Shown: positions 1 through 64,000 of the stretch, in pieces | How positions within the stretch are numbered: the stretch's first letter is position 1 | Layout of the letters: the number at the start of each line of letters is the position of its first letter | Assembly (NCBI GenBank): GCA_963717365.1 | Contig: OY970327.1 | Coordinates: 720,348 to 784,347 of the forward strand | Reading direction: 5' to 3' | DNA: 64,000 bases | DNA from: Candidatus Saccharimonadia bacterium | Lineage (GTDB): Bacteria; Patescibacteriota; Saccharimonadia; Saccharimonadales; 2-12-FULL-41-12 | Translations under genes and position numbers: made by a program | Notes under the pieces: model-generated | What the model saw: only the letters and a program-made list of their open reading frames with translations | The model's database searches: none | Told to the model about the DNA's origin: nothing

Positions 1-1078
1 TATACAATTGGTTGAGTAATTTCTTTGGGTAGGCGTCTTTCTTGAGGTCAATAACAATACGGACATTGCCGCGCGAGCTCTCGTCACGGATATCGCGGAT
101 ACCGCCTATCTTTTTTGTGTTCACTAGTTCAGCAATTTTAATTACTAAATTTTCTTTGTTTAGAGCATATGGTATCTCTGTAATTACGATCTGTTGTAAT
201 TTACCGGTTTCAACAATTTCGGCTACACCACGCACTACTACGCCGCCACGTCCGGTGGCATAGGCACTGCGAATAGAAGCCTGTCCGTATATAACACCGC
301 CGGTTGGGAAATCGGGGCCGGTGACGTGTTTAAGCAGATCATCAAGCGTGGCTTCTGGGTTATCGATCTGCTCTATGGTGGCGTCAATTAACTCAGTTAA
401 GTTGTGCGGGGGAATACTGGTAGCCATACCAACAGCAATACCAATCTGGCCGTTGAGCAGTAAGCTTGGAATTTTAGCGGGTAACACCTCTGGTTCCTGA
501 CGAGTACCATCGTAGGTATCGCGGAATGGAACGGTTTCTTTGTCGATATCAGCTAAAATTTCATCGGCCAAGCGTTGCATTTTGGATTCGGTGTAACGCA
601 TGGCAGCTGGCGGGTCGCCGTCCATACTACCAAAGTTACCCTGGCCATTAACCAGCATATAGCGCATAGACCACGGCTGTGCCATGCGCACTAAGGCGTC
701 ATAAATAGAAGAGTCACCGTGCGGATGGTAGCGTCCCATTACTTGTCCTACGACATTGGCGCTCTTACTGTGGCGGGCGCTGCTGCGCAGCCCCTGCTCG
801 TTCATACTATATAAAATACGTCGGTGCACCGGCTTTAAGCCGTCACGAACGTCTGGCAGCGCTCGTTCGACGATCACGCTCATGGAGTAGCGCAAATAGC
901 TGTCTTCCATGACGTTCTCAACCGTTCGGGCTTCAACTTCGCGTGAGTGCGTTTGCGGTGGCGCTATAATCTCAATTTCAACCGGTGGCTGGTTTTCGAT
1001 GCGCGGTTCGTTTATCGCATTCTCTACTTCAGAATCGTTATCCATAGTATTGTTGGTGTCGTTATTGCTGTCTGCCAT
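1..1078 (-). CDS. gyrA: DNA gyrase subunit A, N-terminal ~359 codons (gene continues past window start)
   Basis: Minus-strand ATG at 1078-1076. Translation [10 protein letters not shown]... includes [39 protein letters not shown] and [18 protein letters not shown], the conserved GyrA N-terminal/QRDR region. One nt separates it from the gyrB stop. Confidence 0.9.
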
Positions 1079-1079
1079 C

Positions 1080-3281
<2,202 letters not shown>

Positions 3282-3387
3282 TCAGCACAAAAGTTAAGAT
3301 TTATAACAGCTTGTCTGAACACATCATTTCATGCTTAAATATACATAAGCATAACGAATACTAAAAATAAAAATTAGGCCCGAGCCA

Positions 3388-4608
3388 ATGTTCAAACAAT
3401 TAATCTCCAGTCTCGCGTTCAGCCCGTCGGCAATTGAACAGGTATCTTTTTATGCCAAACGACTGAAGCAAGAGGACTCAATCCGCCGACTTGGCTTAAT
3501 ATTGATTGTATTCAGCATGTTTATACAGGTGTTTGCCGCCATGATCCCACCAGAAAAATCGCTGGCATTATCGGATAATGACGTTATCAGCGGTGGTGTT
3601 CAGAACATGGAAGAACTCAAAACCAAGTCCAGCGCCATGCCAGATGTAAAGGCTCTCTACGACCGTTTTGGCTTGCAGGAAAACAGCATGAACACCACCG
3701 GCAGCGCCCAGGAGACCACTTTTGATTTTGCCCAAGAAGGTGCTAATGGTACGCGCACGGTTGGCCGCACTAACTTTGGCAGCACCAACGACTATAATCT
3801 TGGCGACTTTGCCGGCAGTACGTTTTACAGTCGCAATGCCGGCGAATGGCCAGGCAGCACACAGGCGTTTTACTTTGATAAGCAAATAGGCACTGACAGC
3901 AACTTCTACTACGTATGGGTACTTAAAGATTCCGGCAATATTGCCTACCAACTGGCCGAAAATTCTACTCCGCCAACAACATCCGCAGCCACCACGGCTC
4001 CTGCAACACCAGCTGCGCCTGCCGCAGTGCTCGCGCCTGACCGCTTAAAATCGGCTCAAAATCTAACCCGTCAACTCACACCGCAACAAACGCTGTCAAC
4101 AAAGGCCAAGGCCGGTGACACCATTGAGTACACGCTCACCACCACCAACCGCAACGATACTGAACTGAAAGATTACCTAATTGAAGATTATGTAGGCGAC
4201 CTGCTGGATTATGCCACGGTAGATACCGCTTTTCTCAGTCAACAGGGCGGCATGTACTCGGCTATATCAAAAAAGGTTAGTTGGCCCGGCCAAACAATAC
4301 TAGCCCGAAGTGAGCTTAAGAAAACCTTCCGAATAGCCCTCATGCCCGTTATCCCCAGCACTAATCAGCCAAATGCTACGGCCACTAATTACGATTGTAA
4401 GCTCCAAAACGGCTATGGCAACGAAACAGTCATCCCTGTTAATTGTTCAAGCTTAAAGACTATCGATGAACTACCTGAAACCGGTGCTGGCACCAGTATT
4501 GGTATCGCCTTTGCCGTGTCGCTGATAGCCGGCTATTTCTACATGCGCGGTCGCTTACTATCCAAAGAATTGCGTATAATTAAGAAAAGTCACCAATCGG
4601 GTTATTAA
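3388..4608 (+). CDS. LPXTG-anchored cell-surface protein with DUF11-like repeat region
   Basis: N-terminal signal/anchor (LGLILIVFSMFIQVFAAMIPP). C-terminal LPETG followed by a hydrophobic stretch and a basic tail (sortase sorting signal). Central GDTIEYTLTTTN...DY motif is DUF11-like. Thr/Pro/Ala-rich linker. Confidence 0.75.
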   Translation: MFKQLISSLAFSPSAIEQVSFYAKRLKQEDSIRRLGLILIVFSMFIQVFAAMIPPEKSLALSDNDVISGGVQNMEELKTKSSAMPDVKALYDRFGLQENSMNTTGSAQETTFDFAQEGANGTRTVGRTNFGSTNDYNLGDFAGSTFYSRNAGEWPGSTQAFYFDKQIGTDSNFYYVWVLKDSGNIAYQLAENSTPPTTSAATTAPATPAAPAAVLAPDRLKSAQNLTRQLTPQQTLSTKAKAGDTIEYTLTTTNRNDTELKDYLIEDYVGDLLDYATVDTAFLSQQGGMYSAISKKVSWPGQTILARSELKKTFRIALMPVIPSTNQPNATATNYDCKLQNGYGNETVIPVNCSSLKTIDELPETGAGTSIGIAFAVSLIAGYFYMRGRLLSKELRIIKKSHQSGY

Positions 4609-4638
4609 AATGAGTAAAGATTATGCGAGCGAAAAACT

Positions 4639-5217
4639 ATGAGTGAACGCCAGCCCCATTACGAAACCGGTGAGTCGATGGAGCTCGATCCGCGCAAAGC
4701 CGAGAAACTATCTCATGAAAACCATGAACGCCTGCGTGTCGCCGCCGAAGAAGCCCGCCAAAAACAAGCTTCCATCGAAGCCCTCACAGAACGAGTTGAA
4801 AAAGCCGCCCAAGATAGCGCCGAATCTAAGGCAAATAGTAGCGAAGCCGGCCATGACACCAACGATGACGGCCCGTCGCCAGTTCACATCGGCGCTCGTA
4901 TCAAAGGTGATGCCTATGATCGGCAGATCGATTATGTCCAGCAGCACGAAAAACCAGCTGAGCGTAACTTCAGCAAGTTTATACATCAGCCAGTTATCGA
5001 AGAGGTTAGCAATGTTGCCGAGTCCACTATCGCGCGGCCACTAGCCCTCTTGTATGGCGGCCTGTTCGCGGTAATCACCAATCTTGTCTTACTATATGTC
5101 TGCCGCCGTTACGGCTATGAGTATAATTTTATGATTGGCTTGGCCGGCTTCGCCGGCGGCTTTGTGGTTGGTCTGATAATTGAAGGCGCGGTACGTCTCT
5201 TAAAACCCCGCCGCTAA
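4639..5217 (+). CDS. hypothetical membrane protein (N-terminal coiled-coil, two C-terminal TM helices)
   Basis: 192-aa ORF 30 nt after the LPXTG gene. Charged helical N-terminus, hydrophobic C-terminus (LALLYGGLFAVITNLVLLYV..., GLAGFAGGFVVGLIIEGAV). Confidence 0.6.
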   Translation: MSERQPHYETGESMELDPRKAEKLSHENHERLRVAAEEARQKQASIEALTERVEKAAQDSAESKANSSEAGHDTNDDGPSPVHIGARIKGDAYDRQIDYVQQHEKPAERNFSKFIHQPVIEEVSNVAESTIARPLALLYGGLFAVITNLVLLYVCRRYGYEYNFMIGLAGFAGGFVVGLIIEGAVRLLKPRR

Positions 5218-5220
5218 TAT

Positions 5221-6009
5221 TTAGGCTGCTACGGCAAAATTGCGATAATTTTCTAGATTACCGCCAGTCATTTGGTCAAGCAATACCGGATTCATGGCCA
5301 GAACAGATGCGGCGAAATCGTCGGCAAAAGTTTCGGAGGTCATGTCGCGGTATGCGTCGTGCTGTTTCTGTAACAACTCCTCCATAGTAGCCACTCCCAA
5401 GCTGTCATGTATAGCATCCCAATTTTTTTGTACGAATGTATTTGCGCGAGTACCTTCGCTCATGATTGCTGATACGGTTGCCCGGCCAATTGGCAGCGCC
5501 AGCTTTTCCCGCTTAACCCGGGTATTTAATTCTTCAGGGTTGTTTTCATAATCCATATATTCACTAACATGCCCTAGCTCGTGCAGTAAAGCAAAAACAT
5601 GCATTAGTTGAGGAGTTATTTCATCTGAGGAAATACCCATTTTGTCTGCAAAGTGCTGTCTAGCTCCAGGTATACCGTCTAGCGAATCATCTATTTTTAA
5701 TAGCTTATCGTCTAAATTGTCTACTGACAAATGGACTTGGTGTCGGCCGTTTTCCGATACCCAGGCAGGTCGCGCTCTAGCGATACTTGAACTTTCGTCG
5801 TCAAGCGGTACAATTTCCACGTCAGCAAGCCGAGGATCAAGCTTAACTGCTTCAAGATAAGCTGTTTCCAATATTACGCCCATCTCCGCTCCGCGTAATA
5901 ATTCAACATTCTGCGATTCTATCTCACCTACAGACATAGGTACCGAATAAATTTCTGGTTTTGTTTCGGGAAGAATTCTTGGGTTTAAACCGGGTGCTTC
6001 GTGTGACAT
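5221..6009 (-). CDS. hypothetical protein with HExxH motif (putative zinc metallopeptidase)
   Basis: 262-aa ORF with HELGH at FALLHELGHVSEY. No other recognisable family signature. Confidence 0.55.
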   Translation of the reverse strand: MSHEAPGLNPRILPETKPEIYSVPMSVGEIESQNVELLRGAEMGVILETAYLEAVKLDPRLADVEIVPLDDESSSIARARPAWVSENGRHQVHLSVDNLDDKLLKIDDSLDGIPGARQHFADKMGISSDEITPQLMHVFALLHELGHVSEYMDYENNPEELNTRVKREKLALPIGRATVSAIMSEGTRANTFVQKNWDAIHDSLGVATMEELLQKQHDAYRDMTSETFADDFAASVLAMNPVLLDQMTGGNLENYRNFAVAA

Positions 6010-6143
6010 ATTATTTTATATATTAACTTGGTTATATACTATAAATTATAACAAAAAATAGCTACTTTGTCAATAGATATAATTGACAAATCTACATATT
6101 TATGATACTGTCTAAGGCAAAGTAATCAAAATCACACTAAAAC

Positions 6144-6665
6144 CTAGCTACTTACAACTTCTAGATCCTTGGTTTCGATTGTCCCCAGGTAGAGAACATG
6201 CGGTGCTCCTGCATACGTCAGCGGCTGTTCGCCTTGTGCACGGGCGTCCCGGTAATGCTGCTTAGTAATTTCGGGCAGATGGTTATTCTGGAGGTAATTC
6301 TCCTCAGTAAATGGCAGATATTCTTTTTCATACTGCCCTTCGCCCTTTTTATGGGTCACCATAATAGTCATTTTAGACTGGTCCAGACTGCTAGCGTCAA
6401 TCCGGAACGCTCTCCAAGACATATCTACTGGAGCACCTGTCTCTTGCATCGCTAACTTAACTTCTGTCGGATCTATCGGCGACAAGTGAATTACACTGTT
6501 CCAGTTGCCCAAGCCGGGGACTTCAGTATCCTTCACGTCTTCCCTGCCTTCATATTTGGCAGCCTGCCCGTCAAAAAGCTCTGGCAGCTTATATTTCATC
6601 TCATTGAGCGAATACAAAACGGTGCCCCGCATATCTTCTGGAACAAAGTGATATAAATACATCAT
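6144..6665 (-). CDS. hypothetical protein
   Basis: 173-aa ORF overlapping the stop of the upstream TrmB-family gene by 4 nt (operon). No recognised domain. Confidence 0.6.
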   Translation of the reverse strand: MMYLYHFVPEDMRGTVLYSLNEMKYKLPELFDGQAAKYEGREDVKDTEVPGLGNWNSVIHLSPIDPTEVKLAMQETGAPVDMSWRAFRIDASSLDQSKMTIMVTHKKGEGQYEKEYLPFTEENYLQNNHLPEITKQHYRDARAQGEQPLTYAGAPHVLYLGTIETKDLEVVSS

Positions 6666-7411
6666 AACTGTCCCGTTTTAGTATTCGCCCACAGGTGCTT
6701 AAAGATTATATTAAACGTAGCTGCTAAAATTTGATTGGTAATAATCGTCACCACTAAGCTCGGCTGGTACACAGTAAAGGCTATTTTGTCATCGTAAATT
6801 GCCACTTCTCCTTCGTGCGGTTGGCCATCCCAGAAACGGACTTCGTAGCCTTTATCGTTAAAATTTTTGATGTTTATCTCATTTTCAACCTCACTACTAA
6901 AAAGTATAAGAGAATGATTGGGCTTCTTGCGCGCATGAGCGTAGACCTCGAGCGCCTCCCGCGCTTCTTTATTCTTCGATGTCACGTCGCTGGCAAGAAT
7001 ACTTACCACTTGCTTCGACGCGGCCATATCCGTCAGTGACTTTTTATAGCCATTAATACCTTCTAGATATACTACCCCGGGCGTATGCTGTCCCAGGTTA
7101 TACTGCGAAATCAGCTCAGGCAAGACACTATTTAACGCAACGTTCGCCTGGCGCAACTCCATTTGCCGGGTCGTTATCAGTGCTTTTAATTTATCTGGGC
7201 TGGCAGGTGCGTATGTTCGGGGAGCAGTAGTATCGTCAATCACGACAAGTTTGTCGCCCGCAAGCCGCTCCAGTATTGTATAAACGTTTGTTCGACTCTC
7301 CTTCAATTCTTTAGCAAGCTGTGCTGCCGTCATACTTCCTTTTTCAATCAAGAAAAGATAGAATTTTGCTTCTTTGGCATTAAGACCGAGCCAGGCAAGA
7401 ACTTCTTCCAT
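6662..7411 (-). CDS. TrmB-family transcriptional regulator
   Basis: N-terminus LGLNAKEAKFYLFLIEKGSMTAAQLAKELKESRTNVYTILERL matches the TrmB winged-helix HTH. C-terminal TrmB-like effector domain. Confidence 0.75.
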   Translation of the reverse strand: MEEVLAWLGLNAKEAKFYLFLIEKGSMTAAQLAKELKESRTNVYTILERLAGDKLVVIDDTTAPRTYAPASPDKLKALITTRQMELRQANVALNSVLPELISQYNLGQHTPGVVYLEGINGYKKSLTDMAASKQVVSILASDVTSKNKEAREALEVYAHARKKPNHSLILFSSEVENEINIKNFNDKGYEVRFWDGQPHEGEVAIYDDKIAFTVYQPSLVVTIITNQILAATFNIIFKHLWANTKTGQL

Positions 7412-7569
7412 ACCAACATTTTACTATAAATGAATATTAGTGTCAATATTTTTACGACACTTTTAACACCTTATTTTTTATAATTTTATGTAATAGTATT
7501 GACACTATAGATACTTTTATGTAATAATACTACCCAAGTTCCAAATAGTGGGCAATAAGGAGAAAATTA

Positions 7570-8313
7570 ATGACCAACCCAGATCGACCACCAAATTCAA
7601 ATAATCAAGGACCAACACCAAATACACAACCCCTTGTAAGGAGAACATGGCCAGAATACATAGAAGATTTTAAGAGACTTTCAGGGCGGAATAATATTGA
7701 ATGGTTTGACTCCGATGCCTCAGGTCTAGAGATAGAGGCAATATGCTGGCCGGACAAGGGTAGTGAGACAGCAAACGAGGTTGAGTCGCTTCTTTCTGAA
7801 AGCATAAGGCCGCTGTTTGATGATGCTCGGAGATTAGAACGACATGACATGTATCACGAGTATAGCCTTTATCTTGGTCCTAATGGAGAGGATTCCGACC
7901 CTCATGGAACGTATACGCACTTCCTACTAACAGAAGGTGAACGCGCAGAAATTGTAGAGCGTTTAACGGACGTATTGGGACAAAGACTCTCTAGTGTTGA
8001 AGATCCTAGCACCGGATCGCATGTTGCTATGTGGAATCAGGATGACCAGGCTGTCCCTTTAATCGAACTTTCCGCTCATGATTTGTTGGTATTATCTGTG
8101 GTTATTTGTGCTTTCAGCCCTCATAATATCGAAAAGTCTCCTGATACGGATGACGTTAGGCGCATTCAAGAAATAATCAAGCGGGACAAATACTCCGTTG
8201 GACTTCATACTTTCGGTGCCGTCAAGCTAGCGGTTAACGGGCAATTAAGAGATCACCAGGCGCAGGAAATAATGCTGAATAATCCAGATGATGAAACTAA
8301 TGACCAATCATAA
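7570..8313 (+). CDS. hypothetical protein (acidic)
   Basis: 247-aa ORF with GGAG-like SD (aataaggagaaaattaATG). No recognised domain. Confidence 0.6.
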   Translation: MTNPDRPPNSNNQGPTPNTQPLVRRTWPEYIEDFKRLSGRNNIEWFDSDASGLEIEAICWPDKGSETANEVESLLSESIRPLFDDARRLERHDMYHEYSLYLGPNGEDSDPHGTYTHFLLTEGERAEIVERLTDVLGQRLSSVEDPSTGSHVAMWNQDDQAVPLIELSAHDLLVLSVVICAFSPHNIEKSPDTDDVRRIQEIIKRDKYSVGLHTFGAVKLAVNGQLRDHQAQEIMLNNPDDETNDQS

Positions 8314-9340
8314 TCTAATGCCTAAAGACTCTCATGAGCATCAAGAATCGACTATTGATAGCTTAAGTGAGAGATTTTCAACACTTGCGCAAGAACTCGC
8401 CAAAACCGGTCGAGTTGAAAGCCTGGCTTCTGCAGAGCTCGAGTTTAAGAGAGGCGGAGTAAGACTAGATCGAACAATTATCACAGAAGACGAAGTAACT
8501 ATTGCAGATTATGCAACATTCGACATGGGTGGCCCAACAAATTTTGCTGTCATACGATTCCATGAGGAAACGCCTACAGCGTTGGGCCGAGGAAGTTTTT
8601 ATGGAGCTTCAGATAAAGGTGTTTCATTTGAGCGCGATCTGATGGTATTTCCAGATTTTGAGGAAAATGATGAAAAATATGATGAAAAATGGGAAAAATA
8701 TGAGACGGCTCACGAAGCCGCTCGAGACAATCCTGATTCACCAGACGTCATCCACGGCCAAGTCGGCGAAGCCCACGCGCAAGGACTGCTCCAGATGATA
8801 CCCGAAATAACGCAAGCCGACCCTGAAGCGGCGGAAGCGGCTTTTGCCAAGATCATGGCAGTTGAGCTTGACCCTGAGTGTGACTTTACAGCCGGCGGTT
8901 CAGTAAGCAAGGAAACCGCAGCTGCACTCAGGACTGTTCTAGACACAATTTTAGACAAGCAGCCGCAAGAAGGCCAGGCACAAGTACAGTGCATGCTGCC
9001 CGATGGTAAAATTGCTATAATCGATTATGCTGACGGAAGCTTCAGGATCGACCGCGTTACTCGTCACGAAGATCAAAAGACTGCAACCTATCTCACATTT
9101 ATCCTAGAGCCCGGTAAGTCCCCTGACTCTAGCGAGATGGTAGGTCCTTATCTGAAAGAAGAGATTGAAGAACTCATCTTCCCGCTTTACCAAACTATCA
9201 TAACGATAGCGAACATAAAGGGGATAAACGTAGCAGAGCCACGTCAGCCAGAAGAGATTTTAGGTGAGCTTATAACAGTTATGCAAGCTTTAAAAGCAGA
9301 GATTCCAGATGATAATCATCAACCAACCGAAACAGCCTAG
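8288..9340 (+). CDS. hypothetical protein (acidic)
   Basis: 350-aa ORF overlapping the previous gene end. No recognised domain. Confidence 0.6.
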   Translation: MMKLMTNHNLMPKDSHEHQESTIDSLSERFSTLAQELAKTGRVESLASAELEFKRGGVRLDRTIITEDEVTIADYATFDMGGPTNFAVIRFHEETPTALGRGSFYGASDKGVSFERDLMVFPDFEENDEKYDEKWEKYETAHEAARDNPDSPDVIHGQVGEAHAQGLLQMIPEITQADPEAAEAAFAKIMAVELDPECDFTAGGSVSKETAAALRTVLDTILDKQPQEGQAQVQCMLPDGKIAIIDYADGSFRIDRVTRHEDQKTATYLTFILEPGKSPDSSEMVGPYLKEEIEELIFPLYQTIITIANIKGINVAEPRQPEEILGELITVMQALKAEIPDDNHQPTETA

Positions 9341-9374
9341 CTAAACCAGGTATAGACCTATTAACGTTGCCAGT

Positions 9375-9423
9375 TGTACTATATCTCAACTTAATGAAAG
9401 CTTAATGAAATGCAAGTATGGTA
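9375..9423. repeat. 49-bp palindromic intergenic repeat (REP-like family), degenerate copy
   Basis: gtactatatctcaacttaatgaaagcttaatgaaatgcaagtatggtac shares GTACTATATCTC...TAATGAA...GTATNGTAC ends and length with copies at 18019, 29931 and 39291. Lies between convergent genes. Confidence 0.6.
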
Positions 9424-9513
9424 CTTGGGACTATGGTAGTGGCTTGGGTTAATGGAGGTGGTACTGAGTGTGCATCTAAAAAGTATCAAAAACCGTATTC
9501 GGTGCCAACTGAG

Positions 9514-12500
9514 TTAGCGCTTAATATGAATTGTGTCTTCGTGATGCTTCACGCTTGCACCTGAATTCGAAGATGGGTCAGCAGTACGAATCTGCAATTC
9601 ACCCACTGGATGCGTTTGGTCATTTTTAGGCTGCGGCGGCAGTGGCTCCGACTTTGGTTCTGACTTTGGTTTGGGCCGGTCTTGAGACTGGTGTTCCGAA
9701 GCTGGTTCAGGCTTGTGCTTGAGCTTTTGAATAGGCTTAGGCGCTGGCGGCAGCGTAGGTTTTTGAGGAGCTGCAGCAAATGATAGCGGTTCTGGCCGAG
9801 ACGCAGGAGACGGAGTGTCAAAAGCCGGTGGCTGTACGTCATCAGAGACTCTCTGCGGGGTCGGTGGAGCTGTTCCGGGCTGTGGCTGTTCCAACGACGA
9901 TGTCGGTACAGGAGCTCCATGAAACACAGCAGTTGATGGTTGCTGGGGTTGAGGTTGAGCGGCAGAGGGATTAACCGGGCCAGCAGCAGGAGCTGGAGCT
10001 GGACCTTGTGTTTTGCGGCGCTTATCAAGCCATTGATCCAAGAATGAAGAACCACTTCCAGGAGGGCCCGCTGCAGCGGCACCTGGCGGCGGACCATAGC
10101 CTGCTGGAGCTCTCGATGCTGGAGCTGGGGATGGTCCGCCGTAAGGATTTGGTTGGGCGGCGGCCCCAAATGGCCGGCCAGCCGCGCCCTGACCCTGAGT
10201 CGGCCGAGTACCTTGTCCAAAGCCTTGAGCCGGGGCGGCTGGAGCTGTCTCTTTAACGTGCATGCGTTCAAATATTTCCTTCTCTACTATTTGGCGTGGA
10301 CGGGCATATTTAGCGGCCGACAACTGTTTCAAGGCATCGCCAAGCTCAGGATGCGGTTCGCCCAGCGGCGGCGAACCAGCCATACTGAACGCTTGGGTTG
10401 GCACACCATGGATAAGCGTACGAACAATCGCATTCCAGTTTGGTACGCGTAGCAAATCGTCGGCGTCAAACAGTGGCTGGAAGTAGCGGGTCAGTCCGTC
10501 AACATCATTTTGGCCAACCCGGAAGGCCACTGTAGTACCGACGTTACCAAAAACAGCATCACGGATCTCTTCGGTCAGCTGAGTGGTAAACTGGTTGGCA
10601 ACCACCAGGTTGAGACGGTATTTCCGGGCTTCAGACAAAATAGTCGCGAACGAATCGGTAGAAAAGTTCTGGAACTCGTCCACGTATAAGCAAAAGTCCT
10701 GGCGATCCTTCTCGGGAATATTAGCGCGTGACATAGCCGCCGACTGGAACTTCATCACAAAGATCATCCCAAGTAAATTGGAGTTCATATCACCGGTTCG
10801 GCCTTTTGACAGGTTAACAATGAGGATTTTCTTGTTATCCATAATATCGCGCAAGTCAAAGGCACTTTTAGTCTGACCGATGATATTACGCATCATACCG
10901 TTTGATAAGAAGGCGCCGAACTTACTGACAAACCAGCTGACCACATCGCCAAATTCGTTTGATTTCTGGGCTTGAACCATTTCCTTCTGCCAGAAATCGA
11001 GCACGTTCTGGTCGGTGACATACTTAAGTTTCTGGTTGACGTAATCCTTGTCACGAAACAGCTTTGGAATATCAACGAAGCTGCCGCCCTCTGGGCCAGC
11101 CATCACCGTCAGCGCGGCATTACGAAATAACGATTCATAGCGCGGCCCAATAATTCCCTGTTTCTGCGGATCATACAGCTTATACAGCACGTTAATAACT
11201 TCCTGGATGACAAAGTCCTTTTGGTCATCGGTTTTGGCTTCAAAGACATTAAGCCCCATTGGATAATCGGTGTCGGCCGGGCAGAAGTAAATAACGTCTT
11301 CAGTGCGCTCTTTTGGCACCATAGAGAGCAGTTTTTCAGCCGTGTCGCCGTGCGGGTCAATAAAAGCAAAGCCATTGCCCATCTGCATGTCCTGTAGCGC
11401 CAGGTTTTCAAGGAATGTTGACTTACCTGTACCGGTTTGTCCAACCGCATAGATGTGGCGCTGACGATCTTCTAGGGCCAGACGAATTGGCCGTTTGGTA
11501 CCGCGGAAGACGTTGTAGCCCAATAACAAACCATGTTCCGGCACATTACGTGGCCCATCAACCTGCTTAGAATCCTGGCGAACCAGCTGCGAGGTTGGAA
11601 TGTCCTCTTGCTGCGGGAAGTGGAATAAGGTAGCAAGTTCAACTGAATTTAAAATGTTAGAGTCGTGATGCTGCGGAAAAAACCGCATAATATAGGCAGT
11701 TACAAAACTTTCGATATCTTGGGCTGGTGTAAACTTAAAGCCGTTCTTGCCCGGAGCGTTATAAAGACCAAAACTAGCCACCATGTTGCCCTGAATGGAC
11801 TGGGCCCGCTGCACTACATTAGATGACGCGATTACCCGTATAGTCGTTTCAAACCCGGGCGTCCGAGTTTTTTCATCGATAGAATCAAGGATAGCCTGCT
11901 CGTGCGGTGACAAATTAGACCCCGGTGGCCCGGAACTTGGTCCTTTATCCTCTGGGGGCTTAGACAAGGCCGTCGACATATCATTAAAAAACTCCATAAA
12001 TCCTTTGACGCCTTTTTTCTTCTCATCACCCTTGCGTTTCTTGCTAGCCACCTCGTTAGCATCTTTTGCCCAACCAGGTCTCGCCGGACGCAACAGGAAT
12101 TGGATAGCAGCACCGTCATCTTTATCTAGAGTAGACAGTGAATTCAATAAAGACTGCAGCGGATCGCGTTTTAGGTCTTGGTAAGTGGCAATTGGATAAG
12201 CATACTTTTCTTTTAAGGTCAGCTCACCGCCAAGAGTACCGCTAATGCGGCCCAGTTTGCTAAAGATATTTGGCTCTAATGCTTCTTCTAGCCGGGCTGA
12301 AGGATAGGCACTGATGATCGCTTGTTTTACTAGATCAACAAGTCCAATTGGCACTGCCGTAAAGAAATCAATCCGCCCACTGTGAGCTACGATCTCAAAA
12401 GAAATATGCCGCTGTCCGTAGAAGTGGCGCTTAAAATTCTTTTCAAAGGTACTGGCAAGAATACTGTATAAAATTTGAGCCTTTGAAATATTTTCATCAG

Positions 12501-12699
12501 TTACATCACGAATATCACGGTTATTAGTATCGGTATCAGCACTGGGGGGCGGCAAGTGGATGATAAGAGGAACCATCTTGAGCCCGCGCTCAAAGTTTTT
12601 CTGCTCCCGAAGCACCTTGCGCGATTGAAAATATATAATTGGGCCAATAATAAAGCCCAGACATATGACTCCCACCAGTAACGCAATGAAAGTTGCCAT
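9514..12699 (-). CDS. membrane-anchored P-loop ATPase of the DUF87/HerA-FtsK-VirB4 superfamily with long P/Q/A-rich C-terminal tail
   Basis: N-terminal TM (FIALLVGVICLGFIIGPIIYF). Walker A AVGQTGTGKST followed by IDPHGD (HerA/DUF87-type motif). Walker B LYVDEFQNF. The last ~330 aa are low-complexity Pro/Gln/Ala/Gly-rich. The GC-rich tail creates spurious overlapping ORFs in other frames. Confidence 0.75.
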   Translation of the reverse strand: MATFIALLVGVICLGFIIGPIIYFQSRKVLREQKNFERGLKMVPLIIHLPPPSADTDTNNRDIRDVTDENISKAQILYSILASTFEKNFKRHFYGQRHISFEIVAHSGRIDFFTAVPIGLVDLVKQAIISAYPSARLEEALEPNIFSKLGRISGTLGGELTLKEKYAYPIATYQDLKRDPLQSLLNSLSTLDKDDGAAIQFLLRPARPGWAKDANEVASKKRKGDEKKKGVKGFMEFFNDMSTALSKPPEDKGPSSGPPGSNLSPHEQAILDSIDEKTRTPGFETTIRVIASSNVVQRAQSIQGNMVASFGLYNAPGKNGFKFTPAQDIESFVTAYIMRFFPQHHDSNILNSVELATLFHFPQQEDIPTSQLVRQDSKQVDGPRNVPEHGLLLGYNVFRGTKRPIRLALEDRQRHIYAVGQTGTGKSTFLENLALQDMQMGNGFAFIDPHGDTAEKLLSMVPKERTEDVIYFCPADTDYPMGLNVFEAKTDDQKDFVIQEVINVLYKLYDPQKQGIIGPRYESLFRNAALTVMAGPEGGSFVDIPKLFRDKDYVNQKLKYVTDQNVLDFWQKEMVQAQKSNEFGDVVSWFVSKFGAFLSNGMMRNIIGQTKSAFDLRDIMDNKKILIVNLSKGRTGDMNSNLLGMIFVMKFQSAAMSRANIPEKDRQDFCLYVDEFQNFSTDSFATILSEARKYRLNLVVANQFTTQLTEEIRDAVFGNVGTTVAFRVGQNDVDGLTRYFQPLFDADDLLRVPNWNAIVRTLIHGVPTQAFSMAGSPPLGEPHPELGDALKQLSAAKYARPRQIVEKEIFERMHVKETAPAAPAQGFGQGTRPTQGQGAAGRPFGAAAQPNPYGGPSPAPASRAPAGYGPPPGAAAAGPPGSGSSFLDQWLDKRRKTQGPAPAPAAGPVNPSAAQPQPQQPSTAVFHGAPVPTSSLEQPQPGTAPPTPQRVSDDVQPPAFDTPSPASRPEPLSFAAAPQKPTLPPAPKPIQKLKHKPEPASEHQSQDRPKPKSEPKSEPLPPQPKNDQTHPVGELQIRTADPSSNSGASVKHHEDTIHIKR

Positions 12700-12708
12700 A
12701 AGTAGGCC

Positions 12709-13161
12709 TTAAACCGTTCCTATATCCTTGTTATATCGTTTCTTCATATAGTCAGCTCTGATTTTGTTCAGCTCCTGTTGCTGTTTATAAGGGTCTTCAG
12801 CAGTATGCTCAACAATTTGTTTAGCTTTCAGTACCCACTCTTTTTCAATCAAGTCGCCGTCACCGGCCTCTTCCGGAACTGGCACCAGTGCCCGTGAATC
12901 CGGCACCGTCTGCGGAGCCTTCGCTTCTTCGGCTACCTCTGGGTCAAGCGCTGGCAAGGCGGCTGCCGGCTGCACAGAGTCTTGATGATTTTGGCTATCA
13001 TCCTGAATGCCCTCGTTCTGAGCAGGCACGGCCATGGTCGGTGCGGGCTGCCCGGCAGTAGCCGACAAATCCGGATCTGGCGCTAAAACTTGCTGCACCG
13101 AAGGTAACACGCCATTAGGCTCGCTAAATGTAGTTGTAGAATTAGTTTGCGGGTCGTCCAT
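12709..13161 (-). CDS. hypothetical Pro/Ala-rich protein, co-operonic with the ATPase
   Basis: 150-aa ORF ending 10 nt before the ATPase start. Low-complexity N-terminal half, helical C-terminus. Confidence 0.55.
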   Translation of the reverse strand: MDDPQTNSTTTFSEPNGVLPSVQQVLAPDPDLSATAGQPAPTMAVPAQNEGIQDDSQNHQDSVQPAAALPALDPEVAEEAKAPQTVPDSRALVPVPEEAGDGDLIEKEWVLKAKQIVEHTAEDPYKQQQELNKIRADYMKKRYNKDIGTV

Positions 13162-13219
13162 AATTACTACTTAATTATATCAGAGAAACAACCAATATAT
13201 CTGTTTACAGCTAACTGAT

Positions 13220-13585
13220 TTAGAACTTGCTTATATAGACACCCGACACCAACACGATTAAGCCCAGCAATATGCCGTCAATGCCCGATATACCACCCGT
13301 GGATTGTAAAATCATAACTACTGTAGCCATACTGGCTCCCACCAGAGATACCGTCCGTTTTTTGCGCGGCCGCTTAATTAACAGTTTTAAGCCAGCAAAA
13401 ATAGCTTGCAGCGTGCTAAACACAATAAAGAAGAAGAGTATTACCGGTATAACCAGCAGCCCAATACCAACTTCTGTAGGACTAGTAAGTGTCAGAAATA
13501 AGCCAAGGCCCACACTGCAGATCAGCGAAGCAAATATATATCTATGTCTTGTAAGCGTATTCATAACTAATCCGTATTTAATCAC
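13220..13585 (-). CDS. small integral membrane protein (3-4 TM)
   Basis: 121-aa very hydrophobic ORF, first gene of the ATPase operon. Confidence 0.55.
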   Translation of the reverse strand: MIKYGLVMNTLTRHRYIFASLICSVGLGLFLTLTSPTEVGIGLLVIPVILFFFIVFSTLQAIFAGLKLLIKRPRKKRTVSLVGASMATVVMILQSTGGISGIDGILLGLIVLVSGVYISKF

Positions 13586-14131
13586 AATATAATCAAAGTA
13601 ATAATTTTGTAGTGCAATTTTATATAAATAGAGCCCTTAACTTAGAGGGCTCTATTTATATAATTCTAAGGTGCCGTTGGGACGATAAAACCGCTCAATT
13701 AAATTACTTTATAGCGCTTATCGTCCACTTGGCTTTGACTGACCGCTCACTCATGCTTTAGGCAATTGTGAGCGACGATTGGTTATGGTTGAAATCTTTG
13801 TGTTACGGCATTTTTTTACTTTTTGTTTTTACGGTTTACTGTCTACAGCCTACTACGGATATTGATTTTTGTCAATACATATTAGTTGTAATACAAACTA
13901 CATTACAGATAAGGAGATATTAGTAACTACTCGTATAACAGTTGTAATTAGTAGTAATTATAACATCAATAATTTTAGAGAAAAATTCATTATCACGATG
14001 TTCCGGCCGTAATTAATCGCTTAACAAGGCTTTTTAGGCAGCAAAAATACCGCGTATTAACGTCTAGATTTTATATAGATTTAATCTACAAATGAGCACT
14101 TTTATGCGCCAAGCCGCTTTATTCTAAATAC

Positions 14132-14923
14132 CTAATGGGGATGATTAGGTTCACTATTTTGCGCGCTTCCACCTGCCAGAATATATGACAGGTCATGCCT
14201 GCAAATCTCGCATCGGCAATTGTTTTGCATGATTGGCTGGCGCCCGCCAAGCGGCCGAACAACATGGTCTACGATCGCCGACCAGTATGTATATTTTTTC
14301 TGAACGTCAGCTGTACTTACAAATTTTTTAAGTTTACTCGCCAATTTAGCGTCCCAGGCTTCAAGGTTACTCAAGACGTTTTTGCTGCTCACCCACCATT
14401 TACCGTTTATCCTATAGTGTATTTTAAGAATTTCTCCTATATTGGCGTGCATTGAATACAGAGAGGAGGATGGGTCACTCTCCAAAGCCCGTTCAACCTT
14501 ATTATTGGCATGGTAAATCATAAATTGTACAAATTTATGGTCTTTATTGGTATATTTTTTGGGTTTGATACCCTGCACTCTTCTTTGCAAGGCTGTTAGT
14601 TGGCCAGTTTTATCAAATACTAGTACGGCACGAGCCAAATTAGGCTCTCGCTCGCCACTAAGAATCTCTTCCTCGGTAAATTCCTCAATTTGTTTCATCG
14701 AACGGAAAGTAATATCCAACTTATAGTCATCAAATCCCGGGTGGTTAATGTTTTCGCACAAATTATCGGCGTCAACAATTACCTTCACGTCTAGGTCGCT
14801 GTGCTGGTTACTCGTGCCTTCAGCGACCGATCCGAAGATAAATGCGGCTTGGTAACGAGGCCGGGTGCGTAGCGACGCAATGGCTGCATAGGCGCGGGTA
14901 AATCGTGGCTCTAAAGTATCCAT
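14132..14923 (-). CDS. Pol-beta-superfamily nucleotidyltransferase (ANT/Lnu-like antibiotic nucleotidyltransferase fold)
   Basis: FGSVAEGTSNQHSDLDVKVIV is the GS-x(n)-D-x-D nucleotidyltransferase motif near the N-terminus. The 263-aa length and motif spacing resemble lincosamide (LnuB) and aminoglycoside nucleotidyltransferases. Stand-alone gene. Confidence 0.6.
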   Translation of the reverse strand: MDTLEPRFTRAYAAIASLRTRPRYQAAFIFGSVAEGTSNQHSDLDVKVIVDADNLCENINHPGFDDYKLDITFRSMKQIEEFTEEEILSGEREPNLARAVLVFDKTGQLTALQRRVQGIKPKKYTNKDHKFVQFMIYHANNKVERALESDPSSSLYSMHANIGEILKIHYRINGKWWVSSKNVLSNLEAWDAKLASKLKKFVSTADVQKKYTYWSAIVDHVVRPLGGRQPIMQNNCRCEICRHDLSYILAGGSAQNSEPNHPH

Positions 14924-15024
14924 TGATTGTTATTATATCGCGTTGAAGACAAAAATTATGTAGATTATGTAAGAAATTTTACTGCCTATAAAAAAGTTAT
15001 ACACATAATATAAGCAAAAACATA

Positions 15025-15053
15025 TTGACACTGTTAAACGCTGTGTATAAGAT
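15025..15053 (+). promoter_or_regulatory. sigma70-like promoter TTGACA-17-TAAGAT
   Basis: ttgaca at 15025-15030, 17-nt spacer, taagat at 15048-15053. Predicted TSS ~15060. Confidence 0.5.
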
Positions 15054-15059
15054 GTGTAT

Positions 15060-15211
15060 AGCACTTGAGTAAATTAAGTGCTCAAAAACAAAAACGTCTC
15101 TATAACAACGGCTTCTCGCAAGCCGTTGTTCCATACACAGTATGGGACGACGTTAAAAACAAAGTAACAAAAAATTACTTAAGCAGCCCGCCAAAAGGGC
15201 TGCTTTTTTTA
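15060..15211 (+). ncRNA. candidate ~150-nt structured small RNA or leader (three hairpins, own promoter and terminator), class unknown
   Basis: Hairpins gcacttgagtaaattaagtgc and aacaacggctt-ctcgc-aagccgttgtt (perfect 11-bp stem), then the terminator. The only ORF here (15065-15262) has no homology or RBS support. Confidence 0.4.
15182..15211 (+). terminator. rho-independent terminator
   Basis: agcagccc-gccaaaa-gggctgct followed by ttttttt. Confidence 0.7.
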
Positions 15212-15286
15212 TTACCCGAATCGGCCAGTTTGTCTTCAAATTCGGCTTTCATAATTTGTTAACAACTAGTTGCTACAGTACCGCGT

Positions 15287-16804
15287 ATGGCGGGAATTAA
15301 GAGCATTATTGAACACGGCAATGACGGTCTGATTATTACTATTGAGTGTCATATATCTAATTCCCTGCCAAATATTGTTGTGGTTGGTTTTGCCAACCGG
15401 TCAATTGATGAAGCGCGCGAGCGTATACGTGGCGCGCTGGCAAGCAGCAAGATACCTATTCCTCGTAAACGCATAACGCTTAACTTGGCGCCAGCTGATA
15501 TCCCTAAAGAAGGTTCTGGCTTTGACTTGCCAATGCTGCTGGCGATACTGGCCAGTTCCGGCATGATCAGATTGCCACCCGATGATAAAACCGTAGTCAT
15601 GGGCGAAGTTGGCCTAGACGGCTCAATTCGTCCCATCAGGGGTATTATCGGTAAAATTCTGGCTGCTCGGCGGAATGGCATGACCACCTGCTGGATTCCG
15701 GCTGAAAACATGGCCCAGGCCAGCCTGGTACCAAATATCACGCTATACCCGTTTGCTAGCGTTAGCCAGCTCTACGCTCAACTCAATCTGGAAAAAATGC
15801 CGTCGGCACCGGTAGAAACATGCTTGTTCCAAGTAAAATCAGGTAACAAGCAGCCTAGTCGAGAACCGGGCATAGATATAGATGACGTTATTGGCCAACA
15901 TGCCGCCAAGCGGGCACTGCTTGTGGCGGCCGCTGGGCACCATAATATACTGTTAAACGGGCCACCGGGCACTGGCAAAAGTATGCTGGCCCAGACGCTT
16001 CCCGGTATAATGCCCAGTCTCACTAGCCAGGAGTTGCTCGAGGTTACGCATTTGCATAGCCTCGCCAGCAAGAAGTTTGATGAAATCGTGACACGGCGGC
16101 CGTTCCGGGCACCGCACCACAGCGCCAGCAGCATGGCATTGCTGGGTGGCGGTGCCCGTCCGCGGCCAGGTGAAATCAGTCTTAGCCATCACGGCATATT
16201 ATTTCTTGATGAATTTCCCGAATTCAGCCAATCTGTCATCGAGGCACTGCGGCAGCCACTTGAGGATCATACTATCTCTATAGTCAGAGCCAGAGACTCT
16301 ATAACCTTTCCCGCGCATTTCCTGCTTGCCGCTACTGCCAACCCCTGTCCCTGCGGCCTGTATGGTAGTGTCCGCCCCTGTATTTGCTTGCCATTCCAGA
16401 GAGTTCGCTATCAAAAAAAGTTATCCGGGCCCATCATAGACCGAATTGATATCTATATAGACGTTGCAGAAGTTGCCCATGACCAGCTGCTTGCTCCCCA
16501 AACCGGCAAACGAACAGCGGCCGATATGAAAAAACAGGTAGCGGCTGCCCGCCATATTCAGTTGCGCCGGACAGGAAAGCTAAACAGCCAACTCAGCAAC
16601 GCTGACCTTAAACGCACCGCGCATCTTCAGCCCCAAGCCACTGCCCTCTTAAATCGAGCGGCCAGCCAGCTACAGCTGTCAGCCCGCGGTTATATTCGCT
16701 CGCTGCGGGTAGCCCGCACCATCGCGGACCTGGAAGCCAGCTCTGTTATCACCAGCAGCCACATCAGTGAAGCTATTCAGTATCGCAAGAAACCGAGTGC
16801 TTAA
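15287..16804 (+). CDS. comM: ComM/YifB-family Mg-chelatase-like AAA+ ATPase
   Basis: N-terminal Lon-protease-like domain followed by AAA+ core (ILLNGPPGTGKSMLA, Walker B LFLDEFPEF) and C-terminal Mg_chelatase_C region. 505 aa. Confidence 0.85.
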   Translation: MAGIKSIIEHGNDGLIITIECHISNSLPNIVVVGFANRSIDEARERIRGALASSKIPIPRKRITLNLAPADIPKEGSGFDLPMLLAILASSGMIRLPPDDKTVVMGEVGLDGSIRPIRGIIGKILAARRNGMTTCWIPAENMAQASLVPNITLYPFASVSQLYAQLNLEKMPSAPVETCLFQVKSGNKQPSREPGIDIDDVIGQHAAKRALLVAAAGHHNILLNGPPGTGKSMLAQTLPGIMPSLTSQELLEVTHLHSLASKKFDEIVTRRPFRAPHHSASSMALLGGGARPRPGEISLSHHGILFLDEFPEFSQSVIEALRQPLEDHTISIVRARDSITFPAHFLLAATANPCPCGLYGSVRPCICLPFQRVRYQKKLSGPIIDRIDIYIDVAEVAHDQLLAPQTGKRTAADMKKQVAAARHIQLRRTGKLNSQLSNADLKRTAHLQPQATALLNRAASQLQLSARGYIRSLRVARTIADLEASSVITSSHISEAIQYRKKPSA

Positions 16805-16805
16805 G

Positions 16806-16834
16806 TTGACCTCTGTTACCTAAGCTGTTATAAT
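16806..16834 (+). promoter_or_regulatory. sigma70-like promoter TTGACC-17-TATAAT upstream of infC
   Basis: ttgacc at 16806-16811, 17-nt spacer, tataat at 16829-16834. Confidence 0.45.
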
Positions 16835-16892
16835 TCCAAGCCGTATAACTTCATAAATATCTAAGGAGCAGTCAATTAGTAAAGCAACCCGC

Positions 16893-17405
16893 TTGAATCA
16901 TATGATTCGAGCAACCAGCCTCCGGGTTATCGATGAGGACGGCACCCAAATCGGCGTGTTATCGCGCAATGAAGCCCTGCAGCTGGCCGAAGACCGCGAA
17001 CTTGATCTGGTGGAAATCTCACCAGAAGCAAATCCGCCAGTAGCTAAAATTGTCGACTGGGGTAAGTACAACTACCAGAAGACAAAGCAGCTCCAGAAGA
17101 GCAAGCGTCACGCCAAAGCCCTCGAGGTAAAGCAAATGCGCTTCGGCCTCAAGATCAGTGACCACGATCTTGGCACCAAACTCAATAAAGTCAGAGGCTT
17201 TTTAGAGAACGGGCACAAAGTAAAACTGGTAATTTTCTACCGCGGCCGCGAACTGGCCCATAAAGAAATCGGTTTTACCTTAGCCAACAAAGTCATCGAA
17301 CAGTTTGGAGACGATATCGCCGTCGACCAACCGCCCCAACTAGCAGGTAAGCAACTAATTTTCGTCATAAGGAGTACTCATAATGCCAAAGTTAAAAACC
17401 CATAG
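16893..17405 (+). CDS. infC: translation initiation factor IF-3
   Basis: IRATSLRVIDEDGTQIGVLSRNEALQLAEDRELDLVEISPEANPPVAKIVDWGKYNYQ matches IF-3 N- and C-domains. The true start may be the ATT or ATG a few codons into the ORF, as IF-3 often uses AUU. Confidence 0.9.
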   Translation: MNHMIRATSLRVIDEDGTQIGVLSRNEALQLAEDRELDLVEISPEANPPVAKIVDWGKYNYQKTKQLQKSKRHAKALEVKQMRFGLKISDHDLGTKLNKVRGFLENGHKVKLVIFYRGRELAHKEIGFTLANKVIEQFGDDIAVDQPPQLAGKQLIFVIRSTHNAKVKNP

Positions 17406-17580
17406 TGGAACTAAAGACCGTATCAGAATCACAAAAAACGGTAAAGTGCAGCGCCGCCATACCGCCATTAATCACTTTTTAAAGAAGAAAAGTGCCTCAA
17501 CCAAGCGAACCTTCTCTGGCGTTGAGGAAGTAACCGGCAAAAACGCCCGGAACCTAAAACGAAAGCTAGGAGTATCTTAA
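17383..17580 (+). CDS. rpmI: 50S ribosomal protein L35
   Basis: MPKLKTHSGTKDRIRITKNGKVQRRH... is canonical L35 (65 aa). Overlaps the infC end. Confidence 0.9.
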   Translation: MPKLKTHSGTKDRIRITKNGKVQRRHTAINHFLKKKSASTKRTFSGVEEVTGKNARNLKRKLGVS

Positions 17581-17581
17581 A

Positions 17582-17926
17582 ATGCGTGTTAAACGAGGCG
17601 TCACCACCCGTGCCCGCCATAATAAAATCCGTAAAGCCACTAAAGGCTTCACCCGCTCAAACCGATCAAGCATCAAACGCGGCAAACAGGCTCTAACCAA
17701 AGCTTTGGTCAACGCTACTCGCGACCGAAAAGATCGCAAGCGAACTTTTCGCGCCCTCTGGACCACCCGCATCAATGCGGCTGCCCGCTTAAATGGCACC
17801 ACCTATAGCCGCTTAATTGCCGGTCTTAAGAAGAATAACGTCACCTTAGACCGCAAAATCTTAAGCGAACTAGCCGTCAACGAACCCAAAGCCTTCGCCG
17901 AAGTCGTCAAAACCGCCAGCAAATAA
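17582..17926 (+). CDS. rplT: 50S ribosomal protein L20
   Basis: MRVKRGVTTRARHNKIRKATKGF...RTFRALWTTRINAAARLNGTTYSRLIAGLKK is canonical L20. Confidence 0.9.
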   Translation: MRVKRGVTTRARHNKIRKATKGFTRSNRSSIKRGKQALTKALVNATRDRKDRKRTFRALWTTRINAAARLNGTTYSRLIAGLKKNNVTLDRKILSELAVNEPKAFAEVVKTASK

Positions 17927-18018
17927 CCGCCGCCAGCTATTACCTAAAAGGTCCATTCATTCGCACGGGACTTTTACTACTTAATACCTTGTTATTTATC
18001 TTTACTAGACCTATAAAA

Positions 18019-18067
18019 GTACTATACGTCGAGTTCATTAAATTTTAATGAACTCGACGTATAGTAC
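18019..18067. repeat. 49-bp perfect palindrome, archetype of a REP-like intergenic repeat family
   Basis: gtactatacgtcgagttcattaaa t tttaatgaactcgacgtatagtac has 24-bp arms that are perfectly complementary. Located 93 nt after the rplT stop. Confidence 0.85.
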
Positions 18068-18131
18068 GCAGAACTACGTACCGCTTCTTTACATATTCTA
18101 TTCTTAACTATGCAAGCTGGTCTTGAAAATT

Positions 18132-18158
18132 AAAAAACCTTCATACCGAAGGTTTTTT
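18132..18158. terminator. bidirectional intrinsic terminator shared by convergent rplT operon (+) and rnpB (-)
   Basis: aaaaaa-ccttc-atac-cgaagg-tttttt: stem flanked by an A-run on one side and a T-run on the other, so a U-tract follows the hairpin on either strand. Confidence 0.7.
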
Positions 18159-18159
18159 A

Positions 18160-18535
18160 AGGTGTCAGATTATGTATAAGCCGGGTTCTGTACACTAGCC
18201 AAAGGCTAATGTGCTGATCATCTATCTAGTCATGCCGTTGCCGGCACAATCAAGCGGATCTTATAACGAGCCTTCGGTGGGAACCTATTGAAGACACATT
18301 TCCTTGCAACAGACAGGGTTTACCTCCCTCAGCGGTCACCCGCAAAGGCTGTGAGCTCTTACCTCACTCGTTTCATCCTTACCGATCCAAGGTAAACCTT
18401 GAAAAGGCGGTATAGTTTCTGTGGCACTTTCCCTAAGGTTGCCCTTGGTCGCCATTAACGACTGTCCTTCCCTATGCTGCCCGGACTTTCCTCGTATGTC
18501 GTAAAACACACGCGATCAGCCGATAATCTGACCTT
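18160..18535 (-). ncRNA. rnpB: RNase P RNA (bacterial type), M1 RNA
   Basis: Minus strand carries GGAAAGUCCGGGC (complement of plus 18479-18491) ~45 nt from the predicted 5' end. ACAGAACCCGGCUUA (complement of plus 18177-18191) lies ~290 nt downstream, matching the universally conserved P4 strands and their spacing. 5' (GGUCAGAUUAU) and 3' (AUAAUCUGACACC) ends can pair as P1. The region is ORF-free and GC-richer than its surroundings. Confidence 0.88.
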
Positions 18536-18626
18536 ATTATTATATCATCCGGGCAACTAAGCACTATTCGATCGTTCTATATTCCTAAGTTCAACAAGTA
18601 AGTGGACAAACTGCAAGGGTAATTTT

Positions 18627-19298
18627 CTAATGAGCGTCGAGACATTCGTTGACCATCGAATCTGCCAAAGCATTCATAGCTCGTGGCACATGGGCTAGCG
18701 TTACATGTTCAAATTGCGGAATCAGCTTGCGGATTGCCGTATGGTGTGGCACTAACTCAGCATTTTTGAGCTTCCAAATTCCCTGTACCTGATTAATCAC
18801 CAGTAGGCTATCCATATACACTTCAAGTTCTTTGATGCCTAGGGCCAAGGCTGCTTCAAGCCCTACCAGTAGACCCTTGTATTCAGCTTGGTTATTAGTG
18901 GTAACTCCTAAATAAGAACTTGACTTTTTTACAACGTTATCTTCCATATCATAGATAACATACCCAAGTGCGGATGGACCTGGATTACCTCGGGAGCCCC
19001 CGTCGGTAAACAATTTCGCCTTAGTTATAGCCGACACTGGTACTTCCTTAAAATTATCAATCAACGATATTTGATCAACGCGGTCAGCAAAATCCTGATC
19101 CTTATCAGTAACTGTGTCGCCGGCATCATGTGAAGTCAGCCACAGCTCCACAACATTATACATATTGGTTATCTTGGGATGATGATTCAGCTCACGTGCA
19201 ATCTGAGCCACCTTTTCTACAAACTCAAAGGCAGCATCAAAGTTCTTGAACTCAAATTTTCGATACAGCGAATTGTCTATTGTTTGCCACATACTCAA
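18627..19298 (-). CDS. rnhA: fusion protein: N-terminal DCoH/pterin-4a-carbinolamine-dehydratase-like domain + C-terminal ribonuclease HI
   Basis: The first ~75 aa (FKNFDAAFEFVEKVAQIARELNHHPKITNMYNVVELWLTSHD) match the PCD/DCoH fold signature. The remainder (LFTDGGSRGNPGPSALGYVIY...NNQAEYKGLLVGLEAAL...VYMDSLLVINQ) matches RNase HI with DEDD catalytic residues. Confidence 0.75.
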   Translation of the reverse strand: MSMWQTIDNSLYRKFEFKNFDAAFEFVEKVAQIARELNHHPKITNMYNVVELWLTSHDAGDTVTDKDQDFADRVDQISLIDNFKEVPVSAITKAKLFTDGGSRGNPGPSALGYVIYDMEDNVVKKSSSYLGVTTNNQAEYKGLLVGLEAALALGIKELEVYMDSLLVINQVQGIWKLKNAELVPHHTAIRKLIPQFEHVTLAHVPRAMNALADSMVNECLDAH

Positions 19299-19309
19299 CC
19301 TAGTGTACC

Positions 19310-20287
19310 TTATGCAGCGAGGGAGCCGTCAATTTTATTGACGTGAGGAGTCTTCAAGATAAGATTTCGCTCTGTGCGACGCTCCAACACCTTAAGCGAA
19401 TCATTAAAATAGATTTTAGTCCCCGGCACATAGACATGACTCAGATTCTGCGCAAAGAATACACCCTTATTCTTGGAGTCGTAGGCGTTTTCACCTCTTC
19501 GCGAGCTGGCTAGACCTTGCCTAACTGCTTTGCCCGTCGTCTCGGCAGTCCTCTGGTCAATATCAACTACCGCGCAGCGGTCGCAAGCCTTTACTACAAA
19601 CGCCGATAGCTGGCCAATCTGTACTTTCAGCCAGAAATCCTCGTCGTAAGGTTCCAAATACTCTCCATCTACAACTATATTAGGACGAAATCGATCCATT
19701 TCCACCGCTTGATCGATATCAGCATTTAATTGTGCGAGTGATGTATTTGAAGCCAAAAGTATTGCATGAGCATAGGCAAATCCAACTTTATTCGAAACTC
19801 CTTCTTTTTGATACAACTCACCGATATTTCGTGGCTTGTCCTCACGAACTTTTATAAGACGGTAAGCCTGACTATCCTTATATCGGGATAGACAATCTGT
19901 AAACCAGGCGTTGACTTCATCGCTAACAATCTGGCCGCACACCGGTTTTTTATTCAGCGCTGTCCACATTAGTCTGTCATTATCTGGTTCCATCTGTAAT
20001 GGAAATTCAAGGTCATCAATACCCGGCGCGCTCAGTGTCAGTGCGCTGTGGCCTATTTTAGGTACAATCAGTGCCAGTTCCGGAATCTGCTGCTGAGTCA
20101 CATAGTTGCCATTATCATCAACCAGCATGTAATCTCGATCGTGCTTTATCCCCCGCGGCGTGATCTCAGCCTCTTCAAGCCGCACGCCGGCGCAAGATTT
20201 TATCGGATAGGTATATAAACCCATCACATCAATATATATTGGCTCGCTCACCGCGGCGTCAGCATCATAAATAGGGTCATATTCCAT
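19310..20287 (-). CDS. MOSC domain protein (MOSC_N beta-barrel + MOSC)
   Basis: YPIKSCAG near the N-terminus (MOSC_N). The C-terminal MOSC-like region has a conserved Cys (VVKACDRCAVVDID). Confidence 0.7.
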   Translation of the reverse strand: MEYDPIYDADAAVSEPIYIDVMGLYTYPIKSCAGVRLEEAEITPRGIKHDRDYMLVDDNGNYVTQQQIPELALIVPKIGHSALTLSAPGIDDLEFPLQMEPDNDRLMWTALNKKPVCGQIVSDEVNAWFTDCLSRYKDSQAYRLIKVREDKPRNIGELYQKEGVSNKVGFAYAHAILLASNTSLAQLNADIDQAVEMDRFRPNIVVDGEYLEPYDEDFWLKVQIGQLSAFVVKACDRCAVVDIDQRTAETTGKAVRQGLASSRRGENAYDSKNKGVFFAQNLSHVYVPGTKIYFNDSLKVLERRTERNLILKTPHVNKIDGSLAA

Positions 20288-20376
20288 TAATTTACTGTAT
20301 CATAAATAGCAAATAATGCAAATTAAACAAGTGCGACGAATGAGCCTGTTTTGCAATTACTTATCTGGGTTTTTCT

Positions 20377-21747
20377 CTAAGAAGCGTGAGCGTAAGCCGG
20401 TTGCCGGATCAACTGCAGGTCCATCTCTGTTCCATATCCCTGGCTGTCGTTAATAGCAAGCTGAATTCTGGCGTTCTGAGGATCAACTGGTTCGCCAGCA
20501 ACAATACGATGTAATTCATTGTCAGGGTCATACGCAAGACTAGCCAAGGTTGAACCATCTTCTCCCTGACTCCATTCAATCGCGTCGTTCATGCGGCTCT
20601 CGCCGCTTCTTCGTATCGCGGTGTCCGAGTCAAATTCGACAAATCCTAGTTTCCAAAGCGCGGCCGCGGCTCCACCAACATAATCAGTTTGATCCTGAAT
20701 ATTATTATGCAACTGCCAGTTATTGCTAGTGAAACTCTCGGTAGTAAAGGCCTTCCCGCTGTTCTCTAATGCTACAGGTCCTGTTCGCTTGACAGAAGTT
20801 GGCGTTAAAGGCAGTTCCTGCGTAACAACATCGCCTAAAATCTGATAATTAAGGAGTGAAAAACTGCCGCCAATGTAGCGCTTATCGGCAGCCTGTTTCA
20901 GTGTTGATTTTGCCAAATCATCATAATCAGAAGCTGTAATGCCAAAGCGACGTGGCAGTGACCGAGAGAAAGCATCAGAATCACGCTTCGCAAAACTCTC
21001 GCCGAGCTGATTGGCCTTCTTCTGCATCTCAAAGTAACGGTCGTTTTGCATATTAACTTCATATTGCCTGTCGCGCTGATTTTGTTCGGCAGTCAGACGT
21101 TTCCGCTTTTCGGGATTTTCCTCAAGGTGTTTCTCCCAGGCTTTTTGCTTTTCAGTTTCAAACTGAGCTAAACGGCGATCAAGTGCTTGCTGACGCTTAT
21201 CATCAATAAGATCCAGCTTCTTATTAGCCCAGGATTCAACTGGACCCCTTTTAGCATTGCTGGCAGCCTGATTCTTCTTGGCAAGGCGTTCCGCTTTTTG
21301 AGTTGAACGCTGTAATCCGTTCCTATTTACACGATTAGTAAGGCTCAATATGTGAAGGCCAAGACGACGGCGTTTGCTTTTGGCTATTTCACCTAAATGG
21401 GTCTGCGGTAAAACTGCCTTGGAATTTGCTAGGTTTACACTTCTTTGGTAACGCTCAGCTTTTTGGCGGTTGCCCTCTTCGCGGTTTTCAGAAAATACTC
21501 TTGGCACATCTTTTGCGATAAGCACCAGATTAGCGACTGTAGAAACAGCCGCGCGTCCAAGCCGCTTAGTAAAGCCTACGTCGCGCTTTTTCGCCTGGCG
21601 TTGCTCGTGGATCCAATCATTCCAGATTGGTGCACCAGGAAAGGCTTCTTGTGCACCTTCAAGGCGTGCTGCACGTTTTGATTCACGTCGCCATTGTATG
21701 TCGCGCTGTATTTGTTCTTTTTTTGTATATTTTGGTGCCTTTGGCAT
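20377..21747 (-). CDS. hypothetical basic coiled-coil protein
   Basis: 456-aa Lys/Arg/Gln/Glu-rich ORF. No recognised domain. Confidence 0.55.
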   Translation of the reverse strand: MPKAPKYTKKEQIQRDIQWRRESKRAARLEGAQEAFPGAPIWNDWIHEQRQAKKRDVGFTKRLGRAAVSTVANLVLIAKDVPRVFSENREEGNRQKAERYQRSVNLANSKAVLPQTHLGEIAKSKRRRLGLHILSLTNRVNRNGLQRSTQKAERLAKKNQAASNAKRGPVESWANKKLDLIDDKRQQALDRRLAQFETEKQKAWEKHLEENPEKRKRLTAEQNQRDRQYEVNMQNDRYFEMQKKANQLGESFAKRDSDAFSRSLPRRFGITASDYDDLAKSTLKQAADKRYIGGSFSLLNYQILGDVVTQELPLTPTSVKRTGPVALENSGKAFTTESFTSNNWQLHNNIQDQTDYVGGAAAALWKLGFVEFDSDTAIRRSGESRMNDAIEWSQGEDGSTLASLAYDPDNELHRIVAGEPVDPQNARIQLAINDSQGYGTEMDLQLIRQPAYAHAS

Positions 21748-21817
21748 AATTATTACAGTATAGCACTATTTGTCTAAAATGTCAATGTATATCCGCGTTC
21801 AGTTACTTGCGCACAAG

Positions 21818-22990
21818 CTATGGCTTACCATCGTCTACCTTAGCCCGTTCATGACGGCTTAAAGCTAACCTTGTGACGCTAGGCCACGACTTGAGTGGAA
21901 AAACCTGAAGCATTCTGGAGGTTATATTACCAGCCATTGCTGGATCTAGGCCCTGATTATCAATATAGTGATTGCGGAGTGCCCCAAAAGCTTCAGCAGC
22001 AGCTTGGGTTCGTTCACGAAAAGCTGGAGCTACCTCACCTGGGTTAAAGTATTGGTTAACAATTATATCGGTGATCCCTGCTAGTATCTTAACGACTCGC
22101 TCCGGTGGGAAATCCGGATGACCTCCCGGAACCCTTTCGTCCATCATAACCAATTGAGTAAAGTAGGCATCCAGCTCATCTTTATACAATTGTTCTTGGG
22201 GCGTGTCAGTGTTTTCTAAATTTTTTATGGCCTGCTTAAATAGTTTTCGCATGCCTTCATCCTCTTCAACCATTTTCATAGTACCCATAAAAAGTTCTCT
22301 GGTGTAAGCTTCGGTTGTTCCATTGTTAAGCAAGTGCCGATCCTCATGTAGAATAGACGCTTCGTAGTTGTCGTGCGCTGCTTGATTATCAGGCTCCTCC
22401 GGCCGAGCCACAAAAAGCGTAGGTATCGTATGTATAACCGACAACGGGATAGGACAGTAAAATGCCGTGGCCTGCCCCTTTCGCGGTCCCATCATTATGG
22501 TTTGCAGATGATCAATATCATCCTGATCTAGCTCAAACTTCAGAGAAGTAGGACCGTTTACAGCTTTTACGGAACCGGTTAGGTCTATTCGTTTTCCTAA
22601 GCTACCTAGTGCTTCGTGAAAAAGTCGGCTGGATAACTTAGGTCCAGCAGTTTCCCCTGTCTCATCGATTGTAGTAGGCTCTTCCTGTCTCATCGATTGA
22701 CGAGTTGCGCTCCAAAAAGAATTAATAGTGGCTTTACGCTCAGCCATATTCCTAGCACCACAGGCAAAAACTTTCCGGTATGGGGCAAGCGGGGGGTATT
22801 TATCGGCAATCTCAAGGGCGGCATCCGACCATTCCCAGGAATTAGCGGTTGTCATTACTTTAGTTTCAAATTCAATTTGGGCAAGAGCGTAGCTCTCCGC
22901 TACTTCAATAATGCCACCCCTAGGTATCGTTTCTGATTGTTCGGCGGTGATATCATTATTTTCAATTGGGGGACGTTCTGGTGTGGGCAT
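21818..22990 (-). CDS. hypothetical protein
   Basis: 390-aa ORF. No recognised domain. Confidence 0.55.
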   Translation of the reverse strand: MPTPERPPIENNDITAEQSETIPRGGIIEVAESYALAQIEFETKVMTTANSWEWSDAALEIADKYPPLAPYRKVFACGARNMAERKATINSFWSATRQSMRQEEPTTIDETGETAGPKLSSRLFHEALGSLGKRIDLTGSVKAVNGPTSLKFELDQDDIDHLQTIMMGPRKGQATAFYCPIPLSVIHTIPTLFVARPEEPDNQAAHDNYEASILHEDRHLLNNGTTEAYTRELFMGTMKMVEEDEGMRKLFKQAIKNLENTDTPQEQLYKDELDAYFTQLVMMDERVPGGHPDFPPERVVKILAGITDIIVNQYFNPGEVAPAFRERTQAAAEAFGALRNHYIDNQGLDPAMAGNITSRMLQVFPLKSWPSVTRLALSRHERAKVDDGKP

Positions 22991-23168
22991 TTTTTCTCTC
23001 TCAAGGAATCCCTTGCCTGCTTCTATTTTGTAACCATATTTTTATATTTATATTTCATTACGCACATAATAGCACTATTTTATATATTTGTCAATTATAT
23101 CGTATATTTCTGAAGCATATCTGCCTTAAATGTTTGACTTATTCTATATTATATGTTAATATTTATAA

Positions 23169-24362
23169 ATGTCTATTGAAGCCGGCGGTGAGGTTGGTGG
23201 CTATAACCGCAGAGAAATACTAAAACTAGGTGCTGTATTTGGCGGTGGTGTTCTCACGGCTCAACTTGGCCCAGAAATTACTGGATTACCTGAAGTAAAG
23301 CCACATTATACTGAGGGCGATGTCATCCAGACTCCTATTGGCGATCTGGTAGTCGAGGGCTGGCAAGTTCAAAGAGCAATCAAAAAAACCGATGATCCTA
23401 ATGGTCTTGATGATTTCAAAATAAGTATTGTTGATGAGTTTGGTTCCAGCACTTATTTCGAAAAAAATGGTGGCTCGTATGTGCTTGGCCGCGGTAAATC
23501 GGGTAAATTTGTGGATGCGCTGCCCTTTTATCCGTCACCGTATGGAGACCCAGTTACTCTCATTTTAAATATGGGATCACGAGCAGTCGCCCACGCCAAT
23601 AGCGGTAATCCTACGGTAGCGTACTCAATAAAACCTAGGGTTTTCACTGAAAGCCAATCAATTGAGTATGGTTTTGTTCTTTCTCAGGAGCCAGTTGACC
23701 TGGGGCAACTGAAGCAGGTCGCAAATTTAAGAGAAGCCTTCCAGCCATTTGTACTGGGCCTTGCCCCAATCTATGTATTTGCCGATACAACAAAAACTGT
23801 CAAAGACGAGGTTATATCTGGTGGCAGCCAGGATTCCAGGAAGGGCGTCATAGAAATGCAGACTAGCGCTTTTACTAACCCGCTGTACGAGGGTGAAGCG
23901 CTTGGTACAGCATTTCACGAATTATCTCATGAATTTATTCGACATTTACTAGAAAATACCGCGGCTTATCCCAGTAGCGCAGATATAGTTTATGGTCTGC
24001 AAGGAGCTTATAAGCCAATAGCGGCAACCTATAAAGGCGAGTACCGCGCCGATACATTAGCTGGAATACTGACTGAATCCACCTACATACATGTTCCTGG
24101 TAAGCCTGTTGGCTCTTCTCGTGCCGGACATCCCCAGGATAATTTTAATGAAATGTTTGCCTCAACCATGACGATCATGCGCTTTCATACCGAACCATTT
24201 TTGGCTGCCTTTGATAAATTGAAGGACACCGACAAACACTTAATCAAAAGCTTTGTTCGCGCTACGTTTAACGCTTTAGCGGAAACGGGCGCTTCGGATA
24301 AAAAATTACAAAATCTACTGCCGGAGGCGGCTATAATTAAGCATCGTGTACTGGGTAGATAA
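23169..24362 (+). CDS. putative Tat-secreted HExxH metalloprotease-like protein
   Basis: N-terminal NRREILKLGAVFGGGVLTA resembles a twin-arginine signal. HELSHE motif (FHELSHEFIRHL). A -10-like TAATAT ends 6 nt before the ATG, so the mRNA may be leaderless. Confidence 0.6.
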   Translation: MSIEAGGEVGGYNRREILKLGAVFGGGVLTAQLGPEITGLPEVKPHYTEGDVIQTPIGDLVVEGWQVQRAIKKTDDPNGLDDFKISIVDEFGSSTYFEKNGGSYVLGRGKSGKFVDALPFYPSPYGDPVTLILNMGSRAVAHANSGNPTVAYSIKPRVFTESQSIEYGFVLSQEPVDLGQLKQVANLREAFQPFVLGLAPIYVFADTTKTVKDEVISGGSQDSRKGVIEMQTSAFTNPLYEGEALGTAFHELSHEFIRHLLENTAAYPSSADIVYGLQGAYKPIAATYKGEYRADTLAGILTESTYIHVPGKPVGSSRAGHPQDNFNEMFASTMTIMRFHTEPFLAAFDKLKDTDKHLIKSFVRATFNALAETGASDKKLQNLLPEAAIIKHRVLGR

Positions 24363-24477
24363 CTTACAACACTTGGTAGCTTGGTAGGTAGCGGTACGAG
24401 ATTATTCGGAAAACTTTTATTAGTATCTCGGTTCTTTTTGCATAGTTACTAGAAATACTCTTCTTTCGGGGTCAATT

Positions 24478-25629
24478 TTATAGAGTTGTGGCCACGGCCT
24501 TACGAACTAAATAGTCATCCATAATTGTATATTCATCGTCATTACCGGGAATTGGCTGCCAATTATCTTCCGGGTATAGTTTATCTTCCTCATCACTATA
24601 GTACTCGGTAACGTCACACAAGAAACCGGTATTCATCTCAAGCTTGTTGCCTGGCCAGAGCGAAACGAAGTAAACCATAACCTGCTCTTGTTGAGTTAAG
24701 CTGTTGGGCGAGTCTTGGGCATCAACCGTGAGTTCATTGGCTAACTGTCTTGCATGTTGCTTAGGAATATGCCCGTTTACGGCATGCAATATATTTAGGC
24801 CAATTACACTCTCGGGTGTCAGGGCGGAGTTAATCTCAGGATATACAGCCTGAATTGTAGTAGTGTGTGGTTCGGCTTTCGGATTTGGATCAAGTAGCCC
24901 AAAAGTCCAAACTAGATCCGGGTTGTCACCAGGAACAGCTTCACCGGTTTCCTGCAACGTCTTAATATACTCCTCGCGGGTAACTAAAGCACCGGCTGTT
25001 GTCATATATCTTAAGCTATCGGTTGGAGACGAACCATAAATCGTGTCATCAGCCTGTGCGTCGGTATGTATAACAGGATCAAACGGGCTTGCACCACCCT
25101 TGATTGACCTGTATGCAACTGCTGCCTCAGCCATTCTTTGCCGGTGGGTCAAGTTCTGTCTGAAATCAATATTCATTGGAGCTGGCATTACTCGTGTGCC
25201 TGGATTAACTTCCAGAGCGGTTTGTAGTTTTGAAACTTGGTCTTCGCTTAGTTCCGGCATTCTATAGCCCAATTGTCCCCAAAATGCGCTAGTGATTTCG
25301 AGCTGCTCGCCAGCACTCAGAGGATGCTCAGTATCAAGGTAATTCTCGACGCGCCATTCCAGTAGCTCGCCCTGCATAGCGGCTTCATCACTGGTATTTT
25401 CGGCGGTTACGGCGGGCAGGCCAGCTCTTACTCTTGCTTCTGCCATCTGGCTTTCAAGGCCTTCAAGCCCAGCCATGAGCATATCGTCAGGAATATCGTC
25501 AGACATACCGGCCACGAAACGATTAGTCATCCTTAAATAATCTTGGCGTGCTCGATCTAAGTCGGCCATTGGATCACTGGAGGAGTCGCCTTCGTCGCCG
25601 GTGGTTTGTTTTGGCGCTTTTTCAGACAT
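24478..25629 (-). CDS. hypothetical acidic protein
   Basis: 383-aa ORF. No recognised domain. Confidence 0.55.
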   Translation of the reverse strand: MSEKAPKQTTGDEGDSSSDPMADLDRARQDYLRMTNRFVAGMSDDIPDDMLMAGLEGLESQMAEARVRAGLPAVTAENTSDEAAMQGELLEWRVENYLDTEHPLSAGEQLEITSAFWGQLGYRMPELSEDQVSKLQTALEVNPGTRVMPAPMNIDFRQNLTHRQRMAEAAVAYRSIKGGASPFDPVIHTDAQADDTIYGSSPTDSLRYMTTAGALVTREEYIKTLQETGEAVPGDNPDLVWTFGLLDPNPKAEPHTTTIQAVYPEINSALTPESVIGLNILHAVNGHIPKQHARQLANELTVDAQDSPNSLTQQEQVMVYFVSLWPGNKLEMNTGFLCDVTEYYSDEEDKLYPEDNWQPIPGNDDEYTIMDDYLVRKAVATTL

Positions 25630-25911
25630 GGATGTTTGCCTTTTTCATAAATACTACTGTAGCATACTTTATGAAATATTGCAAGCATAAGCATACTCGT
25701 ATAAACCTTCCGACGACAGATTTAAATATCGAAACAATAGTGAAAACCTACTAACTTAGAAGCGTAAGTTTTTACTTTTTGTAAATTAACTTACTAGGTT
25801 TACCTGAATCTCATGGAAAGAAAAAAACAGAGCTACAAGATAATCCACGTCCTTAGTTAAGTTGTATGTACATTGTAATCAATAATTTTGATCGTGATTG
25901 GCTAGTAGCCA

Positions 25912-26484
25912 TTAACCTTGGGCAGCTTGGCGTGCTTCTGGTTGAGGATCAAAAATCTGACCTTCAATATAACGCAGGCTTTCACCAAGTGCATTATGCC
26001 CAATAGTTTGTGCAAGAAGCGTTAAACCATCTCTGGTTACGGTTATGTGTTCTTCACTACCTTCTTCTGCTACTGATATAGTCGGCTCTATAAGTTCGTC
26101 AGCCGTTCTAAGCCATATATCTGAAACATCTAGGCTCGTAAAAGCGGGGTCAAGACGAGCAACTTGCGCAGTATATTTATCAAACCTTACTCTAAAGCAT
26201 TTTATGTCTGGTAGTTTCCAGTTGTTAACAATAGTATCGCCGCTTAATCCTGAACTTTTATCAATAACGACAGCACCGCCAGAGACTTCTAAGTAATTAG
26301 CAACTCCTCTTGGCCTGACAGTAAGAGAAATTAGCCCGCTACTTTTTATAGCTTCTGCTACAAACTCCTTGCGTATACCTAATTTTTCTTCTGCTAAGCT
26401 AGGAAGTTCCGCTTTATAGGTTTCTCGTTCTGCGACAGCTTGTCTGGCTTCTCTATTTCGGCGTCTTTGGGCACGGGTAGGCAT
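25912..26484 (-). CDS. hypothetical protein
   Basis: 190-aa ORF, last gene of a three-gene minus-strand cluster. Confidence 0.5.
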   Translation of the reverse strand: MPTRAQRRRNREARQAVAERETYKAELPSLAEEKLGIRKEFVAEAIKSSGLISLTVRPRGVANYLEVSGGAVVIDKSSGLSGDTIVNNWKLPDIKCFRVRFDKYTAQVARLDPAFTSLDVSDIWLRTADELIEPTISVAEEGSEEHITVTRDGLTLLAQTIGHNALGESLRYIEGQIFDPQPEARQAAQG

Positions 26485-26501
26485 AATAATTCCTTTGAGA
26501 T

Positions 26502-26786
26502 TTAGGTCTGATTAAGCTGACCGTCTAATGATTCTTTCATTGCAACACTACCAATTACAGCACCCAGGTAGAATAAATCTGATTCTTTGGGATCTTCTGC
26601 TCCCATTCCCAAAAGAATTGATTCTAGCAATGCCCCGCTTTGAACATCATACTGTACCCTAGTTCCAAACTGTAAACCCCTTCTAAAATCACGAGAAAGA
26701 GGACTGATGTCTCTAATGACATCAACTAAATGGCCTTTAATTTCTAATGTAATACGGTCTTCACCGTCTCTTGGCAATTCACTCAT
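26502..26786 (-). CDS. hypothetical protein
   Basis: 94-aa ORF between two hypothetical genes on the same strand. Confidence 0.45.
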   Translation of the reverse strand: MSELPRDGEDRITLEIKGHLVDVIRDISPLSRDFRRGLQFGTRVQYDVQSGALLESILLGMGAEDPKESDLFYLGAVIGSVAMKESLDGQLNQT

Positions 26787-26840
26787 AATAGTAAGTATTT
26801 ATACTATATCTTAGATGTGCTGTCAAAACCCAGAAAATCT

Positions 26841-27434
26841 CTAATGTGTGGGTTCTTGGCGAGTGAGCGGTTGGCGAACGAAAATCTCTCGCTGCGTGTA
26901 TACGCCATCATCTTCGCCTGGGCCAGGCTGGGCAAAGTACGGACCAGCTTGTTCTAAGTAGGTCTTAGCGGTTTCTAAGTCGCCGCAGTCAAGCCAAACG
27001 ACACTAGAGGAGCCATCAAGTGCATCGTTATCGTTAACAGTTTCTCGAATAGCAACTGAACCGACTGGTCGATCAGCAAGTGCTTTCTCGGGGTCTTCGG
27101 CATCCCGCATTCTCTGCATTAGCTCTGGGTCCCTTAACTCATCGTTGTGCCTAATAGTAAAACCGCCAAACTCCGGTGGACGATTTTCTGCACTAGCTTC
27201 GCGGTGTATACGAGCAGAACGGGTTGACGGCCACTCAAAGTCGCCAGTTACCAAACCTGCCGCAGCCATCGTGGCATAGGCTGCATCTGCGTGGTCGGTT
27301 CGGGCTTCACGGTTAGTTTGCTGCACTCCCTTTGTTGAAGCGTTGGCAAGCATCTCCATTTCATCTTCGTGATCCTCACGCCGAGTTGCGTGATAATCAA
27401 TTGCTATTTTCTTTTCTGACTCATTGGATGACAT
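26841..27434 (-). CDS. hypothetical acidic protein
   Basis: 197-aa ORF. Confidence 0.5.
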   Translation of the reverse strand: MSSNESEKKIAIDYHATRREDHEDEMEMLANASTKGVQQTNREARTDHADAAYATMAAAGLVTGDFEWPSTRSARIHREASAENRPPEFGGFTIRHNDELRDPELMQRMRDAEDPEKALADRPVGSVAIRETVNDNDALDGSSSVVWLDCGDLETAKTYLEQAGPYFAQPGPGEDDGVYTQREIFVRQPLTRQEPTH

Positions 27435-27518
27435 AGTTATATCCTTACATTTTATCTATTTTTGTTTTTGTATCCTACGAACAATATTAGCATAAGTTGT
27501 TTATAATGTCAAGGTTCG

Positions 27519-27594
27519 TGGTCGGGGTGACAGGACTTGAACCTGCGACCTCACGGCCCCCAGCCGTACGCGCTACCAACTGCGCTACACCCCG
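27519..27594 (-). tRNA. tRNA-Pro (anticodon GGG)
   Basis: Reverse complement CGGGGTG-TA-GCGC-AGTTGGTA-GCGC-G-TACGG-CTGGGGG-CCGTG-AGGTC-GCAGG-TTCAAGT-CCTGT-CACCCCG-A-CCA folds as a cloverleaf with anticodon GGG. Confidence 0.85.
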
Positions 27595-27697
27595 TTGTCT
27601 GTTCGCCTATCTGGACAGTCAACTAACGACTTCGAATTATAGCATAGCAACAGACATAATACTTTACATTATCAAATATTTGTGCTATAATAGAATA

Positions 27698-28624
27698 ATG
27701 TCTCATCATAAAAATAAAAACTTAGAATTAACTGTTATCGACGATAACGAGCATAATCAACAACTTGCACAGCCCGCCAATATGGCAGAGCAGATCCGAG
27801 CACGGATGTCCGAAGCGCCTGTCTTCCTCGATGACAACGAACAGCGGCTTGGCACCACCGCTTACCGGTACGGCGCCTGGCCGGCTACCCCGGACACCGA
27901 TGGCCGTATCCTGACCGAAGAAATCGTCCCCGATCAGGAAGTCCTCGATATGGATGGCGAACGGGATTATTTCAGTGAAGACGCGCCTTCCCAGGCACTC
28001 GACCGCTACATGACAACTAAGGTCTTTACGAACATCATGGAGAGTGATTTAGCTCCCGCGATCCGTGTGTTTGATTTTGTTGGAAGAGAGGATGCCCTCG
28101 ACGACAACGGCTCTACCCTGCTGGCGGCAAGTTATCCGAACGCGGCTACTTTTAACGAACGACTGGCACAGACCGGCAACGCCGGTCTCACCGTAGAAGA
28201 GTTAGCACAGGAAGATTATTCAAATCAGCGTGTAGTTGAAATGGTCGCCGAAGGGCGCCTGCCGGTGACCGACCCCACCACTATGGTCATGAACGCGCCC
28301 GTCTGGGCGTTACTCCCGCCCGAAGTCCACCAGGCACTGGGCGAAAAAGCCCGTAACTGCCTGGAATCCGGCGGCACCGACGTAAACCGGGTAGCCGGGA
28401 GTATTGCCAGTATGAATCTGCTAATTTTTGGTTCTAAATTAATCAATGCGGCCAGCGAAGACCAGCCTATCGATCCGGGATACTCTGAAATTGATAAACT
28501 TGGAGAACAGCTTAACCAATTATTACGCGCCCCAGGCGGAGAAGACCTTGAAGATCACGGCCGTGCACTGGCCGAACTTACCGTTGCCCACATCCGCAAA
28601 CTCGATGCCCTAAACACAGTATAA
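27698..28624 (+). CDS. hypothetical protein
   Basis: ORF-track start 27497 overlaps tRNA-Pro on the other strand. ATG at 27698 (MSHHKNKN...) is preferred and sits just downstream of an extended -10 (tgcTATAAT, 27683-27691), so the mRNA may be leaderless. Confidence 0.55.
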   Translation: MSHHKNKNLELTVIDDNEHNQQLAQPANMAEQIRARMSEAPVFLDDNEQRLGTTAYRYGAWPATPDTDGRILTEEIVPDQEVLDMDGERDYFSEDAPSQALDRYMTTKVFTNIMESDLAPAIRVFDFVGREDALDDNGSTLLAASYPNAATFNERLAQTGNAGLTVEELAQEDYSNQRVVEMVAEGRLPVTDPTTMVMNAPVWALLPPEVHQALGEKARNCLESGGTDVNRVAGSIASMNLLIFGSKLINAASEDQPIDPGYSEIDKLGEQLNQLLRAPGGEDLEDHGRALAELTVAHIRKLDALNTV

Positions 28625-28629
28625 AATTA

Positions 28630-28890
28630 ATATTTTTAGTCATTTATTTACTAAAAATATTGTCGAATGGAAAAGGAGGATCCCAAGGCTTTAGCCTTGG
28701 CTAAGGAGGAAAAACCCTAAGCGAAGCTGGGTTTTCCCTCCTTAACAGCCGAGTGCGGCCGACGTGATTAACTTGGCTAAGATACCAAGTGGGTGATCGC
28801 ACATGGCGGCCGCAGCCCCCATAAATATTGATCTCCCAAATCACAAACTATTCAAGATAATCTAGTGTCGGTTATTCCGCTCTCGACCTC
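28630..28890. other. highly structured 260-bp convergent intergenic region (multiple hairpins, SD-like motifs without ORFs); candidate ncRNA of unknown class
   Basis: Hairpins ccaaggc-ttta-gccttgg, ggaggaaaaaccc-taagcgaagct-gggttttccctcc (13-bp stem), gctgcggccg...cggccgcag and acttgg-ctaagata-ccaagt. Direct repeat cttggctaag x2. Two AAGGAGG motifs not followed by start codons. Confidence 0.35.
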
Positions 28891-29541
28891 TTATAGTATA
28901 CCAGTTGAAGACGAGCCAGACAGCAGAAAATCAGTTACTTCTCGGTTCAATTTAGATAGTAACTGACCAAGCGGTTCAAAGAACAAAATTAGGCCAAAGA
29001 TGATAAAGATGCCGTATTGTTCCAAGCTGGCCATGGCACGTTGCACCGGTTCCGGCGCGAAGGCATACAAAACGCGCGAACCGTCTAGCGGCGGGATTGG
29101 AATCATGTTAAAGACAAATAAGCCAACGTTAATTATCACAAAGATAACTAGGACACGAAGCAAGTCTATACCTAGACTGCCCTGGAACAAATTGATAATG
29201 CCGGCACCGGCGGCCGCTAGCAACAAGTTTGTAAACGGTCCAATAGCACCAATTAAAGCCGCGCCAAACTCATCAAATTTTACTCGGTTAGGGTTGAATG
29301 GTACTGGCTTGGCAGCCAAGATTGGCGTTTGAAAGAGTAGTAGCGTCATCATAGGCAATAACAGCGTCATTACCGGATCAACATGCTTAATGGGGTTCAG
29401 CGTAATACGCCCTTCCCGTTCGGCCGTATCGTCGCCCAACCAGTAGCCAGTGAAAGCATGCATAGCTTCGTGCAAGGTTATAGAAATAACCAACACAATG
29501 AAGACAATGGCAATAGTTACAAAATCTAGTGACGTAAACAT
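28891..29541 (-). CDS. site-2 protease family zinc metalloprotease (peptidase M50)
   Basis: Polytopic membrane protein with HEAMHA (HExxH) in TM1 and NPIKHVD. Downstream LDG motif (PIPPLDGSRV) is typical of M50. Confidence 0.75.
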   Translation of the reverse strand: MFTSLDFVTIAIVFIVLVISITLHEAMHAFTGYWLGDDTAEREGRITLNPIKHVDPVMTLLLPMMTLLLFQTPILAAKPVPFNPNRVKFDEFGAALIGAIGPFTNLLLAAAGAGIINLFQGSLGIDLLRVLVIFVIINVGLFVFNMIPIPPLDGSRVLYAFAPEPVQRAMASLEQYGIFIIFGLILFFEPLGQLLSKLNREVTDFLLSGSSSTGIL

Positions 29542-29658
29542 AGTTGCTTATCAGTATACCAAGCTTAGCGTTGTCTATATATGTTGACTTTTAAGGTGTT
29601 AGGGGTTACAATTAGCAACTGAAACTTCATAAATATTTAACCGAAAGTTAATCTAGCT

Positions 29659-29886
29659 ATGCAAAAATGCGACATTACCGGCAAAGGAAAGCAGTACGGC
29701 CATAACGTCAGCTTTTCGCTGCGCCGCACCAAAAAAGTCTGGAAACCTAATCTTCAGACTAAAACTGTCATGGTAGACGGTAAAAAAGTCCGCCTTAAGG
29801 TCAGCGCCGCTGGCATCCGCACCTTGAAGAAAAAAGGCCTGTTGATCACTCCAGCTGACGCCGCCCAAGCTGCCGCCCGTAAATAG
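29659..29886 (+). CDS. rpmB: 50S ribosomal protein L28
   Basis: MQKCDITGKGKQYGHNVSFSLRRTKKVWKPNLQ is canonical L28. Confidence 0.85.
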   Translation: MQKCDITGKGKQYGHNVSFSLRRTKKVWKPNLQTKTVMVDGKKVRLKVSAAGIRTLKKKGLLITPADAAQAAARK

Positions 29887-29930
29887 AATCCAGTACTTAA
29901 TAGGGTATAGGGTTTGTTATATGACTTTAA

Positions 29931-29979
29931 GTACTATATCTCGACTTCATTAAATTTTAATGAAACGCCGATATAGTAC
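29931..29979. repeat. 49-bp REP-like palindromic repeat copy
   Basis: gtactatatctcgacttcattaaattttaatgaaacgccgatatagtac has conserved ends and centre with mismatched mid-arms. Lies 45 nt after the rpmB stop. Confidence 0.75.
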
Positions 29980-30018
29980 TCGAACATACCCGCGCGTCTT
30001 GAGCAGACAACAAAAATT

Positions 30019-30642
30019 TTATTGGGGAGTGACGACAACCAGCCGAGTACCCTCGCCCAGCTCAAAACTCTTCATTTTCACAGAGTCTATAGTCCCAGCT
30101 ACTTCCATACCCAGAGCTTTCACAGCATCATCCAAAGGTGTTTGCGGGACCTCAAACTTTAAGCCAGCACTATCGTAGTGAGTTGGTATAACAACGCGCG
30201 GCTCAATTTCTTTAATAATTTTTTGGGCGCCAATACCATCTAGGGTATAGCCATTGCCGCCGACGGGCACAAATAGAATATCGACAGTGCCTAGTGCTTC
30301 TAGCTGCACATCTGTAAGATTTGGGTGAATATGACCAGTTACAACAATGCGGAGACCGTCTACAATAATGCGGTACATAGTGGTAGAAAACTTGCCGTCT
30401 TCGTCCATATGGCTGCGGGCGGCAATTCCCTGAATGGATACATCTGATACTTCGTATTCGCCGGGTTGGTTAATAGTAAAGTGCGATTCGGCAGGTAGCG
30501 GCATATCGCCGGTTGCCAGCACGATATCCTTGGGCGAAGCAACACTTTTTCCTCCAAGTACCGCCAGATTGTCATCGATGACTATGCTGTTTTTTTTATT
30601 GGTAATTTTGATGCAGTTGGCACCATAGAAATATAATTCCAT
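30019..30642 (-). CDS. metallo-beta-lactamase-fold hydrolase
   Basis: 207-aa protein with MBL-like His/Asp pattern (VVTGHIHPN..., VIPTHYD). Confidence 0.55.
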   Translation of the reverse strand: MELYFYGANCIKITNKKNSIVIDDNLAVLGGKSVASPKDIVLATGDMPLPAESHFTINQPGEYEVSDVSIQGIAARSHMDEDGKFSTTMYRIIVDGLRIVVTGHIHPNLTDVQLEALGTVDILFVPVGGNGYTLDGIGAQKIIKEIEPRVVIPTHYDSAGLKFEVPQTPLDDAVKALGMEVAGTIDSVKMKSFELGEGTRLVVVTPQ

Positions 30643-31337
30643 TATTTTTTAGCCATTCCTTTTGATGTTGTAGTGGCGGCTGCTTTTTTAGCTGGCGTTG
30701 CTGGCTGGGAGTCCTCGCTCGATTCGACTTCTGTCCCTTCATCCATTGTAGATTCGTGGTTAGCTAGCAAATCAGCTTTGTCTATAATTACTTGTTTCTT
30801 AGAAGCAAGCACCGTTAGTAAGAAACGGTCGTTGACCTGCCGGCGATATTCAAATTCTTTAGTGTCCATGACAGCATAGCGGATTGCTTTGCCTTCTTTG
30901 GTTTCGACGTCGGCAATGTACTTAGTCAGCTGAGTATGATTGATGTCGCCGACGACCAGAAAGTCGATACCACTTTTTTCGTCGCGAGTAAATTGTCCAG
31001 TATATAATGCCAGATCGATGTTGCCGAGGGCTTTCAGACCAGCCAAGGATTCGCTGGTTTCTTCGTCGCCAGTCACACCAGCGTCGGCACCAAAAATCTG
31101 CGACAGCGGCGCATAAAATTGGTACGACTTGTTAATTTCGTAATACAAACGGTTGGTGGTATCTTCTGACGAAATGATTCCTGCATTGAGCAAATTAGAG
31201 AGCTCCCTACGTACGGAATTTATTTGTTCATCAATTTTACGTGTAATTTCGCGCACATAAAATGACCGGTTAGGATTGCTATAAAAAAGTTGCAGTAACT
31301 TAACACGAGTTTTAGACCCAAAGAGTTGTTCAATCAT
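30642..31337 (-). CDS. winged-helix DNA-binding protein (putative transcriptional regulator)
   Basis: N-terminal KTRVKLLQLFYSNPNRSFYVREITRKIDEQINSVRRELSNL is a wHTH. Acidic/Ala-Thr-rich C-terminal tail. Confidence 0.55.
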   Translation of the reverse strand: MIEQLFGSKTRVKLLQLFYSNPNRSFYVREITRKIDEQINSVRRELSNLLNAGIISSEDTTNRLYYEINKSYQFYAPLSQIFGADAGVTGDEETSESLAGLKALGNIDLALYTGQFTRDEKSGIDFLVVGDINHTQLTKYIADVETKEGKAIRYAVMDTKEFEYRRQVNDRFLLTVLASKKQVIIDKADLLANHESTMDEGTEVESSEDSQPATPAKKAAATTTSKGMAKK

Positions 31338-31371
31338 TCTTCTATTGTATCAAAGATGTAGCAAACCCGTA

Positions 31372-32286
31372 TCAAACTTGGGTAAATTTAGAGATATATT
31401 CCATCGCTTCGTCTTCCGACTGAACCCAAATGATATCCTGGTTACGCTTAAACCACGTCTTTTGTCGCTTCGCCAGGTCTTTATCGCTCTTAACAAATAA
31501 CTCCTTAGACTCCTCAAGGCTTATCTCACCTTCAAGATGTTTACGAGCAGCTTTATATCCGGGCGTTAGTAAACCGGTAGCTTCTGAGCCATACTGGTTG
31601 ATCACATTTTGTACCTCTTTAATAAAGCCTGCGACAAACATTGTATCCACCCGTCCTTTAATCCGCTCAATCAACTTTTCACGTTCAATATTTATTCCAA
31701 GCATTAGTATGTTGGTGGGTTTTAATTTGCGATTTGGTTTCAATTTTATTTTTAAATTTTTATTGTGCGGCGAAACTTTGCTATTAATATTCACGGCAGC
31801 GGCACGTTCTACGGCGCGGCTTAAGTGCCGATGGTTCTTAAAATCAACGTCCATTTCCGCAACGCCCAGCGCCCGTGCCCGGCCTTGCAAATCAGCCAGG
31901 CTCATTGCTTCAAGTTCAGCTCGCTGGCTGCGGTCGGCTTCGCCGCCAAAATTAAAGTCATACACAAAACCGTCTATATATAAACCGGTGCCGCCTACGA
32001 TTATCGGCAGACTGCCGCGGCCGTGAATTTCATTAACTTTTAATGAAGTGTACTGTTTGAAAGCGGCCGCAGAAAAATACTGGTCCGGTTCAATTAAGTC
32101 CAGCCCGTGGTGCGGCACTACCCGCCTGTCCGCCGCGGACGGCTTCGCCGTCCCGATATCCATGCCTTTATATATAGTCCGTGAATCGGCGCAAATAATC
32201 TCGCCGCCAAACTGCAAAGCGGCGCGGATTGCCAGCGCAGACTTGCCGCTGGCCGTCTGGCCGGCAATAACGATTATCGGCTTCAC
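31372..32286 (-). CDS. miaA: tRNA dimethylallyltransferase
   Basis: P-loop IVIAGQTASGKSALAIRAA, DSRTIYKGMDIGTAKP, and overall MiaA length and motifs. Confidence 0.85.
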   Translation of the reverse strand: MKPIIVIAGQTASGKSALAIRAALQFGGEIICADSRTIYKGMDIGTAKPSAADRRVVPHHGLDLIEPDQYFSAAAFKQYTSLKVNEIHGRGSLPIIVGGTGLYIDGFVYDFNFGGEADRSQRAELEAMSLADLQGRARALGVAEMDVDFKNHRHLSRAVERAAAVNINSKVSPHNKNLKIKLKPNRKLKPTNILMLGINIEREKLIERIKGRVDTMFVAGFIKEVQNVINQYGSEATGLLTPGYKAARKHLEGEISLEESKELFVKSDKDLAKRQKTWFKRNQDIIWVQSEDEAMEYISKFTQV

Positions 32287-32588
32287 CGTGTTTTACGGCG
32301 GCCCTGGCGCTTCTGCCAGGACTTACCTATCTGATTATTGATAAGGATCGAGGCTGACACCGCGGCAGCAAACATACTAAGGGCAAACAGGCCGATAATT
32401 ACGTCGTCAACGTAGGTATAGCTGCCCGGGTCACAGATGAGAGAATCTTCGGGGCACTGCGAATAGACGTCAAATAACTTAAAAAATTGCACCATTAAAA
32501 AGTCGCGGGCAAAGAATAGTACGTTAAATACAATGAGACTGACAATAAAAATGACAAGTGCCGGATTCTTTTTCGCTACGGGGTCCAT
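32283..32588 (-). CDS. small membrane protein
   Basis: 101-aa hydrophobic ORF whose stop overlaps the miaA start. Confidence 0.5.
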   Translation of the reverse strand: MDPVAKKNPALVIFIVSLIVFNVLFFARDFLMVQFFKLFDVYSQCPEDSLICDPGSYTYVDDVIIGLFALSMFAAAVSASILINNQIGKSWQKRQGRRKTR

Positions 32589-32890
32589 AACAAAGATTGT
32601 ACATCAACCGTATACTCATCGGATACTTCAACTCCGTCATTTTCCAGCGCCCTTTTTTGGCCTTCAAACCCATCCGGTACGTAACCCCGCGCCAGCCCGC
32701 CCTGTTTATTGACTACCCGTTGCCACGGTAAGTTAGTTGGCCCAAAGTGCGCCAGCTGCCCGACTTCCCATGCCGCCCAGGCCGCGCCGCACAGCGCTGC
32801 AATCTGGCCATAGGTCATCACCCGCCCTTGGGGGATCTTGGCAACAACTTCGTACACCCGTTGTTTGAATGCCTCATCAACCCTAGACAT
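32576..32890 (-). CDS. alkyltransferase-like protein (ATL; MGMT-fold DNA-binding domain lacking the acceptor Cys)
   Basis: HTH region MTYGQIAALCG and PWQRVV in place of the PCHRV active site, i.e. Trp replaces the alkyl-acceptor Cys as in ATL/YbaZ proteins. Confidence 0.75.
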   Translation of the reverse strand: MSRVDEAFKQRVYEVVAKIPQGRVMTYGQIAALCGAAWAAWEVGQLAHFGPTNLPWQRVVNKQGGLARGYVPDGFEGQKRALENDGVEVSDEYTVDVQSLLWTP

Positions 32891-33467
32891 GGAAGTATGC
32901 CCCTACTTCTTTCCAGTTTGCTACCCGCATTACGTCAGGATGGACGATCTGCTCTGCCGACCACGCATAATTGCCAAATAACAGGGCTTTGATTCCTACT
33001 TCTGCCGCCAAATTGCAATGGTGTGGCAAATCATCTATCAGATAGTCAGCCCCAATTTGCCGACAGATATCGGCCTTGGTGATGGTATTCCCCGGTTCCC
33101 AGATAGGGACAAAATGCGTTTCGTCAAAAATACCTTTATAATGCTTTGCTATCCATTCGTGCGTAGCTTCAATGCTATACTGGTGCCGCGCCGTTATTAT
33201 TACCAATTTATATTTTTTTGACAGCTTTTTTAGTACTACATCGGCATCCGCGATTCGTTCGTAATTACTGATTGTTTCTTTATGAAACTCACCGGCCCGC
33301 TTCAGCATGACATCATAATCCAGCTTCCAGAGCTCAGGCCAGTTGTTGTTGTACTGGTCATCTGTTAGATTGGTTCCGAAGTGCTTATTACTATACGCGA
33401 TAAATGCTGGAATATGCGCAGCGATTACGTCGTCAATATCAACCCCAATCGTCTGCCTGGCACTCAT
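32883..33467 (-). CDS. HAD-superfamily 5'(3')-deoxyribonucleotidase
   Basis: IGVDIDDVIA (DxDxV motif I) and NT5C-like downstream motifs. 194 aa. Confidence 0.7.
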   Translation of the reverse strand: MSARQTIGVDIDDVIAAHIPAFIAYSNKHFGTNLTDDQYNNNWPELWKLDYDVMLKRAGEFHKETISNYERIADADVVLKKLSKKYKLVIITARHQYSIEATHEWIAKHYKGIFDETHFVPIWEPGNTITKADICRQIGADYLIDDLPHHCNLAAEVGIKALLFGNYAWSAEQIVHPDVMRVANWKEVGAYFHV

Positions 33468-35311
33468 AGTGAAGTCTTATTGACCCGCATCTTTGTTTCG
33501 TTGAAGACTGTTTTGAGGAAATCCTCTACAGCTAGCTCGGGATGGATCTCGATTGCTACTAAATCTTTACGGACGCGCGGTATTACCTGGCCGCTAGCAA
33601 TCTCTTTCTCGCCGATAACTAATGTGTAGGGCACCTTCATCAGCTCGGCATTGCGGATCTTCTTGCCTACTGACTCGTTGTCATTATCTACCGTTAAGCG
33701 GAGGTTCAGTTCCTTGGCTAAATCCTGGACCTTACCAGCGAAGGCAACGGTTGCCTCTTCTTGGTTAACGGTAATTACCCTTACCTGCTCCGGCGCCATC
33801 CAGATCGGGAATTTGCCGGCGGTGTGTTCAATGTAGACGCTTAGAAAACGCTCAATTGAGCCTAAAATAGCCTTATGGACCATGGCTGGCCGCTTGGGCG
33901 AACCATCCGAATCAATGTATTCCAGCTCAAAACGCTCCGGCTGGACAAAATCAAGTTGCACTGTGGCGCACTGCCAGCGCCGCCCCAGGGCGTCAGAGAT
34001 GTAAATATCTATCTTAGGACCATAGAAGGCGGCTTCGCCGCGCTCAATCTTATAGTCCAGCTCTTCTACTTTGGCAACCCGCTCCAAAATTTCTTCGGCC
34101 TGGTTCCATAATTCCCTCTCACCGAAGTAGTTATCACTATCGTCCCGGAATGACAGGTCCACGCTTAGCGGCAGCTCCAGCGTCATATACATCTGCTTAA
34201 CCATGCCCATAATAGACTGCATCTCCAATTCAATCTGGTCACTTCTTACAAAAGCGTGTGAATCATCCTGGGTTAACGAGCGTACGCGCGACAGCCCGTG
34301 CAACTCGCCGCTCTTTTCATCCCGATACATCGTGGTTGTTTCCATATAGCGCAGCGGCAAATCCTTATAGCTGCGCGGCCGCGACGCGTAAATCTGGGTG
34401 ACATGCGGGCAATTCATTGGTTTCATCATAAAATCATCGCTCGATTCAATACTGGAGACGTCAAACCGTTCCGGATACTTATCATAGTGGCCAGATTTTT
34501 TATAGAGTTCCACTTTGGTCATATGAGGCGCCCACACCGCTTCATAGCCGCCTGCCCGTTGCAGTTCCTCGGAAAATTTTACCAGTTCGTTCCGCAACAC
34601 CGTACCCCGCGGCGTGAACAGGGGTAATCCCGGACCAACCAGCTCGGATATTGTAAACAAATCCAGTTCTTGGCCAAGCTTGCGGTGGTCGCGTTTTTTG
34701 GCTTCTTCCAGCAAGTCAAGATATTGCCTCAGCTCCTTAGGAGTCGCAAATGCAACCCCGTACAAGCGCTGCATCTGGGCGTTCTTTTCATTTCCCCGCC
34801 AGTATGCGCCAGCAATACGCATCAGCTTAAAGGCGCCAACCTTACCGGTATGCTCAACATGCGGTCCCCGGCACAAGTCTTTAAAACTGCCATTTTGGTA
34901 AAAAGAAACTGACTCTATTTTGCTGTCTCCCTCCGCCTTTAGCCCCAGCTCAGCCGCATCCAGGTCTTTCGCAACAGTGGTACCCTCTCGCTTGAGGTCA
35001 TTCAGTAATTCTTCTTTATACGGCTGGTTGGCGGCTTGTGCCCAGCCAATAGCTTCGTCAATCGCTTGTTCACTTCTCTCAAATGGTTGATTTTCGGCTA
35101 TCACTTTCCGCATTTCTTCTTCAATGCGAGGGAAATCTTCTTCGGAAATTTTTACATCCGGCCCAAGGTCAATATCATAGTAAAAGCCATTTTCTACCAC
35201 CGGTCCCACGCCAAGCTTGGCCCCAGGCCAAAGCATCGTCACCGCGGTCGCCATAATATGCGCTAAGCTGTGGCGCATTGCTGTCTGGTCGTCTTGCTTC
35301 TGGTCTGTCAT
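33464..35311 (-). CDS. thrS: threonyl-tRNA synthetase, short form lacking the N-terminal TGS/N1 domains
   Basis: Class II aaRS catalytic core plus C-terminal anticodon-binding domain. Protein begins MTDQKQDDQTAMRHSLAHIM. ATG at 35311 is preceded by AAGGAAG. The ORF-track start at 35485 adds 58 non-homologous residues and would run through a leader hairpin and a terminator. Confidence 0.88.
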   Translation of the reverse strand: MTDQKQDDQTAMRHSLAHIMATAVTMLWPGAKLGVGPVVENGFYYDIDLGPDVKISEEDFPRIEEEMRKVIAENQPFERSEQAIDEAIGWAQAANQPYKEELLNDLKREGTTVAKDLDAAELGLKAEGDSKIESVSFYQNGSFKDLCRGPHVEHTGKVGAFKLMRIAGAYWRGNEKNAQMQRLYGVAFATPKELRQYLDLLEEAKKRDHRKLGQELDLFTISELVGPGLPLFTPRGTVLRNELVKFSEELQRAGGYEAVWAPHMTKVELYKKSGHYDKYPERFDVSSIESSDDFMMKPMNCPHVTQIYASRPRSYKDLPLRYMETTTMYRDEKSGELHGLSRVRSLTQDDSHAFVRSDQIELEMQSIMGMVKQMYMTLELPLSVDLSFRDDSDNYFGERELWNQAEEILERVAKVEELDYKIERGEAAFYGPKIDIYISDALGRRWQCATVQLDFVQPERFELEYIDSDGSPKRPAMVHKAILGSIERFLSVYIEHTAGKFPIWMAPEQVRVITVNQEEATVAFAGKVQDLAKELNLRLTVDNDNESVGKKIRNAELMKVPYTLVIGEKEIASGQVIPRVRKDLVAIEIHPELAVEDFLKTVFNETKMRVNKTSL

Positions 35312-35367
35312 AGTCACTTCCTTCTTGGTTTCCCTGTTACAGCACTTGCTTTTGCTTGCTGGCAGCA

Positions 35368-35399
35368 TTTCATTAAGATTTAATGAAACCTCGATAGCA
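35368..35399. repeat. partial copy (right half) of the REP-like palindromic repeat inside the thrS leader
   Basis: ttcattaagatttaatgaaacctcgatagca aligns with ttcattaaattttaatgaaacgccgatatagta of the 29931 copy. Confidence 0.55.
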
Positions 35400-35401
35400 A
35401 T

Positions 35402-35436
35402 AAAAAAACACATAAAGACTGGTTGTCGTTTATGTG
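35402..35436 (-). terminator. intrinsic terminator within the thrS 5' leader (attenuator)
   Basis: Minus strand reads cacataaa-cgacaaccagtc-tttatgtg followed by tttttttt, ~90 nt upstream of the thrS start. Confidence 0.65.
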
Positions 35437-35580
35437 CGTCGGTCCCTGTTAAAACGGCTTCTTGGCCGCTAAAGGGAGGTTCCACCTCGGCTTTTACTAT
35501 TGCAGCATTGGTTATCGTACGTCTGCTGCCGCTCCAACGAAGCTCCGTGGCTGGTTAGGCCGCATCACCGCTTATCCATC

Positions 35581-35609
35581 AGTATACGACGGTAGGGGAC
35601 TAAAAACAA
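35581..35609 (-). promoter_or_regulatory. candidate thrS promoter TTGTTT-17-TATACT (minus strand)
   Basis: Minus strand has ttgttt (35609-35604), a 17-nt spacer, and tatact (35586-35581). This would give a ~265-nt leader. Confidence 0.4.
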
Positions 35610-35643
35610 AAAACCTTGTGGCTTCTCGCAAATAGCCACAAGG
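35602..35643 (-). terminator. intrinsic terminator (minus strand) immediately upstream of the thrS promoter
   Basis: ccttgtggc-ttctcgcaaata-gccacaagg stem, followed on the minus strand by ttttttgttttt. Confidence 0.6.
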
Positions 35644-35904
35644 TTTAAGGTCTGCTAAAACACCTAGCAAAATTCCACCAACAAGTACCATGATAGCAAG
35701 GTTAGTATTATATGGCTAGTACTTTTGTATTGTTTTTATTACAATTCCCTAATATATGTAGGGCTCAAGGAGTTAAATGGCTAAATTCAGTAACAATTAA
35801 TAGTTCATTAAATTGTTAAAAAAGCTTATATAAATGCTCAAAATGACCACAATAATCGTTGCAAAGCGGCCATTAATCCTGTATCGTTTAACCTGTTCTA
35901 GAAA

Positions 35905-35981
35905 GGGCGATTAGCTCATTTGGCTAGAGCGCCACATTGACGTTGTGGAGGTGATAGGTTCGAATCCTATATCGCCCACCA
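35905..35981 (+). tRNA. tRNA-Val (anticodon GAC)
   Basis: GGGCGAT-TA-GCTC-ATTTGGCTA-GAGC-G-CCACA-TTGACGT-TGTGG-AGGTG-ATAGG-TTCGAAT-CCTAT-ATCGCCC-A-CCA. Confidence 0.85.
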
Positions 35982-35988
35982 AGTAAAA

Positions 35989-36014
35989 AGACCGGTTTAT
36001 ACCTGGTCTTTTTT
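35989..36014 (+). terminator. intrinsic terminator after tRNA-Val
   Basis: agaccgg-tttata-cctggtct (one bulge) followed by tttttt. Confidence 0.55.
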
Positions 36015-36353
36015 AATATCGACGATTACCTAATATTTAAAAGATCAACTTACCGCTTAAGGTGTTAATAATAAGCATAAGCATTGACTCTTATATTAGC
36101 TTATGGTATTATAGTTTAGTTAAACAGGAGTTTTGGTTTAACTTATGAGTTCCAAAACAGCTTTAGTTTTGGAGGAGTTTAATCTTTATTACGAAGATAT
36201 GCGTCCTCTTAAAACAGTCGACAGTCGCAACCGGTAACCCGATATATCTAGGAGGGAAATTAAGCTTATAAACCACGTCTAAGCGTAGGTTTGTGCACTT
36301 AATTTTTAAGTTATCCACTAGCATTATAACCTGCTTAATGTCAGTATATAGAC

Positions 36354-36758
36354 ATGGTCTGTATATATTGTGACTCAAAAATAAAAACTTCTGTCGTAAA
36401 TTCTCGCTCCGGCAATAAAGGCCGTCTGACATGGCGGCGGCGGCAATGCAAACACTGCACTAGTATCATGACAACCCGTGAACAAGTAGACCTGGAGATC
36501 GCTCTGAGAGTATCCGGTTCAAACGGTCTGAAACCCTTTCTAAGGGATCAGTTGTTTATAGATGTCTATAACAGTGTTTCCCACCGAAAAACAGCTCTGG
36601 CGGACGCAGGAAAGCTTACAGATACAATTATTACCCGCTTATTAGACATTCAAGCTGCCGGCATTCTAAATAGGCAGCAGATTATAAAAACTACTGGGGC
36701 TACTTTGCAGCGATTTGATCCTGCTGCCGGGGTCCATTACCAGGCGCGCCATCATTGA
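36354..36758 (+). CDS. nrdR: transcriptional repressor NrdR
   Basis: N-terminal zinc ribbon C-x2-C...C-x2-C (MVCIYCDS...RRRQCKHC) followed by an ATP-cone. Matches the NrdR N-terminal pattern M-C-P-C-x(12-15)-RRR-C-x2-C. Confidence 0.8.
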   Translation: MVCIYCDSKIKTSVVNSRSGNKGRLTWRRRQCKHCTSIMTTREQVDLEIALRVSGSNGLKPFLRDQLFIDVYNSVSHRKTALADAGKLTDTIITRLLDIQAAGILNRQQIIKTTGATLQRFDPAAGVHYQARHH

Positions 36759-37021
36759 GCAGCGAGTACTAGGCGGCGAGCCAAGCTGGAGTAATACGCG
36801 AAGCCGTCAATAGAAGTAAAACAAATCAGAAGCTGGCTCTTCGTTATCGTGATTTCATTTTATTTTCATTAAAAGCCATAAATGAAGCTGATATTTCTAA
36901 ATTAAATATAGAGTTATAGCAGGCACTTCTAAGGTGTTATTTAATAAAACGTTAATAAGTCTGTGCACCCATTCAACAAATATGCTCAAATAACTGCCGT
37001 AATCATTACAGCAATACAAAA

Positions 37022-38626
37022 TTAATCTGAAATAATGGGGTCGTCTTTGATGACAGCTTTTTCGGTAACATCGAACTTATCAAGGTATTTTCCGCGGAAT
37101 AAGCGGGTCTGCGCCACTAGGGCGGCCATGGAGTTATAAACAATCGTGGTTATTGGCAGCAGCGCCCACTGGAATACCATCAAAACGGTGCGGTGATGCT
37201 TGTAGCGGGCCGGTTTGGGCGGCAGCGACTTGAAACTGAGGAACATGGTAATAATCAGGCCGATCAGGGCAACCTGCTGGATACGGCTGGCGACTTCCGG
37301 CAGCTGATTTGAGCCGATATCATCAGGATTAAAGAACACCGGTACAAATGCCGAGAAAGCCAGCAGCAGCGGACCGGTAGCCCAGCTGACATGGTTCTCT
37401 ATCAGACGGGCCAGGCGCGGAATTGATTTTCTTTTCGGGACGTCATTGGGCTCCAGAAAGGCCTTGGTCCAGACATATGCAATATCGGAGCACCCCCAGG
37501 CCCAACGCCGGATCTGGATAAACTGGGCCTTTAGAGTACGCCGATACCCGCTGGCCAGCACGGCATCCTGATAGATCGGGACATAGATCGGATACACCTC
37601 GTAGCGGCCGTCGTAGCGGAAGAAAGAACGCCAGAACTGGTGGCCGTCTTCTACAATCGTGCGGACGCTCCAAAAGTCGGTGTCAATCAACGCTGCCATG
37701 CTCTGGGCGTGCGATGCAAAGTTGCGGATTGCGTGCGGACGCAGACTTAGCACCAGGTTCCAGAAGGAGTTACCGGTGGCTATCACACGCATCAGGGCTG
37801 GAACGTCCCAGATATTATTGGTAAAGATCGGGATCGGCTGGAATGAGACCGTTTTTGGCTCCGGACACATAGAGAAAGTGTAAGTCAGTGCCCCCAGATA
37901 GTTCTTATGCGGCCGGTTGTCAGAATCAAGCGTGGTTACCAACACATTTATGGGGTCAATTTTGCGTTTTTTCAGCTCTTTTTGAAGTTCCCGGCCGGCA
38001 AATGTTACGTTGCCACCCTTGCCTACTACCTCGTTCTTCATGCCGTCCGGGTGCGCTACGGCACGGGCAAACATAAACTTATCCCCGTATTCACGAATTA
38101 GATCAGTCGCGGTTTTCTTGATGTCCGGACCGCCCCGCTCCTCATAAGCGATGAACAAAATGACTTTTTTCATATCGTAATTAGAGTCCAGAACTGCCTG
38201 GATGGTCGGTTCGATGATGTCGCGGCTCTCGTTGTAGGCCGCCACGATGAGAGCGTGGATTGTTTCACTTGGTGTTACGGCGCCCGGAAGCACTTCAAGC
38301 CGCTCAACATTCGCTTTGTGCCACTTCGGCACACCTTTAACGCTTACAACCCCCCGCTCCACGTCATCCAACAATTCTTTCCAGGGCAAACGTTCGTGCA
38401 ATTTCATCGTCCGGTATCCCTGAACTACCCGCAAATTCAACCCCACGCCCCTGAAAAACCACAAAAGTATGTAGGAAATGATGAAAAAGGCGGTTAGCCG
38501 CGGATCAATTAAGCTCAATATAAATGGCAGTGCCAGCAACGAATAACTAAGCATAGCCGGCAGCCGTTCCAGCCAGCGGTAGGACCGGGTCTTCTCTGAT
38601 TGCAGGGGTATTTCAATATTTTTCAT
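37022..38626 (-). CDS. family-2 glycosyltransferase, membrane-embedded processive type (QxxRW)
   Basis: Multiple TM helices at both ends. GT-A core with D/DxD pattern (AAYNESRD..., LDSD) and QIRRWAWG (QxxRW), characteristic of cellulose/chitin/hyaluronan-synthase-like GT2 enzymes. Confidence 0.75.
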   Translation of the reverse strand: MKNIEIPLQSEKTRSYRWLERLPAMLSYSLLALPFILSLIDPRLTAFFIISYILLWFFRGVGLNLRVVQGYRTMKLHERLPWKELLDDVERGVVSVKGVPKWHKANVERLEVLPGAVTPSETIHALIVAAYNESRDIIEPTIQAVLDSNYDMKKVILFIAYEERGGPDIKKTATDLIREYGDKFMFARAVAHPDGMKNEVVGKGGNVTFAGRELQKELKKRKIDPINVLVTTLDSDNRPHKNYLGALTYTFSMCPEPKTVSFQPIPIFTNNIWDVPALMRVIATGNSFWNLVLSLRPHAIRNFASHAQSMAALIDTDFWSVRTIVEDGHQFWRSFFRYDGRYEVYPIYVPIYQDAVLASGYRRTLKAQFIQIRRWAWGCSDIAYVWTKAFLEPNDVPKRKSIPRLARLIENHVSWATGPLLLAFSAFVPVFFNPDDIGSNQLPEVASRIQQVALIGLIITMFLSFKSLPPKPARYKHHRTVLMVFQWALLPITTIVYNSMAALVAQTRLFRGKYLDKFDVTEKAVIKDDPIISD

Positions 38627-38632
38627 AATTTT

Positions 38633-39004
38633 TTAACGCAGCGACAGCAGCGAATTGCTGACAATTAAGCCCAGCGTCAGCAGGAGTGCAGCCAGCACCA
38701 TCATAATCCAGCTGACATGTCTCCGGATACTGTGAAAACGCAGGCTAATAAAGAATTGTCCCACCAACACGGTAACTGCGAATAGCGTAAAGGCAATGAT
38801 CTGTTCTACCCCGCCCACCTGGTACGCCTCAAAGCGCAAGTTAGAACGATAGGCCTGAATATAACTATTGTCTGTACTACCAAGACGCAGCAAAATACTC
38901 ACCACTGTAATAATAGCCAGAAAAATATTTATGGTGAGCATTAATAATACGAACCGGTCGTGAAAATACTTTTTTAAATGTTGGCGGGAAGTGTCATTGG
39001 TCAT
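38633..39004 (-). CDS. small polytopic membrane protein upstream of the GT2 gene
   Basis: 123-aa hydrophobic ORF ending 7 nt before the GT2 start. Confidence 0.5.
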   Translation of the reverse strand: MTNDTSRQHLKKYFHDRFVLLMLTINIFLAIITVVSILLRLGSTDNSYIQAYRSNLRFEAYQVGGVEQIIAFTLFAVTVLVGQFFISLRFHSIRRHVSWIMMVLAALLLTLGLIVSNSLLSLR

Positions 39005-39044
39005 TAGTGTTACCTGTAATTATAGCCTAGTTTAAGAATATACG

Positions 39045-39120
39045 TGGAGCCACCTGCCAGGATCGAACTGGCGACCTACGCGTTACGAGTGCGTCGCTCT
39101 ACCGACTGAGCTAAGGTGGC
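39045..39120 (-). tRNA. tRNA-Thr (anticodon CGT)
   Basis: Reverse complement GCCACCT-TA-GCTC-AGTCGGTA-GAGC-G-ACGCA-CTCGTAA-CGCGT-AGGTC-GCCAG-TTCGATC-CTGGC-AGGTGGC-T-CCA. One A:C mismatch at 31:39. Confidence 0.8.
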
Positions 39121-39142
39121 ATAATGCTTACGATAGTTATGA

Positions 39143-39168
39143 ACGTACGTTAGCTCAGTTGGTAGAGC
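39143..39168 (+). other. tRNA 5'-half fragment (acceptor strand + D-arm only), tRNA remnant
   Basis: acgtacg-tt-agctcagttggtagagc reproduces the canonical nnnnnnn-TA-GCTCAGTTGGTAGAGC 5' half. No anticodon or T arm follows. A degenerate D-arm-like GCTCAGTTGCGCAGC lies on the other strand ~30 nt away. Confidence 0.5.
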
Positions 39169-39290
39169 TATACTCACTTTACTTTGCAGCAAGCTGCGCA
39201 ACTGAGCAAAGGTGACACAGAAATTATTTTCGAGCTTACCAAATTATAGCAAAACTTTTTAGGACCGCTGTGCATGGATATAGCACGTAA

Positions 39291-39339
39291 GTACTATATC
39301 TCGGGTTCATTAAAAAATCATGAAAGGCAGGTATAGTAC
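39291..39339. repeat. 49-bp REP-like palindromic repeat copy
   Basis: gtactatatctcgggttcattaaaaaatcatgaaaggcaggtatagtac. Its flanks (taaGTACTATATCTCG ... TATAGTACTCGAA) are nearly identical to the 29931 copy. Confidence 0.7.
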
Positions 39340-39499
39340 TCGAATCACTGCACCGCCTTACCGCTCAACAGTTAAAATGATTGTAATTTACCTCTGATTT
39401 TGCTATCATCCCCTCTGTCGATCAGCAAAATGCACACAGTATGTTACGTAAGTCCAAACAGCCATACTGGGTGCATTTGATCAACAACTCATGTTAGCT

Positions 39500-39576
39500 G
39501 GGCTCGTGGTGTAGAGGCCTAACATGCCTCCCTGTCACGGAGGAGATCGCCGGTTCGAATCCGGTCGGGCCCGCCA
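39500..39576 (+). tRNA. tRNA-Asp (anticodon GTC)
   Basis: GGGCTCG-TG-GTGT-AGAGGCCTA-ACAT-G-CCTCC-CTGTCAC-GGAGG-AGATC-GCCGG-TTCGAAT-CCGGT-CGGGCCC-G-CCA. Confidence 0.85.
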
Positions 39577-41079
39577 ATTCGGATTTTTGCTGTTGTGACG
39601 CAGCACAGAAAGTGGCTCTCTCACTGTTAGAGCCACTTTTTTGTTACCCAAAGTCCAGTTCGAACCTAGCATCAGCATAATTTGTCGTCGTTCGTTGTCA
39701 TTTCCATGCTTAAACGATGCACCAAGGTTCACAACGCCTGTAAATACCTCTGAAGCTAGTTCTAACCAGCGTTCGGCATCTTGAGTAGATTGTTCAATCA
39801 GTTGATTAGTTCGAGCCTGGGTTGCTTCATGCTCGGCTACACGGCTCTTGTAGCGTTCTGGTGATATGGTTCTAGTCTCTAGGGCTTCGCCCAGTGCTGC
39901 AATCTTATCAGTGGCTTCCTTGTAGTCCTTTTGCCATACAGCAAGATGCTGGTTACGTTGTTTTAGCCTCTCATCATGGTAGTTCCGTATCAACTCTAGG
40001 CATTTAGCACTCTCTTCTGCAGTCATTTCAAACTCTGACACCCGTGCTTGTATTTCAGCCTCAATAGCATGTCTGGCTAGTTGTGGCTGCTTGCAGTTCT
40101 TGACCTTACTTTTATGGGTGCAGACATAGAACTCGTAATACTCAACACTACCATCAGCGAGCGTCTTAGCTTTCGTATAGGCAGTGATATTAAATCCACA
40201 CTCCTCACAAACTAACACGCCTTTATATGGGTAATTCAGTTTGGCAGTATTTGTCCTTTTCACGGGCTTAATCCAGCCCATAGATACTTGTGCCTGGGTG
40301 TATATATCTACTGAAATTAAGGGCTCTTACGTGCCTTGTTGCCACTCTTCAGCTCCATACTTGAAAATACCTGTATACGTCCTGCGGTGCAGTAAGTCGG
40401 CAAGCGTGTTTTTACTCAAGGTTTTGCCAGACTTTGATTTCAGACCAACCGATATAGCCATCTCATACAGGTCATGCAGCGTGTATTGTCCAGTTGCTGC
40501 CGCTTTGAAAAGCTGAACTACTTTTGGTCCATCTACAGGGTCAGGAGCTATGTTACGCTCTCCAGGTTTGATGATAGCGTTTGTATAGCCTAGCGGTGCT
40601 GGTCCAGGGTACTGTCCACGGGCTCGTTTAGTCTCAAAGCCCTCTTTTACCTGTACGCTCAAGTCATCGTTATTTTTCTTAGCCAGTGCTAGTTCAATCG
40701 CAAGCACCATTTTATCGTCTGGAGTATTCCTATAGGTACGAGACGGCGTGTGTATTGCTAATAGCTTTCCTGTATCAAGGGCGTAGATAATTCTGCCGCC
40801 ATCGACAGGGTTACGGCTAAGCCTACTCAACGCCCAAACTGATATGTACCTAGCTTCTCCAAGCTCGATGCGGTCCATCTTATCGTTAAATATAGGGCGT
40901 CCTGGCTGCTTTGCACTCCGTTCTTCGGCTGGTAGGTATATGGGTATCAGGTTGTTGCGTTCGATGATGTGTTGAACTTGCGTGTCCTGCTTCTGAATTG
41001 AGAGTGACTGCCTATCTTCACGGTCCTGAGAGCGTCTCAGGTAAACAAAGGTCTTTGATTTTATGTCGTCTGGCTTCAT
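39535..41079 (-). pseudogene. large serine recombinase interrupted by a single in-frame TAA (N-terminal resolvase domain 41079-40327, C-terminal zinc-ribbon/coiled-coil part 40281-39535)
   Basis: The N-terminal ORF has a resolvase catalytic region (FVYLRRSQDREDRQSLSIQKQ) and a recombinase domain. The downstream ORF is in the same frame and has a CxxC...C zinc ribbon and coiled coil. The only interruption is TAA at 40327-40329; read through it, the frame is continuous (...QQGT*EPLISVDIYTQAQVSMGWIK...). The 3' end overlaps the tRNA-Asp 3' half. Confidence 0.7.
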
Positions 41080-41366
41080 ATGCAGTTATCTCCCGCCGAT
41101 GTAAGCCTAGCAGACATATTATCAGCGGGAAGTAACTGGTCTGCTAGGACTTTGTTATGGGCTTTACTATAGCCTTTACCATTTTGCCAATCAATTGAAC
41201 CACCATATTTATGGCGGTACTCTATATCAACCATCAAGGTTAATAGGTTAAGAAGATTTGTACTGTCAGTCGAAAGTTCGTTGAGCTTTAGACCTGAGCT
41301 TAAATCTTTGTCTATAGTGTCTGCAAGCGAGTGTTTCGCTCGTCGTCTGGGTATGCCACTGGGCAT
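41076..41366 (-). CDS. hypothetical small protein upstream of the recombinase (possible directionality factor)
   Basis: 96-aa ORF overlapping the recombinase start by 4 nt. No recognised domain. Confidence 0.45.
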   Translation of the reverse strand: MPSGIPRRRAKHSLADTIDKDLSSGLKLNELSTDSTNLLNLLTLMVDIEYRHKYGGSIDWQNGKGYSKAHNKVLADQLLPADNMSARLTSAGDNCI

Positions 41367-41553
41367 TTAATCCTTTCCGACCAAAACACACGTTGAACGT
41401 GTGCATTGTCCAGAACGATTGCCATCTTGACGATTTTCGCAACTGCTGGCAGCTAGTTTTGTGCTGGCTATTTAGCCCAGACTTAAAGTCTTTACACCTT
41501 AGTAACTGTTACTTGGTGCTTTAATGTACCCCTTAATTATACCACCAGACTGG

Positions 41554-43161
41554 TTAAGTTTTAGCGATAGTACCCAAAAACTTACCTAAGTCAGTATTCT
41601 CAATTTCAGACTTCTGCATCGCTGCAGCAATAACCCAGTTTTCGTTCTTTCCCCAAGCAGGATTGATGTCAGCAAGCTTCTGATATTCACTAAGTTGCTG
41701 AAATTTATCACTTTTAACTTCTTGAACTGCTCGTTCAGTCAGATAATTTTCTGTTGCACGTCTTTCCAGAACATGACAATCAATTTTCAGCCCTTTACAT
41801 ACCTTTACGAAGTCTCGTCTGTCTTGGCTAAGAGTGTCAGTTATTGCAGTTTTCTCGCTATCGATAAGACAAAATATATTTGTTGATAGCCGAGTTAGCT
41901 CGCTAAGTTCATGTTTAAATTTACCGTTTATTAGTGATGCTCCCCCGAGCGATAACAACACCACTTTATGGTCTAGTCCGTAGAATTTAAGGAACTGTTG
42001 TATGGTTTTTACTTCAGTTGGACCTTCTACCAAAAGAACCTTATCAAAGCCCAACTCTCTATAGCCAGAAAAGCTCATTTCACCCAAAAGCTCTACAAGA
42101 TTTTCAGTTGCTTCGTAGGCTTTAACGTATCGTTTTTTATCTTTTCTGATGACTGAGTATAGCTTGTCACTCGCAGACCTTCCCAGACCTACACTATGAG
42201 TTGCGAACAACATTCCTTCAGAAGCATACGAACCTAGAGTGGTTAAAAAGTCTAGTTGAAGAGATGGGTGTAATCCAAGCTCGGGCTCATCAATCAGTAT
42301 GTAAGTGGGTTTTCGTATAAGTGCATTTGCCAGAACCATAATAAATTGTGATAGACCAGAGCCAACTTCATGAAGTTTGTAAGTATCGCCGTTGATGTTG
42401 AGCTGAAGGGTTCTCTCGTCATTAGAAGCATCAATAGTGAGCGTATCAAAACCAAATATTCTCGTAAGTTCCTTTTCAAGCGTAAGTATTGCTCTATGCT
42501 GTGCCTTCTCAGGTCCTGTTTTATAACCACGCCATCGCTTAATAAAAGCCTCTCCAACTTGTATGTCAAAGTAGTCTTCATTATGTCCAATATTTATCGT
42601 ATTGCGGAACGGTCCAACATAGAGACTTCGTGCAATTTTATCAGCCGCCGTTACAAGCTGTGATAAGTTTGTATGATACTTTCCGCTAAAGTGTAATCTG
42701 TTGTCACTCCCATAGCTTACTGTCTCTCCATTAGGGTCTAGCATTGGTCCACCACTTTCAGCAACTTTTGCTGACCAATTTGTCGTACCTTTATGTATCG
42801 TTATAAAAAGCATGTCAGCATACTCAAGTGAGCCACTTTCCGCTTTTACGTCGTCAGGTATATCTATCTTGATTTCAATCTCGATTGGACCATCAACGAA
42901 ATCATTAAAGATTTCTTGCGGGTCGTAGATATGCTGAACATTAAAGCTTTGCGAGCCTTGCAGTACTTGTCGAAATTCTGGGCTTCCAGGCGTGCCTATT
43001 TGTTGGAATATATGTCTAAGCTCTACAAAGAACTTCAAGATTGTTGATTTACCAGAGTTATTTACCCCTAGAAAACCAATTACTTCTTTATCTAAAGTGA
43101 GCTCTAAGGGCTGCTCTCTAGTAAAGCATCTGTAATTCTTAATCTTTAAGTGGACCTTCAT
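41554..43161 (-). CDS. OLD-family ABC-type ATPase with C-terminal TOPRIM-like nuclease domain
   Basis: Walker A FLGVNNSGKSTILK. ABC signature/Walker B YILIDEPELGLHPSLQ with H-loop FATHS. C-terminal VLLVEGPTE...CLIDSE is a TOPRIM-type glutamate and acidic pair as in P2 Old/GajA. 535 aa. Confidence 0.7.
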   Translation of the reverse strand: MKVHLKIKNYRCFTREQPLELTLDKEVIGFLGVNNSGKSTILKFFVELRHIFQQIGTPGSPEFRQVLQGSQSFNVQHIYDPQEIFNDFVDGPIEIEIKIDIPDDVKAESGSLEYADMLFITIHKGTTNWSAKVAESGGPMLDPNGETVSYGSDNRLHFSGKYHTNLSQLVTAADKIARSLYVGPFRNTINIGHNEDYFDIQVGEAFIKRWRGYKTGPEKAQHRAILTLEKELTRIFGFDTLTIDASNDERTLQLNINGDTYKLHEVGSGLSQFIMVLANALIRKPTYILIDEPELGLHPSLQLDFLTTLGSYASEGMLFATHSVGLGRSASDKLYSVIRKDKKRYVKAYEATENLVELLGEMSFSGYRELGFDKVLLVEGPTEVKTIQQFLKFYGLDHKVVLLSLGGASLINGKFKHELSELTRLSTNIFCLIDSEKTAITDTLSQDRRDFVKVCKGLKIDCHVLERRATENYLTERAVQEVKSDKFQQLSEYQKLADINPAWGKNENWVIAAAMQKSEIENTDLGKFLGTIAKT

Positions 43162-44354
43162 TTTTGTTCCACACGTACCAGTCTCGCCAAGTTAAAGCCA
43201 CTGATGTCTATGCTACTTTTACCGTTAATAGCCATTTGTGATAGCACCTCACCAATAGCTGCTGAGTGCTTGAAGCCATGTCCTGAGCAGGGCGACGCAA
43301 TGATTACGTTCTTGTGGTCTGGGTGAAAATCAATCACGAAGCGGCTGTCTGGAGTTGAAGTATAAAGGCAAGATTTTGCTTTAACGCATTTGTTACTGAG
43401 TGCTGGGAAACGGTCTTTAACATAGCGTTCATACATCTGGTCGATTTCGGCTTGCGTGACCTCACGGCTAACAGTATCTGGCGTAGTTTCACTTGTATAG
43501 TCTTCTGTGGCAATCTTTGCACCACCGTTAGGACCGTCCACCATCGGAAAACCGTATATAAAGTCGTCAGCCCCACCGCCAAACTCCCATATATAAACGG
43601 GCATGTTCTTAAACAGCTCGTATTGTGACTTGTCTTTAAGGTCAAACCAGTAAAGCACCTGGCGATAAATCTTGAACGAAGAAGCAAACTCAGGAATTAG
43701 ACTATTTACCCAAGGTCCTGCCGCAACTATCACTTTCTTCGCAGTATAGGTGTCCTTATTAGTCTTTACTGTGACGGAATTGTCGTCAGCTTGGTATGAC
43801 AGTACCTCTTCGTTTAGGCTGAGCATTGCTCCGTACTTAGCTGCCAGGCTGAGCTGTGCTTCAATACACTTCTCAGGTCGCAGAAAGCCAGCTTCAGGCT
43901 CAAAATAGCCATCTTCTAAACCAGATAACCCAAGTTGCGGGTAACGAGCCTTAATTTGTTCAGTCGTTAGGGTTTCATGCTGAATATCGTATTGTTTTGC
44001 TGAAGCAACCGTCTGATTTAAGAAATCATTGATACCATGCTGCCCCTGACCACCTTGAATAGCCATGATAAGCCCACCACAGCTGTTTAATAGTTCATAA
44101 TCCACCTCTTGTTCAATCTCACGCCAAATCTCGTGAGAACGAAGCACCAAAGGTACATAATCAGCACCCTCGCCAATCGCCAGGCGAGTTATTCGAGTGT
44201 CACCATGAGTTGAGCCGTATCCATGTGGTGGAGCGTACTGGTCTATGCCAAGCACGTTAGCACCTGATTTTGCGAGCTGGTAAGCGGCAGCACTACCCAT
44301 TGCACCTAAACCAATTACAATTACGTCAAACTCTTTACTCATTGCACTTATCAT
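43158..44354 (-). CDS. FAD-dependent amine oxidase of the monomeric sarcosine oxidase / N-methyltryptophan oxidase family
   Basis: DVIVIGLGAMGSAAAYQLA (GxGxxG dinucleotide fold). C-terminal SPCSGHGFKH is the covalent-flavin Cys motif of MSOX/MTOX. Overlaps both neighbours by 4 nt. Confidence 0.75.
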   Translation of the reverse strand: MISAMSKEFDVIVIGLGAMGSAAAYQLAKSGANVLGIDQYAPPHGYGSTHGDTRITRLAIGEGADYVPLVLRSHEIWREIEQEVDYELLNSCGGLIMAIQGGQGQHGINDFLNQTVASAKQYDIQHETLTTEQIKARYPQLGLSGLEDGYFEPEAGFLRPEKCIEAQLSLAAKYGAMLSLNEEVLSYQADDNSVTVKTNKDTYTAKKVIVAAGPWVNSLIPEFASSFKIYRQVLYWFDLKDKSQYELFKNMPVYIWEFGGGADDFIYGFPMVDGPNGGAKIATEDYTSETTPDTVSREVTQAEIDQMYERYVKDRFPALSNKCVKAKSCLYTSTPDSRFVIDFHPDHKNVIIASPCSGHGFKHSAAIGEVLSQMAINGKSSIDISGFNLARLVRVEQK

Positions 44355-44785
44355 ATAACAGATTGACCACTATTTCTGCTCTCGTTTCTCTTCTGCTCAC
44401 GCTCCCAGTGCTGATGCAGCATCTCTAGACCTTTTTTTAGCTCCTCTTCGGTGTATTTTTCATCTGGTGGGACTTGAGGACTAATTTGGTACTCAACTGG
44501 CTTACCAAACTCATCTCTGGCCTTGCGTTCTAGCCACCATTTAGCGGCCGCCATGTCACCCTTAGCGATAGCCTGGGCAACAATACGCTTTGCGTTTACT
44601 GTGACCTGGCTTTGAGCCTTTGCCATTGTGTCAGCAAATTGCTCATCAGACCGTACGCGACTGTAGTACGCCTCGTGAGATATACCAGATTGCCAACACG
44701 CTTCACGGACTGACATACCGTCGCCCAAACAGGTCATTAATAAGCTGACAACCTTACTGGTTATTACTGTGGGACGGCCACTCAT
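44351..44785 (-). CDS. HTH protein resembling phage terminase small subunit N-terminal domain
   Basis: HTH segment (MSVREACWQSGISHEAYYSRV) and an AAAKWWLERKARDEFG motif of the kind seen at the end of TerS-type HTH domains. First gene of the overlapping three-gene operon. Confidence 0.5.
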   Translation of the reverse strand: MSGRPTVITSKVVSLLMTCLGDGMSVREACWQSGISHEAYYSRVRSDEQFADTMAKAQSQVTVNAKRIVAQAIAKGDMAAAKWWLERKARDEFGKPVEYQISPQVPPDEKYTEEELKKGLEMLHQHWEREQKRNESRNSGQSVI

Positions 44786-44859
44786 AATAAGCCTCTGTTA
44801 TGCCAGTAAATATAGTCGGGCGGTAAGTCTGCTGTATTACTAATACTCTCAGACGTATG

Positions 44860-44906
44860 GACAAAGTAGTTCCATACCTGTTCCGCTATGGTCCGCCAAA
44901 TTATTT
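44860..44906 (+). repeat. 47-bp direct repeat R1 (ends tccgccaaat, resembling the tRNA-Asp 3' end)
   Basis: gacaaagtagttccatacctgttccgctatggtccgccaaattattt is ~75% identical to R2 at 46211. Confidence 0.55.
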
Positions 44907-44941
44907 ACATCTTAAATGTTTAATTATATAGTAATTTTATT

Positions 44942-45580
44942 ATGAACACTTTAAGAATTTCTCCAGAGCTTGCGATAAGCCCGCTAGAACGGGAAATGCT
45001 GTTGTGCCAAGATGCTGCTTACCTCGAAACTGAACCGATTAGGACATTAGCTTATGGTAAGTTTAATATAGCTGTATCATATACTAGGGTAAAATACGCT
45101 GACTGGTTAATCCCAAGTAAACCAATGCAAGTGGATGACGAAGAAGTTGTAGTAGAAACATTGCATTTTGACACTTGCACAGTTAACTTTAATGGCAAAG
45201 GAAAGATTGGGATGCATGAAATCGGTTTGCACGCGGTTAGAGGCCTAATAGGTTTTAAAGTTGATGAGCCTGTTCTCTACGATATAGTTGATGAAGTTTT
45301 TACAGAAGAAGGCCCTCGTTTAGTATTGAACACTTCGAGCCCAGAGGATATACAAGCAGGCATCGTGCGAAATAGCAGATACATAACAAAAGTAATCGAA
45401 GATTGGGAAGAAAAAAAGCGTCAGGGGTTAACCGATTACCCCATCTCAGCGCGAGCTACAGAGGAGTTAACTGCTGCAGTGATTAATGGAAAGCCGCTTA
45501 CCCAAGAGAAATTTAGAGACATGGTTGCAAACTTATTCTCTGACCCAGATTACGCAGCCAGATATTACGGATTTAAATAA
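44942..45580 (+). CDS. hypothetical protein
   Basis: 212-aa ORF. No recognised domain. Confidence 0.55.
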   Translation: MNTLRISPELAISPLEREMLLCQDAAYLETEPIRTLAYGKFNIAVSYTRVKYADWLIPSKPMQVDDEEVVVETLHFDTCTVNFNGKGKIGMHEIGLHAVRGLIGFKVDEPVLYDIVDEVFTEEGPRLVLNTSSPEDIQAGIVRNSRYITKVIEDWEEKKRQGLTDYPISARATEELTAAVINGKPLTQEKFRDMVANLFSDPDYAARYYGFK

Positions 45581-45750
45581 GCAACAACACTCCGAAATCC
45601 TCCTCGGTGAAGCAAGGAACGGAGATAAAACTGCGCTTGCACAGTTTTATCGAGTACCGCAGGAAGAAGCACAAACACAAAGTTTGTGCGCTAACCGGTC
45701 AGATTCACAAATAAATTGACATTTAAACAATATTATGCTATTATGTAGAT

Positions 45751-46143
45751 ATGAATGAAAAAAATCCAAACGCAGTAACCCCAGAAACAGTTATTAGAGA
45801 GCATCCTGGATACCGGTACCGAGGAAGCGATAATACCCAATATCAAATATTTACAAAAGCCATGCCTAAATTCCCTCACCAGACTAACGGTGCAACGTTA
45901 GCCGAACTTAGAGGGCAAGGTTTATCCGATGATGAAATCGGTGATCAATTTGACAAGAGCCACAAAGAAGCTATCGAGAGACACAGTAAAGAATTCTGGG
46001 AACAAGTGGCTGAAGACCCTGAATCATTAACCAGAGAAGATCCTCTTGCCGGTGATGTAGACCCTACTGGCGGCTATTATGAAGAGCCACCGAATCCAAT
46101 GGATGCCCACAGAGATGAAGTTGCCCGCCAGCATGGCGACTAA
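45751..46143 (+). CDS. hypothetical protein
   Basis: 130-aa ORF followed by a terminator. Confidence 0.55.
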   Translation: MNEKNPNAVTPETVIREHPGYRYRGSDNTQYQIFTKAMPKFPHQTNGATLAELRGQGLSDDEIGDQFDKSHKEAIERHSKEFWEQVAEDPESLTREDPLAGDVDPTGGYYEEPPNPMDAHRDEVARQHGD

Positions 46144-46170
46144 ACTATTGATTTAGCCTCACTTAATTGA

Positions 46171-46200
46171 CCGTCGGGTATGAATCGACGGTCTTTTTAT
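46171..46200 (+). terminator. intrinsic terminator
   Basis: gaccgtcg-ggtatgaat-cgacggtc followed by tttttatttg. Confidence 0.65.
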
Positions 46201-46210
46201 TTGTCTATGT

Positions 46211-46257
46211 GACAAAATAGTTCCACGCCTCTTCTACTACTGCCCGCCAAATATAAT
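46211..46257 (+). repeat. 47-bp direct repeat R2 (ends gcccgccaaat)
   Basis: gacaaaatagttccacgcctcttctactactgcccgccaaatataat. gcccgccaa matches the tRNA-Asp acceptor 3' strand. Confidence 0.55.
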
Positions 46258-46507
46258 CGTTTTTAGAGCTAGTGCTTTTATAGCTGAGAGTTTGTGTGAT
46301 GCCGAAAAAGTTTAAAAAATAAACGCGATTATTGCTATTACTCCGATTACGGCAAGTATAGTTATTATTGTATTCCTATTCATTGTAGTACCCCTTAAAT
46401 TTAAGTGCATGAATTGTATCATAGCAATGTATATATTTACTGCTAACTATATGACTGTTCGAAAATCCGCCTCGATTCCACGCCAGCATTGACAAAAATC
46501 CTACTCT

Positions 46508-47146
46508 GTGGTAATATTCTTTTATTGGAATAAAACAAAAATGAATAATCACCCAGATAATCCAAGCTTTCCTCACGAAATAATCCAGCCGCCCGACCAG
46601 ACTACCTTACAAAATATAGTTGATGGAATAGCTGAGTTAACACAAGATCAATTTGATTTCGGCCCTGATCATGACTCTCTCCGGGCACGCGTACATGAAC
46701 CCGGATCTACTAAACAGGCGGGTACAGTATGCTCTTATAAAGTAGACGAGGAGGGTAATTACCCTCAGAATAAGGTTGCCAGTATACATTTGGCTGAGGA
46801 TGCTTCGCATTTCGGCGATAAGATACATACTAATTATACAATTATCAAAACCCCGGACGGCGATTTGTTTATAGAGAAAAACCTGAAAACTTCTAACCGT
46901 GCCGAGCAGAATATCCATCCTGCAAACAACGATGAAGTAGCAATTGAAGCTCTTAAGCTATTGGTAAGAGTAGTTCGTGAAGATAAAGCCGAAAAAATCC
47001 AGAATGCTATGGGGCTAAATTATGTTGATCACGATGAAGCAGCAGGTTTACTTGAAAGAGTTGGCAGGCTGAAACCTTTTGACGATCATGATATGGATAA
47101 GAAAACAGCTGAGTGGATACGACAATCAGGACCTAAGCTGCATTAG
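46508..47146 (+). CDS. hypothetical protein, distant member of a 3-gene paralogous family
   Basis: Shares TNYTIIKTPDGDLFIEKN and MGLNYVDHDEAAGLLERV blocks with the 47254 and 50112 proteins. The true start is probably the internal MNNHPDN. Confidence 0.55.
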   Translation: MVIFFYWNKTKMNNHPDNPSFPHEIIQPPDQTTLQNIVDGIAELTQDQFDFGPDHDSLRARVHEPGSTKQAGTVCSYKVDEEGNYPQNKVASIHLAEDASHFGDKIHTNYTIIKTPDGDLFIEKNLKTSNRAEQNIHPANNDEVAIEALKLLVRVVREDKAEKIQNAMGLNYVDHDEAAGLLERVGRLKPFDDHDMDKKTAEWIRQSGPKLH

Positions 47147-47253
47147 TCTGATTTGATCATTATATTCCAGACTTTTCACGGAATTTGGAAAATAGTCCCA
47201 GAGCGGTAATTCTGGGATCTTGACTATAGACATTTCGGAGTTTTTATTGTATT

Positions 47254-47775
47254 ATGTCTTTCATGAATCCGGAAAACTTTATAAATCCTCCCAAAAGCCA
47301 TCCTGAGATAGACTCAAATCCGGAGGCGGCGATGCGAGCCTCGCAAGAAACTCTTTATACATTACTGGAATGTATTGGGGGAGAACTCCTGCTTGCTTCT
47401 GAACCCATACATTACTCATCCAAAATCTTTCCCAAGGGCACGCTTGGCAAGGCGCAGCCGGAAGCTATCGGACATATCCTTCAGTGCGAAACTACCAACG
47501 GCTCCGATACAACGGTGAATACAAATTACTATATTTTAGCTACGCCCGACGGCCTGCATATTGAAAAAAATGCCGGGTTATATGAATCTATAATTATCGG
47601 TCATGGCGGCCCCGTTTGCGGCAAAGAACGAGCTGAAAAGCTTGGACGGATCATGAGTAGTTATAAAGCACGTGAAGAGTCGCGCAAGCTACAAAATGAA
47701 CTTGGCCTCAGTTTTGTCTCTGAAGCTGAAGCCCAGGGCCTAATCGATATTCTCTCTGGCAATACTGAAGCCTAG
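47254..47775 (+). CDS. hypothetical protein, paralog family member
   Basis: ~50% identical over its full length to the 50112 ORF (GTLGKAQPEAIGHILQCET... vs GTLGTSQPEAIGHIHQCET...). Confidence 0.65.
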   Translation: MSFMNPENFINPPKSHPEIDSNPEAAMRASQETLYTLLECIGGELLLASEPIHYSSKIFPKGTLGKAQPEAIGHILQCETTNGSDTTVNTNYYILATPDGLHIEKNAGLYESIIIGHGGPVCGKERAEKLGRIMSSYKAREESRKLQNELGLSFVSEAEAQGLIDILSGNTEA

Positions 47776-47839
47776 GGTATATAAAATTCCACTCCCGCCC
47801 CTTAACTATTTACACTGCAAGCTAAATATGATATAGTCT

Positions 47840-48871
47840 TTGATTATGTTAGAAAACTCTGGTGAATTTTCGCACGCATATGAAATAGAAGAACTTCTTC
47901 ATATAGCGAGCGCCGTTGCAGAACGTCAGTTGCAGGATATGGAAGCAGCCCAAAGCATAGCATCAGAAATTACCGGGCAACCTGCCCCTGAAGTACCCTT
48001 AGAACTTAGACACAAACTAGTTACAGCTACTGCGGCTATGAATATAACCCGCCTGGAGACGCCCGAAGCATGCATAAGTTTTGAGACTGGTCTGGATGCG
48101 GTAATGGAAGGAAGTTATGGTCTGCTAGCAGATATGGATAGCGCCGACGGAGAAGCAATTCCTGAATCACAGATCCGCCAATTCATGATAAATTTTGGTA
48201 ACACTATGCTAAATGAAATGGGTGTTAAAGAGGAAACAACTTCCGGAATATTCGCTAAAACGTTCATGGCCGCAAAAGTTATCGCCGAACAAAAAGGGGT
48301 CGGCGTTGCCCAAGTTTATCAAGATGAAGAGTTGTACAGCGAGACTTTCCGTCAAGCCTATACCCTTGTAGAATTCGCTACGCAACAGTTAGCAATGATG
48401 GACGGTATTTCAGAGAAAACCATGGGTAGCTTATTCGTTCATATGCTCAGTATTATAATACCCGAGGAAGAGCAAGCAGAGATGGACGAAGAAGAGATGG
48501 CTGAAATGATAGCAGAACTTCAACTTGATACTGAAGTCCAGACAGCCTTAACAGAGGCAACGGAACTAGGCCTGAAAGTTGCCAGGCATGTGGCTGTCTC
48601 GCAGATTATTCGTTTCTGGGGCAGCGATTCCTTACGAGACTTGCCTAAAGAAATCAAACAGAAATTAGAGATAACTGATAAACCATCAGTTATACAAATA
48701 GGTGGACTTGTCATACTCGGTGCGTCAGCCGAACAGGCCGATCAGCTTAAAATGCGAGAATCATTTGTTAACCGTTATTTTGAGGAGCGTGACTGGGACG
48801 CCAGCAATCCAACTATGGAGCAGGTGATGGAAGTTCGTTCCCAGCCTGGCTGGCAGAATCCTTCCACTTAA
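47840..48871 (+). CDS. hypothetical acidic protein
   Basis: 343-aa ORF. No recognised domain. Confidence 0.55.
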   Translation: MIMLENSGEFSHAYEIEELLHIASAVAERQLQDMEAAQSIASEITGQPAPEVPLELRHKLVTATAAMNITRLETPEACISFETGLDAVMEGSYGLLADMDSADGEAIPESQIRQFMINFGNTMLNEMGVKEETTSGIFAKTFMAAKVIAEQKGVGVAQVYQDEELYSETFRQAYTLVEFATQQLAMMDGISEKTMGSLFVHMLSIIIPEEEQAEMDEEEMAEMIAELQLDTEVQTALTEATELGLKVARHVAVSQIIRFWGSDSLRDLPKEIKQKLEITDKPSVIQIGGLVILGASAEQADQLKMRESFVNRYFEERDWDASNPTMEQVMEVRSQPGWQNPST

Positions 48872-48935
48872 TAGTCCAGATCCACCTTTTGCTCTGCCCG
48901 CAGAAATTGAAACACCGCCCAAAAGTAGTAATTTT

Positions 48936-49943
48936 CTAAGCTAGTAATTTACCAAGCACCGGTCCAAACTTAAATAAATTGTGGCCGGCTATTGCTTTAA
49001 TACTCCCATTCTCGTAAATTTGATATGAATCAGCTGGCCCCTCGATATACGTTGCTGTGCACTTAACTGTATGTAGCTCGCCCGGGTTTAATGCAGGTAT
49101 TGCAACAGCAACGTAATCTCTAATACGCTGCTTGTTTTTCTCCCATAACATGTGGTCGAATTGCAAAAGATTATCCTGCTTATTTGATAATCCAATCGTG
49201 TAAAGAGATTGGTTTATTGGAGAACCATATACATGTTCTCCGTATTGTCCGCTTGTATCGCTAAAACACGGCTGCACAGCAAGAGACTGGTAAGCCTGGA
49301 ACGTTAACCGAGTATGAAGCCGTTTCTCAATTTTAATATCAATCCCAACCTGCTTAGCAAGATCAGGCGTTTCTGTTCCTGCGGCTACTATTAATCGCAC
49401 GCATTTATAAATATTGTCAGAGGTTTTAATAATAATTGAACTACCCCTCTCTTCTATACTTAAAACTGTATCATGAATAATTCTAGGACGATGTTTTTCC
49501 TTAAGGAAACGAATAATAACATTAGCTCTTATGGCGCCGGCGCTTACTTCAAATAGTGCTTGTCCCTTAATAGCTGAATGGCTGTTGGTTAGTTTTTTCC
49601 AGTCATCTTTATTAAGCAGCGAGCATCTAATCTTATTCTTTTTACAGAACTCAGCTTGCTGTTCTATGTCTGACCCAAAAGTTAACTGGCCACATTTTAT
49701 AATAAGTTCGGTTTTAAATTCTTCTTCCCATTGTCGCCATAAGTTAAGGGCTTCTTGAGCCAAAGCAATCTGACTATGAGTTTGGTGGCGCTGGCGATAA
49801 ATTCTTGTGAAGCCCGATGATTGGCCGCAGCCAGGTATATTCTTCTCAAGACAGACTACATCTGTGCCTTGCTCAGCAATGTAATCAAGAGCGGAAAGCC
49901 CGACGATACCAGCCCCTATTACAATAGTGTCTACAGTTTTCAT
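48936..49943 (-). CDS. FAD-dependent oxidoreductase (DAO family)
   Basis: IVIGAGIVGLSALDYIAEQG dinucleotide-binding motif at the N-terminus. DAO-like length (335 aa). The only minus-strand gene in the 44.9-63.5 kb block. Confidence 0.65.
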   Translation of the reverse strand: MKTVDTIVIGAGIVGLSALDYIAEQGTDVVCLEKNIPGCGQSSGFTRIYRQRHQTHSQIALAQEALNLWRQWEEEFKTELIIKCGQLTFGSDIEQQAEFCKKNKIRCSLLNKDDWKKLTNSHSAIKGQALFEVSAGAIRANVIIRFLKEKHRPRIIHDTVLSIEERGSSIIIKTSDNIYKCVRLIVAAGTETPDLAKQVGIDIKIEKRLHTRLTFQAYQSLAVQPCFSDTSGQYGEHVYGSPINQSLYTIGLSNKQDNLLQFDHMLWEKNKQRIRDYVAVAIPALNPGELHTVKCTATYIEGPADSYQIYENGSIKAIAGHNLFKFGPVLGKLLA

Positions 49944-50111
49944 GCGGTAAGTATATCAGCACAAGTCTTCAAAAATCCGTCCCTCTGCCTGATTGATTGA
50001 GTTATCTTACAAAATCACATACTTAAGTCGGATCTCGTTAAATAGTTCGGAAACTCCCTCAATATCCCGCCAGTATAGACATAGTATCATTTATAGTGTA
50101 TTATATGTTTT

Positions 50112-50639
50112 ATGACTCCCGAAAATCTAATAAATCCGCTGGCGGATCATCTTGAAGTAGCATCTAACCCAAATGCTGTGAGACGACCCTCGCAGGTAAC
50201 TCTTCGTACGCTGCTCGAATGTATGGGAGTGCAGATCAATCTTACCTCTGAGTCCATCAACTATTCTTCACAGATATTTTCTAAAGGCACGCTTGGTACA
50301 TCACAGCCTGAAGCCATTGGACACATTCATCAATGCGAGACAAGTGGCCAAACTGACACAACACTTAATACCGATTATTTTATTTTAGATACGCCCGACG
50401 GTCTGCTTATTGAAAAACGCGGTCGACTATTCGAATCTATTATTCTTGCGCATGGCGGATTCACCAGTGCTAAAGAACGAAATGAAAAGTTTGGACGGAT
50501 TATGAATAGTTTTGCGGCGCAGAAAGAGGCGCATCATCTTGAAGATGAACTGGGACTCAATTTTGTCTCAGAAGATGAAGCTCAGAACCTAATAAATATT
50601 CTCTCCCGTAAGACCGATGGTCCAGGAGCAAGTGTCTAA
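50112..50639 (+). CDS. hypothetical protein, paralog family member
   Basis: Paralog of the 47254 ORF (see above). Confidence 0.65.
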   Translation: MTPENLINPLADHLEVASNPNAVRRPSQVTLRTLLECMGVQINLTSESINYSSQIFSKGTLGTSQPEAIGHIHQCETSGQTDTTLNTDYFILDTPDGLLIEKRGRLFESIILAHGGFTSAKERNEKFGRIMNSFAAQKEAHHLEDELGLNFVSEDEAQNLINILSRKTDGPGASV

Positions 50640-50668
50640 ATTAAAGACACATTGTCAGAAGTAATATC

Positions 50669-50941
50669 ATGAATAAAAAACGTATCGCGGAAATTGCAAC
50701 AGTCCTTGCCTTTGCTACCCCGCTGGCCTATGCCGACAATAGCTTAGCTACTACTCAACACGCGGCTGACCCACCCCCAGTCATCACAGAATATCAGCCG
50801 CCAATGGCCATGAGTAATACGGCGGAATATGCTCTTTTGACTGGCGTACTTGTTGTTGCCGCAGCCTTCGCTGCCAGTGGCAAATACTTTCGACCTGACG
50901 AACCCGATGATGAAAACCAAAGAATCGATAGCGAACTTTAA
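50669..50941 (+). CDS. small secreted protein
   Basis: Signal peptide MNKKRIAEIATVLAFATPLAYA. 90 aa. Confidence 0.5.
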   Translation: MNKKRIAEIATVLAFATPLAYADNSLATTQHAADPPPVITEYQPPMAMSNTAEYALLTGVLVVAAAFAASGKYFRPDEPDDENQRIDSEL

Positions 50942-50969
50942 TTACCTACAAAGTAATACTTAATTTGAA

Positions 50970-51668
50970 ATGGCAAAACGCACAATATCTATAGAGTCTA
51001 ATAACCAGCAACTTGATGGCAGACTTTTTATACCTACCCAAGCTGAAGGGAGTGCCATCCTTTTTATACATGGATTTGGGGCGCGCGGCCGAACTTGCGA
51101 GCAATACGCCAAACGCTTGGTAAAAGCCGGCATCGTGAGCCTGACTTTTGATTTGTCGGGTCATGGAGACAGCACTGGAAACAGTAGCGACCTCTCGGTA
51201 AACGACCACGTATCAGATGTTGATAGCGCCTTTGATTATTTAAGGTCGCAAAATGAGGTCGCCATAGACCCGAAACGTATTGGTATAGCGGGAATGAGCT
51301 ATGGAGGATACTTAGCTTTGCTGCCCAGTGGCACCAGAAACGCCAAAAGCTTACTCCTCCGCTCACCCCCGCTTTACCCCAAAGCGCTGCAAGGGATTGC
51401 CCGCCGCGAATACACCGATGAACAGGCACTGCAAAGCGTCCCAGAGTTAGATAATCCTGCTCTGCAGGCACTTCATACTTTTGCCGGTAAGGTATGTTTG
51501 GTGACTTCAGAGTTAGACACCGTTGTAGCACCTGTTTTCACCAATCTTTACGCGCAAACAGCTATAAGTTGCGAAGAATTTGTGCTCAAAGGAGCTCACC
51601 ACTCGCTTGACTCCTTCTCTCAGCAGCAATTTCTGCCTATTGTAGATACTTGGGCGGCTGAATTATAG
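50970..51668 (+). CDS. alpha/beta-hydrolase fold protein (dienelactone hydrolase / peptidase S9-like)
   Basis: GxSxG nucleophile elbow GMSYGGYLA, HGFGARG oxyanion region, C-terminal His (GAHHSL). Confidence 0.65.
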   Translation: MAKRTISIESNNQQLDGRLFIPTQAEGSAILFIHGFGARGRTCEQYAKRLVKAGIVSLTFDLSGHGDSTGNSSDLSVNDHVSDVDSAFDYLRSQNEVAIDPKRIGIAGMSYGGYLALLPSGTRNAKSLLLRSPPLYPKALQGIARREYTDEQALQSVPELDNPALQALHTFAGKVCLVTSELDTVVAPVFTNLYAQTAISCEEFVLKGAHHSLDSFSQQQFLPIVDTWAAEL

Positions 51669-51691
51669 TATTGTAAATTTATGTAAAGAAA

Positions 51692-52222
51692 TTGTATATG
51701 TCTGAACGCACCTATAACTCTGAAACAACTGATGCTCGCTTTCGTGTGCAGTACCCTCATATAAGCGGCCACTATGCTGTCATTGACACGGCTCCTCATG
51801 GCAGTCTTGTTGCGCTAGGTAACGAAGAGCACGCACTGGGTGCGGTTGAAGCTTTAAATGCAGCAACAAATCCTGCAATCGACGAGGTTGATGCTGTGAT
51901 TGCGCTTCGCGACGTGAATCCTGCCCATAGGTGGCGAGTAATGGGATACTTGACAACTTTAGTGAGAAGAGAAATTAGAGAAGGTGCGGAACCGCAGTTA
52001 GACACCTCAAGCCTTGATGCGCTCGACGATGAAACAGCGCATCTCATAACAGACGCTTTAATGGCAGCTGTCTATCCGCGCCCTACCGAAAATGACTTAA
52101 ACTTATTAGGGGTAGATCTGTTAGAAAATCCTAACGATGCGCTCAAGATGGTACCCGATGAACAAAAATGGCGCGTTTCATTAACACTTGCAAGGCTATT
52201 ACGACAATCTCAGTCGCACTAG
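51692..52222 (+). CDS. hypothetical protein
   Basis: 176-aa ORF. Confidence 0.5.
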   Translation: MYMSERTYNSETTDARFRVQYPHISGHYAVIDTAPHGSLVALGNEEHALGAVEALNAATNPAIDEVDAVIALRDVNPAHRWRVMGYLTTLVRREIREGAEPQLDTSSLDALDDETAHLITDALMAAVYPRPTENDLNLLGVDLLENPNDALKMVPDEQKWRVSLTLARLLRQSQSH

Positions 52223-52386
52223 ACATATCATAACTATCTAAAATTCGACTTCAGTCTTAGGATAAAAATTCCAGCTCAATACATTACAGTTCACCATTTT
52301 TTGACTAAATCTCTATTTTGTGGTATCTTATATTTATCCTTCTGTTGAGTTATCTCCAGAGGTGTTTTTTAACAAGCTCTCTGTTT

Positions 52387-52439
52387 GATGTGAATGAGCA
52401 AAAGCGTATCTTTAAAGTACTTTTTTGCTCATTCACATC
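52387..52439. other. 17-bp perfect inverted repeat (18 with a G:U) with 17-18-nt loop
   Basis: gatgtgaatgagcaaaag ... cttttgctcattcacatc. No U-tract follows on either strand. Sits at the left edge of a GC3-rich segment. Confidence 0.6.
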
Positions 52440-52470
52440 CATCGACAACCGCAGTTCTTAAGAGACCTCA

Positions 52471-52701
52471 TTGAAGGTTTCAGGGTTCGAACAGACCGTG
52501 CTCAGACGCATGGTGCCGTGGTTTCTACTCAACATGGTTATGTTCGTAATCATCTTGATCCTGTTTGCCCTCGGCGCGATCGCTTTCGGACGTTTCCTTT
52601 CCCTGTTCGCCCTCGGCGAGCTTGGCTTCGGCATGGCTGGAAACCAAGAAGCGACGCAAAGAATGCGACAGCAAGGTGTCGTATCTGACACCAAGCAGTA
52701 G
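52471..52701 (+). CDS. small two-TM membrane peptide (GC3-rich coding)
   Basis: TTG start in the ORF track; alternative internal ATG gives MVPWFLLNMVMFVIILILFALGAIAFGRFLSLFALGELGFG... Codons are strongly G/C-ending, unlike flanking genes. Confidence 0.4.
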   Translation: MKVSGFEQTVLRRMVPWFLLNMVMFVIILILFALGAIAFGRFLSLFALGELGFGMAGNQEATQRMRQQGVVSDTKQ

Positions 52702-52764
52702 GACTCATCGCCGTACAACATCCGGCCAATAGGCCAACACCTCAACACCAAATCGGAGGCAGTT

Positions 52765-52968
52765 ATGGGCATTCAGGCGCTCGCAGCCATCATCATCGTC
52801 ATCGCAGTTGCCGTCGGCATCATCATCGCCGTCACCGGTTCGCTCACCACAGGGGTGATCATCGCCGTTGTCGGCTTCGCCATCGGAGCGGTCATGGGCA
52901 TCATCAACGTCGTCAAGCTCTGGCGCAACCCGAGCAAGATGATCCCCAAGTTCCCCAAGAACTGGTAG
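52765..52968 (+). CDS. small two-TM membrane peptide (GC3-rich coding)
   Basis: GGAGG 6 nt upstream of ATG. MGIQALAAIIIVIAVAVGIIIAV...VIIAVVGFAIGAVMGIINVV, basic C-terminus. All Ile codons are ATC and all Val/Ala/Gly codons are G/C-ending. Confidence 0.5.
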   Translation: MGIQALAAIIIVIAVAVGIIIAVTGSLTTGVIIAVVGFAIGAVMGIINVVKLWRNPSKMIPKFPKNW

Positions 52969-53223
52969 TCGTAGCAGAGAGCTACCAAGAGGAAAAGAAC
53001 AGATTTGAGTGCAGTATTGCTCTCGTCCTATTATTTTTCTCTTGGCAGTTCCCTAAGCTTACTAAGTTAGCCGGCTTAGGCAACTGCCATTATTAATTAC
53101 CCAAACCAAAATTATAATTTATCGGGCCTTATTGATAAACTCTATATTTAAGATATTTTGCAATAATATCGCTATTATGGTATTATAAGATAAATATAAT
53201 CATTCCTTAGGTAAAGGCCACAA

Positions 53224-54405
53224 ATGAGATCGTTACAACCTGTAAATATTGCCGAATATACCCCAACTGGGTCTATTGAGAGACCTATCTATCTCGATAG
53301 TAATGTCTTTTACAATCCTGTTAACATACGCTCAACTCCTGAATTAGAAGTAATTGCTGACCAAGCCGTAACTTCTCTAATGGAAGATGGTTATTACGAG
53401 AACGAAGCAGTTCGCTACGTCAGTCTGCGCATTCATGCCGCAGCTTCCTTTGCTATAACAGCAGCTTCTCAAGAGGAACTTCAGACTAAAATCATGGAGA
53501 CTCCAACCGCTCCAGCAATGAGGGGGAGGGATAAGTCGACCATTATTACACCAAGCGAAGCCATCGATATTGCGCCTTTTTTGCCGCATGTTTCGCCCTA
53601 CTCGTTTGATCTGGACGAATGGTTACTAAATAACACCGAAATTACCGAAAACTGGGAGGTCACTCGGCCTTCTCTCCGCTGGCTTCGTCTATGGGAAACA
53701 ACCACTTCCTCATCTGTCATTGAGCAATTATTGAATAGATGCGTAAAGATTGAGGGCCTAAGTGGTCTCGACCAAGTAGCTATTCATAGCAGCAAAATAC
53801 TTCAGGTTCTAAAAGATAAGCCAGCCGCGATTGATCAACTGCTAGGCGCATTAGGAGACGATCAGACATTAGCATTATTTGGTGAGCTTGGGTCAGACAA
53901 CCCCTATATTGGAGACTGGGCAGACCCTATTAAAGACAATGAGCCTTACCTTGTTGATGAAGTACAACAAGTCCGACACGTAGACCATTTTGCTGGTGGC
54001 TGCAGTAAGATGACTCGGTGGCATATTTCATCATTGCTTCATGAGACCGACTGGGGCCCTGAAGCATATGGCGATGTAGTATTAATATCGGTAAAGGGCA
54101 CACTTGTAGGCTCTTTGGAGATGGTAGGCGAACATTCCCTGTTAGCATTGAAAAACATTAAAGACTCGAACCAAAAACTTCCGTTAGTTGCCGGTGGTGT
54201 CTATGTACCAAGAAAAGAGATAGTTGATAAGGCTAAAGCTATTTTTGTCTCACAGGGTAAATGGGCCCACATGGATCTGGATAAACTCAGAGTGCGGCCG
54301 CTCCGCTTTTTAAATATCGGCGAACCGCACCATCTTCATAGTTTAAATCAGACCTTAGCAGATATTAATTCTATTTACCCTGAACTGGCAGACAAAGTTA
54401 ATTGA
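53224..54405 (+). CDS. hypothetical protein
   Basis: 393-aa ORF. Confidence 0.55.
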   Translation: MRSLQPVNIAEYTPTGSIERPIYLDSNVFYNPVNIRSTPELEVIADQAVTSLMEDGYYENEAVRYVSLRIHAAASFAITAASQEELQTKIMETPTAPAMRGRDKSTIITPSEAIDIAPFLPHVSPYSFDLDEWLLNNTEITENWEVTRPSLRWLRLWETTTSSSVIEQLLNRCVKIEGLSGLDQVAIHSSKILQVLKDKPAAIDQLLGALGDDQTLALFGELGSDNPYIGDWADPIKDNEPYLVDEVQQVRHVDHFAGGCSKMTRWHISSLLHETDWGPEAYGDVVLISVKGTLVGSLEMVGEHSLLALKNIKDSNQKLPLVAGGVYVPRKEIVDKAKAIFVSQGKWAHMDLDKLRVRPLRFLNIGEPHHLHSLNQTLADINSIYPELADKVN

Positions 54406-54420
54406 CCAACAATAAATTTA

Positions 54421-55044
54421 TTGTATTATAATTTTATGTTATTCGCTTATAAAGAGATTCAACCTAGCTACCTACACCCATTTGAAGCCAGCCAAGAGGG
54501 TTACACTGCTCTTTCCAGCGGTAAGGTAGCATTATTAGGATATGACCATAGCCCCTCTCGACCCGACCTTATTTCGCGTTCCATTGCGGAGGTGCTGCTT
54601 CAAACTCAGTCTAGCGCGATAATGCACTTTGAGCCGCCGGTGCCATCCGGCAATCCCCTAACCGAACCAAGCAGTAAAGGACTCATGCTGGCAGCAAACT
54701 ATCATAATGGACATAGCGAGGGAAAATATAAGATCGTTCTTCAGGATCCATCTAATCCAGAAGTAGGTCAATGGCTATTGTGGGCTCCCCCAGATTCCGA
54801 TAATAAAACCTTTTACAAAAGAGCTAGCTTTTATGGCAGTGGAAATGGCTACGGTTTTGAAAATAGCCCCACAAATCCCGAAAAAATTCATAACTACTTT
54901 ATGCACTCCGGAACAACCGACGAAGCGATTCAGTCATTTAGAGAACTAGGTTTTACTTTTGTGGACAGAATTTTAGGCGCAGATTACGATGATCCTGAAT
55001 ATGAACGTTTGCGAGCTTTAACTGCAAAGTCAGACCCCTACTGA
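54421..55044 (+). CDS. hypothetical protein
   Basis: 207-aa ORF. Confidence 0.5.
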   Translation: MYYNFMLFAYKEIQPSYLHPFEASQEGYTALSSGKVALLGYDHSPSRPDLISRSIAEVLLQTQSSAIMHFEPPVPSGNPLTEPSSKGLMLAANYHNGHSEGKYKIVLQDPSNPEVGQWLLWAPPDSDNKTFYKRASFYGSGNGYGFENSPTNPEKIHNYFMHSGTTDEAIQSFRELGFTFVDRILGADYDDPEYERLRALTAKSDPY

Positions 55045-55198
55045 GATCCATTACACTACGCGTACTGAGGTACCGAGAGAAAACGTTAAATTTTGGGAGA
55101 ATCTCCGAGAGGATGGTGCCCTCAACCTTGCCATCGAACGGCATAAAGAGTCGTAAAACCAACCAGAATAACACTTCAAAGTTCAGTTTAGCGGTCTT

Positions 55199-55636
55199 TT
55201 GGGAGGGAGACTGTTGACATTTTTATTAAATTGTATTATACTTAGTATTATGAAGAAGCCTTTGGAAGCATTTATCACAGAAGTTAATGGTTGGCTGCAA
55301 GACGCAGAAAAATCAGGCGTTCCTTATGTTATGGCCACAGAAGACGGCGGCGTTCGTCCAAGCCACAAAGTTGACTCAAGAGACCCCCTAAAAATGACTC
55401 GTTATGGCTTATTTACTAATCGAGCACCCAGAGTTGTAGGGGAACTAGCAATTCTAGGCTTCGCAGCCAGAGATTCATCTAAGGGGCTTGATGAAAAAAT
55501 ATCTCTACGCGCAATTTATGCAGGTCCGGACGGCGCAATTTATGCAGGTAGAGCTAGTGACACCGAGCATCTCTTAACTGCTGCTGCAGCCACAATGATG
55601 CAACAAATGGGCCAAGATCACTTCGATAAATATTAA
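55199..55636 (+). CDS. hypothetical protein
   Basis: 145-aa ORF. Start possibly the internal MKKPLEAF. Confidence 0.5.
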   Translation: MGGRLLTFLLNCIILSIMKKPLEAFITEVNGWLQDAEKSGVPYVMATEDGGVRPSHKVDSRDPLKMTRYGLFTNRAPRVVGELAILGFAARDSSKGLDEKISLRAIYAGPDGAIYAGRASDTEHLLTAAAATMMQQMGQDHFDKY

Positions 55637-55743
55637 ACGCTTACACAAATAATTATCTAACGAGTCTTTATGTTGCTGCGTCAAAAAATACCATCGACAA
55701 AAATAGGGCCAAACATAATAACCATTGACAAATTATTTGTTTT

Positions 55744-56502
55744 ATGATAGTATTTTTCATAAGAACGCACTACAAAATAGAAAGAAAATTCAACATGTCA
55801 TCATCAATGAATGCCTTACAAAAAGCCAACGGAGACTCGTATTCCGATGATCCGGGCGCAGATCATAACAAACAGGCAGTTGCACTGGGCAGTCTCGTAA
55901 CCCCTGAAGTAAGTCCGGCTGTCCGCGGCGATATCGTGGTGCATGGCAATGACCAAGAGCAGTGGGCGCGTCCGGAAACAGGCTTATCAACAGAATTAGC
56001 GGTTGTTCACTTAGGTAGAAAAGTTGATTCAACTGGTTGGAACGCCGGTTTCCAAGATATGTTCGAGACCCCTGTTCCAGATGCAGGAATTGCATTCGGG
56101 GTGTACCAAACGTCATATGGTGGAACTGGAATAAAGGCAAAAGCGCTAAAGGGTTACCGCGTTGAGGCGGCAGAAATTGACCCTGAAACACAACAGGTAA
56201 CCTGGCAGCAGCCTGTTCGTGACCTTGATGACCAGGTAACAGTTGCATCAGACCGGGGCAATCTATCTGATAGCAGTTTATTCGATGAAAAATGGGGACA
56301 AGGCAATACTGGTAATCCCGGCACCAGAGCCGGTATCGTACGAGTCACCGGACCCGATGCCCAAGTTAAGTATTTTGCCCTTGGCGCTAACTTTGAAGGC
56401 GAACCGGATGACTGGCAGGTTGCCGGCGGCATCATAGAAGTTAAACCGCATCAAACCAAGTCCCTGCCCGGCTCCCAGGCAGAACTTCCTTCCGGAGAAT
56501 AA
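55744..56502 (+). CDS. hypothetical protein
   Basis: 252-aa ORF. Start possibly MSSSMNALQ at 55796. Confidence 0.5.
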   Translation: MIVFFIRTHYKIERKFNMSSSMNALQKANGDSYSDDPGADHNKQAVALGSLVTPEVSPAVRGDIVVHGNDQEQWARPETGLSTELAVVHLGRKVDSTGWNAGFQDMFETPVPDAGIAFGVYQTSYGGTGIKAKALKGYRVEAAEIDPETQQVTWQQPVRDLDDQVTVASDRGNLSDSSLFDEKWGQGNTGNPGTRAGIVRVTGPDAQVKYFALGANFEGEPDDWQVAGGIIEVKPHQTKSLPGSQAELPSGE

Positions 56503-56730
56503 TCATGATAACCCGCAGCAGACCAATCGATATAGACACGGTTAGAGACTACTATATAGCCACCGACTTAGTCGATTCCAAAAGCACTCTCTAAGGACAC
56601 GTTAGTGCAGCTCTCAAGACATCGTTAGTACTTCCCTCTTTGCAAGATATAAATAACTTACTGTCCTAGATTATTGACCAATCTTAATTATTATGATATA
56701 TTTTATATTAAATGTACGAAGTGAATAATT

Positions 56731-57345
56731 ATGCCGTTTAATAGTAATGAAAGAGCTTTGTTTGAAGTTGGTGCGCGAGCCATGGCTGAAGGAGGACCAG
56801 AACCTGACGTAAGTCTTGCGCTTATGAACGAGCCATTTTATACCCCTGGAGCTGTACCAGAATTTTTGGCGGCAACAGTTGAGCAATTAACCGATGGTAA
56901 GCGAAGTGTCCGCGAAGCAGACTGCGCCTTGTTTGCTAGCAAAATAATGGGCATATTTGCCTATATGGTTGTGTGCGATGGCTCTACTCGCAGCGGAAAA
57001 GTAACAGAACTTACCGAGGATATGCGCTTAGTTGGCGCTGGGCCGTATCAACCTGGCTTCGAATTTGACCTTAAACCAGCCCTACCCGAAGCAGTAAAGA
57101 GCTACAGAGAACATGTCGACAAAAGCAGACGAAAACGTGAGGAAGCTGATCAGGCAAAAGAAGACACAGAAATCTTTTTGGTGAATATTACCAGTCGGGC
57201 GCGCAGCCTTGCTTTGCAGACTCAAAATACTGAAGCAATAGAATATATTGACTCGCTAACTCACCCGAAACTTACTGATGCTGCCCGTGCCTATCGCATG
57301 CTCGGCACCTCAATTCAAGATATTTTAGCAGATGACTCCCAGTAG
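56731..57345 (+). CDS. hypothetical protein
   Basis: 204-aa ORF. Confidence 0.5.
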   Translation: MPFNSNERALFEVGARAMAEGGPEPDVSLALMNEPFYTPGAVPEFLAATVEQLTDGKRSVREADCALFASKIMGIFAYMVVCDGSTRSGKVTELTEDMRLVGAGPYQPGFEFDLKPALPEAVKSYREHVDKSRRKREEADQAKEDTEIFLVNITSRARSLALQTQNTEAIEYIDSLTHPKLTDAARAYRMLGTSIQDILADDSQ

Positions 57346-57367
57346 ATTAATCTAGATAATTATTGTT

Positions 57368-58183
57368 ATGGCTTCACGCGAAAAATACTCAAATCACGAG
57401 CAAGCAACCATAATGGAACTTGACGCTTACCAATGGCATGACCGTATTGATGAATTAGTTGCAGAGGGCGCACGGATCATTGCCTTTCGAGGGGCTGGAA
57501 CCGTGAACGGTATTGATCCTGCGGCCGCCGAGTCGGTAGCCGCTACGGTAGCCAACTATGTAGGTGAGCTTGCCGAAAGCGGAACCACTATTGCGCTCAT
57601 ATTTGATGGCGACGAAGATAATCGCTCTAAACCAGATATTGGATCGGTCTTTGGCAGTATTACCGATGCCCTAAAGGATAAACCTAACGTAGTAGCTATC
57701 ACGGCTCAGACAAAAAACTGGTACTATCCAAAAACCGACGGTGGAGCCCTTGCAACCGCAACCGGTAATCCTTACGAAACATATGTATTCCCTGATGACC
57801 TTCCCGGAAGCCACGCCGCCCTCACTCAATCACAAGCACTGGTTTCATACCCAAATTATGAACAAATCTTTGTTGGTCCGGTCGGCCCTATCGCGCTTAG
57901 CCAATTAAAGGATCTGAGCGCTAAGGCCATTGGCCGTACTGAACACGCAGGCCCATTTCTTGTTACCATTTATGGAACACCAGGTAACGACGCGCTTCAT
58001 CAGGAGCTAGAAGAACAACTCGCTGGGGCAGCCGATGAACAATCATATACAAAAGTCGCCGCCAAAATCATCCAACGAGTGTCCAAGCCATACGGCTCAC
58101 TCTTTAATGCTGATGGGAAGTTTGCTATTGACCCCTACGACTATCCTGGCCTTGAATTTAGTCTAATTTTATCAAAAAAGTAA
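57368..58183 (+). CDS. hypothetical protein
   Basis: 271-aa ORF. Confidence 0.5.
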   Translation: MASREKYSNHEQATIMELDAYQWHDRIDELVAEGARIIAFRGAGTVNGIDPAAAESVAATVANYVGELAESGTTIALIFDGDEDNRSKPDIGSVFGSITDALKDKPNVVAITAQTKNWYYPKTDGGALATATGNPYETYVFPDDLPGSHAALTQSQALVSYPNYEQIFVGPVGPIALSQLKDLSAKAIGRTEHAGPFLVTIYGTPGNDALHQELEEQLAGAADEQSYTKVAAKIIQRVSKPYGSLFNADGKFAIDPYDYPGLEFSLILSKK

Positions 58184-58238
58184 TTAATTTCATATCTGCT
58201 AAATTGACTAATTAGTATTTATATTATAATGTACTATT

Positions 58239-58652
58239 GTGAAAGAGATATTTATTAAGCCGTTAACGGCTATCGGTTTAGTGGTTGCTCTAGGCGCGAC
58301 TGGTTGCGGCGGCTCACAATCTCGAAACGAGACGAAGACTACCGCCCTAGCTGAATATCTAGATGCAATGATAAAGCCAAAAACCACTATTTTCGAGGAA
58401 TATACGCGCAAAGAGAAGACTCCAAGCGGCAGTGTAACTGAAACAAGAACGCTCGACTGTACCAAAGATAATACCTTGCAAGTTACAACTACAAGTGAGG
58501 AATATCTAACCGACTTTACTGTCACCAACGATCCTCAAGACAAAGAACCTAATTTTACTATCAGGCGAGACAAAGATATTATTAACAGCCCGCAATGCGA
58601 AAATGGATCAGTAGTAACCCCTACCCCGGGCGATGAGCTATCAGGAAAATAG
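58239..58652 (+). CDS. putative lipoprotein
   Basis: Signal peptide with lipobox LGATGC (Cys +1). Confidence 0.55.
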   Translation: MKEIFIKPLTAIGLVVALGATGCGGSQSRNETKTTALAEYLDAMIKPKTTIFEEYTRKEKTPSGSVTETRTLDCTKDNTLQVTTTSEEYLTDFTVTNDPQDKEPNFTIRRDKDIINSPQCENGSVVTPTPGDELSGK

Positions 58653-58654
58653 TT

Positions 58655-59203
58655 ATGAATGTCTACCAAAAAGCACCAACGGAATACGAAAACTTAGCCG
58701 ATCGCATTGGTCGGCAGACCGTTGCCGTATTAGCGGCATCAGAATTACTGGTTGAGAAACTAGCCGAACGCAACCTGCGCGTAACTGCAGTAGAATCTTG
58801 CACCGGCGGCGCGCTTTCGGCATTTATAACGGCCATCCCTGGATCCAGTGTAATCGTAAACGACGGACTGGTAACCTACTGCACTGAATCAAAAGTTGCT
58901 CATGGCGTCCCCAAGACCACAATTGATCAATACTCCGTCTATTCTACCGAAACAGCAGTCGCGATGGCCCGAGCTGGACTACGAAACTCTGTTGGCGCAG
59001 ACATAGGAATTGGTATAACTGGCAGCCTGTCACGGCCCGACCCGAACAATAGCAATTCTATCCCGGGTGAAGTGCATTTAGGTATTGTCTTCGGCAAAAA
59101 CGTCGCAGAACGCACCTTGATAATCCCCGAGGAAAACCGCTGGGAAGCAAAAATGCACATTGTACAGTCCACTATTGATGAATTATATTCCATACTGGGT
59201 TAA
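58655..59203 (+). CDS. pncC: CinA C-terminal domain / NMN amidohydrolase PncC family protein
   Basis: VESCTGGALSAFITAIPGSS matches the CinA_C/PncC signature (ESCTGG...PGSS). Confidence 0.75.
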   Translation: MNVYQKAPTEYENLADRIGRQTVAVLAASELLVEKLAERNLRVTAVESCTGGALSAFITAIPGSSVIVNDGLVTYCTESKVAHGVPKTTIDQYSVYSTETAVAMARAGLRNSVGADIGIGITGSLSRPDPNNSNSIPGEVHLGIVFGKNVAERTLIIPEENRWEAKMHIVQSTIDELYSILG

Positions 59204-59293
59204 GTGCTCATATTTCCAAGTCTCACTCTGACCTAACTCGGTAGTGTCATAAATTATACAAATTATCTCTGTTGAAGTTGATACGCTGTAGGG

Positions 59294-59479
59294 ATGAAAG
59301 AAATGAGTAAGACAAGCGGAAAAGTATACTTAACTTTGGCGGCGGTGTTTTTTTATGCGGCCGGAATTATTACGTTTCTTACTGATAATCAGTCGTCAAG
59401 CGCCATCGGCTGGATGTTTATCGTGCTCGGTAGCATGCAACTTACGCTGATTGCAGCCTTGAATACAAAAAAGTCATAA
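59294..59479 (+). CDS. small two-TM membrane protein
   Basis: 61-aa hydrophobic ORF with a GGGA-type SD. Confidence 0.4.
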   Translation: MKEMSKTSGKVYLTLAAVFFYAAGIITFLTDNQSSSAIGWMFIVLGSMQLTLIAALNTKKS

Positions 59480-59507
59480 ACCACTAAGTTGACATTTTAA
59501 CGCTTTT

Positions 59508-60071
59508 ATGCTAGTATTGTATAATCTAATCAACGCAATAAATGTAAAAATCAAAATGTCAGAAAAACAAACAAAAATACGAGAAGCATCACCGGAAGAT
59601 ATAAAAAATCTATACGCCCAGTGTGCTAACCTGCTAGTAACTTCTCCTGATAAAATCATAAAGCCATCTTATACGGACGGTATGTTGGTTGTCAGTGTCC
59701 CGCTTGAAACAACCGATGGGAAATGGCTCAATTTAAGTTGGTTGCGGCCTGCAAATCCACAAGATCCTACTACGGAGTGGGACGATATTCCGGTTCAGTT
59801 TTCAGATCCAGAAGGCGAACTTAGCTGGCAGACACCGATCGATATTAAAGTTTACGACCAAGCAACTGGCAGCCAGTTGAACGATTACATTATTGAAAAC
59901 GCGGGTTATGAGAGCGACGGCACCTGTTATGAAGCTCGCGCCGAAGACGGGTTTCGGTGTGGCTGGTCCGCCGTAGAATCTGGTTTGGATAACGGTGAAA
60001 TGACCACTCGGGAGGTCAATGGACTTCTGGCCCAAATTGACGCTGTCCTAACTGGTCAATTTCAAGAGTAA
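59508..60071 (+). CDS. hypothetical protein
   Basis: ORF; likely start MSEKQTK at 59556. Confidence 0.5.
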   Translation: MLVLYNLINAINVKIKMSEKQTKIREASPEDIKNLYAQCANLLVTSPDKIIKPSYTDGMLVVSVPLETTDGKWLNLSWLRPANPQDPTTEWDDIPVQFSDPEGELSWQTPIDIKVYDQATGSQLNDYIIENAGYESDGTCYEARAEDGFRCGWSAVESGLDNGEMTTREVNGLLAQIDAVLTGQFQE

Positions 60072-60076
60072 TTACA

Positions 60077-60571
60077 ATGTCTGATCCAGAAAAACCCAAA
60101 CAACCCGGCGAGTACGAAATCTTTGAAGATGAGTGGCTGCCACTCCAAGGGGACGGTATCTTATGTACTTCGAGCGTAACAACCTGTATAGCAGTTTCTA
60201 TTTACAGTCCTGCCGAACCTCAGGCTTTTTTGGGTCATTTTAATATTGGCTCAATGGCAGAAGATGGCAGCTTTAATACTATGCTGCAAGCAGCTTCCAG
60301 TAGCCTACCTCACCTGTCAGGCGTACGAATATGGGTTGGCGGTGGCGAATTAATACAGCCAGAGTCGCAAGACTATGGATTTGATGAAGAAGTAATCAAA
60401 ATTGCGAATGATGAAACCCTCGCGTTTCGGCAACAGGTTTTGGATAATCTATCGACCTTTGCTCCACAGGGCTCTGTGTTGCAAGAAACCTGGCTAAATA
60501 AGCCGTCGTTTATAAATTACTCCCTCGAAGTTAGCACGGGCCAAGAAGATATCACAATAATCGAAAACTAA
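60077..60571 (+). CDS. hypothetical protein with weak CheD-like (Cys-His deamidase) signature
   Basis: 164 aa. TSSVTTCIAVSIYSPAEPQAFLGHFNIG resembles the CheD GxC[VI][AG]V..Y[DS]P...H motif. Length matches CheD (~160 aa). Weak evidence. Confidence 0.45.
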   Translation: MSDPEKPKQPGEYEIFEDEWLPLQGDGILCTSSVTTCIAVSIYSPAEPQAFLGHFNIGSMAEDGSFNTMLQAASSSLPHLSGVRIWVGGGELIQPESQDYGFDEEVIKIANDETLAFRQQVLDNLSTFAPQGSVLQETWLNKPSFINYSLEVSTGQEDITIIEN

Positions 60572-60670
60572 AACCTGTTTTTCTGGTTTTATCGGTTGAC
60601 ATCTATGCGTTTTTATGCTACTATGTTAATAAGTATTTAAGATTAACACTAAAAATAAAAAGCTAAAAAT

Positions 60671-62779
60671 ATGTCCAGTACTACGTTAGAACGACCACAA
60701 GACGAAGAACAAGCCGAAACAGCGGCTATTCAGGAAAATCAAATTACTGCTGCCGAACTAGCGCAGCGGACTATTGCCGAACGTCTCCGTTCAGATATGA
60801 ATGTGCAGGGCATGTATGACTTACTAGCTCAGCAACCAGATATTCGGGCCGAAGTTGCCGAGGTGCAGGATCGCCGTGACGAACTTAACACCACCGATAT
60901 GCGGGCTTACTCGGCTGAGCTTATTGGGTTATCACTATCCCCTCGCGGCAACGAAATACTTGATTTAACTATCGAACGTAGCGTCGGCGAACGGACCGCA
61001 CGGGTCAAAGAAGCCCTCCGCCAAGGTGAAGTGCATGTCAATGACTTGGTAGTTGGCTCTGGTGTTCATTCATCTATTTACAACTCGGTGCGGGCCGAAG
61101 TCCTTCCTGAGAACCCTGCCCTCACCGTAGAACGCGAAGAACGTATTGGCGGCCAATTTGCTCAGACAGAAGAAGCTGGCTGGCGACTGAACACGCGCAC
61201 CCGTCCAGAGGATCCAGAACTGCCCAACCTTCCCGGTACTGCCGGCAGCTTGAATTCACTCGAAAGCGCCCCGATTCAGCAAGCTGATTTAACCGGTGAC
61301 GCTTACGGCACCCAGAAGTCACTGGCCGATGCCATTCGTGCCAGTCATCTGCTTGTCAGTGAAGTTATCAATAACTGCGAGGTAGTTACAGTACATAAAA
61401 TACAAGGCAAAGACAAAAACACCTATCTTGTACAAATGCACGATACCGAGACAGACGAAAACTATACGCTTAGTACTGACCGAATTATCTTCACAACCGG
61501 TCTCGGAGAATCTAGGACTGGCCTGGAAAATGCCGATGCCGAAACCCAGCAAATTCTTGCTGAAGAGAAAGAAAAACTAGTCCGTGGTGAAGTTCCTCAG
61601 GTCATGACAGGGGATGAATACATGCGGTTTGTCGGTAACGATGCTAACTCGTTCCCTCTCCAGGGGCAAAAGACTGTTGGTGTTGCTGGTCCTGGCGATG
61701 CAGGCGCCACAGTCGCTGAGTTCGATACCGGACATGGCCCTTCAACTAGAAAGTCAGTTAGTCAACTTGACCGCGTAGAAAAGGTCTTTTGGTTTGGTCA
61801 GAAGGCTATGAGCCGTGAGGAATTCCTAAAAACTAGTCGTGAAAGATATTCAGAAATGAGTCTTGAGTTTCCACGAGAAGGCGCAGAGGACTACCCCCAC
61901 CGGATCGAACCCGTGCCCTACCGCGCCATAGGCCTACGACGATACGAAGGACAAATCCAAGTTATTTATGGCGACCGGACTGGAAAAGAAGCTGGGCGAG
62001 CCCCAGTAGACCTACTTGTTCTAGCAACCGGGCTGAAAGATAAACTCGATGAGATTCTTAAGGGAGTCAGTGAAGAGTCTCTAGAGCGTGAACCATTTGC
62101 ATGCGCTGAAAGCGGAGAAAACCCCATTTGTAGAAGAGTCCAAGGCGAAGAGATTTATATAGCAGGGCCATCGGCGCAGCTTGAAGTTAACCAGACTGAA
62201 AAAGACAACTCGCCTGCTCTTTCAAGAATGAAAGTCACTAAAACTCCTGCTATTTGGTCATACGCGGACGATACCGCCATGCTAGCCCGTGAGTTAGCCG
62301 CCCAAGACAAGGCGAGGGGCTTAACCAGTCCGGCGCCAATTTTTGAAAAGCGGACAGCACCGATTAGAGAAATCAGCGCACCGAAGGAAGACACGCCTGA
62401 AGCTCATATTACTATCACTATTGGGAAAGAAACCCACATTCTTCCAACCAGCGCAAACAGCACCGATATGGTTCAGCTGTCGGTTGCCCAGAAGTTTCAG
62501 CGGACGCAGTGGCCTGAAGATCTAGAGTCTCTAAATCTAGAGATTACCCGCACCGAAGATTCCTTTGTGATCGGTTCTAAAGAGGGGCTGCTGTCTGACA
62601 GTGTCTGTAAAGAACTTGTCGCAGAATTATTTGAAGATAAAGTGATGCATGAGGTTACCTACAAACTTACTAATCCTAGGCACAACCGTGGACAGGCCAT
62701 CGATATACGAATCCCTTTACATCAGCGACAAATAAACGTCGGTGGCATTACCATGACGCCAGCACGGCGGGAATCATAA
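60671..62779 (+). CDS. large hypothetical protein with N-terminal Rossmann-like dinucleotide-binding motif
   Basis: 702 aa. DLVVGSGVHSSIY and later DLLVLATGL blocks suggest an FAD/NAD(P)-binding fold. No confident family assignment. Confidence 0.5.
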   Translation: MSSTTLERPQDEEQAETAAIQENQITAAELAQRTIAERLRSDMNVQGMYDLLAQQPDIRAEVAEVQDRRDELNTTDMRAYSAELIGLSLSPRGNEILDLTIERSVGERTARVKEALRQGEVHVNDLVVGSGVHSSIYNSVRAEVLPENPALTVEREERIGGQFAQTEEAGWRLNTRTRPEDPELPNLPGTAGSLNSLESAPIQQADLTGDAYGTQKSLADAIRASHLLVSEVINNCEVVTVHKIQGKDKNTYLVQMHDTETDENYTLSTDRIIFTTGLGESRTGLENADAETQQILAEEKEKLVRGEVPQVMTGDEYMRFVGNDANSFPLQGQKTVGVAGPGDAGATVAEFDTGHGPSTRKSVSQLDRVEKVFWFGQKAMSREEFLKTSRERYSEMSLEFPREGAEDYPHRIEPVPYRAIGLRRYEGQIQVIYGDRTGKEAGRAPVDLLVLATGLKDKLDEILKGVSEESLEREPFACAESGENPICRRVQGEEIYIAGPSAQLEVNQTEKDNSPALSRMKVTKTPAIWSYADDTAMLARELAAQDKARGLTSPAPIFEKRTAPIREISAPKEDTPEAHITITIGKETHILPTSANSTDMVQLSVAQKFQRTQWPEDLESLNLEITRTEDSFVIGSKEGLLSDSVCKELVAELFEDKVMHEVTYKLTNPRHNRGQAIDIRIPLHQRQINVGGITMTPARRES

Positions 62780-62791
62780 ACTGGTAATTTT

Positions 62792-63478
62792 ATGAATACT
62801 AGTGACAATACCCTCGACGCGCGTTCAATAACGCTGGCTGAGCGAGCCTACCGATTCAAGGCCAATGTGTCGGCCAACGACGACCGGACTATCTTTGATG
62901 AAGTGGGCGACGAATTAATTAGACTGGAAAACCCTCATCGTTTTTATGACGCACAGACCAAACTGGAAGCTACAAACAAGTGGACTGAAGAAAAGCGTGC
63001 CCTGGCCCACGAGCTTAATGACGCCGATAAAACTTTACGCAGTGAGCCGACCGTTAGCTACGAGGACGCACTAGGCTTGCTTGAACAGTGGATGAACAAG
63101 CACACAGACAACGGACATTCAGACAGCCAAGTGATGCATCAGCAGGCCAAAAAAGCTTTGTTACAGCTTGAACTTACCTCGTCTAGAACTATAAAGAAAC
63201 AATCACTGAATACTCTAATGGACGTTATGGAAGCAGCGCTTAGTCAGACTTCGCGCCAAAGCCCGCCACAAGATAGCCAGCTGCAAGATCATGAAAAAAT
63301 CAATCAAACTGTTTGCCTGTTGCGCCGGACTCGCGATGCCCTGCTGGTTTACCGAATGCTGAATTTCGACAATTTTGACCTGTTGAAGGCTGACGCCGAG
63401 GAAGAGGAAGATTACGACCGCGTTTCAGCCGTACGCCAAAACCTTGCCGGTATATATGCCGAGACCGATGTGAGATAA
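62792..63478 (+). CDS. hypothetical protein
   Basis: 228-aa ORF. Confidence 0.5.
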   Translation: MNTSDNTLDARSITLAERAYRFKANVSANDDRTIFDEVGDELIRLENPHRFYDAQTKLEATNKWTEEKRALAHELNDADKTLRSEPTVSYEDALGLLEQWMNKHTDNGHSDSQVMHQQAKKALLQLELTSSRTIKKQSLNTLMDVMEAALSQTSRQSPPQDSQLQDHEKINQTVCLLRRTRDALLVYRMLNFDNFDLLKADAEEEEDYDRVSAVRQNLAGIYAETDVR

Positions 63479-63514
63479 CCTTTCCCGTCCGGAAGTCTGG
63501 GGAGAAAATTACTA

Positions 63515-64000
63515 TTAGCTTTGCGTAGAAGGCTCAAAGCAGATAGTAGCCAGACCCAAGCTGCTATCGAATTGGTTTTCGAGAATGTGGCGTGTTTCAG
63601 CTTTTGTCATTGCCGGCTTGTAGGATCGCGTGCTTGCTAGAGCATCGAGTTCGTCGGCGAAAGCCATAACTTCTGCTGCTGTCTCAAACTGGCTTGGCCG
63701 TGCGCCATAAGGATCAACTGTTGAATAGGAGTGGTGAGCTTCTACCATTTCAGCCACCGCTTCGTTATTGGTAGACTGTCCGGCATAAGCCCGGATGATT
63801 CCAGCGCTGACCACAACATGGCGCTTTATTACTTTCATTGCTTTCTCGCGGGCTGATCCTTTGTAACGTTCTCGCGATGAGACAACGGATTGAATTTCTA
63901 GGTCCAACCGACCTATGTCATGACATTCTGCCGCGGTGGCAGTAAGTAGTAATTCTTCGCGGGAGAGTCCAAGACGACTCCCTAGGATCACTCCGGCAAT
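63515..64000 (-). CDS. HD-domain phosphohydrolase (C-terminal part; gene start lies beyond window end)
   Basis: HD motif AAECHDIGRLD and downstream His/Asp residues. The ORF continues to the window edge. Confidence 0.6.
   Translation of the reverse strand: MAGVILGSRLGLSREELLLTATAAECHDIGRLDLEIQSVVSSRERYKGSAREKAMKVIKRHVVVSAGIIRAYAGQSTNNEAVAEMVEAHHSYSTVDPYGARPSQFETAAEVMAFADELDALASTRSYKPAMTKAETRHILENQFDSSLGLATICFEPSTQS

Follow-up and report, generated by a model that had tools for sequence, protein, structure and literature searches.

Examination of the window (the whole stretch of DNA analysed, 64,000 nucleotides) reveals an operon of three open reading frames on the minus strand, encoding a small membrane protein (p3), a small Pro/Gln-rich protein (p2) and a large ATPase (Table 1). 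The initial annotation had read the locus as a membrane protein, a Pro-rich protein and a large ATPase, and all three ORFs are confirmed at the positions it gave, together with the motifs; of the 10 to 58 nt spacers it described, the longer is indeed 58 nt and the shorter is 9 nt. Given that the first 740 residues of the ATPase share 71-85% identity with more than 100 protein clusters, and that both upstream genes are conserved in relatives, sequence conservation indicates that the three are not chance ORFs. The GC content of the operon is close to that of the surrounding DNA. An inverted repeat ahead of p3 may terminate the preceding gene or act as an operator, and the 5' limit of the operon probably lies there; a scan of the operon region for consensus promoters and terminators gave no signal above background. 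No relaxase, integrase or flanking repeats were found around the operon, and no second copy (paralogue) of the ATPase was found in the window. A Pfam scan of 27 ORFs of the window recognised no T4SS component elsewhere, in keeping with the earlier observation that no other T4SS or conjugation components lie nearby.

Table 1. Features of the operon and of the encoded ATPase, with nucleotide positions in the window.
Feature	Position	Strand	Residues	Details
Perfect inverted repeat	13620..13663	.		18 nt, loop 8 nt; 35 nt upstream of p3 GTG
p3, small polytopic membrane protein	13220..13585	-		ORF list and hydrophobic segments
p2, small soluble protein	12709..13161	-	150 aa	ATPase start 9 nt downstream
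DUF8128-family membrane-anchored T4CP-like ATPase	9514..12699	-	1061 aa	ORF list and PF26449
Predicted N-terminal signal-anchor TM helix	12622..12699	-	1-26	Kyte-Doolittle scan
DUF8128 N-domain	11614..12576	-	42-362	~320 aa, alpha/beta
P-loop motor domain	10360..11529	-	391-780	Motifs and invariant columns
All-alpha insertion in motor	10837..11229	-	491-621
Conserved C-terminal helical hairpin closing core	10258..10350	-	784-814	LSxxKYGRPRxxVExEI
Disordered P/A/Q/G/S-rich tail	9517..10257	-	815-1061
Tail motif SFLDQWLDKRRK	10012-10047	-	885-896
Tail motif GELQIR	9586-9603	-	1033-1038
C-terminal tail motif EDTIHIKR	9517-9540	-	1054-1061

A Kyte-Doolittle scan combined with reading of the sequence indicates about four hydrophobic (TM) helices in p3, along with a basic KRPRKKR loop. 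Its ORF of 121 aa begins with GTG; since the alignment of relatives begins at the ATG at 13564 and the GTG-started product is absent from the protein collection, the real protein probably starts at this ATG and is 114 aa long. The gene at the same position in two further loci (L001 and L002), 34% identical to p3, has a start equivalent to M8 of p3. In jackhmmer searches, p3 was detected ahead of the ATPase at 41 loci, and next to the ATPase at none outside Saccharibacteria. The p2 protein combines a variable, P/Q/A-rich N-terminal half with a conserved helical C-terminal domain of ~50 aa (DLIEKEWVxKAKxIxExTxxDPYxQQxE...YxKKRY), and matched nothing in Pfam, NCBIfam or PADLOC. In 36 loci it immediately precedes the ATPase, mostly with a gap of -4 to +24 nt, and in classes other than Saccharibacteria a different small gene, coding for a disordered N-terminal half and a helical C-terminal end, occupies this position. 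Nearly all Saccharibacteria loci for which upstream DNA is available show the order p3-p2-ATPase, and the co-occurrence of both upstream genes with the ATPase is hence conserved in relatives, a point to which the initial annotation had attached weight.

The AlphaFold model of residues 1-815 of the ATPase (pLDDT 90.7, pTM 0.83) opens with an unbroken helix across residues 2-40. A basic stretch follows the TM helix, and the remainder of the protein is therefore predicted to be cytoplasmic. While the N-terminal TM helix and the Walker A, DPHGD and Walker B motifs had been correctly noted at the outset, with the Walker motifs intact, a domain of 320 aa between this helix and the motor had been missed and is seen in the model (pLDDT 89.8, pTM 0.87 when the domain is modelled alone). 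The domain contains a disordered loop (~225-262), and its own end is formed by a conserved ELATLFHFP motif. In Foldseek searches of the PDB, the top 14 matches of the N-domain are TrwK/VirB4 chains only (E 1.7e-6 to 3e-3; TMq 0.36-0.47, rmsd 8-12 Å), followed by noise, and the modelled fold resembles that of the VirB4/TrwK N-terminal domain. Sequence profiles gave no support for a relationship of the N-domain to VirB4 (hhalign probability 0.3%), and the Pfam model CagE_TrbE_VirB had no match in the ATPase.

The motor domain carries Walker A (GQTGTGKST, residues 420-428), IDPHGD (447-452), Walker B (LYVDEFQNF, 671-679), SEARKYRL (689-696), in which R692 is a candidate arginine finger, and VVANQ (699-703), which holds the sensor glutamine. 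Seven residues (K426, D674, E675, E690, K693, Q703 and Q707) are invariant in 68 homologues of 30-62% identity, and the predicted catalytic residues are all intact. Profile comparison by hhalign aligned the motor with TrwB at 96% probability (E 3.9e-9, residues 405-710) and with a 12-sequence VirB4 profile at 86% (E 4.9e-6); Foldseek matched it to TrwB with TMt 0.6-0.65 and rmsd of ~5 Å, and the full model to TrwK/VirB4 with E 1e-15 and to TrwB/Cagbeta with TMt 0.5-0.65. The model places eight helices between the strands at 469-472 and 625-629, a region spanned by the hhalign alignment with TrwB, and this all-alpha insertion corresponds to the all-alpha domain found in coupling proteins. Against the PDB, phmmer likewise matched the ATPase to TrwB and DotL. 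Together these profile, phmmer and Foldseek matches uphold the original placement of the ATPase in the HerA-FtsK / VirB4 / VirD4 superfamily. Against the Pfam T4CP models the protein falls just under the gathering thresholds (TraG-D_C 20.8 against 22, TrwB_AAD_bind 16.5 against 20.5), and ATPase-only relatives 41-44% identical to it lie above both. Pfam DUF87 and PADLOC HerA/mad8 give weak matches. The Pfam and NCBIfam models for FtsK_SpoIIIE, FtsK_alpha and the gamma domain have no match in the ATPase, whose best matches are not to an ordinary FtsK.

Since the model is ordered to residue 814, the disordered tail comprises residues 815-1061. The tail is indeed disordered and P/A/Q/G-rich (21% Pro, 14% Ala), as had been proposed, but it is ~247 aa in length rather than 330 aa; nor is it unusually long, as tails of Saccharibacteria orthologues measure ~110-290 aa and those of some relatives exceed 700 aa. 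It is confined to Saccharibacteria, where its length varies, and is absent from the other Patescibacteria classes; homologues outside Saccharibacteria terminate at the C-terminal hairpin. Short motifs of the tail are conserved (Table 1): of 134 homologues with 880 aa or more, 116 have an FLDxWL motif, and the C-terminal tail motif is kept even in relatives with giant tails. Disordered C-terminal extensions with terminal binding motifs are known in F TraD, where the partner is TraM, and in Legionella DotL, where the partners are IcmSW/LvgA.

A database protein identical to the ATPase (P0001) carries PF26449, the DUF8128 family, which is Patescibacteria-wide and, at E<=1e-30, comprises ~4,900 clusters (50% identity). 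The suggestion of a minimal or novel module thus has to be given up, the ATPase being a typical representative of a very large core family of Patescibacteria. Homologues of such ATPases were earlier counted as VirD4-like T4CPs (PMC12102498). The synteny of the Saccharibacteria chromosome is fixed around the operon (IF3-L35-L20 / comM(yifB) / operon / gyrB-gyrA), which indicates that these are chromosomal core genes and not a mobile element. Proximity to gyrB is restricted to Saccharibacteria, and in other classes the DUF8128 family likewise occurs among housekeeping genes. No VirB4 was found within 6 kb of the ATPase in the 83 loci examined.

By synteny, SEML1_0140, SEML1_0141 and SEML1_0142 of the cultivated relative Southlakia epibionticum ML1 are the positional counterparts of p3, p2 and the ATPase, respectively; for SEML1_0142, annotation and size also point to probable orthology. 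The gene order and the neighbours there are the same: IF3, yifB/comM, small TM gene, small gene, large ATPase, two antisense genes and gyrB. SEML1_0142 is a protein of 1019 aa with a P-loop domain at 381-800, annotated as 'TraM recognition domain-containing protein', and the ATPase of a related oral strain (L024) has the same size, 1019 aa. The window differs in that its lineage, represented by a contig of 1.19 Mb, is another Saccharibacterium, probably environmental, that its ATPase has a longer tail, and that five extra genes (5221-9340) downstream of the ATPase separate it from its usual downstream neighbours. In published Tn-seq data, SEML1_0142 was scored ES/ES/ES, with 114 insertions in the input falling to 11/11/9, SEML1_0141 GD/ES/ES with 0 insertions surviving, and SEML1_0140 NE/GD/GD (PMC10633639 Table S1); the three genes are scored without discussion in the text of Wang et al. 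2023 (PMC10633639). A role in host interaction, as first suggested, is still something that we infer, and the published finding that the syntenic genes are essential in co-culture now backs it.

This operon represents, in Saccharibacteria, a core module that occurs across Patescibacteria and is built on a DUF8128-family ATPase. We tentatively favor the proposal that this protein, although encoded at a separate locus, could serve as the ATPase that couples or energises the chromosomal T4SS of Patescibacteria, a system essential for epibiotic growth, and that it acts with an adaptor and a membrane partner. The T4SS cluster of S. epibionticum (SEML1_0006-0019) is essential and was described as 'lacking recognizable coupling and relaxase proteins' (PMC10633639), while VirD4-like homologues are present in 2,918 of 3,035 Patescibacteria genomes, almost always distant from virB4 (PMC12102498). 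Given that these homologues are commoner (96% of genomes) than VirB4 (80%), some lineages may carry the ATPase without a T4SS; incomplete MAGs could be an alternative explanation. By analogy with its relatives, the ATPase would form a hexameric ring beneath the membrane, and ATP would drive the handover of a polymeric substrate, either nucleic acid or protein in unfolded form, to a channel in the membrane. The p2 protein, presumably coupled to the ATPase in translation, might serve as its adaptor or regulator and the 4-TM p3 as its membrane partner, whereas the long disordered tail might be a flexible tether with short motifs that recruit partners, comparable to the tails of TraD and DotL.

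The main rival to this T4SS-coupling proposal, which we consider the less probable of the two, is that the ATPase, p2 and p3 constitute a membrane machine of their own, independent of the T4SS, by which a macromolecule is inserted into the membrane or carried across it; such a machine might import or process nucleic acid or protein derived from the host, or export a dedicated substrate. The three genes stand together as a conserved, self-contained unit, one of whose products is a polytopic membrane protein, and this unit was never seen beside VirB4 in the loci examined; T4CP-like genes are more widespread than VirB4, and the family lies among housekeeping genes in other classes too. In NCBIfam, the ATPase also has a weak match (E 7e-8) to CedD, a DNA-translocating ATPase of archaea. 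However, a 4-TM protein of 114 aa is small for a conduit, its ML1 counterpart is scored as a growth-defect gene and not as an essential one, it was not detected beside the ATPase outside Saccharibacteria, and known T4CP-type motors use a separate channel. Furthermore, S. epibionticum tolerates deletion of ComEC, through which DNA uptake is known to occur, and DNA import is therefore not obviously essential (PMC12857230).

The ES score of the ML1 counterpart at each of the three time points, which it shares with primase, rpoD and gyrB, and the conserved position beside gyrB-gyrA and translation genes would also fit a housekeeping function in chromosome or envelope biology, for example DNA segregation or pumping during division in the manner of FtsK/SpoIIIE/SftA, or membrane protein quality control; the ATPase would then be essential for viability itself and not for host interaction. 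A published structure-based annotation matched SEML1_0142 to the FtsK motor domain (ECOD e2iutB2), and FtsK likewise joins a membrane anchor to a long segment of low complexity rich in P/Q. We nevertheless regard this as unlikely: S. epibionticum has a canonical essential FtsK (SEML1_0096) with 4TM, alpha, beta and gamma domains, the window ATPase lacks matches to the FtsK models, its order of TM, N-domain, motor and tail differs from the TM, linker, motor and gamma of FtsK, its nearest relatives in sequence and fold are TrwB/VirD4 and VirB4, and the association with gyrB does not extend beyond Saccharibacteria. Finally, some IMG/VR contigs carry ATPase-only relatives (31-44% identity) alongside a serine recombinase, methylase, M23 peptidase and PLD nuclease, and the TraM annotation hints at conjugation, as might be expected of a decayed T4CP left by an integrated conjugative element and lacking a current core function. 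This is highly improbable in view of the fixed chromosomal synteny, the identity of 71-85% over 740 aa in more than 100 clusters with catalytic residues intact, the unexceptional GC content, the lack of a flanking relaxase, integrase or repeats and the essential positional counterpart; conservation and essentiality effectively refute it.

Among known systems, FtsK/SpoIIIE and HerA belong to the same ASCE superfamily as the ATPase, itself a presumed hexameric translocase, and HerA (4d2i) is among its Foldseek matches. Unlike FtsK, of which a canonical copy exists separately in S. epibionticum, the ATPase has neither alpha/gamma domains nor a 4TM N-terminus, and unlike HerA it has neither a HAS-barrel, its N-domain giving no HerA match, nor a NurA partner. 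With VirB4 (TrwK of R388), which gives the best Foldseek E-values for the full model, it shares the two-domain layout of N-domain followed by motor, and VirB3-VirB4 fusions (IncX and Campylobacter plasmids) also have an N-terminal membrane segment; the presence of a gene for a small membrane protein upstream is reminiscent of the virB2-virB3-virB4 order. As p2 has no TM segment, it is not VirB3-like. Unlike VirB4, the ATPase has an N-domain with no sequence-level similarity to that of VirB4, a motor nearer to TrwB, and a location outside any T4SS cluster; Patescibacteria possess a separate bona fide VirB4 (SEML1_0008; PMC10633639). Like the window ATPase, the T4CPs (TrwB of R388, VirD4, F TraD, H. 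pylori Cagbeta and DotL) are P-loop motors that are anchored in the membrane and carry an all-alpha insertion. The window ATPase differs in having one TM helix rather than two, in being a chromosomal core gene and not plasmid- or ICE-borne, and in having no relaxase or T4SS genes nearby, and the conserved cytoplasmic 320-aa domain between anchor and motor distinguishes DUF8128 ATPases from these classical coupling proteins. Cagbeta matches the ATPase with a Foldseek TMt of 0.52-0.55, and the small helical partner encoded nearby recalls the Cagbeta-CagZ pair, PDB 8dol being among the Foldseek matches.

The ATPase at the downstream end of the three-gene operon (p3, a small transmembrane protein; p2, a small Pro/Gln-rich protein; and the motor protein itself) was raised in the initial annotation as part of a possible minimal or novel translocation module, but it proves to be a member of a widespread family. 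The database protein identical to it (P0001) and all 120 homologues listed carry PF26449.1, named DUF8128 in the database; this assignment is the precomputed annotation of P0001, a local Pfam scan of the ATPase itself having given no PF26449 match. In a large protein database 6,894 of 8,000 scored candidates match the ATPase, the best 120 of these matches being 71-85% identical over the first 740 residues, and an exhaustive search of 50%-identity representatives recovers 4,932 clusters at E<=1e-30, with alignments over the full length reaching down to about 33% identity (range 33-64%). A scan of one genome per species yields at least 596 loci, labelled as Saccharibacteria, Woese-, Davies-, Curtiss-, Levy-, Roizman-, Uhr-, Berkel-, Peregrini-, Gracili- and Portnoybacteria; the few labelled as other phyla are metagenome bins. 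Given this number and spread of clusters and loci, the ATPase gene belongs to a Patescibacteria-wide core family and is no peculiarity of this genome; the window copy is an unremarkable representative of this important though little-studied family, for which a full-text literature search with the term DUF8128 gave no paper.

Matches of the type of the type IV coupling proteins (T4CPs: VirD4/TraG/TraD/TrwB), anticipated by the initial annotation, are indeed present, but all fall below the curated cutoffs. The Pfam matches comprise AAA_22, TraG-D_C (20.8 vs 22), TrwB_AAD_bind (16.5 vs 20.5) and DUF87 (17.4 vs 23.2), and those in NCBIfam lie far lower still against their cutoffs (TraD, 39.5 vs 366; VirB4_CagE, 16 vs 643; also VirD4-like, TrbC and CedD), such that the ATPase passes none of the T4CP thresholds (Pfam TrwB_AAD_bind, TraG-D_C and T4SS-DNA_transf; NCBIfam TraD/VirD4). 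Some close homologues carry precomputed PF02534 or PF12696, and the PDB sequence matches of the ATPase are to TrwB and DotL (E about 1e-5). Two ATPase-only relatives on IMG/VR contigs (L096 5932-7230 and L097 5986-7734), 41-44% identical to the motor, have neither TM helix nor DUF8128 domain and clear the Pfam thresholds for TrwB_AAD_bind and TraG-D_C. They neighbor genes for an M23 peptidase and a PLD nuclease in L096, and for a serine recombinase and a DNA methylase in L097, and may be relatives of the chromosomal family that are carried by mobile elements.

Features of the window, predicted domains of the ATPase, and genes of the cultivated Saccharibacteria relative Southlakia epibionticum ML1 (SEML1_ numbers; Tn-seq calls: ES, essential; GD, growth-defect; NE, non-essential)
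Feature	Position	Strand	Remarks
p3	13220-13585	minus	ORF, 121 aa from GTG start
p2	12709-13161	minus	ORF, 150 aa
ATPase	9514-12699	minus	ORF, 1061 aa
ATPase, N-terminal helix	residues 2-40		AlphaFold2 model
ATPase, alpha/beta N-domain	residues 42-362		AlphaFold2 model; disordered loop ~225-262
ATPase, P-loop motor	residues 391-780		AlphaFold2 model
ATPase, eight-helix insertion in motor	residues 491-621		AlphaFold2 model
ATPase, terminal helical hairpin	residues 784-814		AlphaFold2 model
TrmB-family regulator	6662-7411		part of 5221-9340 insert
Acidic ORFs	7570-8313 and 8288-9340		no family matches; 26-nt overlap; part of 5221-9340 insert
Polbeta/NTP_transf_2 nucleotidyltransferase	14132-14923		between comM/yifB and operon
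RNase P RNA, bacterial class A	18161-18531	minus	248.9 bits
Pterin-4a-carbinolamine dehydratase + RNase H/RVT_3 fusion	18627-19298
Five ORFs	20377-21747, 21818-22990, 23169-24362, 24478-25629, 27497-28624		375-456 aa
OLD-like ATPase	41554-43161		AAA_15/AAA_21 + OLD-like TOPRIM
FAD-dependent oxidoreductase (DAO)	43158-44354		4-nt overlap with OLD-like ATPase gene
SEML1_0137	neighbor		IF3; Table S1, PMC10633639
SEML1_0138	neighbor		YifB; Table S1, PMC10633639
SEML1_0140	position of p3		354 bp; Tn-seq NE/GD/GD; PMC10633639
SEML1_0141	position of p2		420 bp; Tn-seq GD/ES/ES; input insertions 9, recovered 0; PMC10633639
SEML1_0142			3060 bp, 1019 aa; 'TraM recognition domain-containing protein'; Tn-seq ES/ES/ES; PMC10633639
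SEML1_0145	neighbor		gyrB; Table S1, PMC10633639

An AlphaFold2 model of residues 1-815, built on an alignment with 68 diverse homologues, has pLDDT 90.7 and pTM 0.83. Overall, the protein consists of a one-helix anchor, a domain that resembles the VirB4 NTD by predicted structure only, a motor of the T4CP type containing an all-alpha domain, and the tail. The N-terminal TM segment proposed from the sequence is borne out by a single strongly hydrophobic stretch (residues 1-26) with basic residues after it, and the motifs of the motor are likewise in place, namely Walker A GQTGTGKST (420-428), IDPHGD (447-452) and Walker B LYVDEFQNF (671-679). The catalytic site is intact, with K426, D674, E675, E690, K693, Q703 and Q707 invariant in the 68 homologues. 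The motor clearly belongs with those of coupling proteins: aligned with TrwB of R388 over residues 405-710, helical insertion included, the family profile reaches an hhalign probability of 96% (E 3.9e-9), against 86% (E 4.9e-6) for the motor with the VirB4 profile and 9.5% with TrwK, the VirB4 of R388, alone. In phmmer searches a TrwB query matches the DUF8128 family but a TrwK query does not.

Comparison of the whole model with the PDB using Foldseek gave the best E-values for TrwK/VirB4 of R388 (1e-15, about 900 aligned columns), with a low TM score because the domain orientations differ, followed in order by HerA, TrwB (E 1e-12, TMt 0.6-0.65, rmsd about 5 A) and Cagbeta. When the N-domain was modelled separately as residues 38-392 (pLDDT 89.8, pTM 0.87), TrwK/VirB4 chains filled the first 14 places among its Foldseek matches (E 1.7e-6 to 3e-3, TMq 0.36-0.47), with only unrelated folds beyond them (E>=1e-2). 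The N-domain thus appears VirB4-NTD-like in its predicted structure, a likeness that sequence profiles do not confirm: its similarity probability was <1% when the DUF8128 profile was compared with TrwK or a 12-sequence VirB4 profile from plasmids, and a profile search of the PDB with the N-domain returned designed repeat proteins only.

The three minus-strand ORFs of the operon were found just where they had been described, with spacers of 58 nt, as given earlier, and 9 nt rather than 10. The product of p3 is predicted to form about four hydrophobic helices, and a sequence scan of p2 found no hydrophobic helix. Since p3 relatives start where an internal ATG (13564) stands in the window gene, and the protein collection contains no product started from the GTG, the true length of p3 is probably 114 aa. 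A jackhmmer search over the ORFs of 83 fetched loci placed p2 directly upstream of the ATPase in 36 and p3 upstream of p2 in 41. Nearly all Saccharibacteria loci whose upstream DNA is long enough are covered by these finds; the co-occurrence of the two small genes, whose absence the initial annotation had named as a refutation, holds. In most loci the gap between p2 and the ATPase is -4 to +24 nt, which suggests that the two are translationally coupled. Conservation of p2 is limited to a C-terminal helical domain of about 50 aa.

Other Patescibacteria classes have a different small gene in the position of p2, with a disordered N-terminal half and a conserved helical C-terminal end, which falls into several sequence families. 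We considered these genes as p2 homologues and rejected this, as hhalign detected no homology to p2 (probability <1%); hence they are positional analogues only. At least two of the families are unrelated to each other: one (L050, L051, L059, L078-L080, L065 and L074) ends in ...RWLAEWC... or ...TWLDMYWL..., and the other (L054, L055, L057, L062, L081 and L082) in ...IPGVNKFFLEQEAKIKTDKI. In the first family, the pattern aromatic-Leu-acidic-x-Trp-Leu might loosely resemble the FLDQWL of the Saccharibacteria ATPase tail. A scan of the operon for consensus promoters and terminators stayed at background level. Between the nucleotidyltransferase gene and the operon, 35 nt ahead of the GTG start of p3, is a perfect 18-nt inverted repeat (TTATATAAATAGAGCCCT / AGGGCTCTATTTATATAA; loop of 8 nt; 13620-13663) that could be a terminator or operator.

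The C-terminal tail, earlier put at 330 aa, shrinks to 247 aa (residues 815-1061), as the confident model is ordered up to residue 814; it is of low complexity, with 21% Pro and 14% Ala. Homologues from outside Saccharibacteria stop just past the terminal hairpin. The tail is nonetheless typical for its lineage, because Saccharibacteria orthologues add similar fast-evolving, P/Q/A/S-rich tails of 110-290 residues with conserved motifs. SFLDQWLxK[RK] occurs 50-90 residues past the core in 116 of the 134 homologues of at least 880 aa, and [ED]DTIxI[DK]R(DGN), preceded by GE[LV]xI, lies at the C-terminus and is recognizable even in relatives with giant tails; the total length of some relatives is 1,500-2,000 aa. 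The tail looks like a flexible tether ending in binding peptides. A set of giant-tail relatives (P0123-P0132 and L023 730-5436; 1,267-2,006 aa, core 55-59% identical) still terminates in GE[VI]xxDxxGN.

Examination of gene neighborhoods shows that the operon is part of the chromosomal core: Saccharibacteria have a fixed order of L20-L35-IF3, comM/yifB, the operon, two antisense genes and gyrB-gyrA. The window has five extra genes (5221-9340) on the gyrB side of the operon, two of them further unannotated ORFs; in other Saccharibacteria the ATPase is directly followed by the two antisense genes and gyrB. As the initial annotation had remarked of type IV secretion system (T4SS) components, no relaxase, VirB4 or other T4SS family is encoded among the 27 window ORFs scanned; no paralogue of the ATPase occurs in the window, and no VirB4 lies within 6 kb of the ATPase in any of the 83 fetched loci. 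The nucleotidyltransferase gives weak PADLOC matches to the candidate defence families PDC-M05A and PDC-S09, and no counterpart is called at that place in the related loci L001 or L003. The ATPase also has PADLOC matches, to mad8 (E 7e-15) and HerA, on account of the P-loop fold common to both; a defence role for the locus was rejected, there being no other defence-system signature beside the PADLOC matches. Elsewhere in the window, the OLD-like ATPase joins an ATPase to a TOPRIM domain, an architecture typical of anti-phage nucleases, and the dehydratase-RNase H/RVT_3 fusion recurs at the same position in L001 and L003. The five ORFs of 375-456 aa have no Pfam match at E<=0.001, and the last of them (27497-28624) may be no real gene, because it overlaps a tRNA-Pro on the opposite strand. 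There are four tRNA genes in the window.

A syntenic run in S. epibionticum ML1 matches the neighborhood of the operon (Wang et al. 2023, Table S1; PMC10633639), and we assigned the window ATPase as the ortholog of SEML1_0142 by synteny, annotation and size rather than alignment. This positional counterpart is essential, its 114 input insertions falling to 11/11/9, and it is flagged as a core and Patescibacteria-enriched family; SEML1_0140-0142 are not discussed in the text of that paper (PMC10633639). The T4SS cluster SEML1_0006-0019 is also essential and lacks recognizable coupling and relaxase proteins, whereas a second T4CP-like gene, SEML1_0293, which matches TrwB_AAD_bind, is non-essential (PMC10633639). 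A survey of 3,035 Patescibacteria genomes counted 5,713 VirD4-like homologues, spread over 2,918 of the genomes and in only 148 cases near virB4, found VirB4 in 2,417 genomes, and stated that the ML1 coupling-protein homologue is non-essential (Quinonero-Coronel et al. 2025; PMC12102498). That verdict most likely concerns SEML1_0293; the Tn-seq table scores the other homologue and its small upstream partner as essential. It was already known that the family exists in Pfam as a DUF, that its members have been counted as T4CP homologues, and that the positional counterpart is scored essential. Apparently new are the likeness of the N-domain to VirB4, the conserved genes for the putative adaptor and membrane partner, the motifs of the tail, and the recognition that in S. 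epibionticum the essential T4CP-like gene belongs to the DUF8128 type.

Patescibacteria, which live on other cells, account for a large part of bacterial diversity, and the machinery of their lifestyle is mostly unassigned. We propose, as the most economical role and with a confidence approaching an even chance, that the ATPase is the unlinked coupling or energizing ATPase of the essential Patescibacteria T4SS, since the T4SS cluster has no coupling protein, both are essential and Patescibacteria-enriched, and an N-domain resembling that of VirB4 would be suited to dock onto the same components of the inner membrane. By analogy with TrwB, VirB4 and FtsK, a hexamer of the ATPase would thread the substrate; p2 could serve as an adaptor or regulator, paralleling Cagbeta-CagZ, TraD-TraM and DotL-IcmSW, p3 as a membrane partner, and the tail motifs as recruitment peptides. 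The self-contained operon, and a distribution of the ATPase family wider than that of VirB4, would favor a stand-alone translocase, a somewhat less likely reading.

A housekeeping role in division or segregation is improbable, as a separate FtsK exists and the FtsK domains are absent from the ATPase. As a replacement for FtsK it was rejected, the cultivated relative also having a canonical, essential FtsK (SEML1_0096). The Tn-seq time-point pattern (ES vs GD at P0) was discarded as a means of splitting T4SS-linked from housekeeping functions, because dnaA and ftsK themselves score GD at P0. That the locus is a mobile-element remnant is scarcely credible in the face of its synteny, conservation and essentiality. 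Returning to the T4SS-coupling role, we suggest more tentatively that the DUF8128 ATPase represents a previously unrecognized class of T4SS motor, with a VirB4-like N-domain and a VirD4-like motor, which together with a p2 adaptor and a p3 membrane partner would supply the essential coupling ATPase that the Patescibacteria T4SS is missing. If so, this hybrid motor would power whatever passes between Patescibacteria and the host cell, and it might mark an evolutionary intermediate between VirB4 and the coupling proteins. As a distinct, universally conserved and essential unit, the operon is a concrete candidate for the missing motor, and it offers testable parts in a genetically tractable organism, namely the VirB4-like N-domain, the T4CP-like motor and the tethered tail with its motifs.

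Among known systems, FtsK/SpoIIIE is distinguished by a 4TM N-terminus, alpha/beta motor domains and a gamma winged helix, whereas the ATPase lacks this organization and matches no FtsK-family model of Pfam or NCBIfam at E<=0.1. HerA has an N-terminal HAS-barrel, a HerA motor and a NurA partner, but the fold search with the N-domain returns no HerA, DUF87 is sub-threshold, and no nuclease gene adjoins the ATPase. The ATPase differs from VirB4 in that its motor resembles TrwB more than the VirB4 profile and its gene does not lie in a T4SS cluster by virB3/virB2. Unlike T4CPs, which have a two-helix membrane domain directly before the nucleotide-binding domain, it has one TM helix and then a folded 320-aa domain, and no genetic linkage to a relaxase or T4SS was found for it in the window ORFs scanned. 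It nevertheless shares with them a T4CP-clade nucleotide-binding domain carrying both Walker motifs, and an all-alpha domain inserted in it, the eight helices lying between core strands in a region that aligns with TrwB.

Follow-up and report, generated by a model that had tools for sequence, protein, structure and literature searches.

The perfect palindrome at positions 18019-18067 of the window, i.e. of the whole 64,000-nucleotide stretch that has been analysed, taken from a 1.19-Mb Saccharimonadales genome, raises the question of what a 49-bp sequence of this kind is, how it came to be repeated between ordinary genes, and what keeps it there. The original prediction, made from the letters of the window, saw in it one of four full copies of a dispersed family of intergenic repeats, comparable with REP/BIME elements or with terminator-insulators. 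Here, we have followed this family in the window, in related genomes and in sequence collections, and we have compared the readings that could account for it.

In the window, the pattern GTACTATA-N(28-36)-TATAGTAC has three matches, all of them with an interval of 33 nucleotides (18019-18067, 29931-29979 and 39291-39339), where 100 dinucleotide-preserving shuffles of the window give an expectation of 0.00 matches to GTACTATA-N33-TATAGTAC; the fourth full copy, at 9376-9424, has been found with a looser, one-arm pattern. The pattern matches agree with the predicted length of 49 bp for all four full copies and with the predicted coordinates of three of them, the first copy being located one base higher than had been stated; the perfect 24-bp arms that had been described at 18019 are also found, as 24-nt arms that flank a 1-nt centre. 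The ends and the centre had been described as shared, which holds in part: the copy at 9376 departs from the others at its right end, and the exact centre TTCATTAAATTTTAATGAA occurs only in the copies at 18019 and 29931, the other two full copies being variants. The central 19-mer, with up to three mismatches, has 11 strand-matches in the window against 0.04 expected, and its matches outside the full copies are located at 3189-3207, 32029-32047 and 35369-35387. The last of these belongs to what had been called a half copy at 35368-35399; it is indeed a relic of the family, but a degenerate whole copy rather than a half. Two further copies (3174-3222 and 35789-35837) had been missed by the original prediction, as had the match to the inner palindrome at 32029-32047, which is probably not a member of the family and is absent from the orthologous sequence of locus L033. 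All of these features are listed in the table.

Table. Copies and relatives of the 49-bp element in the 64-kb window (positions are those of the window; the arm types are defined in the text).
Feature	Positions	Strand	Description
Variant ("type 2") palindrome	3174-3222		inner TTCATGAAATTTTAATGAG in a different 14-bp stem, GCATGCTAGTGAAAC/GTTTCGCTAGCATG
Full 49-bp element	9376-9424	-	most diverged full copy of the window; inner TTAATGAAAGCTTAATGAA, right end TATGGTAC; neighbours convergent: 350-aa ORF (+) / 1061-aa gene (-)
Full 49-bp element	18019-18067		perfect palindrome, two C-type ("B") arms, between the rplT and RNase P RNA terminators
Full 49-bp element	29931-29979	-	between convergent rpmB (+) and metallo-hydrolase gene (-)
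18/19 match to the inner palindrome	32029-32047		within the miaA coding sequence, without outer boxes
Degenerate copy	~35354-35402		inner motif TTCATTAAGATTTAATGAA intact at 35369-35387, arms decayed
Decayed remnant	35789-35837		upstream of tRNA-Val; positional orthologue of the intact copy L033:7851
Full 49-bp element	39291-39339	-	centred between predicted divergent promoters of tRNA-Thr (-) and tRNA-Asp (+)

The gene context that had been described for the full copies (rplT, rpmB, a convergent pair, and tRNA-Thr/tRNA-Asp) has been recovered at each of them. At 9376, the 1061-aa gene on the minus strand has an outgroup orthologue that is a DUF8128 protein, while the window protein gives weak TraD/VirD4-like matches; the G-type arm of the element lies on the minus strand, and no terminator-like hairpin other than the element itself has been found in 9200-9700. 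At 18019, the partner of rplT across the spacer is the RNase P RNA gene (18161-18531, minus strand), and orthologous copies occur in loci L025 and L034. The copy at 29931 is the sole strong hairpin of the rpmB/hydrolase spacer and has an orthologous copy at L033:1906, and the copy at 39291 lies ~40 bp from each of the -35 boxes that are predicted for the two tRNA genes. The degenerate copy at 35354 sits upstream of a threonyl-tRNA synthetase-like gene, and its orthologue in L033 has a gap over most of the element, with the last bases aligning; the remnant at 35789 matches its intact L033 orthologue at 21 of the 49 positions and has kept TTCATTAAA. The variant at 3174 is placed in a divergent spacer, upstream of gyrB.

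In order to place the family beyond the window, a strict one-arm pattern has been scanned over one genome per GTDB species. The scan has returned 36 loci (designated by L numbers), of which one is a chance match and 35 belong to a pair of Candidatus Saccharimonadales MAGs (JBPCJO01 and CAZIMF01); this is far above the handful of copies below which the original prediction would have doubted a dispersed family. Fuzzy matching brings the set to 45 copies (22 from JBPCJO, 19 from CAZIMF and the four of the window), all of them 49 bp long and free of indels, and an nhmmer profile search has found no extra full-length copy and none with indels. The loci have been sampled because each holds a strict-pattern copy, so that the copy number of at least 19-22 in each of the two MAGs refers to loci selected by that pattern; since one JBPCJO locus of 6.9 kb (L163) holds three copies that the strict pattern had overlooked, we infer that the true number exceeds 20 per genome by far and probably lies around 100. 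In core DNA, there is about one copy every 5-15 kb.

The window is syntenic with both MAGs at ~69-82% nucleotide identity, and the MAG orthologues of its ComM-like (YifB family) protein are 69-73% identical to it, the next relatives reaching at most 63%. The comparison with related genomes that the original prediction had proposed thus yields orthologous copies in the two MAGs, but none in the 21.5 kb of the outgroup GCA_041600715.1 (L160, ComM 60% identical) that are syntenic with the core of the window. In Rfam, the element has only sub-threshold matches to generic hairpins (miRNA precursors, 20-31 bits against gathering thresholds of 60-211), and at the gathering threshold the window holds nothing beyond the RNase P RNA and tRNAs. 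No match to the element has been found in phage and plasmid collections, and a scan of viral contigs has given two matches, both to one unrelated sequence. The inner palindrome alone, scanned over metagenomes, gives chance matches from AT-rich DNA, and among the matches listed only L075 and L114 looked related. In L027 and in L114, a copy of the inner motif adjoins a parS-like site. The literature that was searched describes neither this element nor any dispersed family of cis-elements in Saccharibacteria or the CPR. Judged by these searches, the family is confined to a narrow clade of Saccharimonadales and is uncatalogued, in agreement with what had been predicted.

The 45 copies describe a fixed 49-bp dyad, composed of two 24-nt half-sites and one central A or T. 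Each half-site is preceded by a tTTnA flank and consists of an outer box (GTACTATA followed by YCT), a spacer of 4 nt (SSRN) and an inner box (TTCATTAAA); its ends read GTAC, the unit is AT-rich and its centre reads TTCATTAAAnTTTAATGAA. Positions 1-11 and 16-24 are nearly invariant across the set, and positions 12-15, the spacer, occur in two main states: a G-type ("A"), GCGT, and a C-type ("B"), CGAG, CGAC or CGGG. In the half-site profile, the 5' flank is rich in T and the 3' flank in A, with a weak inverted TTTnA/TnAAA preference, and the ungapped flanks pair with each other at the level of chance (7.7 against 7.3 of 25), except in a long form that is found in JBPCJO. A link with restriction-modification has been ruled out, as no avoidance of GTAC or AGTACT has been found.

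That the mid-arm positions vary had already been remarked, but the remark understates the case: the spacers in the two halves of an element agree at fewer positions (54) than those of shuffled partners (76 ± 7), which means that elements are preferentially of the composition A + B' and that the element is not a plain hairpin. Positions 12 and 38 do not pair in 29 of 44 copies, nor do positions 13 and 37 in 32 of 44. The pair 9/41 covaries, with eight double changes; the box pairs scarcely vary and are hence uninformative; and the covariation of the whole structure (0.139 against 0.117 in shuffled alignments, a value that is reached by 6 of 500 shuffles) falls within the range where the tool warns of kinship. 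The palindromy follows from the two-fold symmetry of the conserved boxes, and is not evidence for a stem that is maintained by compensation.

As for placement, 44 of the 45 copies are intergenic (by the longest-ORF heuristic that was used for gene calls in the loci, and by ARAGORN), which upholds the claim of a real dispersed family. Of the spacers that measure 60 bp or more in the loci, the element occupies 7 of 20 convergent, 19 of 99 tandem and 7 of 42 divergent ones; the corresponding figures in the window are 3/7, 0/18 and 1/10. In tandem contexts, the distance is ~60 nt to the upstream stop against ~140 nt to the downstream start, so the predicted bias towards gene 3' ends is found, in the form of an enrichment near 3' ends and in convergent spacers. 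The neighbours are ordinary housekeeping genes: rplT, rpmB, metG, rnc/rpsP, atpC, tRNAs, RNase P RNA, gyrB and topA. In each of the two MAGs, topA has a copy on either side, one in dprA and one ~53 bp past the topA stop, and gyrB has one copy downstream (L006) or the variant upstream (3174 in the window); this closeness to topoisomerase genes is a post hoc observation. The accessory or island parts of the window, 19.3-28.9 kb and 39.6-64 kb, carry no copies; these segments lack outgroup synteny or belong to an island beside tRNA-Asp, which carries a split serine recombinase and an OLD-family nuclease.

The same placement argues against intrinsic termination, which the original prediction had offered as a possible role. 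The element has no U-tract, the polarity of its flanks is the reverse of that expected, and canonical terminators, with a hairpin and a T-run, occur alongside it: at rplT, in the window and in L034, the order is rplT stop, bidirectional terminator, element, RNase P RNA terminator, and in L003 a canonical terminator is located just ahead of the element. Moreover, 7-8 copies lie in divergent spacers, and a terminator scan of the window copies has flagged only the one at 18019, on the minus strand. In the outgroup, canonical bidirectional terminators are found both downstream of rplT and upstream of the stop codon of the hydrolase gene. Of the "terminator-insulator", the terminator half has thus been abandoned, and the insulator half could be kept solely at the level of DNA. 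The copies do not fit a transcription-factor operator or regulon site either, since they are most frequent in convergent spacers and past terminators, and at no fixed distance from predicted promoters.

Five spacers can be compared between genomes: rplT (in three genomes), rpmB-hydrolase, upstream of metG, rnc-rpsP, and L002/L010, where the orthology of the flanks is ambiguous. All five are occupied in the other genome or genomes of the clade, with two or three genomes per site. Over seven orthologous pairwise comparisons, the outer boxes are 86-88% identical and the inner region 89%, followed by positions 9-11 and 39-41 (57-71%), the spacers (50-54%) and the ungapped flanks (22-29%, which is random). 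Boxes that remain this similar amid randomised flanks imply purifying selection on the boxes, but the spacer is not free either, with its S-S-R-N composition and ~50% conservation between orthologues, which counts against the duplex-binding mechanism that is favoured below. On the evidence of these alignments, selection acts on the primary sequence and on the fixed length.

Alongside these conserved copies, several sites hold the same inner palindrome in quite different, well-paired arms: the window variant at 3174-3222, L033:127-157 (TACATAATGACGT...), and L075, whose palindrome has perfect arms of at least 20 nt. In L159 (73% ComM identity) the orthologous rplT site carries a different palindrome, of 60 bp, that shares the outer box and the right flank (AAAATAGC) with the window variant at 3174, and another palindrome is located downstream of the DUF8128 gene. 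Decayed copies are seen at 35354 and 35789 in the window, and at L032:7003 and L013:3328. As compared here, the family is a mosaic, where sites retain "a palindrome" while its dialect changes, and these mosaic variants are the main evidence that structure, or a process that generates palindromes, also matters.

The origin of the copies can be read against the outgroup, whose locus L160 has the same gene order as the core of the window (gyrB, DUF8128, comM-infC-rpmI-rplT, RNase H, M50 peptidase, hydrolase, miaA, thrS and nrdR). The der-pth spacer measures ~19 bp in the outgroup locus L165 against 126 bp, with the element, in L163 of JBPCJO; likewise, a conserved upstream block that begins ~15 bp past the topA stop in the outgroup topA-rpoD spacer is located ~90-190 bp further off in both MAGs, with the element between. 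Spacers enlarged by the element in this way indicate that the copies are insertions, and, from the spacers compared, it is in the ancestor of the clade that they entered intergenic DNA. Extra palindromic flanks (GGTTGCAAAACTCCCC...CAGCTCAATACATACCTTTA), which are found only beside elements, are common to several of the JBPCJO copies and give a long form of ~130 bp that must have been copied in one piece.

The one copy within a gene is of a different kind. It is located in dprA, 240-300 bp upstream of topA, in CAZIMF (L028:4974), in JBPCJO (L163:3644) and in a third lineage (L164:1397), and it encodes LLTILGVNEVLMKPRYS. DprA aligns without gaps to outgroups of 48-58% identity, so this copy is not an insertion. 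Among codons for conserved residues, 8 of 10 inside the element are identical in the three dprA genes against 36 of 149 elsewhere (Fisher p=0.0006), which indicates a constraint on synonymous sites within the copy. The similarity of the segment to the consensus is 25-27 of 49 positions in the outgroup, where 14 of 24 pairs are self-complementary, 31-32 in the P0124 lineage (58% identity) and 36-42 in the clade. From this gradient, the family may derive from the dprA coding segment, or may have recruited that segment.

On these alignments and placements, the element is best read as a REP/BIME-like dispersed element that is kept as a sequence-specific recognition site, presumably for a DNA-binding protein. 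The mechanism that we favour, with a probability of roughly 0.4, is the binding of a symmetric protein to the duplex 49-mer: a dimeric or tetrameric protein with two-fold symmetry would contact the four boxes at their fixed spacing on duplex DNA, and the spacers, kept non-complementary, would prevent the 49-bp dyad from forming a perfect cruciform or hairpin. The sites in inter-operon spacers, most often convergent ones, and near topA and gyrB could then serve as protein-bound punctuation or as topological sites, similarly to BIMEs, with a role at the level of DNA rather than as signals that are read in RNA; a domesticated transposase and a nucleoid or topology factor would be the candidate binders. 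The support for this mechanism comes from the fixed 49-bp geometry, the conservation of box, spacer and box, the spacers that avoid complementarity, and the positions outside transcripts. The conservation of the boxes is in itself neutral, because boxes that are both palindromic and invariant fit the recognition of a duplex, of a folded hairpin or of a cruciform alike. A TrmB-like regulator of the window (6662-7411) finds no support as the binder, as its own promoter region has a different inverted repeat.

Rather unlikely, in our judgement, is a function that resides in a structure of RNA or of single-stranded DNA. The element would fold into a hairpin of ~24 bp in which an internal loop, made of GxG and CxC mismatches beside G.U pairs, is conserved; this hairpin would serve as a non-canonical terminator in both directions or as an insulator of transcription, as a site of RNase III-type processing or of stabilisation, or, on the lagging strand, as the target of an enzyme. 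Such a structure accounts well for the variants that have changed their arms and kept perfect complementarity (3174, L033:127, L075 and L159), and for the element being the only hairpin between the convergent genes at rpmB/hydrolase and at 9376, the former spacer being one where the outgroup has a canonical bidirectional terminator; both observations count against recognition of the duplex. So does the strand bias of the G-type arm, which follows the direction of the neighbouring genes and positive GC skew in 18 cases against 8, as would also suit an RNA or a single-stranded DNA. The RNA hairpins are predicted to be stable (-7 to -37 kcal/mol), the pair 9/41 shows some covariation, and the convergent enrichment and the short distance to upstream stops are in keeping with such a structure. 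On the G-type-arm strand the pair 14/36 is G.U or G-C in 33 of 44 copies, a count that is partly circular, as the orientation has been assigned from the spacer positions themselves. However, besides the missing U-tract and the T-rich 5' and A-rich 3' flanks, canonical terminators abound in these genomes, and those that precede the element at rplT (window and L034) and in L003 imply that transcription should seldom reach those copies; some copies lie between divergent genes, as described above, and one ends 26 nt before tRNA-Ser (L030); and the better-folding strand follows the gene direction in 12 against 6 tandem cases, which is not significant. A function of structure alone would leave room for drift by compensatory changes, yet the boxes have stayed 86-89% identical next to randomised flanks.

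Also unlikely, and somewhat more so, is a purely selfish, non-autonomous element of MITE or REP type, in which two transposase-binding ends would stand head to head, mobilised in trans and without a function for the host. The insertions relative to the outgroup, the long unit that was copied to unrelated JBPCJO loci and the decayed copies are all in keeping with it, as is the two-box arm, since the ends of insertion sequences have a two-domain layout; the tolerance of insertions would predict the enrichment in convergent spacers, and the absence from recently acquired island DNA fits as well. Against it, the junctions of the elements show no direct repeats that would represent target-site duplications, no isolated half-sites or parent IS have been found in the window and the 35 loci (~320 kb), and no transposase, Y1_Tnp included, occurs among ~70 proteins scanned close to elements and across the window (the window being ~6% of the source genome, and the MAG pieces measuring 8 kb). 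A neutral parasite should also have decayed, whereas all five comparable sites are occupied with their boxes conserved amid random flanks, and the dprA copy, which is not an insertion, is constrained at synonymous sites.

A broader version of the duplex-binding mechanism can be formulated, which is speculative and which we regard as quite improbable: the elements would provide a novel genome-wide system of DNA organisation with its cis sites, and about a hundred 49-bp four-box dyads, bound by protein between transcription units and around topA and gyrB, would set topological or insulation boundaries in a 1.2-Mb chromosome, the motif having been seeded by, or recruited from, an ancient quasi-palindromic segment of dprA.

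Two further readings have been rejected. A bidirectional promoter cassette, with the outward TATAGT as -10 and the central TTAAAA as -35, is very improbable: TTAAAA-16-TATAGT does score 9/12 inside several copies, and some copies are located upstream of tRNA genes or metG, but the direction with the better -35 faces a gene start in 11 of 28 cases and is antisense in 17, the predicted promoters have TTGCAA or TTGTAA as their -35 boxes elsewhere in the same spacers, 7-8 copies lie between convergent genes, and a promoter gives no account of why the same arm has a conserved inner box. There is similarly next to no chance of a DNA uptake sequence for natural transformation, in inverted pairs like the DUS pairs of Neisseria: Saccharibacteria are naturally transformable, the element is restricted to core DNA, with none in the island, and one copy is located in the competence gene dprA, but single boxes are not over-represented and are essentially confined to elements (GTACTATA occurs once outside them against 1.5 expected, and TTCATTAAA outside full elements only at 24144, at 36865 and inside degenerate copies), the density falls far short of that of known uptake sequences, and 49 bp is far larger than any of them. 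Lastly, the two outer boxes, if abutted, would resemble an NrdR box (ACACTATATATAGTGT); nrdR is located at 36354-36758, but the boxes of the element are 33 bp apart and are not upstream of nrd genes, and we regard the likeness as a coincidence.

The genomes of the ultra-small Saccharibacteria and of other CPR bacteria are very small, and poor in repeats and in known regulators; in such a genome, a long, dense element of fixed geometry has been conserved at orthologous sites even though neutral DNA is saturated, and its codon constraint in dprA points to a putative trans-acting factor and to a genome-wide function. Such a function is testable, as members of the phylum are now culturable and transformable, and a binding factor or a link with DNA topology, if shown, would raise the interest of the element. 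It also offers a clean example of a mobile palindromic element that was subsequently fixed under selection, and a specific marker of the clade in metagenomes.

Compared with known systems, the element is to be separated from canonical terminators, from promoters and uptake sequences, and from REPs and MITEs of the classical kind. With intrinsic bidirectional terminators it shares a hairpin-forming dyad between convergent genes, and its rpmB/hydrolase spacer is that of an outgroup terminator, but it has no A-tract or U-tract, its stem is AT-rich and mismatched, and its primary sequence is conserved. The sites of chromosome-organising proteins (Noc NBS, SlmA SBS, MatP matS and parS) are likewise palindromic, selected for their sequence and spread across the core chromosome, probably in tens to about a hundred per genome; they measure 12-16 bp and are often located in genes, whereas the element measures 49 bp, has four boxes, is almost always intergenic and is of mobile origin. 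The Rickettsia palindromic elements (RPEs) are also a palindromic family in a reduced genome, with one member of the present family in an ORF; the dprA copy, however, adds no residues, DprA being of the same length in outgroups, and nearly all other copies are intergenic. MITEs, including the Correia/NEMIS elements of Neisseria, are non-coding inverted repeats that insert between genes, as are the present copies, with their 24-nt inverted arms, a longer composite form at several loci, and insertions relative to relatives (der-pth and topA-rpoD, and 35354 as a gap in L033). Typical bacterial MITEs are ~100 bp long or more. The element, at 49 bp, differs in that its arms abut with no internal sequence and its boxes are under purifying selection, and neither target-site duplications nor an autonomous IS with the same ends has been found in the ~320 kb searched.

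The closest analogues are the REP/BIME/REPIN elements of Proteobacteria. Membership of REP/BIME proper is not supported: a REP or REPIN is a 20-40-nt imperfect palindrome with a 5' GTAG head and a G+C-rich stem, usually accompanied by a RAYT (a Y1 HUH transposase), while the element has no GTAG head, is AT-rich and strictly 49 bp long, has two-box arms with a preferentially non-complementary spacer and one functional-looking copy in a coding gene, and no Y1_Tnp protein has been found in the set of ~70 given above. E. coli REP/BIMEs bind host proteins, e.g. gyrase, IHF and Pol I, and do not act in RNA alone. What the two have in common is extensive: both are short, dispersed, lineage-specific and multi-copy palindromes that are located outside genes (in the present family, 4 copies in 64 kb, with the MAG copy numbers and intergenic share reported above), near 3' ends and in convergent spacers; and both are built of two inverted units, occur as mosaic variants (here, type 1 and type 2), and persist by vertical descent at orthologous sites.

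The segment of dprA that codes for LLTILGVNE.LMK..YS is a quasi-palindrome at the DNA level even in the outgroups, which do not carry the dispersed family, and its likeness to the 49-bp element rises stepwise toward the clade; the DprA of the window genome is not among the best 120 DprA homologues listed. The coordinates of the dprA copies, together with those of the other features that are described here, are collected in the table.

Features found in and around the element-bearing loci, with their positions and context
Feature	Position	Strand	Context or counterpart
dprA copies of the element	L028 (CAZIMF) 4974-5022; L163 (JBPCJO) 3644-3692; L164 (third dprA lineage) 1397-1445		outgroups: L165, L166
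two further long quasi-palindromes	window 53043-53089 and 41375-41415		arms of 23 nt and 20 nt
18-nt inverted repeat TAGTGTCAATATTTTTAC/GTAATAGTATTGACACTA	window 7438-7507		divergent promoter region of TrmB-like regulator gene (6662-7411)
AGTATATAC-based palindromes, a different set	L159 20-110		spacer 3' of DUF8128
parS-like TGTTTCACGTGAAA directly adjoining an inner-palindrome copy	L027 1560-1640; L114 1440-1510		L027: JBPCJO, tsaD-valS spacer
conserved block, candidate ncRNA	window 35420-35790	minus	L033 (JBPCJO) 7469-7803
conserved leader-like non-coding block	window 28640-28890		L033 199-330
split large serine recombinase, two ORFs	window 39500-41079 region		40327-41079, resolvase domain; 39535-40281, zinc-ribbon part

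Outside the core, a (T/C)ACAT(T/A)G/C motif is located next to about 16 of the 45 elements (e.g. L026:144, L027:129, L021:6883 and L017:2565), on one side only and at a fixed distance of 12-15 nt; in tandem contexts, it usually lies toward the upstream gene, and it may be a remnant of the longer inserted unit. The spacer 3' of DUF8128 in the relative with 73% ComM identity (L159) is orthologous to the window site at 9376, and the palindromes that occur there are different ones, with a T-run on their 5' flank and an A-run on their 3' flank.

Two parts of the window are free of the 49-bp element. No copy is found between 19310 and 28890, an insertion of about 9.6 kb that separates RNase H from the M50 peptidase, direct neighbours in the outgroup L160, and that contains tRNA-Pro and genes mostly without a Pfam match; nor is there any to the right of the split serine recombinase, up to 64 kb, where an OLD-family nuclease and hypothetical genes are located. 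The zinc-ribbon ORF of the recombinase overlaps the 3' end of tRNA-Asp, and the DNA from the recombinase to 64 kb looks like a decaying integrated island. Both further quasi-palindromes are located in this island part; in each of them, one base forms the centre and a block of mismatches interrupts the arms, and their sequence is unrelated to the element.

The first conserved block (~320-370 nt), situated between a threonyl-tRNA synthetase-like gene and tRNA-Val, is 82-100% identical to its JBPCJO counterpart, whereas the flanking genes reach only ~70-77%; a clear intrinsic terminator closes it on the minus strand at ~35400-35436. The Rfam search of this block returned nothing convincing, with one weak match below its gathering score, and we regard the block as a candidate unannotated non-coding RNA. 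The second, strongly conserved block adjoins the M50-peptidase gene and contains a stem, in which TAAGGAGGAAAAACCC is paired with GGGTTTTCCCTCCTTA.

The inverted repeat next to the TrmB-like gene is probably the regulator's own operator. Lastly, the pairing of the parS-like site with the inner palindrome is present in two unrelated sequences, L027 and L114; the tsaD-valS spacer (580 bp) of the former also carries a DnaA-box-like TTTTCCACA box, and this region may be origin-proximal.

Follow-up and report, generated by a model that had tools for sequence, protein, structure and literature searches.

An unusually compact T-box-like leader upstream of thrS in a Saccharibacteria genome

The closest described systems to the leader considered here are the class I transcriptional T-boxes (Rfam family RF00230; Bacillus subtilis tyrS and glyQS) and the class II translational T-boxes of Actinobacteria (ileS of Mycobacterium/Nocardia). 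The distal platform of Stem I, the Stem II S-turn hairpin and Stem III are described in the T-box literature as essential, the first two in their respective classes, and a G.U pair at the base of helix A2 is reported to act as a steric sensor of the aminoacyl group. According to a review, an antiterminator that lacks Stem III is a poor binder of tRNA, and Stem III together with the A2 G.U rejects aminoacyl-tRNA. In T-box discriminators Stem III is described as bordered by the flanks RRRxG and AA (PMC7583486).

Gene regulation in Patescibacteria/CPR has been described as virtually unknown, and tools now exist that make cultivated Saccharibacteria genetically tractable (PMC11665869). No paper linking T-boxes with Patescibacteria/CPR was found in the literature searched. 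The thrS leader of a Saccharibacteria genome, contained in the 64-kb stretch of DNA that was analysed (the window), looks from comparative sequence analysis like an unusually compact, unannotated T-box riboswitch without several of the textbook-essential parts. Sensing of amino-acid starvation by a native RNA, ahead of an essential synthetase gene, would offer a handle on nutrient perception by host-dependent cells.

The thrS gene and the bounds of its leader

The gene and the features that bound its leader are as follows.

35602..35646, minus strand: upstream intrinsic terminator, with a perfect 13-bp stem (35646-35611), loop UUUGCGAGA and U-run (35613-35602)
35581..35609, minus strand: predicted leader promoter, with -35 TTGTTT (35609-35604), a 17-nt spacer and -10 TATACT (35586-35581)
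35402..35437, minus strand: leader terminator, GCACAUAAA...UUUAUGUGU followed by U7
35368..35388, minus strand: inserted palindromic repeat, core TTTCATTAA-GAT-TTAATGAAA
35323-35317, minus strand: Shine-Dalgarno sequence AAGGAAG
ATG 35311 to stop 33464, minus strand: thrS coding sequence, with class II core, SAD editing domain and anticodon-binding domain

The identity of the gene as thrS is confirmed. The product is a ThrRS without a TGS domain. Nine further large ORFs of the window were examined, and no synthetase is among them. Mechanical ORF calling also yields a frame that opens at GTG 35485 and continues across the leader, in register with thrS, into the gene. A start at this GTG, and with it a coding leader, was rejected; relatives start at an ATG equivalent to 35311 and the upstream frame is not conserved. 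The leader is nevertheless open in frame with thrS, and gene callers may therefore yield a falsely extended ThrRS.

A sequence-only reading of this locus had assigned to thrS a leader of about 265 nt with its own promoter, TTGTTT-17-TATACT, the -35 of which is overlapped by the U-tract of an upstream terminator, and had placed a second intrinsic terminator within the leader and an AAGGAAG Shine-Dalgarno sequence before the gene. All these elements are present on the minus strand, the overlap with TTGTTT involving the U-run at 35613-35602. Transcription is predicted to start at about 35575-35573, some 7 nt after the -10 box, which would give a leader of approximately 264 nt. The -10 box is kept as TAnnnT, at a fixed distance from the conserved element described below, in most of 62 aligned relatives. 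A consensus promoter scan did not list the TTGTTT-17-TATACT combination because the -35 is weak, matching at only 3/6 positions. The upstream terminator closes a separate conserved unit, 'element X'. The conserved UUGCGAGA of this unit was considered as coding sequence (Leu-Arg-Glu/Asp) and rejected, neither start codon nor frame being conserved.

A REP-like half-element had also been proposed near the start of thrS. The repeat is real in that further copies of the core, TTCATTAA-N3-TTAATGAA, lie near 18033, 29945 and 32028. Two of these are full palindromes of approximately 49 bp, but the thrS copy has different flanks. The insert is absent from relatives, in most of which 13-30 nt separate the terminator from the start codon, compared to 81 nt here.

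Structure and conservation of the element

The leader carries an element of approximately 140 nt (35575-35433, minus strand, 5' of thrS) with the following components.

35540..35573, minus strand: ultrashort Stem I, assigned from covarying helices, invariant GA dinucleotides and agreement with RNAalifold
35573-35570 with 35543-35540, minus strand: Stem I helix P1, AAGC/GCUU
35569-35567, 35566-35565 and 35545-35544, minus strand: Stem I K-turn, respectively the bulge GGU and the two sides of a tandem GA/GA
35564-35560 with 35550-35546, minus strand: Stem I upper stem, UGCGG/CCACG
35559-35551, minus strand: Stem I apical loop, CCUAACCAG
35555-35553 and 35552, minus strand: specifier Thr codon ACC and the conserved purine A
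35502..35539, minus strand: Stem IIA/B-like pseudoknot, S1 pairing CGU (35539-35537) with ACG (35518-35516) and S2 pairing GGCAGC (35530-35525) with GCUGC (35506-35502)
35518-35511, minus strand: F-box-like ACGAUAAC, including ACGAUAA
35492..35501, minus strand: purine-rich linker AAUAGUAAAA, corresponding to the Stem III flanks RRRxG and AA with the hairpin missing
35436..35491, minus strand: antiterminator, comprising A1, T-box bulge and A2
35491-35485 and 35442-35436, minus strand: A1 5' strand GCCGAGG and 3' strand CCGACGC
35488-35475, minus strand: T-box-like motif GAGGUGGAACCUCC
35484-35478, minus strand: 7-nt T-box bulge UGGAACC
35477-35443, minus strand: A2 hairpin, UCCCU...AGGGA

The leader is conserved in related genomes, as a regulatory role proposed from the window had led one to look for. 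An nhmmer search identifies a block of about 112 nt directly 5' of thrS in 62/80 Saccharibacteria loci (E values 1e-26 to 4e-7), and our own covariance model detects the element in 63/80. In each of these 63 species-level genomes it lies directly before thrS and on the same strand. It is missing from the other 17, the close relatives L003-L005 among them. With the same model there is exactly one match in the 64-kb window (35433-35575, 107 bits), and no further copies were found there.

Covariation was tested on a MAFFT alignment, which is not fitted to structure. In this alignment 85.5% of pair cells are paired, against 27-38% with slid partners, and compensatory changes occur at 23 of the 29 pairs; the observed score was reached by none of 500 shuffles. 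A model-fitted alignment agrees with this result. Unaided, RNAalifold recovers Stem I and A2. It also offers an alternative pairing of GUG with CAC/CGC, which was rejected as it displays no compensatory change, and a single-sequence fold of the leader is uninformative (z = -1.2).

Both helices of Stem I covary, with compensatory changes in seven or eight of nine pairs depending on the alignment; they are predicted independently by RNAalifold, and the K-turn GA dinucleotides are invariant among relatives. The stem closes in a loop of 7-9 nt that contains the specifier, and the distal platform is absent. The sequence-only reading had suggested looking for a Stem I with an ACC or ACU specifier, and the covarying K-turn hairpin does present ACC followed by A. 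All 43 seed sequences have the AC. At the third base C predominates, with U in two relatives (L052 and L046, giving ACU) and G in three (L069, L013 and L007, giving ACG), so that every variant is a Thr codon.

Stem I and the pseudoknot directly adjoin, with 0 nt between them. Compensatory changes affect two of the three S1 pairs and four to five pairs of S2. The covarying S1 and S2 combination carries (A/G)CG(A/U)UAA, and a putative equivalence to an F-box, resting on alignment and not on a structure, is drawn from a compact leader 5' of argS in Candidatus Collierbacteria (L088), an intermediate form in which the Rfam alignment places the equivalent CGGG..CCCGAUA on Stem IIA and the F-box. A search for the S-turn (GAA/AGUA) that marks Stem II gave none that was convincing. 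Nine relatives have AAGUG-(hairpin)-AA-GUCCGG at the linker position, that is a Stem III with canonical RRRxG/AA flanks. The window and about 47 other loci read AAGAGUAAAAG here, and the linker region of the window, AAUAGUAAAAG, contains no Stem III hairpin. The thrS leaders thus constitute a natural deletion series for T-box mechanics; some species retain Stem III and its canonical flanks, it has been lost in most, and all are without the elbow platform and the Stem II hairpin. We note that the sequence-only reading did not remark on the absence of most of Stem I, of Stem II and of Stem III.

That reading had been drawn to a T-box-like GGUGGAACC, and it is around this segment that the antiterminator is conserved. 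GGUGGAAC, including the UGGAACC bulge, is invariant among relatives, and there is covariation in the outer A1 pairs and in the A2 pairs. A1 comprises seven positions with a central 2x2 that is often purine-purine; in the window and the closest relative to carry the element there are three consecutive non-Watson-Crick positions. Beside the bulge A2 closes with a U-A pair in 27 sequences and a G-C pair in 25, and a G.U was never seen among them. The window has a single copy of the bare motif GGTGGNACC. One or more copies turned up in 57 of 100 shuffles, so the motif is not significant alone and the significance resides in conservation and covariation. A hairpin GAGG-UGGAA-CCUC was considered as the functional form, since its flanks correlate, and rejected; A1 and A2 explain the same correlation and have independent covariation.

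The UGGA of the bulge complements the U73-CCA end that the window's tRNA-Thr gene (39120-39045) encodes, with A at the variable position of the bulge matching U73. This gene is tRNA-Thr(CGU), the sole tRNA-Thr in the window, ending ...GGC-U-CCA with the CCA encoded. The presumed effector, tRNA-Thr(GGU), is absent from the window.

Proposed switching and competing readings

The terminator within the leader had been taken to imply attenuation, with the fold of an antiterminator against it as the point to check. An antiterminator of the form A1/UGGAACC/A2 is present, and in 54/54 loci analysed its 3' strand is common to the terminator base, with the terminator hairpin and U-run beginning 1-6 nt inside the 7-nt A1 3' strand. 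The overlap in the window is 2 nt, where the two basal terminator pairs use GC 35437-35436 that also form outer A1 pairs. Folding energies for the window are -24.8 kcal/mol in the terminator state and -22.5 kcal/mol for the antiterminator with a truncated terminator. The antiterminator and terminator folds are not strictly exclusive because the overlap is small.

On this comparative evidence we consider it very probable that the thrS leader is a minimal-form T-box-type transcription attenuator that senses tRNA-Thr. Transcription would begin about 7 nt past TATACT. The K-turn hairpin would form first in the nascent RNA, the apical loop offering ACC and the stacking purine to the anticodon of tRNA-Thr(GGU), and the small pseudoknot would form next. 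Further downstream the 7-nt bulge UGGAACC would be displayed between A1 and A2. An uncharged tRNA, once bound, may pair its 3' UCCA with UGGA and stabilise A1, the 3' strand of which holds the bases that close the bottom of the terminator beside the U-run; a stabilised A1 would then mean readthrough into thrS, the loss of one to three basal terminator pairs presumably sufficing. With tRNA-Thr charged or absent A1 would not be stabilised, the terminator would close and transcription would be expected to stop at about 35402.

Does such an RNA distinguish charged from uncharged tRNA? The leader might pair with the anticodon and the NCCA end of tRNA-Thr and yet, lacking Stem III and the G.U sensor, be blind to charging, in which case it would report the abundance of tRNA-Thr or need a protein partner to sense charging, for instance ThrRS itself or a protein that binds K-turns. 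Stem III and the A2 wobble are indeed absent; the review ties good tRNA binding to the first and the rejection of aminoacyl-tRNA to both. However, the string of purines bordering Stem III persists as AAGAGUAAAAG, and the bulge has an invariant ACC. Moreover, steric exclusion of an esterified A76 stacked on the A1/A2 junction may not need a G.U, and a switch that responds to total tRNA-Thr is without obvious benefit. We regard blindness to charging as unlikely.

Two further explanations dispense with a T-box. An E. coli-style autoregulatory operator, in which ThrRS binds a tRNA-Thr-like leader hairpin and represses expression, had been named as the alternative in the sequence-only reading, and the gene is thrS with a leader stem-loop carrying a 7-9-nt loop. 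Yet the loop presents the codon ACC and not the anticodon NGU that ThrRS recognises, the hairpin lies approximately 230 nt (>200 nt) upstream of the Shine-Dalgarno sequence instead of adjoining the ribosome-binding site, and the conserved UGGAACC bulge and the A1/A2/terminator layout would have no role. We judge this explanation almost certainly wrong. The element could also be a stand-alone small RNA of about 170 nt that merely happens to lie 5' of thrS, or a decaying T-box relic with a constitutive terminator. It does have its own -10 box and an efficient-looking terminator, it is missing from the 17 relatives noted above, and the Rfam model is blind to it. Its invariable place and orientation before thrS in 63 genomes are hard to reconcile with a stand-alone RNA, as is the finding that no conserved promoter-like box lies between terminator and thrS among relatives, and a relic is disfavoured because the compensatory changes demonstrate selection for the structure. 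Either of these possibilities appears very improbable, and a minimal T-box-type attenuator is the reading we prefer.

Comparison with known T-boxes

The sequence-only reading had pointed to RF00230 as a check on its T-box proposal. This model gave no match on the window at its gathering threshold of 93 bits, none on 35200-35900 at E <= 10 and none on 29 relatives (20 searched at the gathering threshold, 10 at E <= 10). A search of 35200-35900 with Rfam at E <= 10 returned only chance matches on terminator hairpins. The proposed T-box identity is supported by comparative structure, not by the Rfam model. As a positive control, RF00230 scores 52.5 bits on L083 and 28.9 bits (E = 0.004) on L088, and such sub-threshold matches fall on intermediate forms also detected by our own model, which gives 35.6 bits (E = 4e-7) on L088. 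Aligned to the Rfam model, the L088 leader has a K-turn, a Stem IIA and F-box, Stem III flanks and a T-box bulge at corresponding positions. A linker-plus-bulge pattern had 24 matches in metagenomes, most of them coincidences inside coding regions; only L083, L088, L089 and L099 are real leaders.

The thrS leaders, invisible to RF00230, expose an annotation gap. The TBDB database was built from RF00230 and a class II model run on Actinobacteria only, and because of this basis, and because RF00230 misses these leaders, T-box counts in candidate phyla are probably underestimated. Taken together, Saccharibacteria thrS and Collierbacteria argS raise the possibility that CPR bacteria carry a natural minimal class of transcriptional T-box, in which tRNA is recognised only by a loop-loop codon-anticodon contact, a small pseudoknot and the NCCA-UGGN helix, and aminoacylation is still sensed without Stem I platform, Stem II S-turn, Stem III or G.U sensor. 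We offer this generalisation tentatively, with the balance of judgement slightly against it. Were it true, either the accepted minimal needs of the T-box discriminator and decoding modules would not be general or a protein cofactor would substitute for the missing RNA modules.

In common with class I T-boxes the thrS element occupies the leader of an aminoacyl-tRNA synthetase gene and has a Stem I with a basal K-turn, a purine after the specifier codon, a probable IIA/B-type pseudoknot with F-box-like CGAUA/CGUUA, a 7-nt UGGNACC bulge between A1 and A2 in which N matches the tRNA discriminator base, and an intrinsic terminator that competes with the antiterminator. Its Stem I, unlike theirs, stops at the specifier loop and lacks approximately 75 nt of distal stem, the tRNA-elbow platform with it. 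A Stem II S-turn hairpin is absent, as is, in the lineage of the window, Stem III; the A2 basal pair is U-A or G-C rather than G.U. The terminator overlaps the outer A1 pairs only, whereas a canonical terminator incorporates the 3' strand of A1 and that of A2.

Among class I members the glyQS T-boxes also lack the Stem II domain naturally, an absence that a review explains by a strong, GC-rich codon-anticodon duplex; ACC:GGU likewise has two G-C pairs. The glyQS T-boxes keep a long Stem I with platform and Stem III, unlike the thrS element, and are without the IIA/B pseudoknot that it appears to possess. The class II T-boxes of actinobacterial ileS share the truncated Stem I without elbow platform, the K-turn and the downstream pseudoknot. 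They are translational and sequester the Shine-Dalgarno sequence, whereas the output of the thrS element is a terminator with U-run, and their tRNA binding requires the Stem II S-turn; they also retain Stem III, and both of these are absent here.

The argS leaders of Collierbacteria (Microgenomates; L088, L089 and L099) differ from the thrS element in having U instead of A as the bulge N, in a terminator that spans the entire A1 3' strand and in still obtaining the 28.9 bits with RF00230. Their loop, AGUCGCGAC, places the Arg codon CGC at loop positions 4-6, one position off the thrS register, which would read GCG. They too belong to a CPR lineage, and they share with the thrS element a short hairpin that has a K-turn and a small apical loop, the pseudoknot, there with CCGAUAA, a AAGAGUAAAAG linker without Stem III, the T-box bulge, there UGGUACC, a short A2 and a terminator.

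Layout and conservation of the thrS leader

The thrS leader is approximately 264 nt long and lies on the minus strand, where the hairpins, putative TTGTTT-17-TATACT promoter, Shine-Dalgarno sequence and gene described in the sequence-only reading were all found.

Features of the leader, read from the sequence (all minus strand)
35646-35611: upstream hairpin with a perfect 13-bp stem, U-run down to 35602
35609-35604: -35 box TTGTTT
35586-35581: -10 box TATACT, 17 nt 3' of TTGTTT
35437-35402: leader terminator hairpin GCACAUAAA...UUUAUGUGU, then U7
35388-35368: small palindrome TTTCATTAA-GAT-TTAATGAAA
35323-35317: Shine-Dalgarno sequence AAGGAAG
35311: thrS start ATG

The gene product is ThrRS, with a class II core, SAD editing domain and anticodon-binding domain and without an N-terminal TGS domain; its relatives assign the window to Saccharibacteria. 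A mechanical ORF (33464-35485, minus), in frame with thrS from a GTG at 35485, gives 673 amino acids as opposed to the real 615. This start was rejected, since the relatives use the ATG that corresponds to 35311 and do not conserve the frame upstream of it. Automatic gene callers could predict such an N-terminally extended ThrRS, concealing the T-box leader.

A T-box had been proposed on sequence alone, with a match to the Rfam T-box model RF00230 as one check. No match was found in the window at gathering thresholds, in 35200-35900 at E <= 10, or in relatives, searched as sets of 20 (gathering) and 10 (E <= 10) that have one locus in common and so cover 29 different relatives. The window has a single copy of the motif GGTGGNACC, but 57 of 100 shuffles have at least one. 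Taken by themselves, the absent match and the commonplace motif would lead to rejection of a T-box.

The comparison set comprised the upstream regions of 80 Saccharibacteria thrS loci. A block of about 112 nt (window 35586-35475) is positioned directly 5' of thrS in 62 of them (nhmmer, E 1e-26 to 4e-7). Its consensus opens with a -10-like TAnnnT box, continues as AGC-NNU-GA-NGNGG-loop-CCNCN-GA-GCU and has the invariant GGUGGAACC as its 3' end. A covariance model seeded with 43 of the conserved leader sequences gives a single match in the 64-kb window (35433-35575, 107 bits, E = 1e-23) and one match 5' of thrS in 63 of the 80 loci, establishing the conservation in relatives on which the proposal had been made to depend. 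The element is missing from 17 loci, some of them upstream-shortened sequences. Its presence among relatives is patchy, because the element-less loci with a full flank include those of close relatives of the window (L004 and L005).

Predicted Stem I, pseudoknot and antiterminator

Stem I consists of a basal helix, P1 (AAGC/GCUU), a 3-nt bulge, tandem GA/GA and an upper stem of 4-5 bp. The GA dinucleotides are invariant, compensatory changes occur in both helices, and the hairpin is predicted to form a textbook K-turn. Within the apical loop of 7-9 nt (CCUAACCAG in the window) AC is invariant; most genomes have C as the third base, two have U and three have G, so the loop of every genome carries a Thr codon with wobble-only variation. 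The following base is a purine. Specifier codon plus purine is a T-box signature (PMC7583486), and an ACC/ACU specifier is what the sequence-only reading had suggested looking for. The same reading offered an E. coli-style ThrRS operator as an alternative. This is very unlikely, as the loop displays a Thr codon and does not look like the tRNA-Thr anticodon arm.

Zero nucleotides separate Stem I from the next helix, S1, and there is no Stem II hairpin. S1 pairs CGU, right after P1, with ACG about 20 nt further 3', and S2 pairs GGCAGC inside the S1 loop with GCUGC further 3'. Together they constitute an H-type pseudoknot with covariation in both helices. No S-turn (GAA/AGUA) was seen in this middle domain of the leader.

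A variable hairpin, A2, lies 3' of GGUGGAACC in every locus. The CCGAGAC (or variant) that comes after it pairs with the seven bases 5' of UGGAACC to create helix A1, in which the outer pairs covary (GUC/GAC, GCC/GGC, GUU/AAC), the inner GG/CC pairs are invariant and the central two positions are Watson-Crick or purine-purine. UGGAACC forms a 7-nt bulge between A1 and A2, the defining T-box arrangement (PMC7583486). The window tRNA-Thr gene (39120-39045) ends ...AGGUGGC-U-CCA, and the 3' UCCA is therefore exactly complementary to UGGA of the bulge.

The competing antiterminator that was to be looked for is this A1/UGGAACC/A2 structure. The terminator begins inside the 3' strand of A1. A hairpin with U-run starts 1-6 nt inside that strand in 54 of 54 analysable loci (median -15 kcal/mol); the bases common to A1 and the terminator in the window are GC 35437-35436. 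For the window, the terminator state computes to -24.8 kcal/mol, and the antiterminator together with a terminator short of its two basal pairs to -22.5; losing those pairs takes the terminator alone from -11.9 to -7.5 kcal/mol. Such a small bias is what one would expect of a ligand-tipped switch and, from general knowledge of intrinsic termination, we infer that losing basal pairs beside the U-run may suffice for readthrough.

In a MAFFT alignment, not structure-fitted, 85.5% of cells are paired compared to 27-38% with slid partners, and 23 of 29 pairs show compensatory changes. The covariation score, a statistic that ignores phylogeny, is 0.40 against 0.05-0.10 for slid controls and is reached by 0 of 500 shuffles. 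A model-fitted alignment of 52 sequences gives 87.1% paired, 23 of 28 pairs compensatory and a score of 0.45 by the same phylogeny-blind statistic. RNAalifold independently yields P1, the upper stem and A2; its other pairing for A1, with zero compensatory changes, was rejected. The T-box interpretation is supported, and the thrS leader is very likely a tRNA-Thr-sensing transcription attenuator.

Neighbouring elements and repeats

Conserved unit upstream of the leader, identified by conservation
35746-35606, minus: element X, immediately 5' of the thrS leader promoter

Element X has a single copy in the window and occurs in 52 of the 80 thrS loci, T-box-less ones included. Promoter-like boxes (..ACA..N18..TATAAT, TGnTATgAT) are followed by AGGUGAAGUUUUG, which is conserved, then by a variable hairpin whose loop is GUGUUUU, and finally by a terminator with the invariant loop UUGCGAGA. 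It has no Rfam match and looks like a candidate small RNA gene of about 80 nt. UUGCGAGA, at 35629-35622 in the window and also in the terminator loops of many other loci, L021, L024, L073 and L074 among them, caps element X terminators and about a third of T-box terminators in Saccharibacteria. One reading of it is a GCGA (GNRA) tetraloop with U.G and U-A as closing pairs. Across the window the heptamer shows no enrichment (11 copies, about 16 expected).

There is no T-box at the thrS loci L003, L004, L005, L010, L014, L026, L031, L038, L040, L043, L049 and L062, which include close relatives of the window; here the element X terminator is 60-200 nt from thrS. Other repeat-like insertions occupy the element X-thrS spacer of L004, L040, L048 and L050.

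A palindromic repeat family with core TTCATTAA-N3-TTAATGAA is present at about 18019-18067, about 29931-29979, 32028-32048 and 35368-35388. In two copies the palindrome spans about 49 bp (GTACTATA..TCGA..TTCATTAA...), and the copy at 18033 is just 3' of the RNase P RNA gene. These may be REP-like elements or may serve as operators for a dimeric regulator. The thrS-leader copy is an insertion peculiar to the window's lineage. Beside tRNA-Asp (39500-39576, plus), the minus strand carries a pair of neighbouring ORFs, 40327-41079 and 39535-40281, that resemble the N- and C-terminal portions of a large serine recombinase split in two. They may be left over from an element that integrated at the tRNA-Asp gene.

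Relation to known T-boxes

Metagenome contigs were scanned for the linker together with a bulge in which N is not A. Of 24 matches, most were discarded as chance occurrences in coding sequence, leaving two kinds of real leader.

Leaders in metagenome contigs
L088 3411-3527, L089 4720-4836, L099 3049-3130: compact argS leader (pattern scan)
L083 146-297: transcriptional T-box with ultrashort Stem I (pattern scan and RF00230)

The argS leaders share a K-turn hairpin closed by a small loop, AGUCGCGAC, and a pseudoknot containing CCCGAUAA. They then read AAGAGUAAAAG, with no Stem III, and also have UGGUACC, a short A2 and a terminator. The gene 3' of them is confirmed as ArgRS, a protein annotated in Candidatus Collierbacteria, another lineage (Microgenomates group) of the Candidate Phyla Radiation (CPR). 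The Arg codon CGC in the loop is one position off the thrS register, which would read GCG, and either triplet may be the specifier. L088 scores 35.6 bits (E = 4e-7) with our model and 28.9 bits (E = 0.004; threshold 93) with RF00230, and the Rfam alignment puts the K-turn, Stem IIA with F-box, Stem III flanks and bulge at the expected places, 1 nt replacing the Stem III hairpin. In L083 the terminal loop AUUCCUA presents the Pro codon CCU then A, the bulge is UGGU, and Stem II-like and Stem III-like inserts are retained; RF00230 gives 52.5 bits, below threshold, and Pfam did not identify the downstream, cut-off ORF. L083 and L088 served as the positive control for RF00230. These intermediates also indicate that the Saccharibacteria element is probably a diverged member of the T-box lineage and not a look-alike. 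The argS leader in a Microgenomates-group genome, being without Stem III, suggests that stripped-down T-boxes may be a wider CPR feature.

With incomplete literature coverage, no published description of natural T-boxes without Stem III was found, nor any paper on T-boxes or natural riboswitches in Saccharibacteria, Patescibacteria or CPR. TBDB was built with RF00230 and a class II model, the latter searched in Actinobacteria only, so leaders like this one would be missing from it.

Architectural criteria were taken from a review (PMC7583486). The canonical T-box has a distal Stem I with a tRNA-elbow platform, whereas the thrS leader has none. A platform-less Stem I was previously seen only in the mostly actinobacterial translational class, where Stem II is reported essential and a truncated Stem I alone scarcely binds tRNA (PMC7583486). 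Unlike that class, the thrS leader lacks a Stem II hairpin and has a terminator as output. The review calls Stem III indispensable and gives its conserved flanks as 5'-RRRxG-Stem III-AA-3' (PMC7583486). Nine relatives carry AAGUG-[hairpin]-AA-GUCCGG, an exact fit to this rule, and the window and about 47 others have AAGAGUAAAAG in its place; the purine string is therefore retained and the Stem III hairpin lost. A G.U wobble forming the basal pair of A2 is described as the main sensor of the 3'-aminoacyl group (PMC7583486); in its place 27 sequences here have U-A and 25 have G-C. Whether the leader still tells charged from uncharged tRNA is the most interesting question. Canonical terminators take the 3' strands of A1 and A2, whereas this one leaves A2 untouched. 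With no RF00230 match and with departures from four architectural criteria the thrS leader is not a canonical T-box, and is best filed as a stripped-down form.
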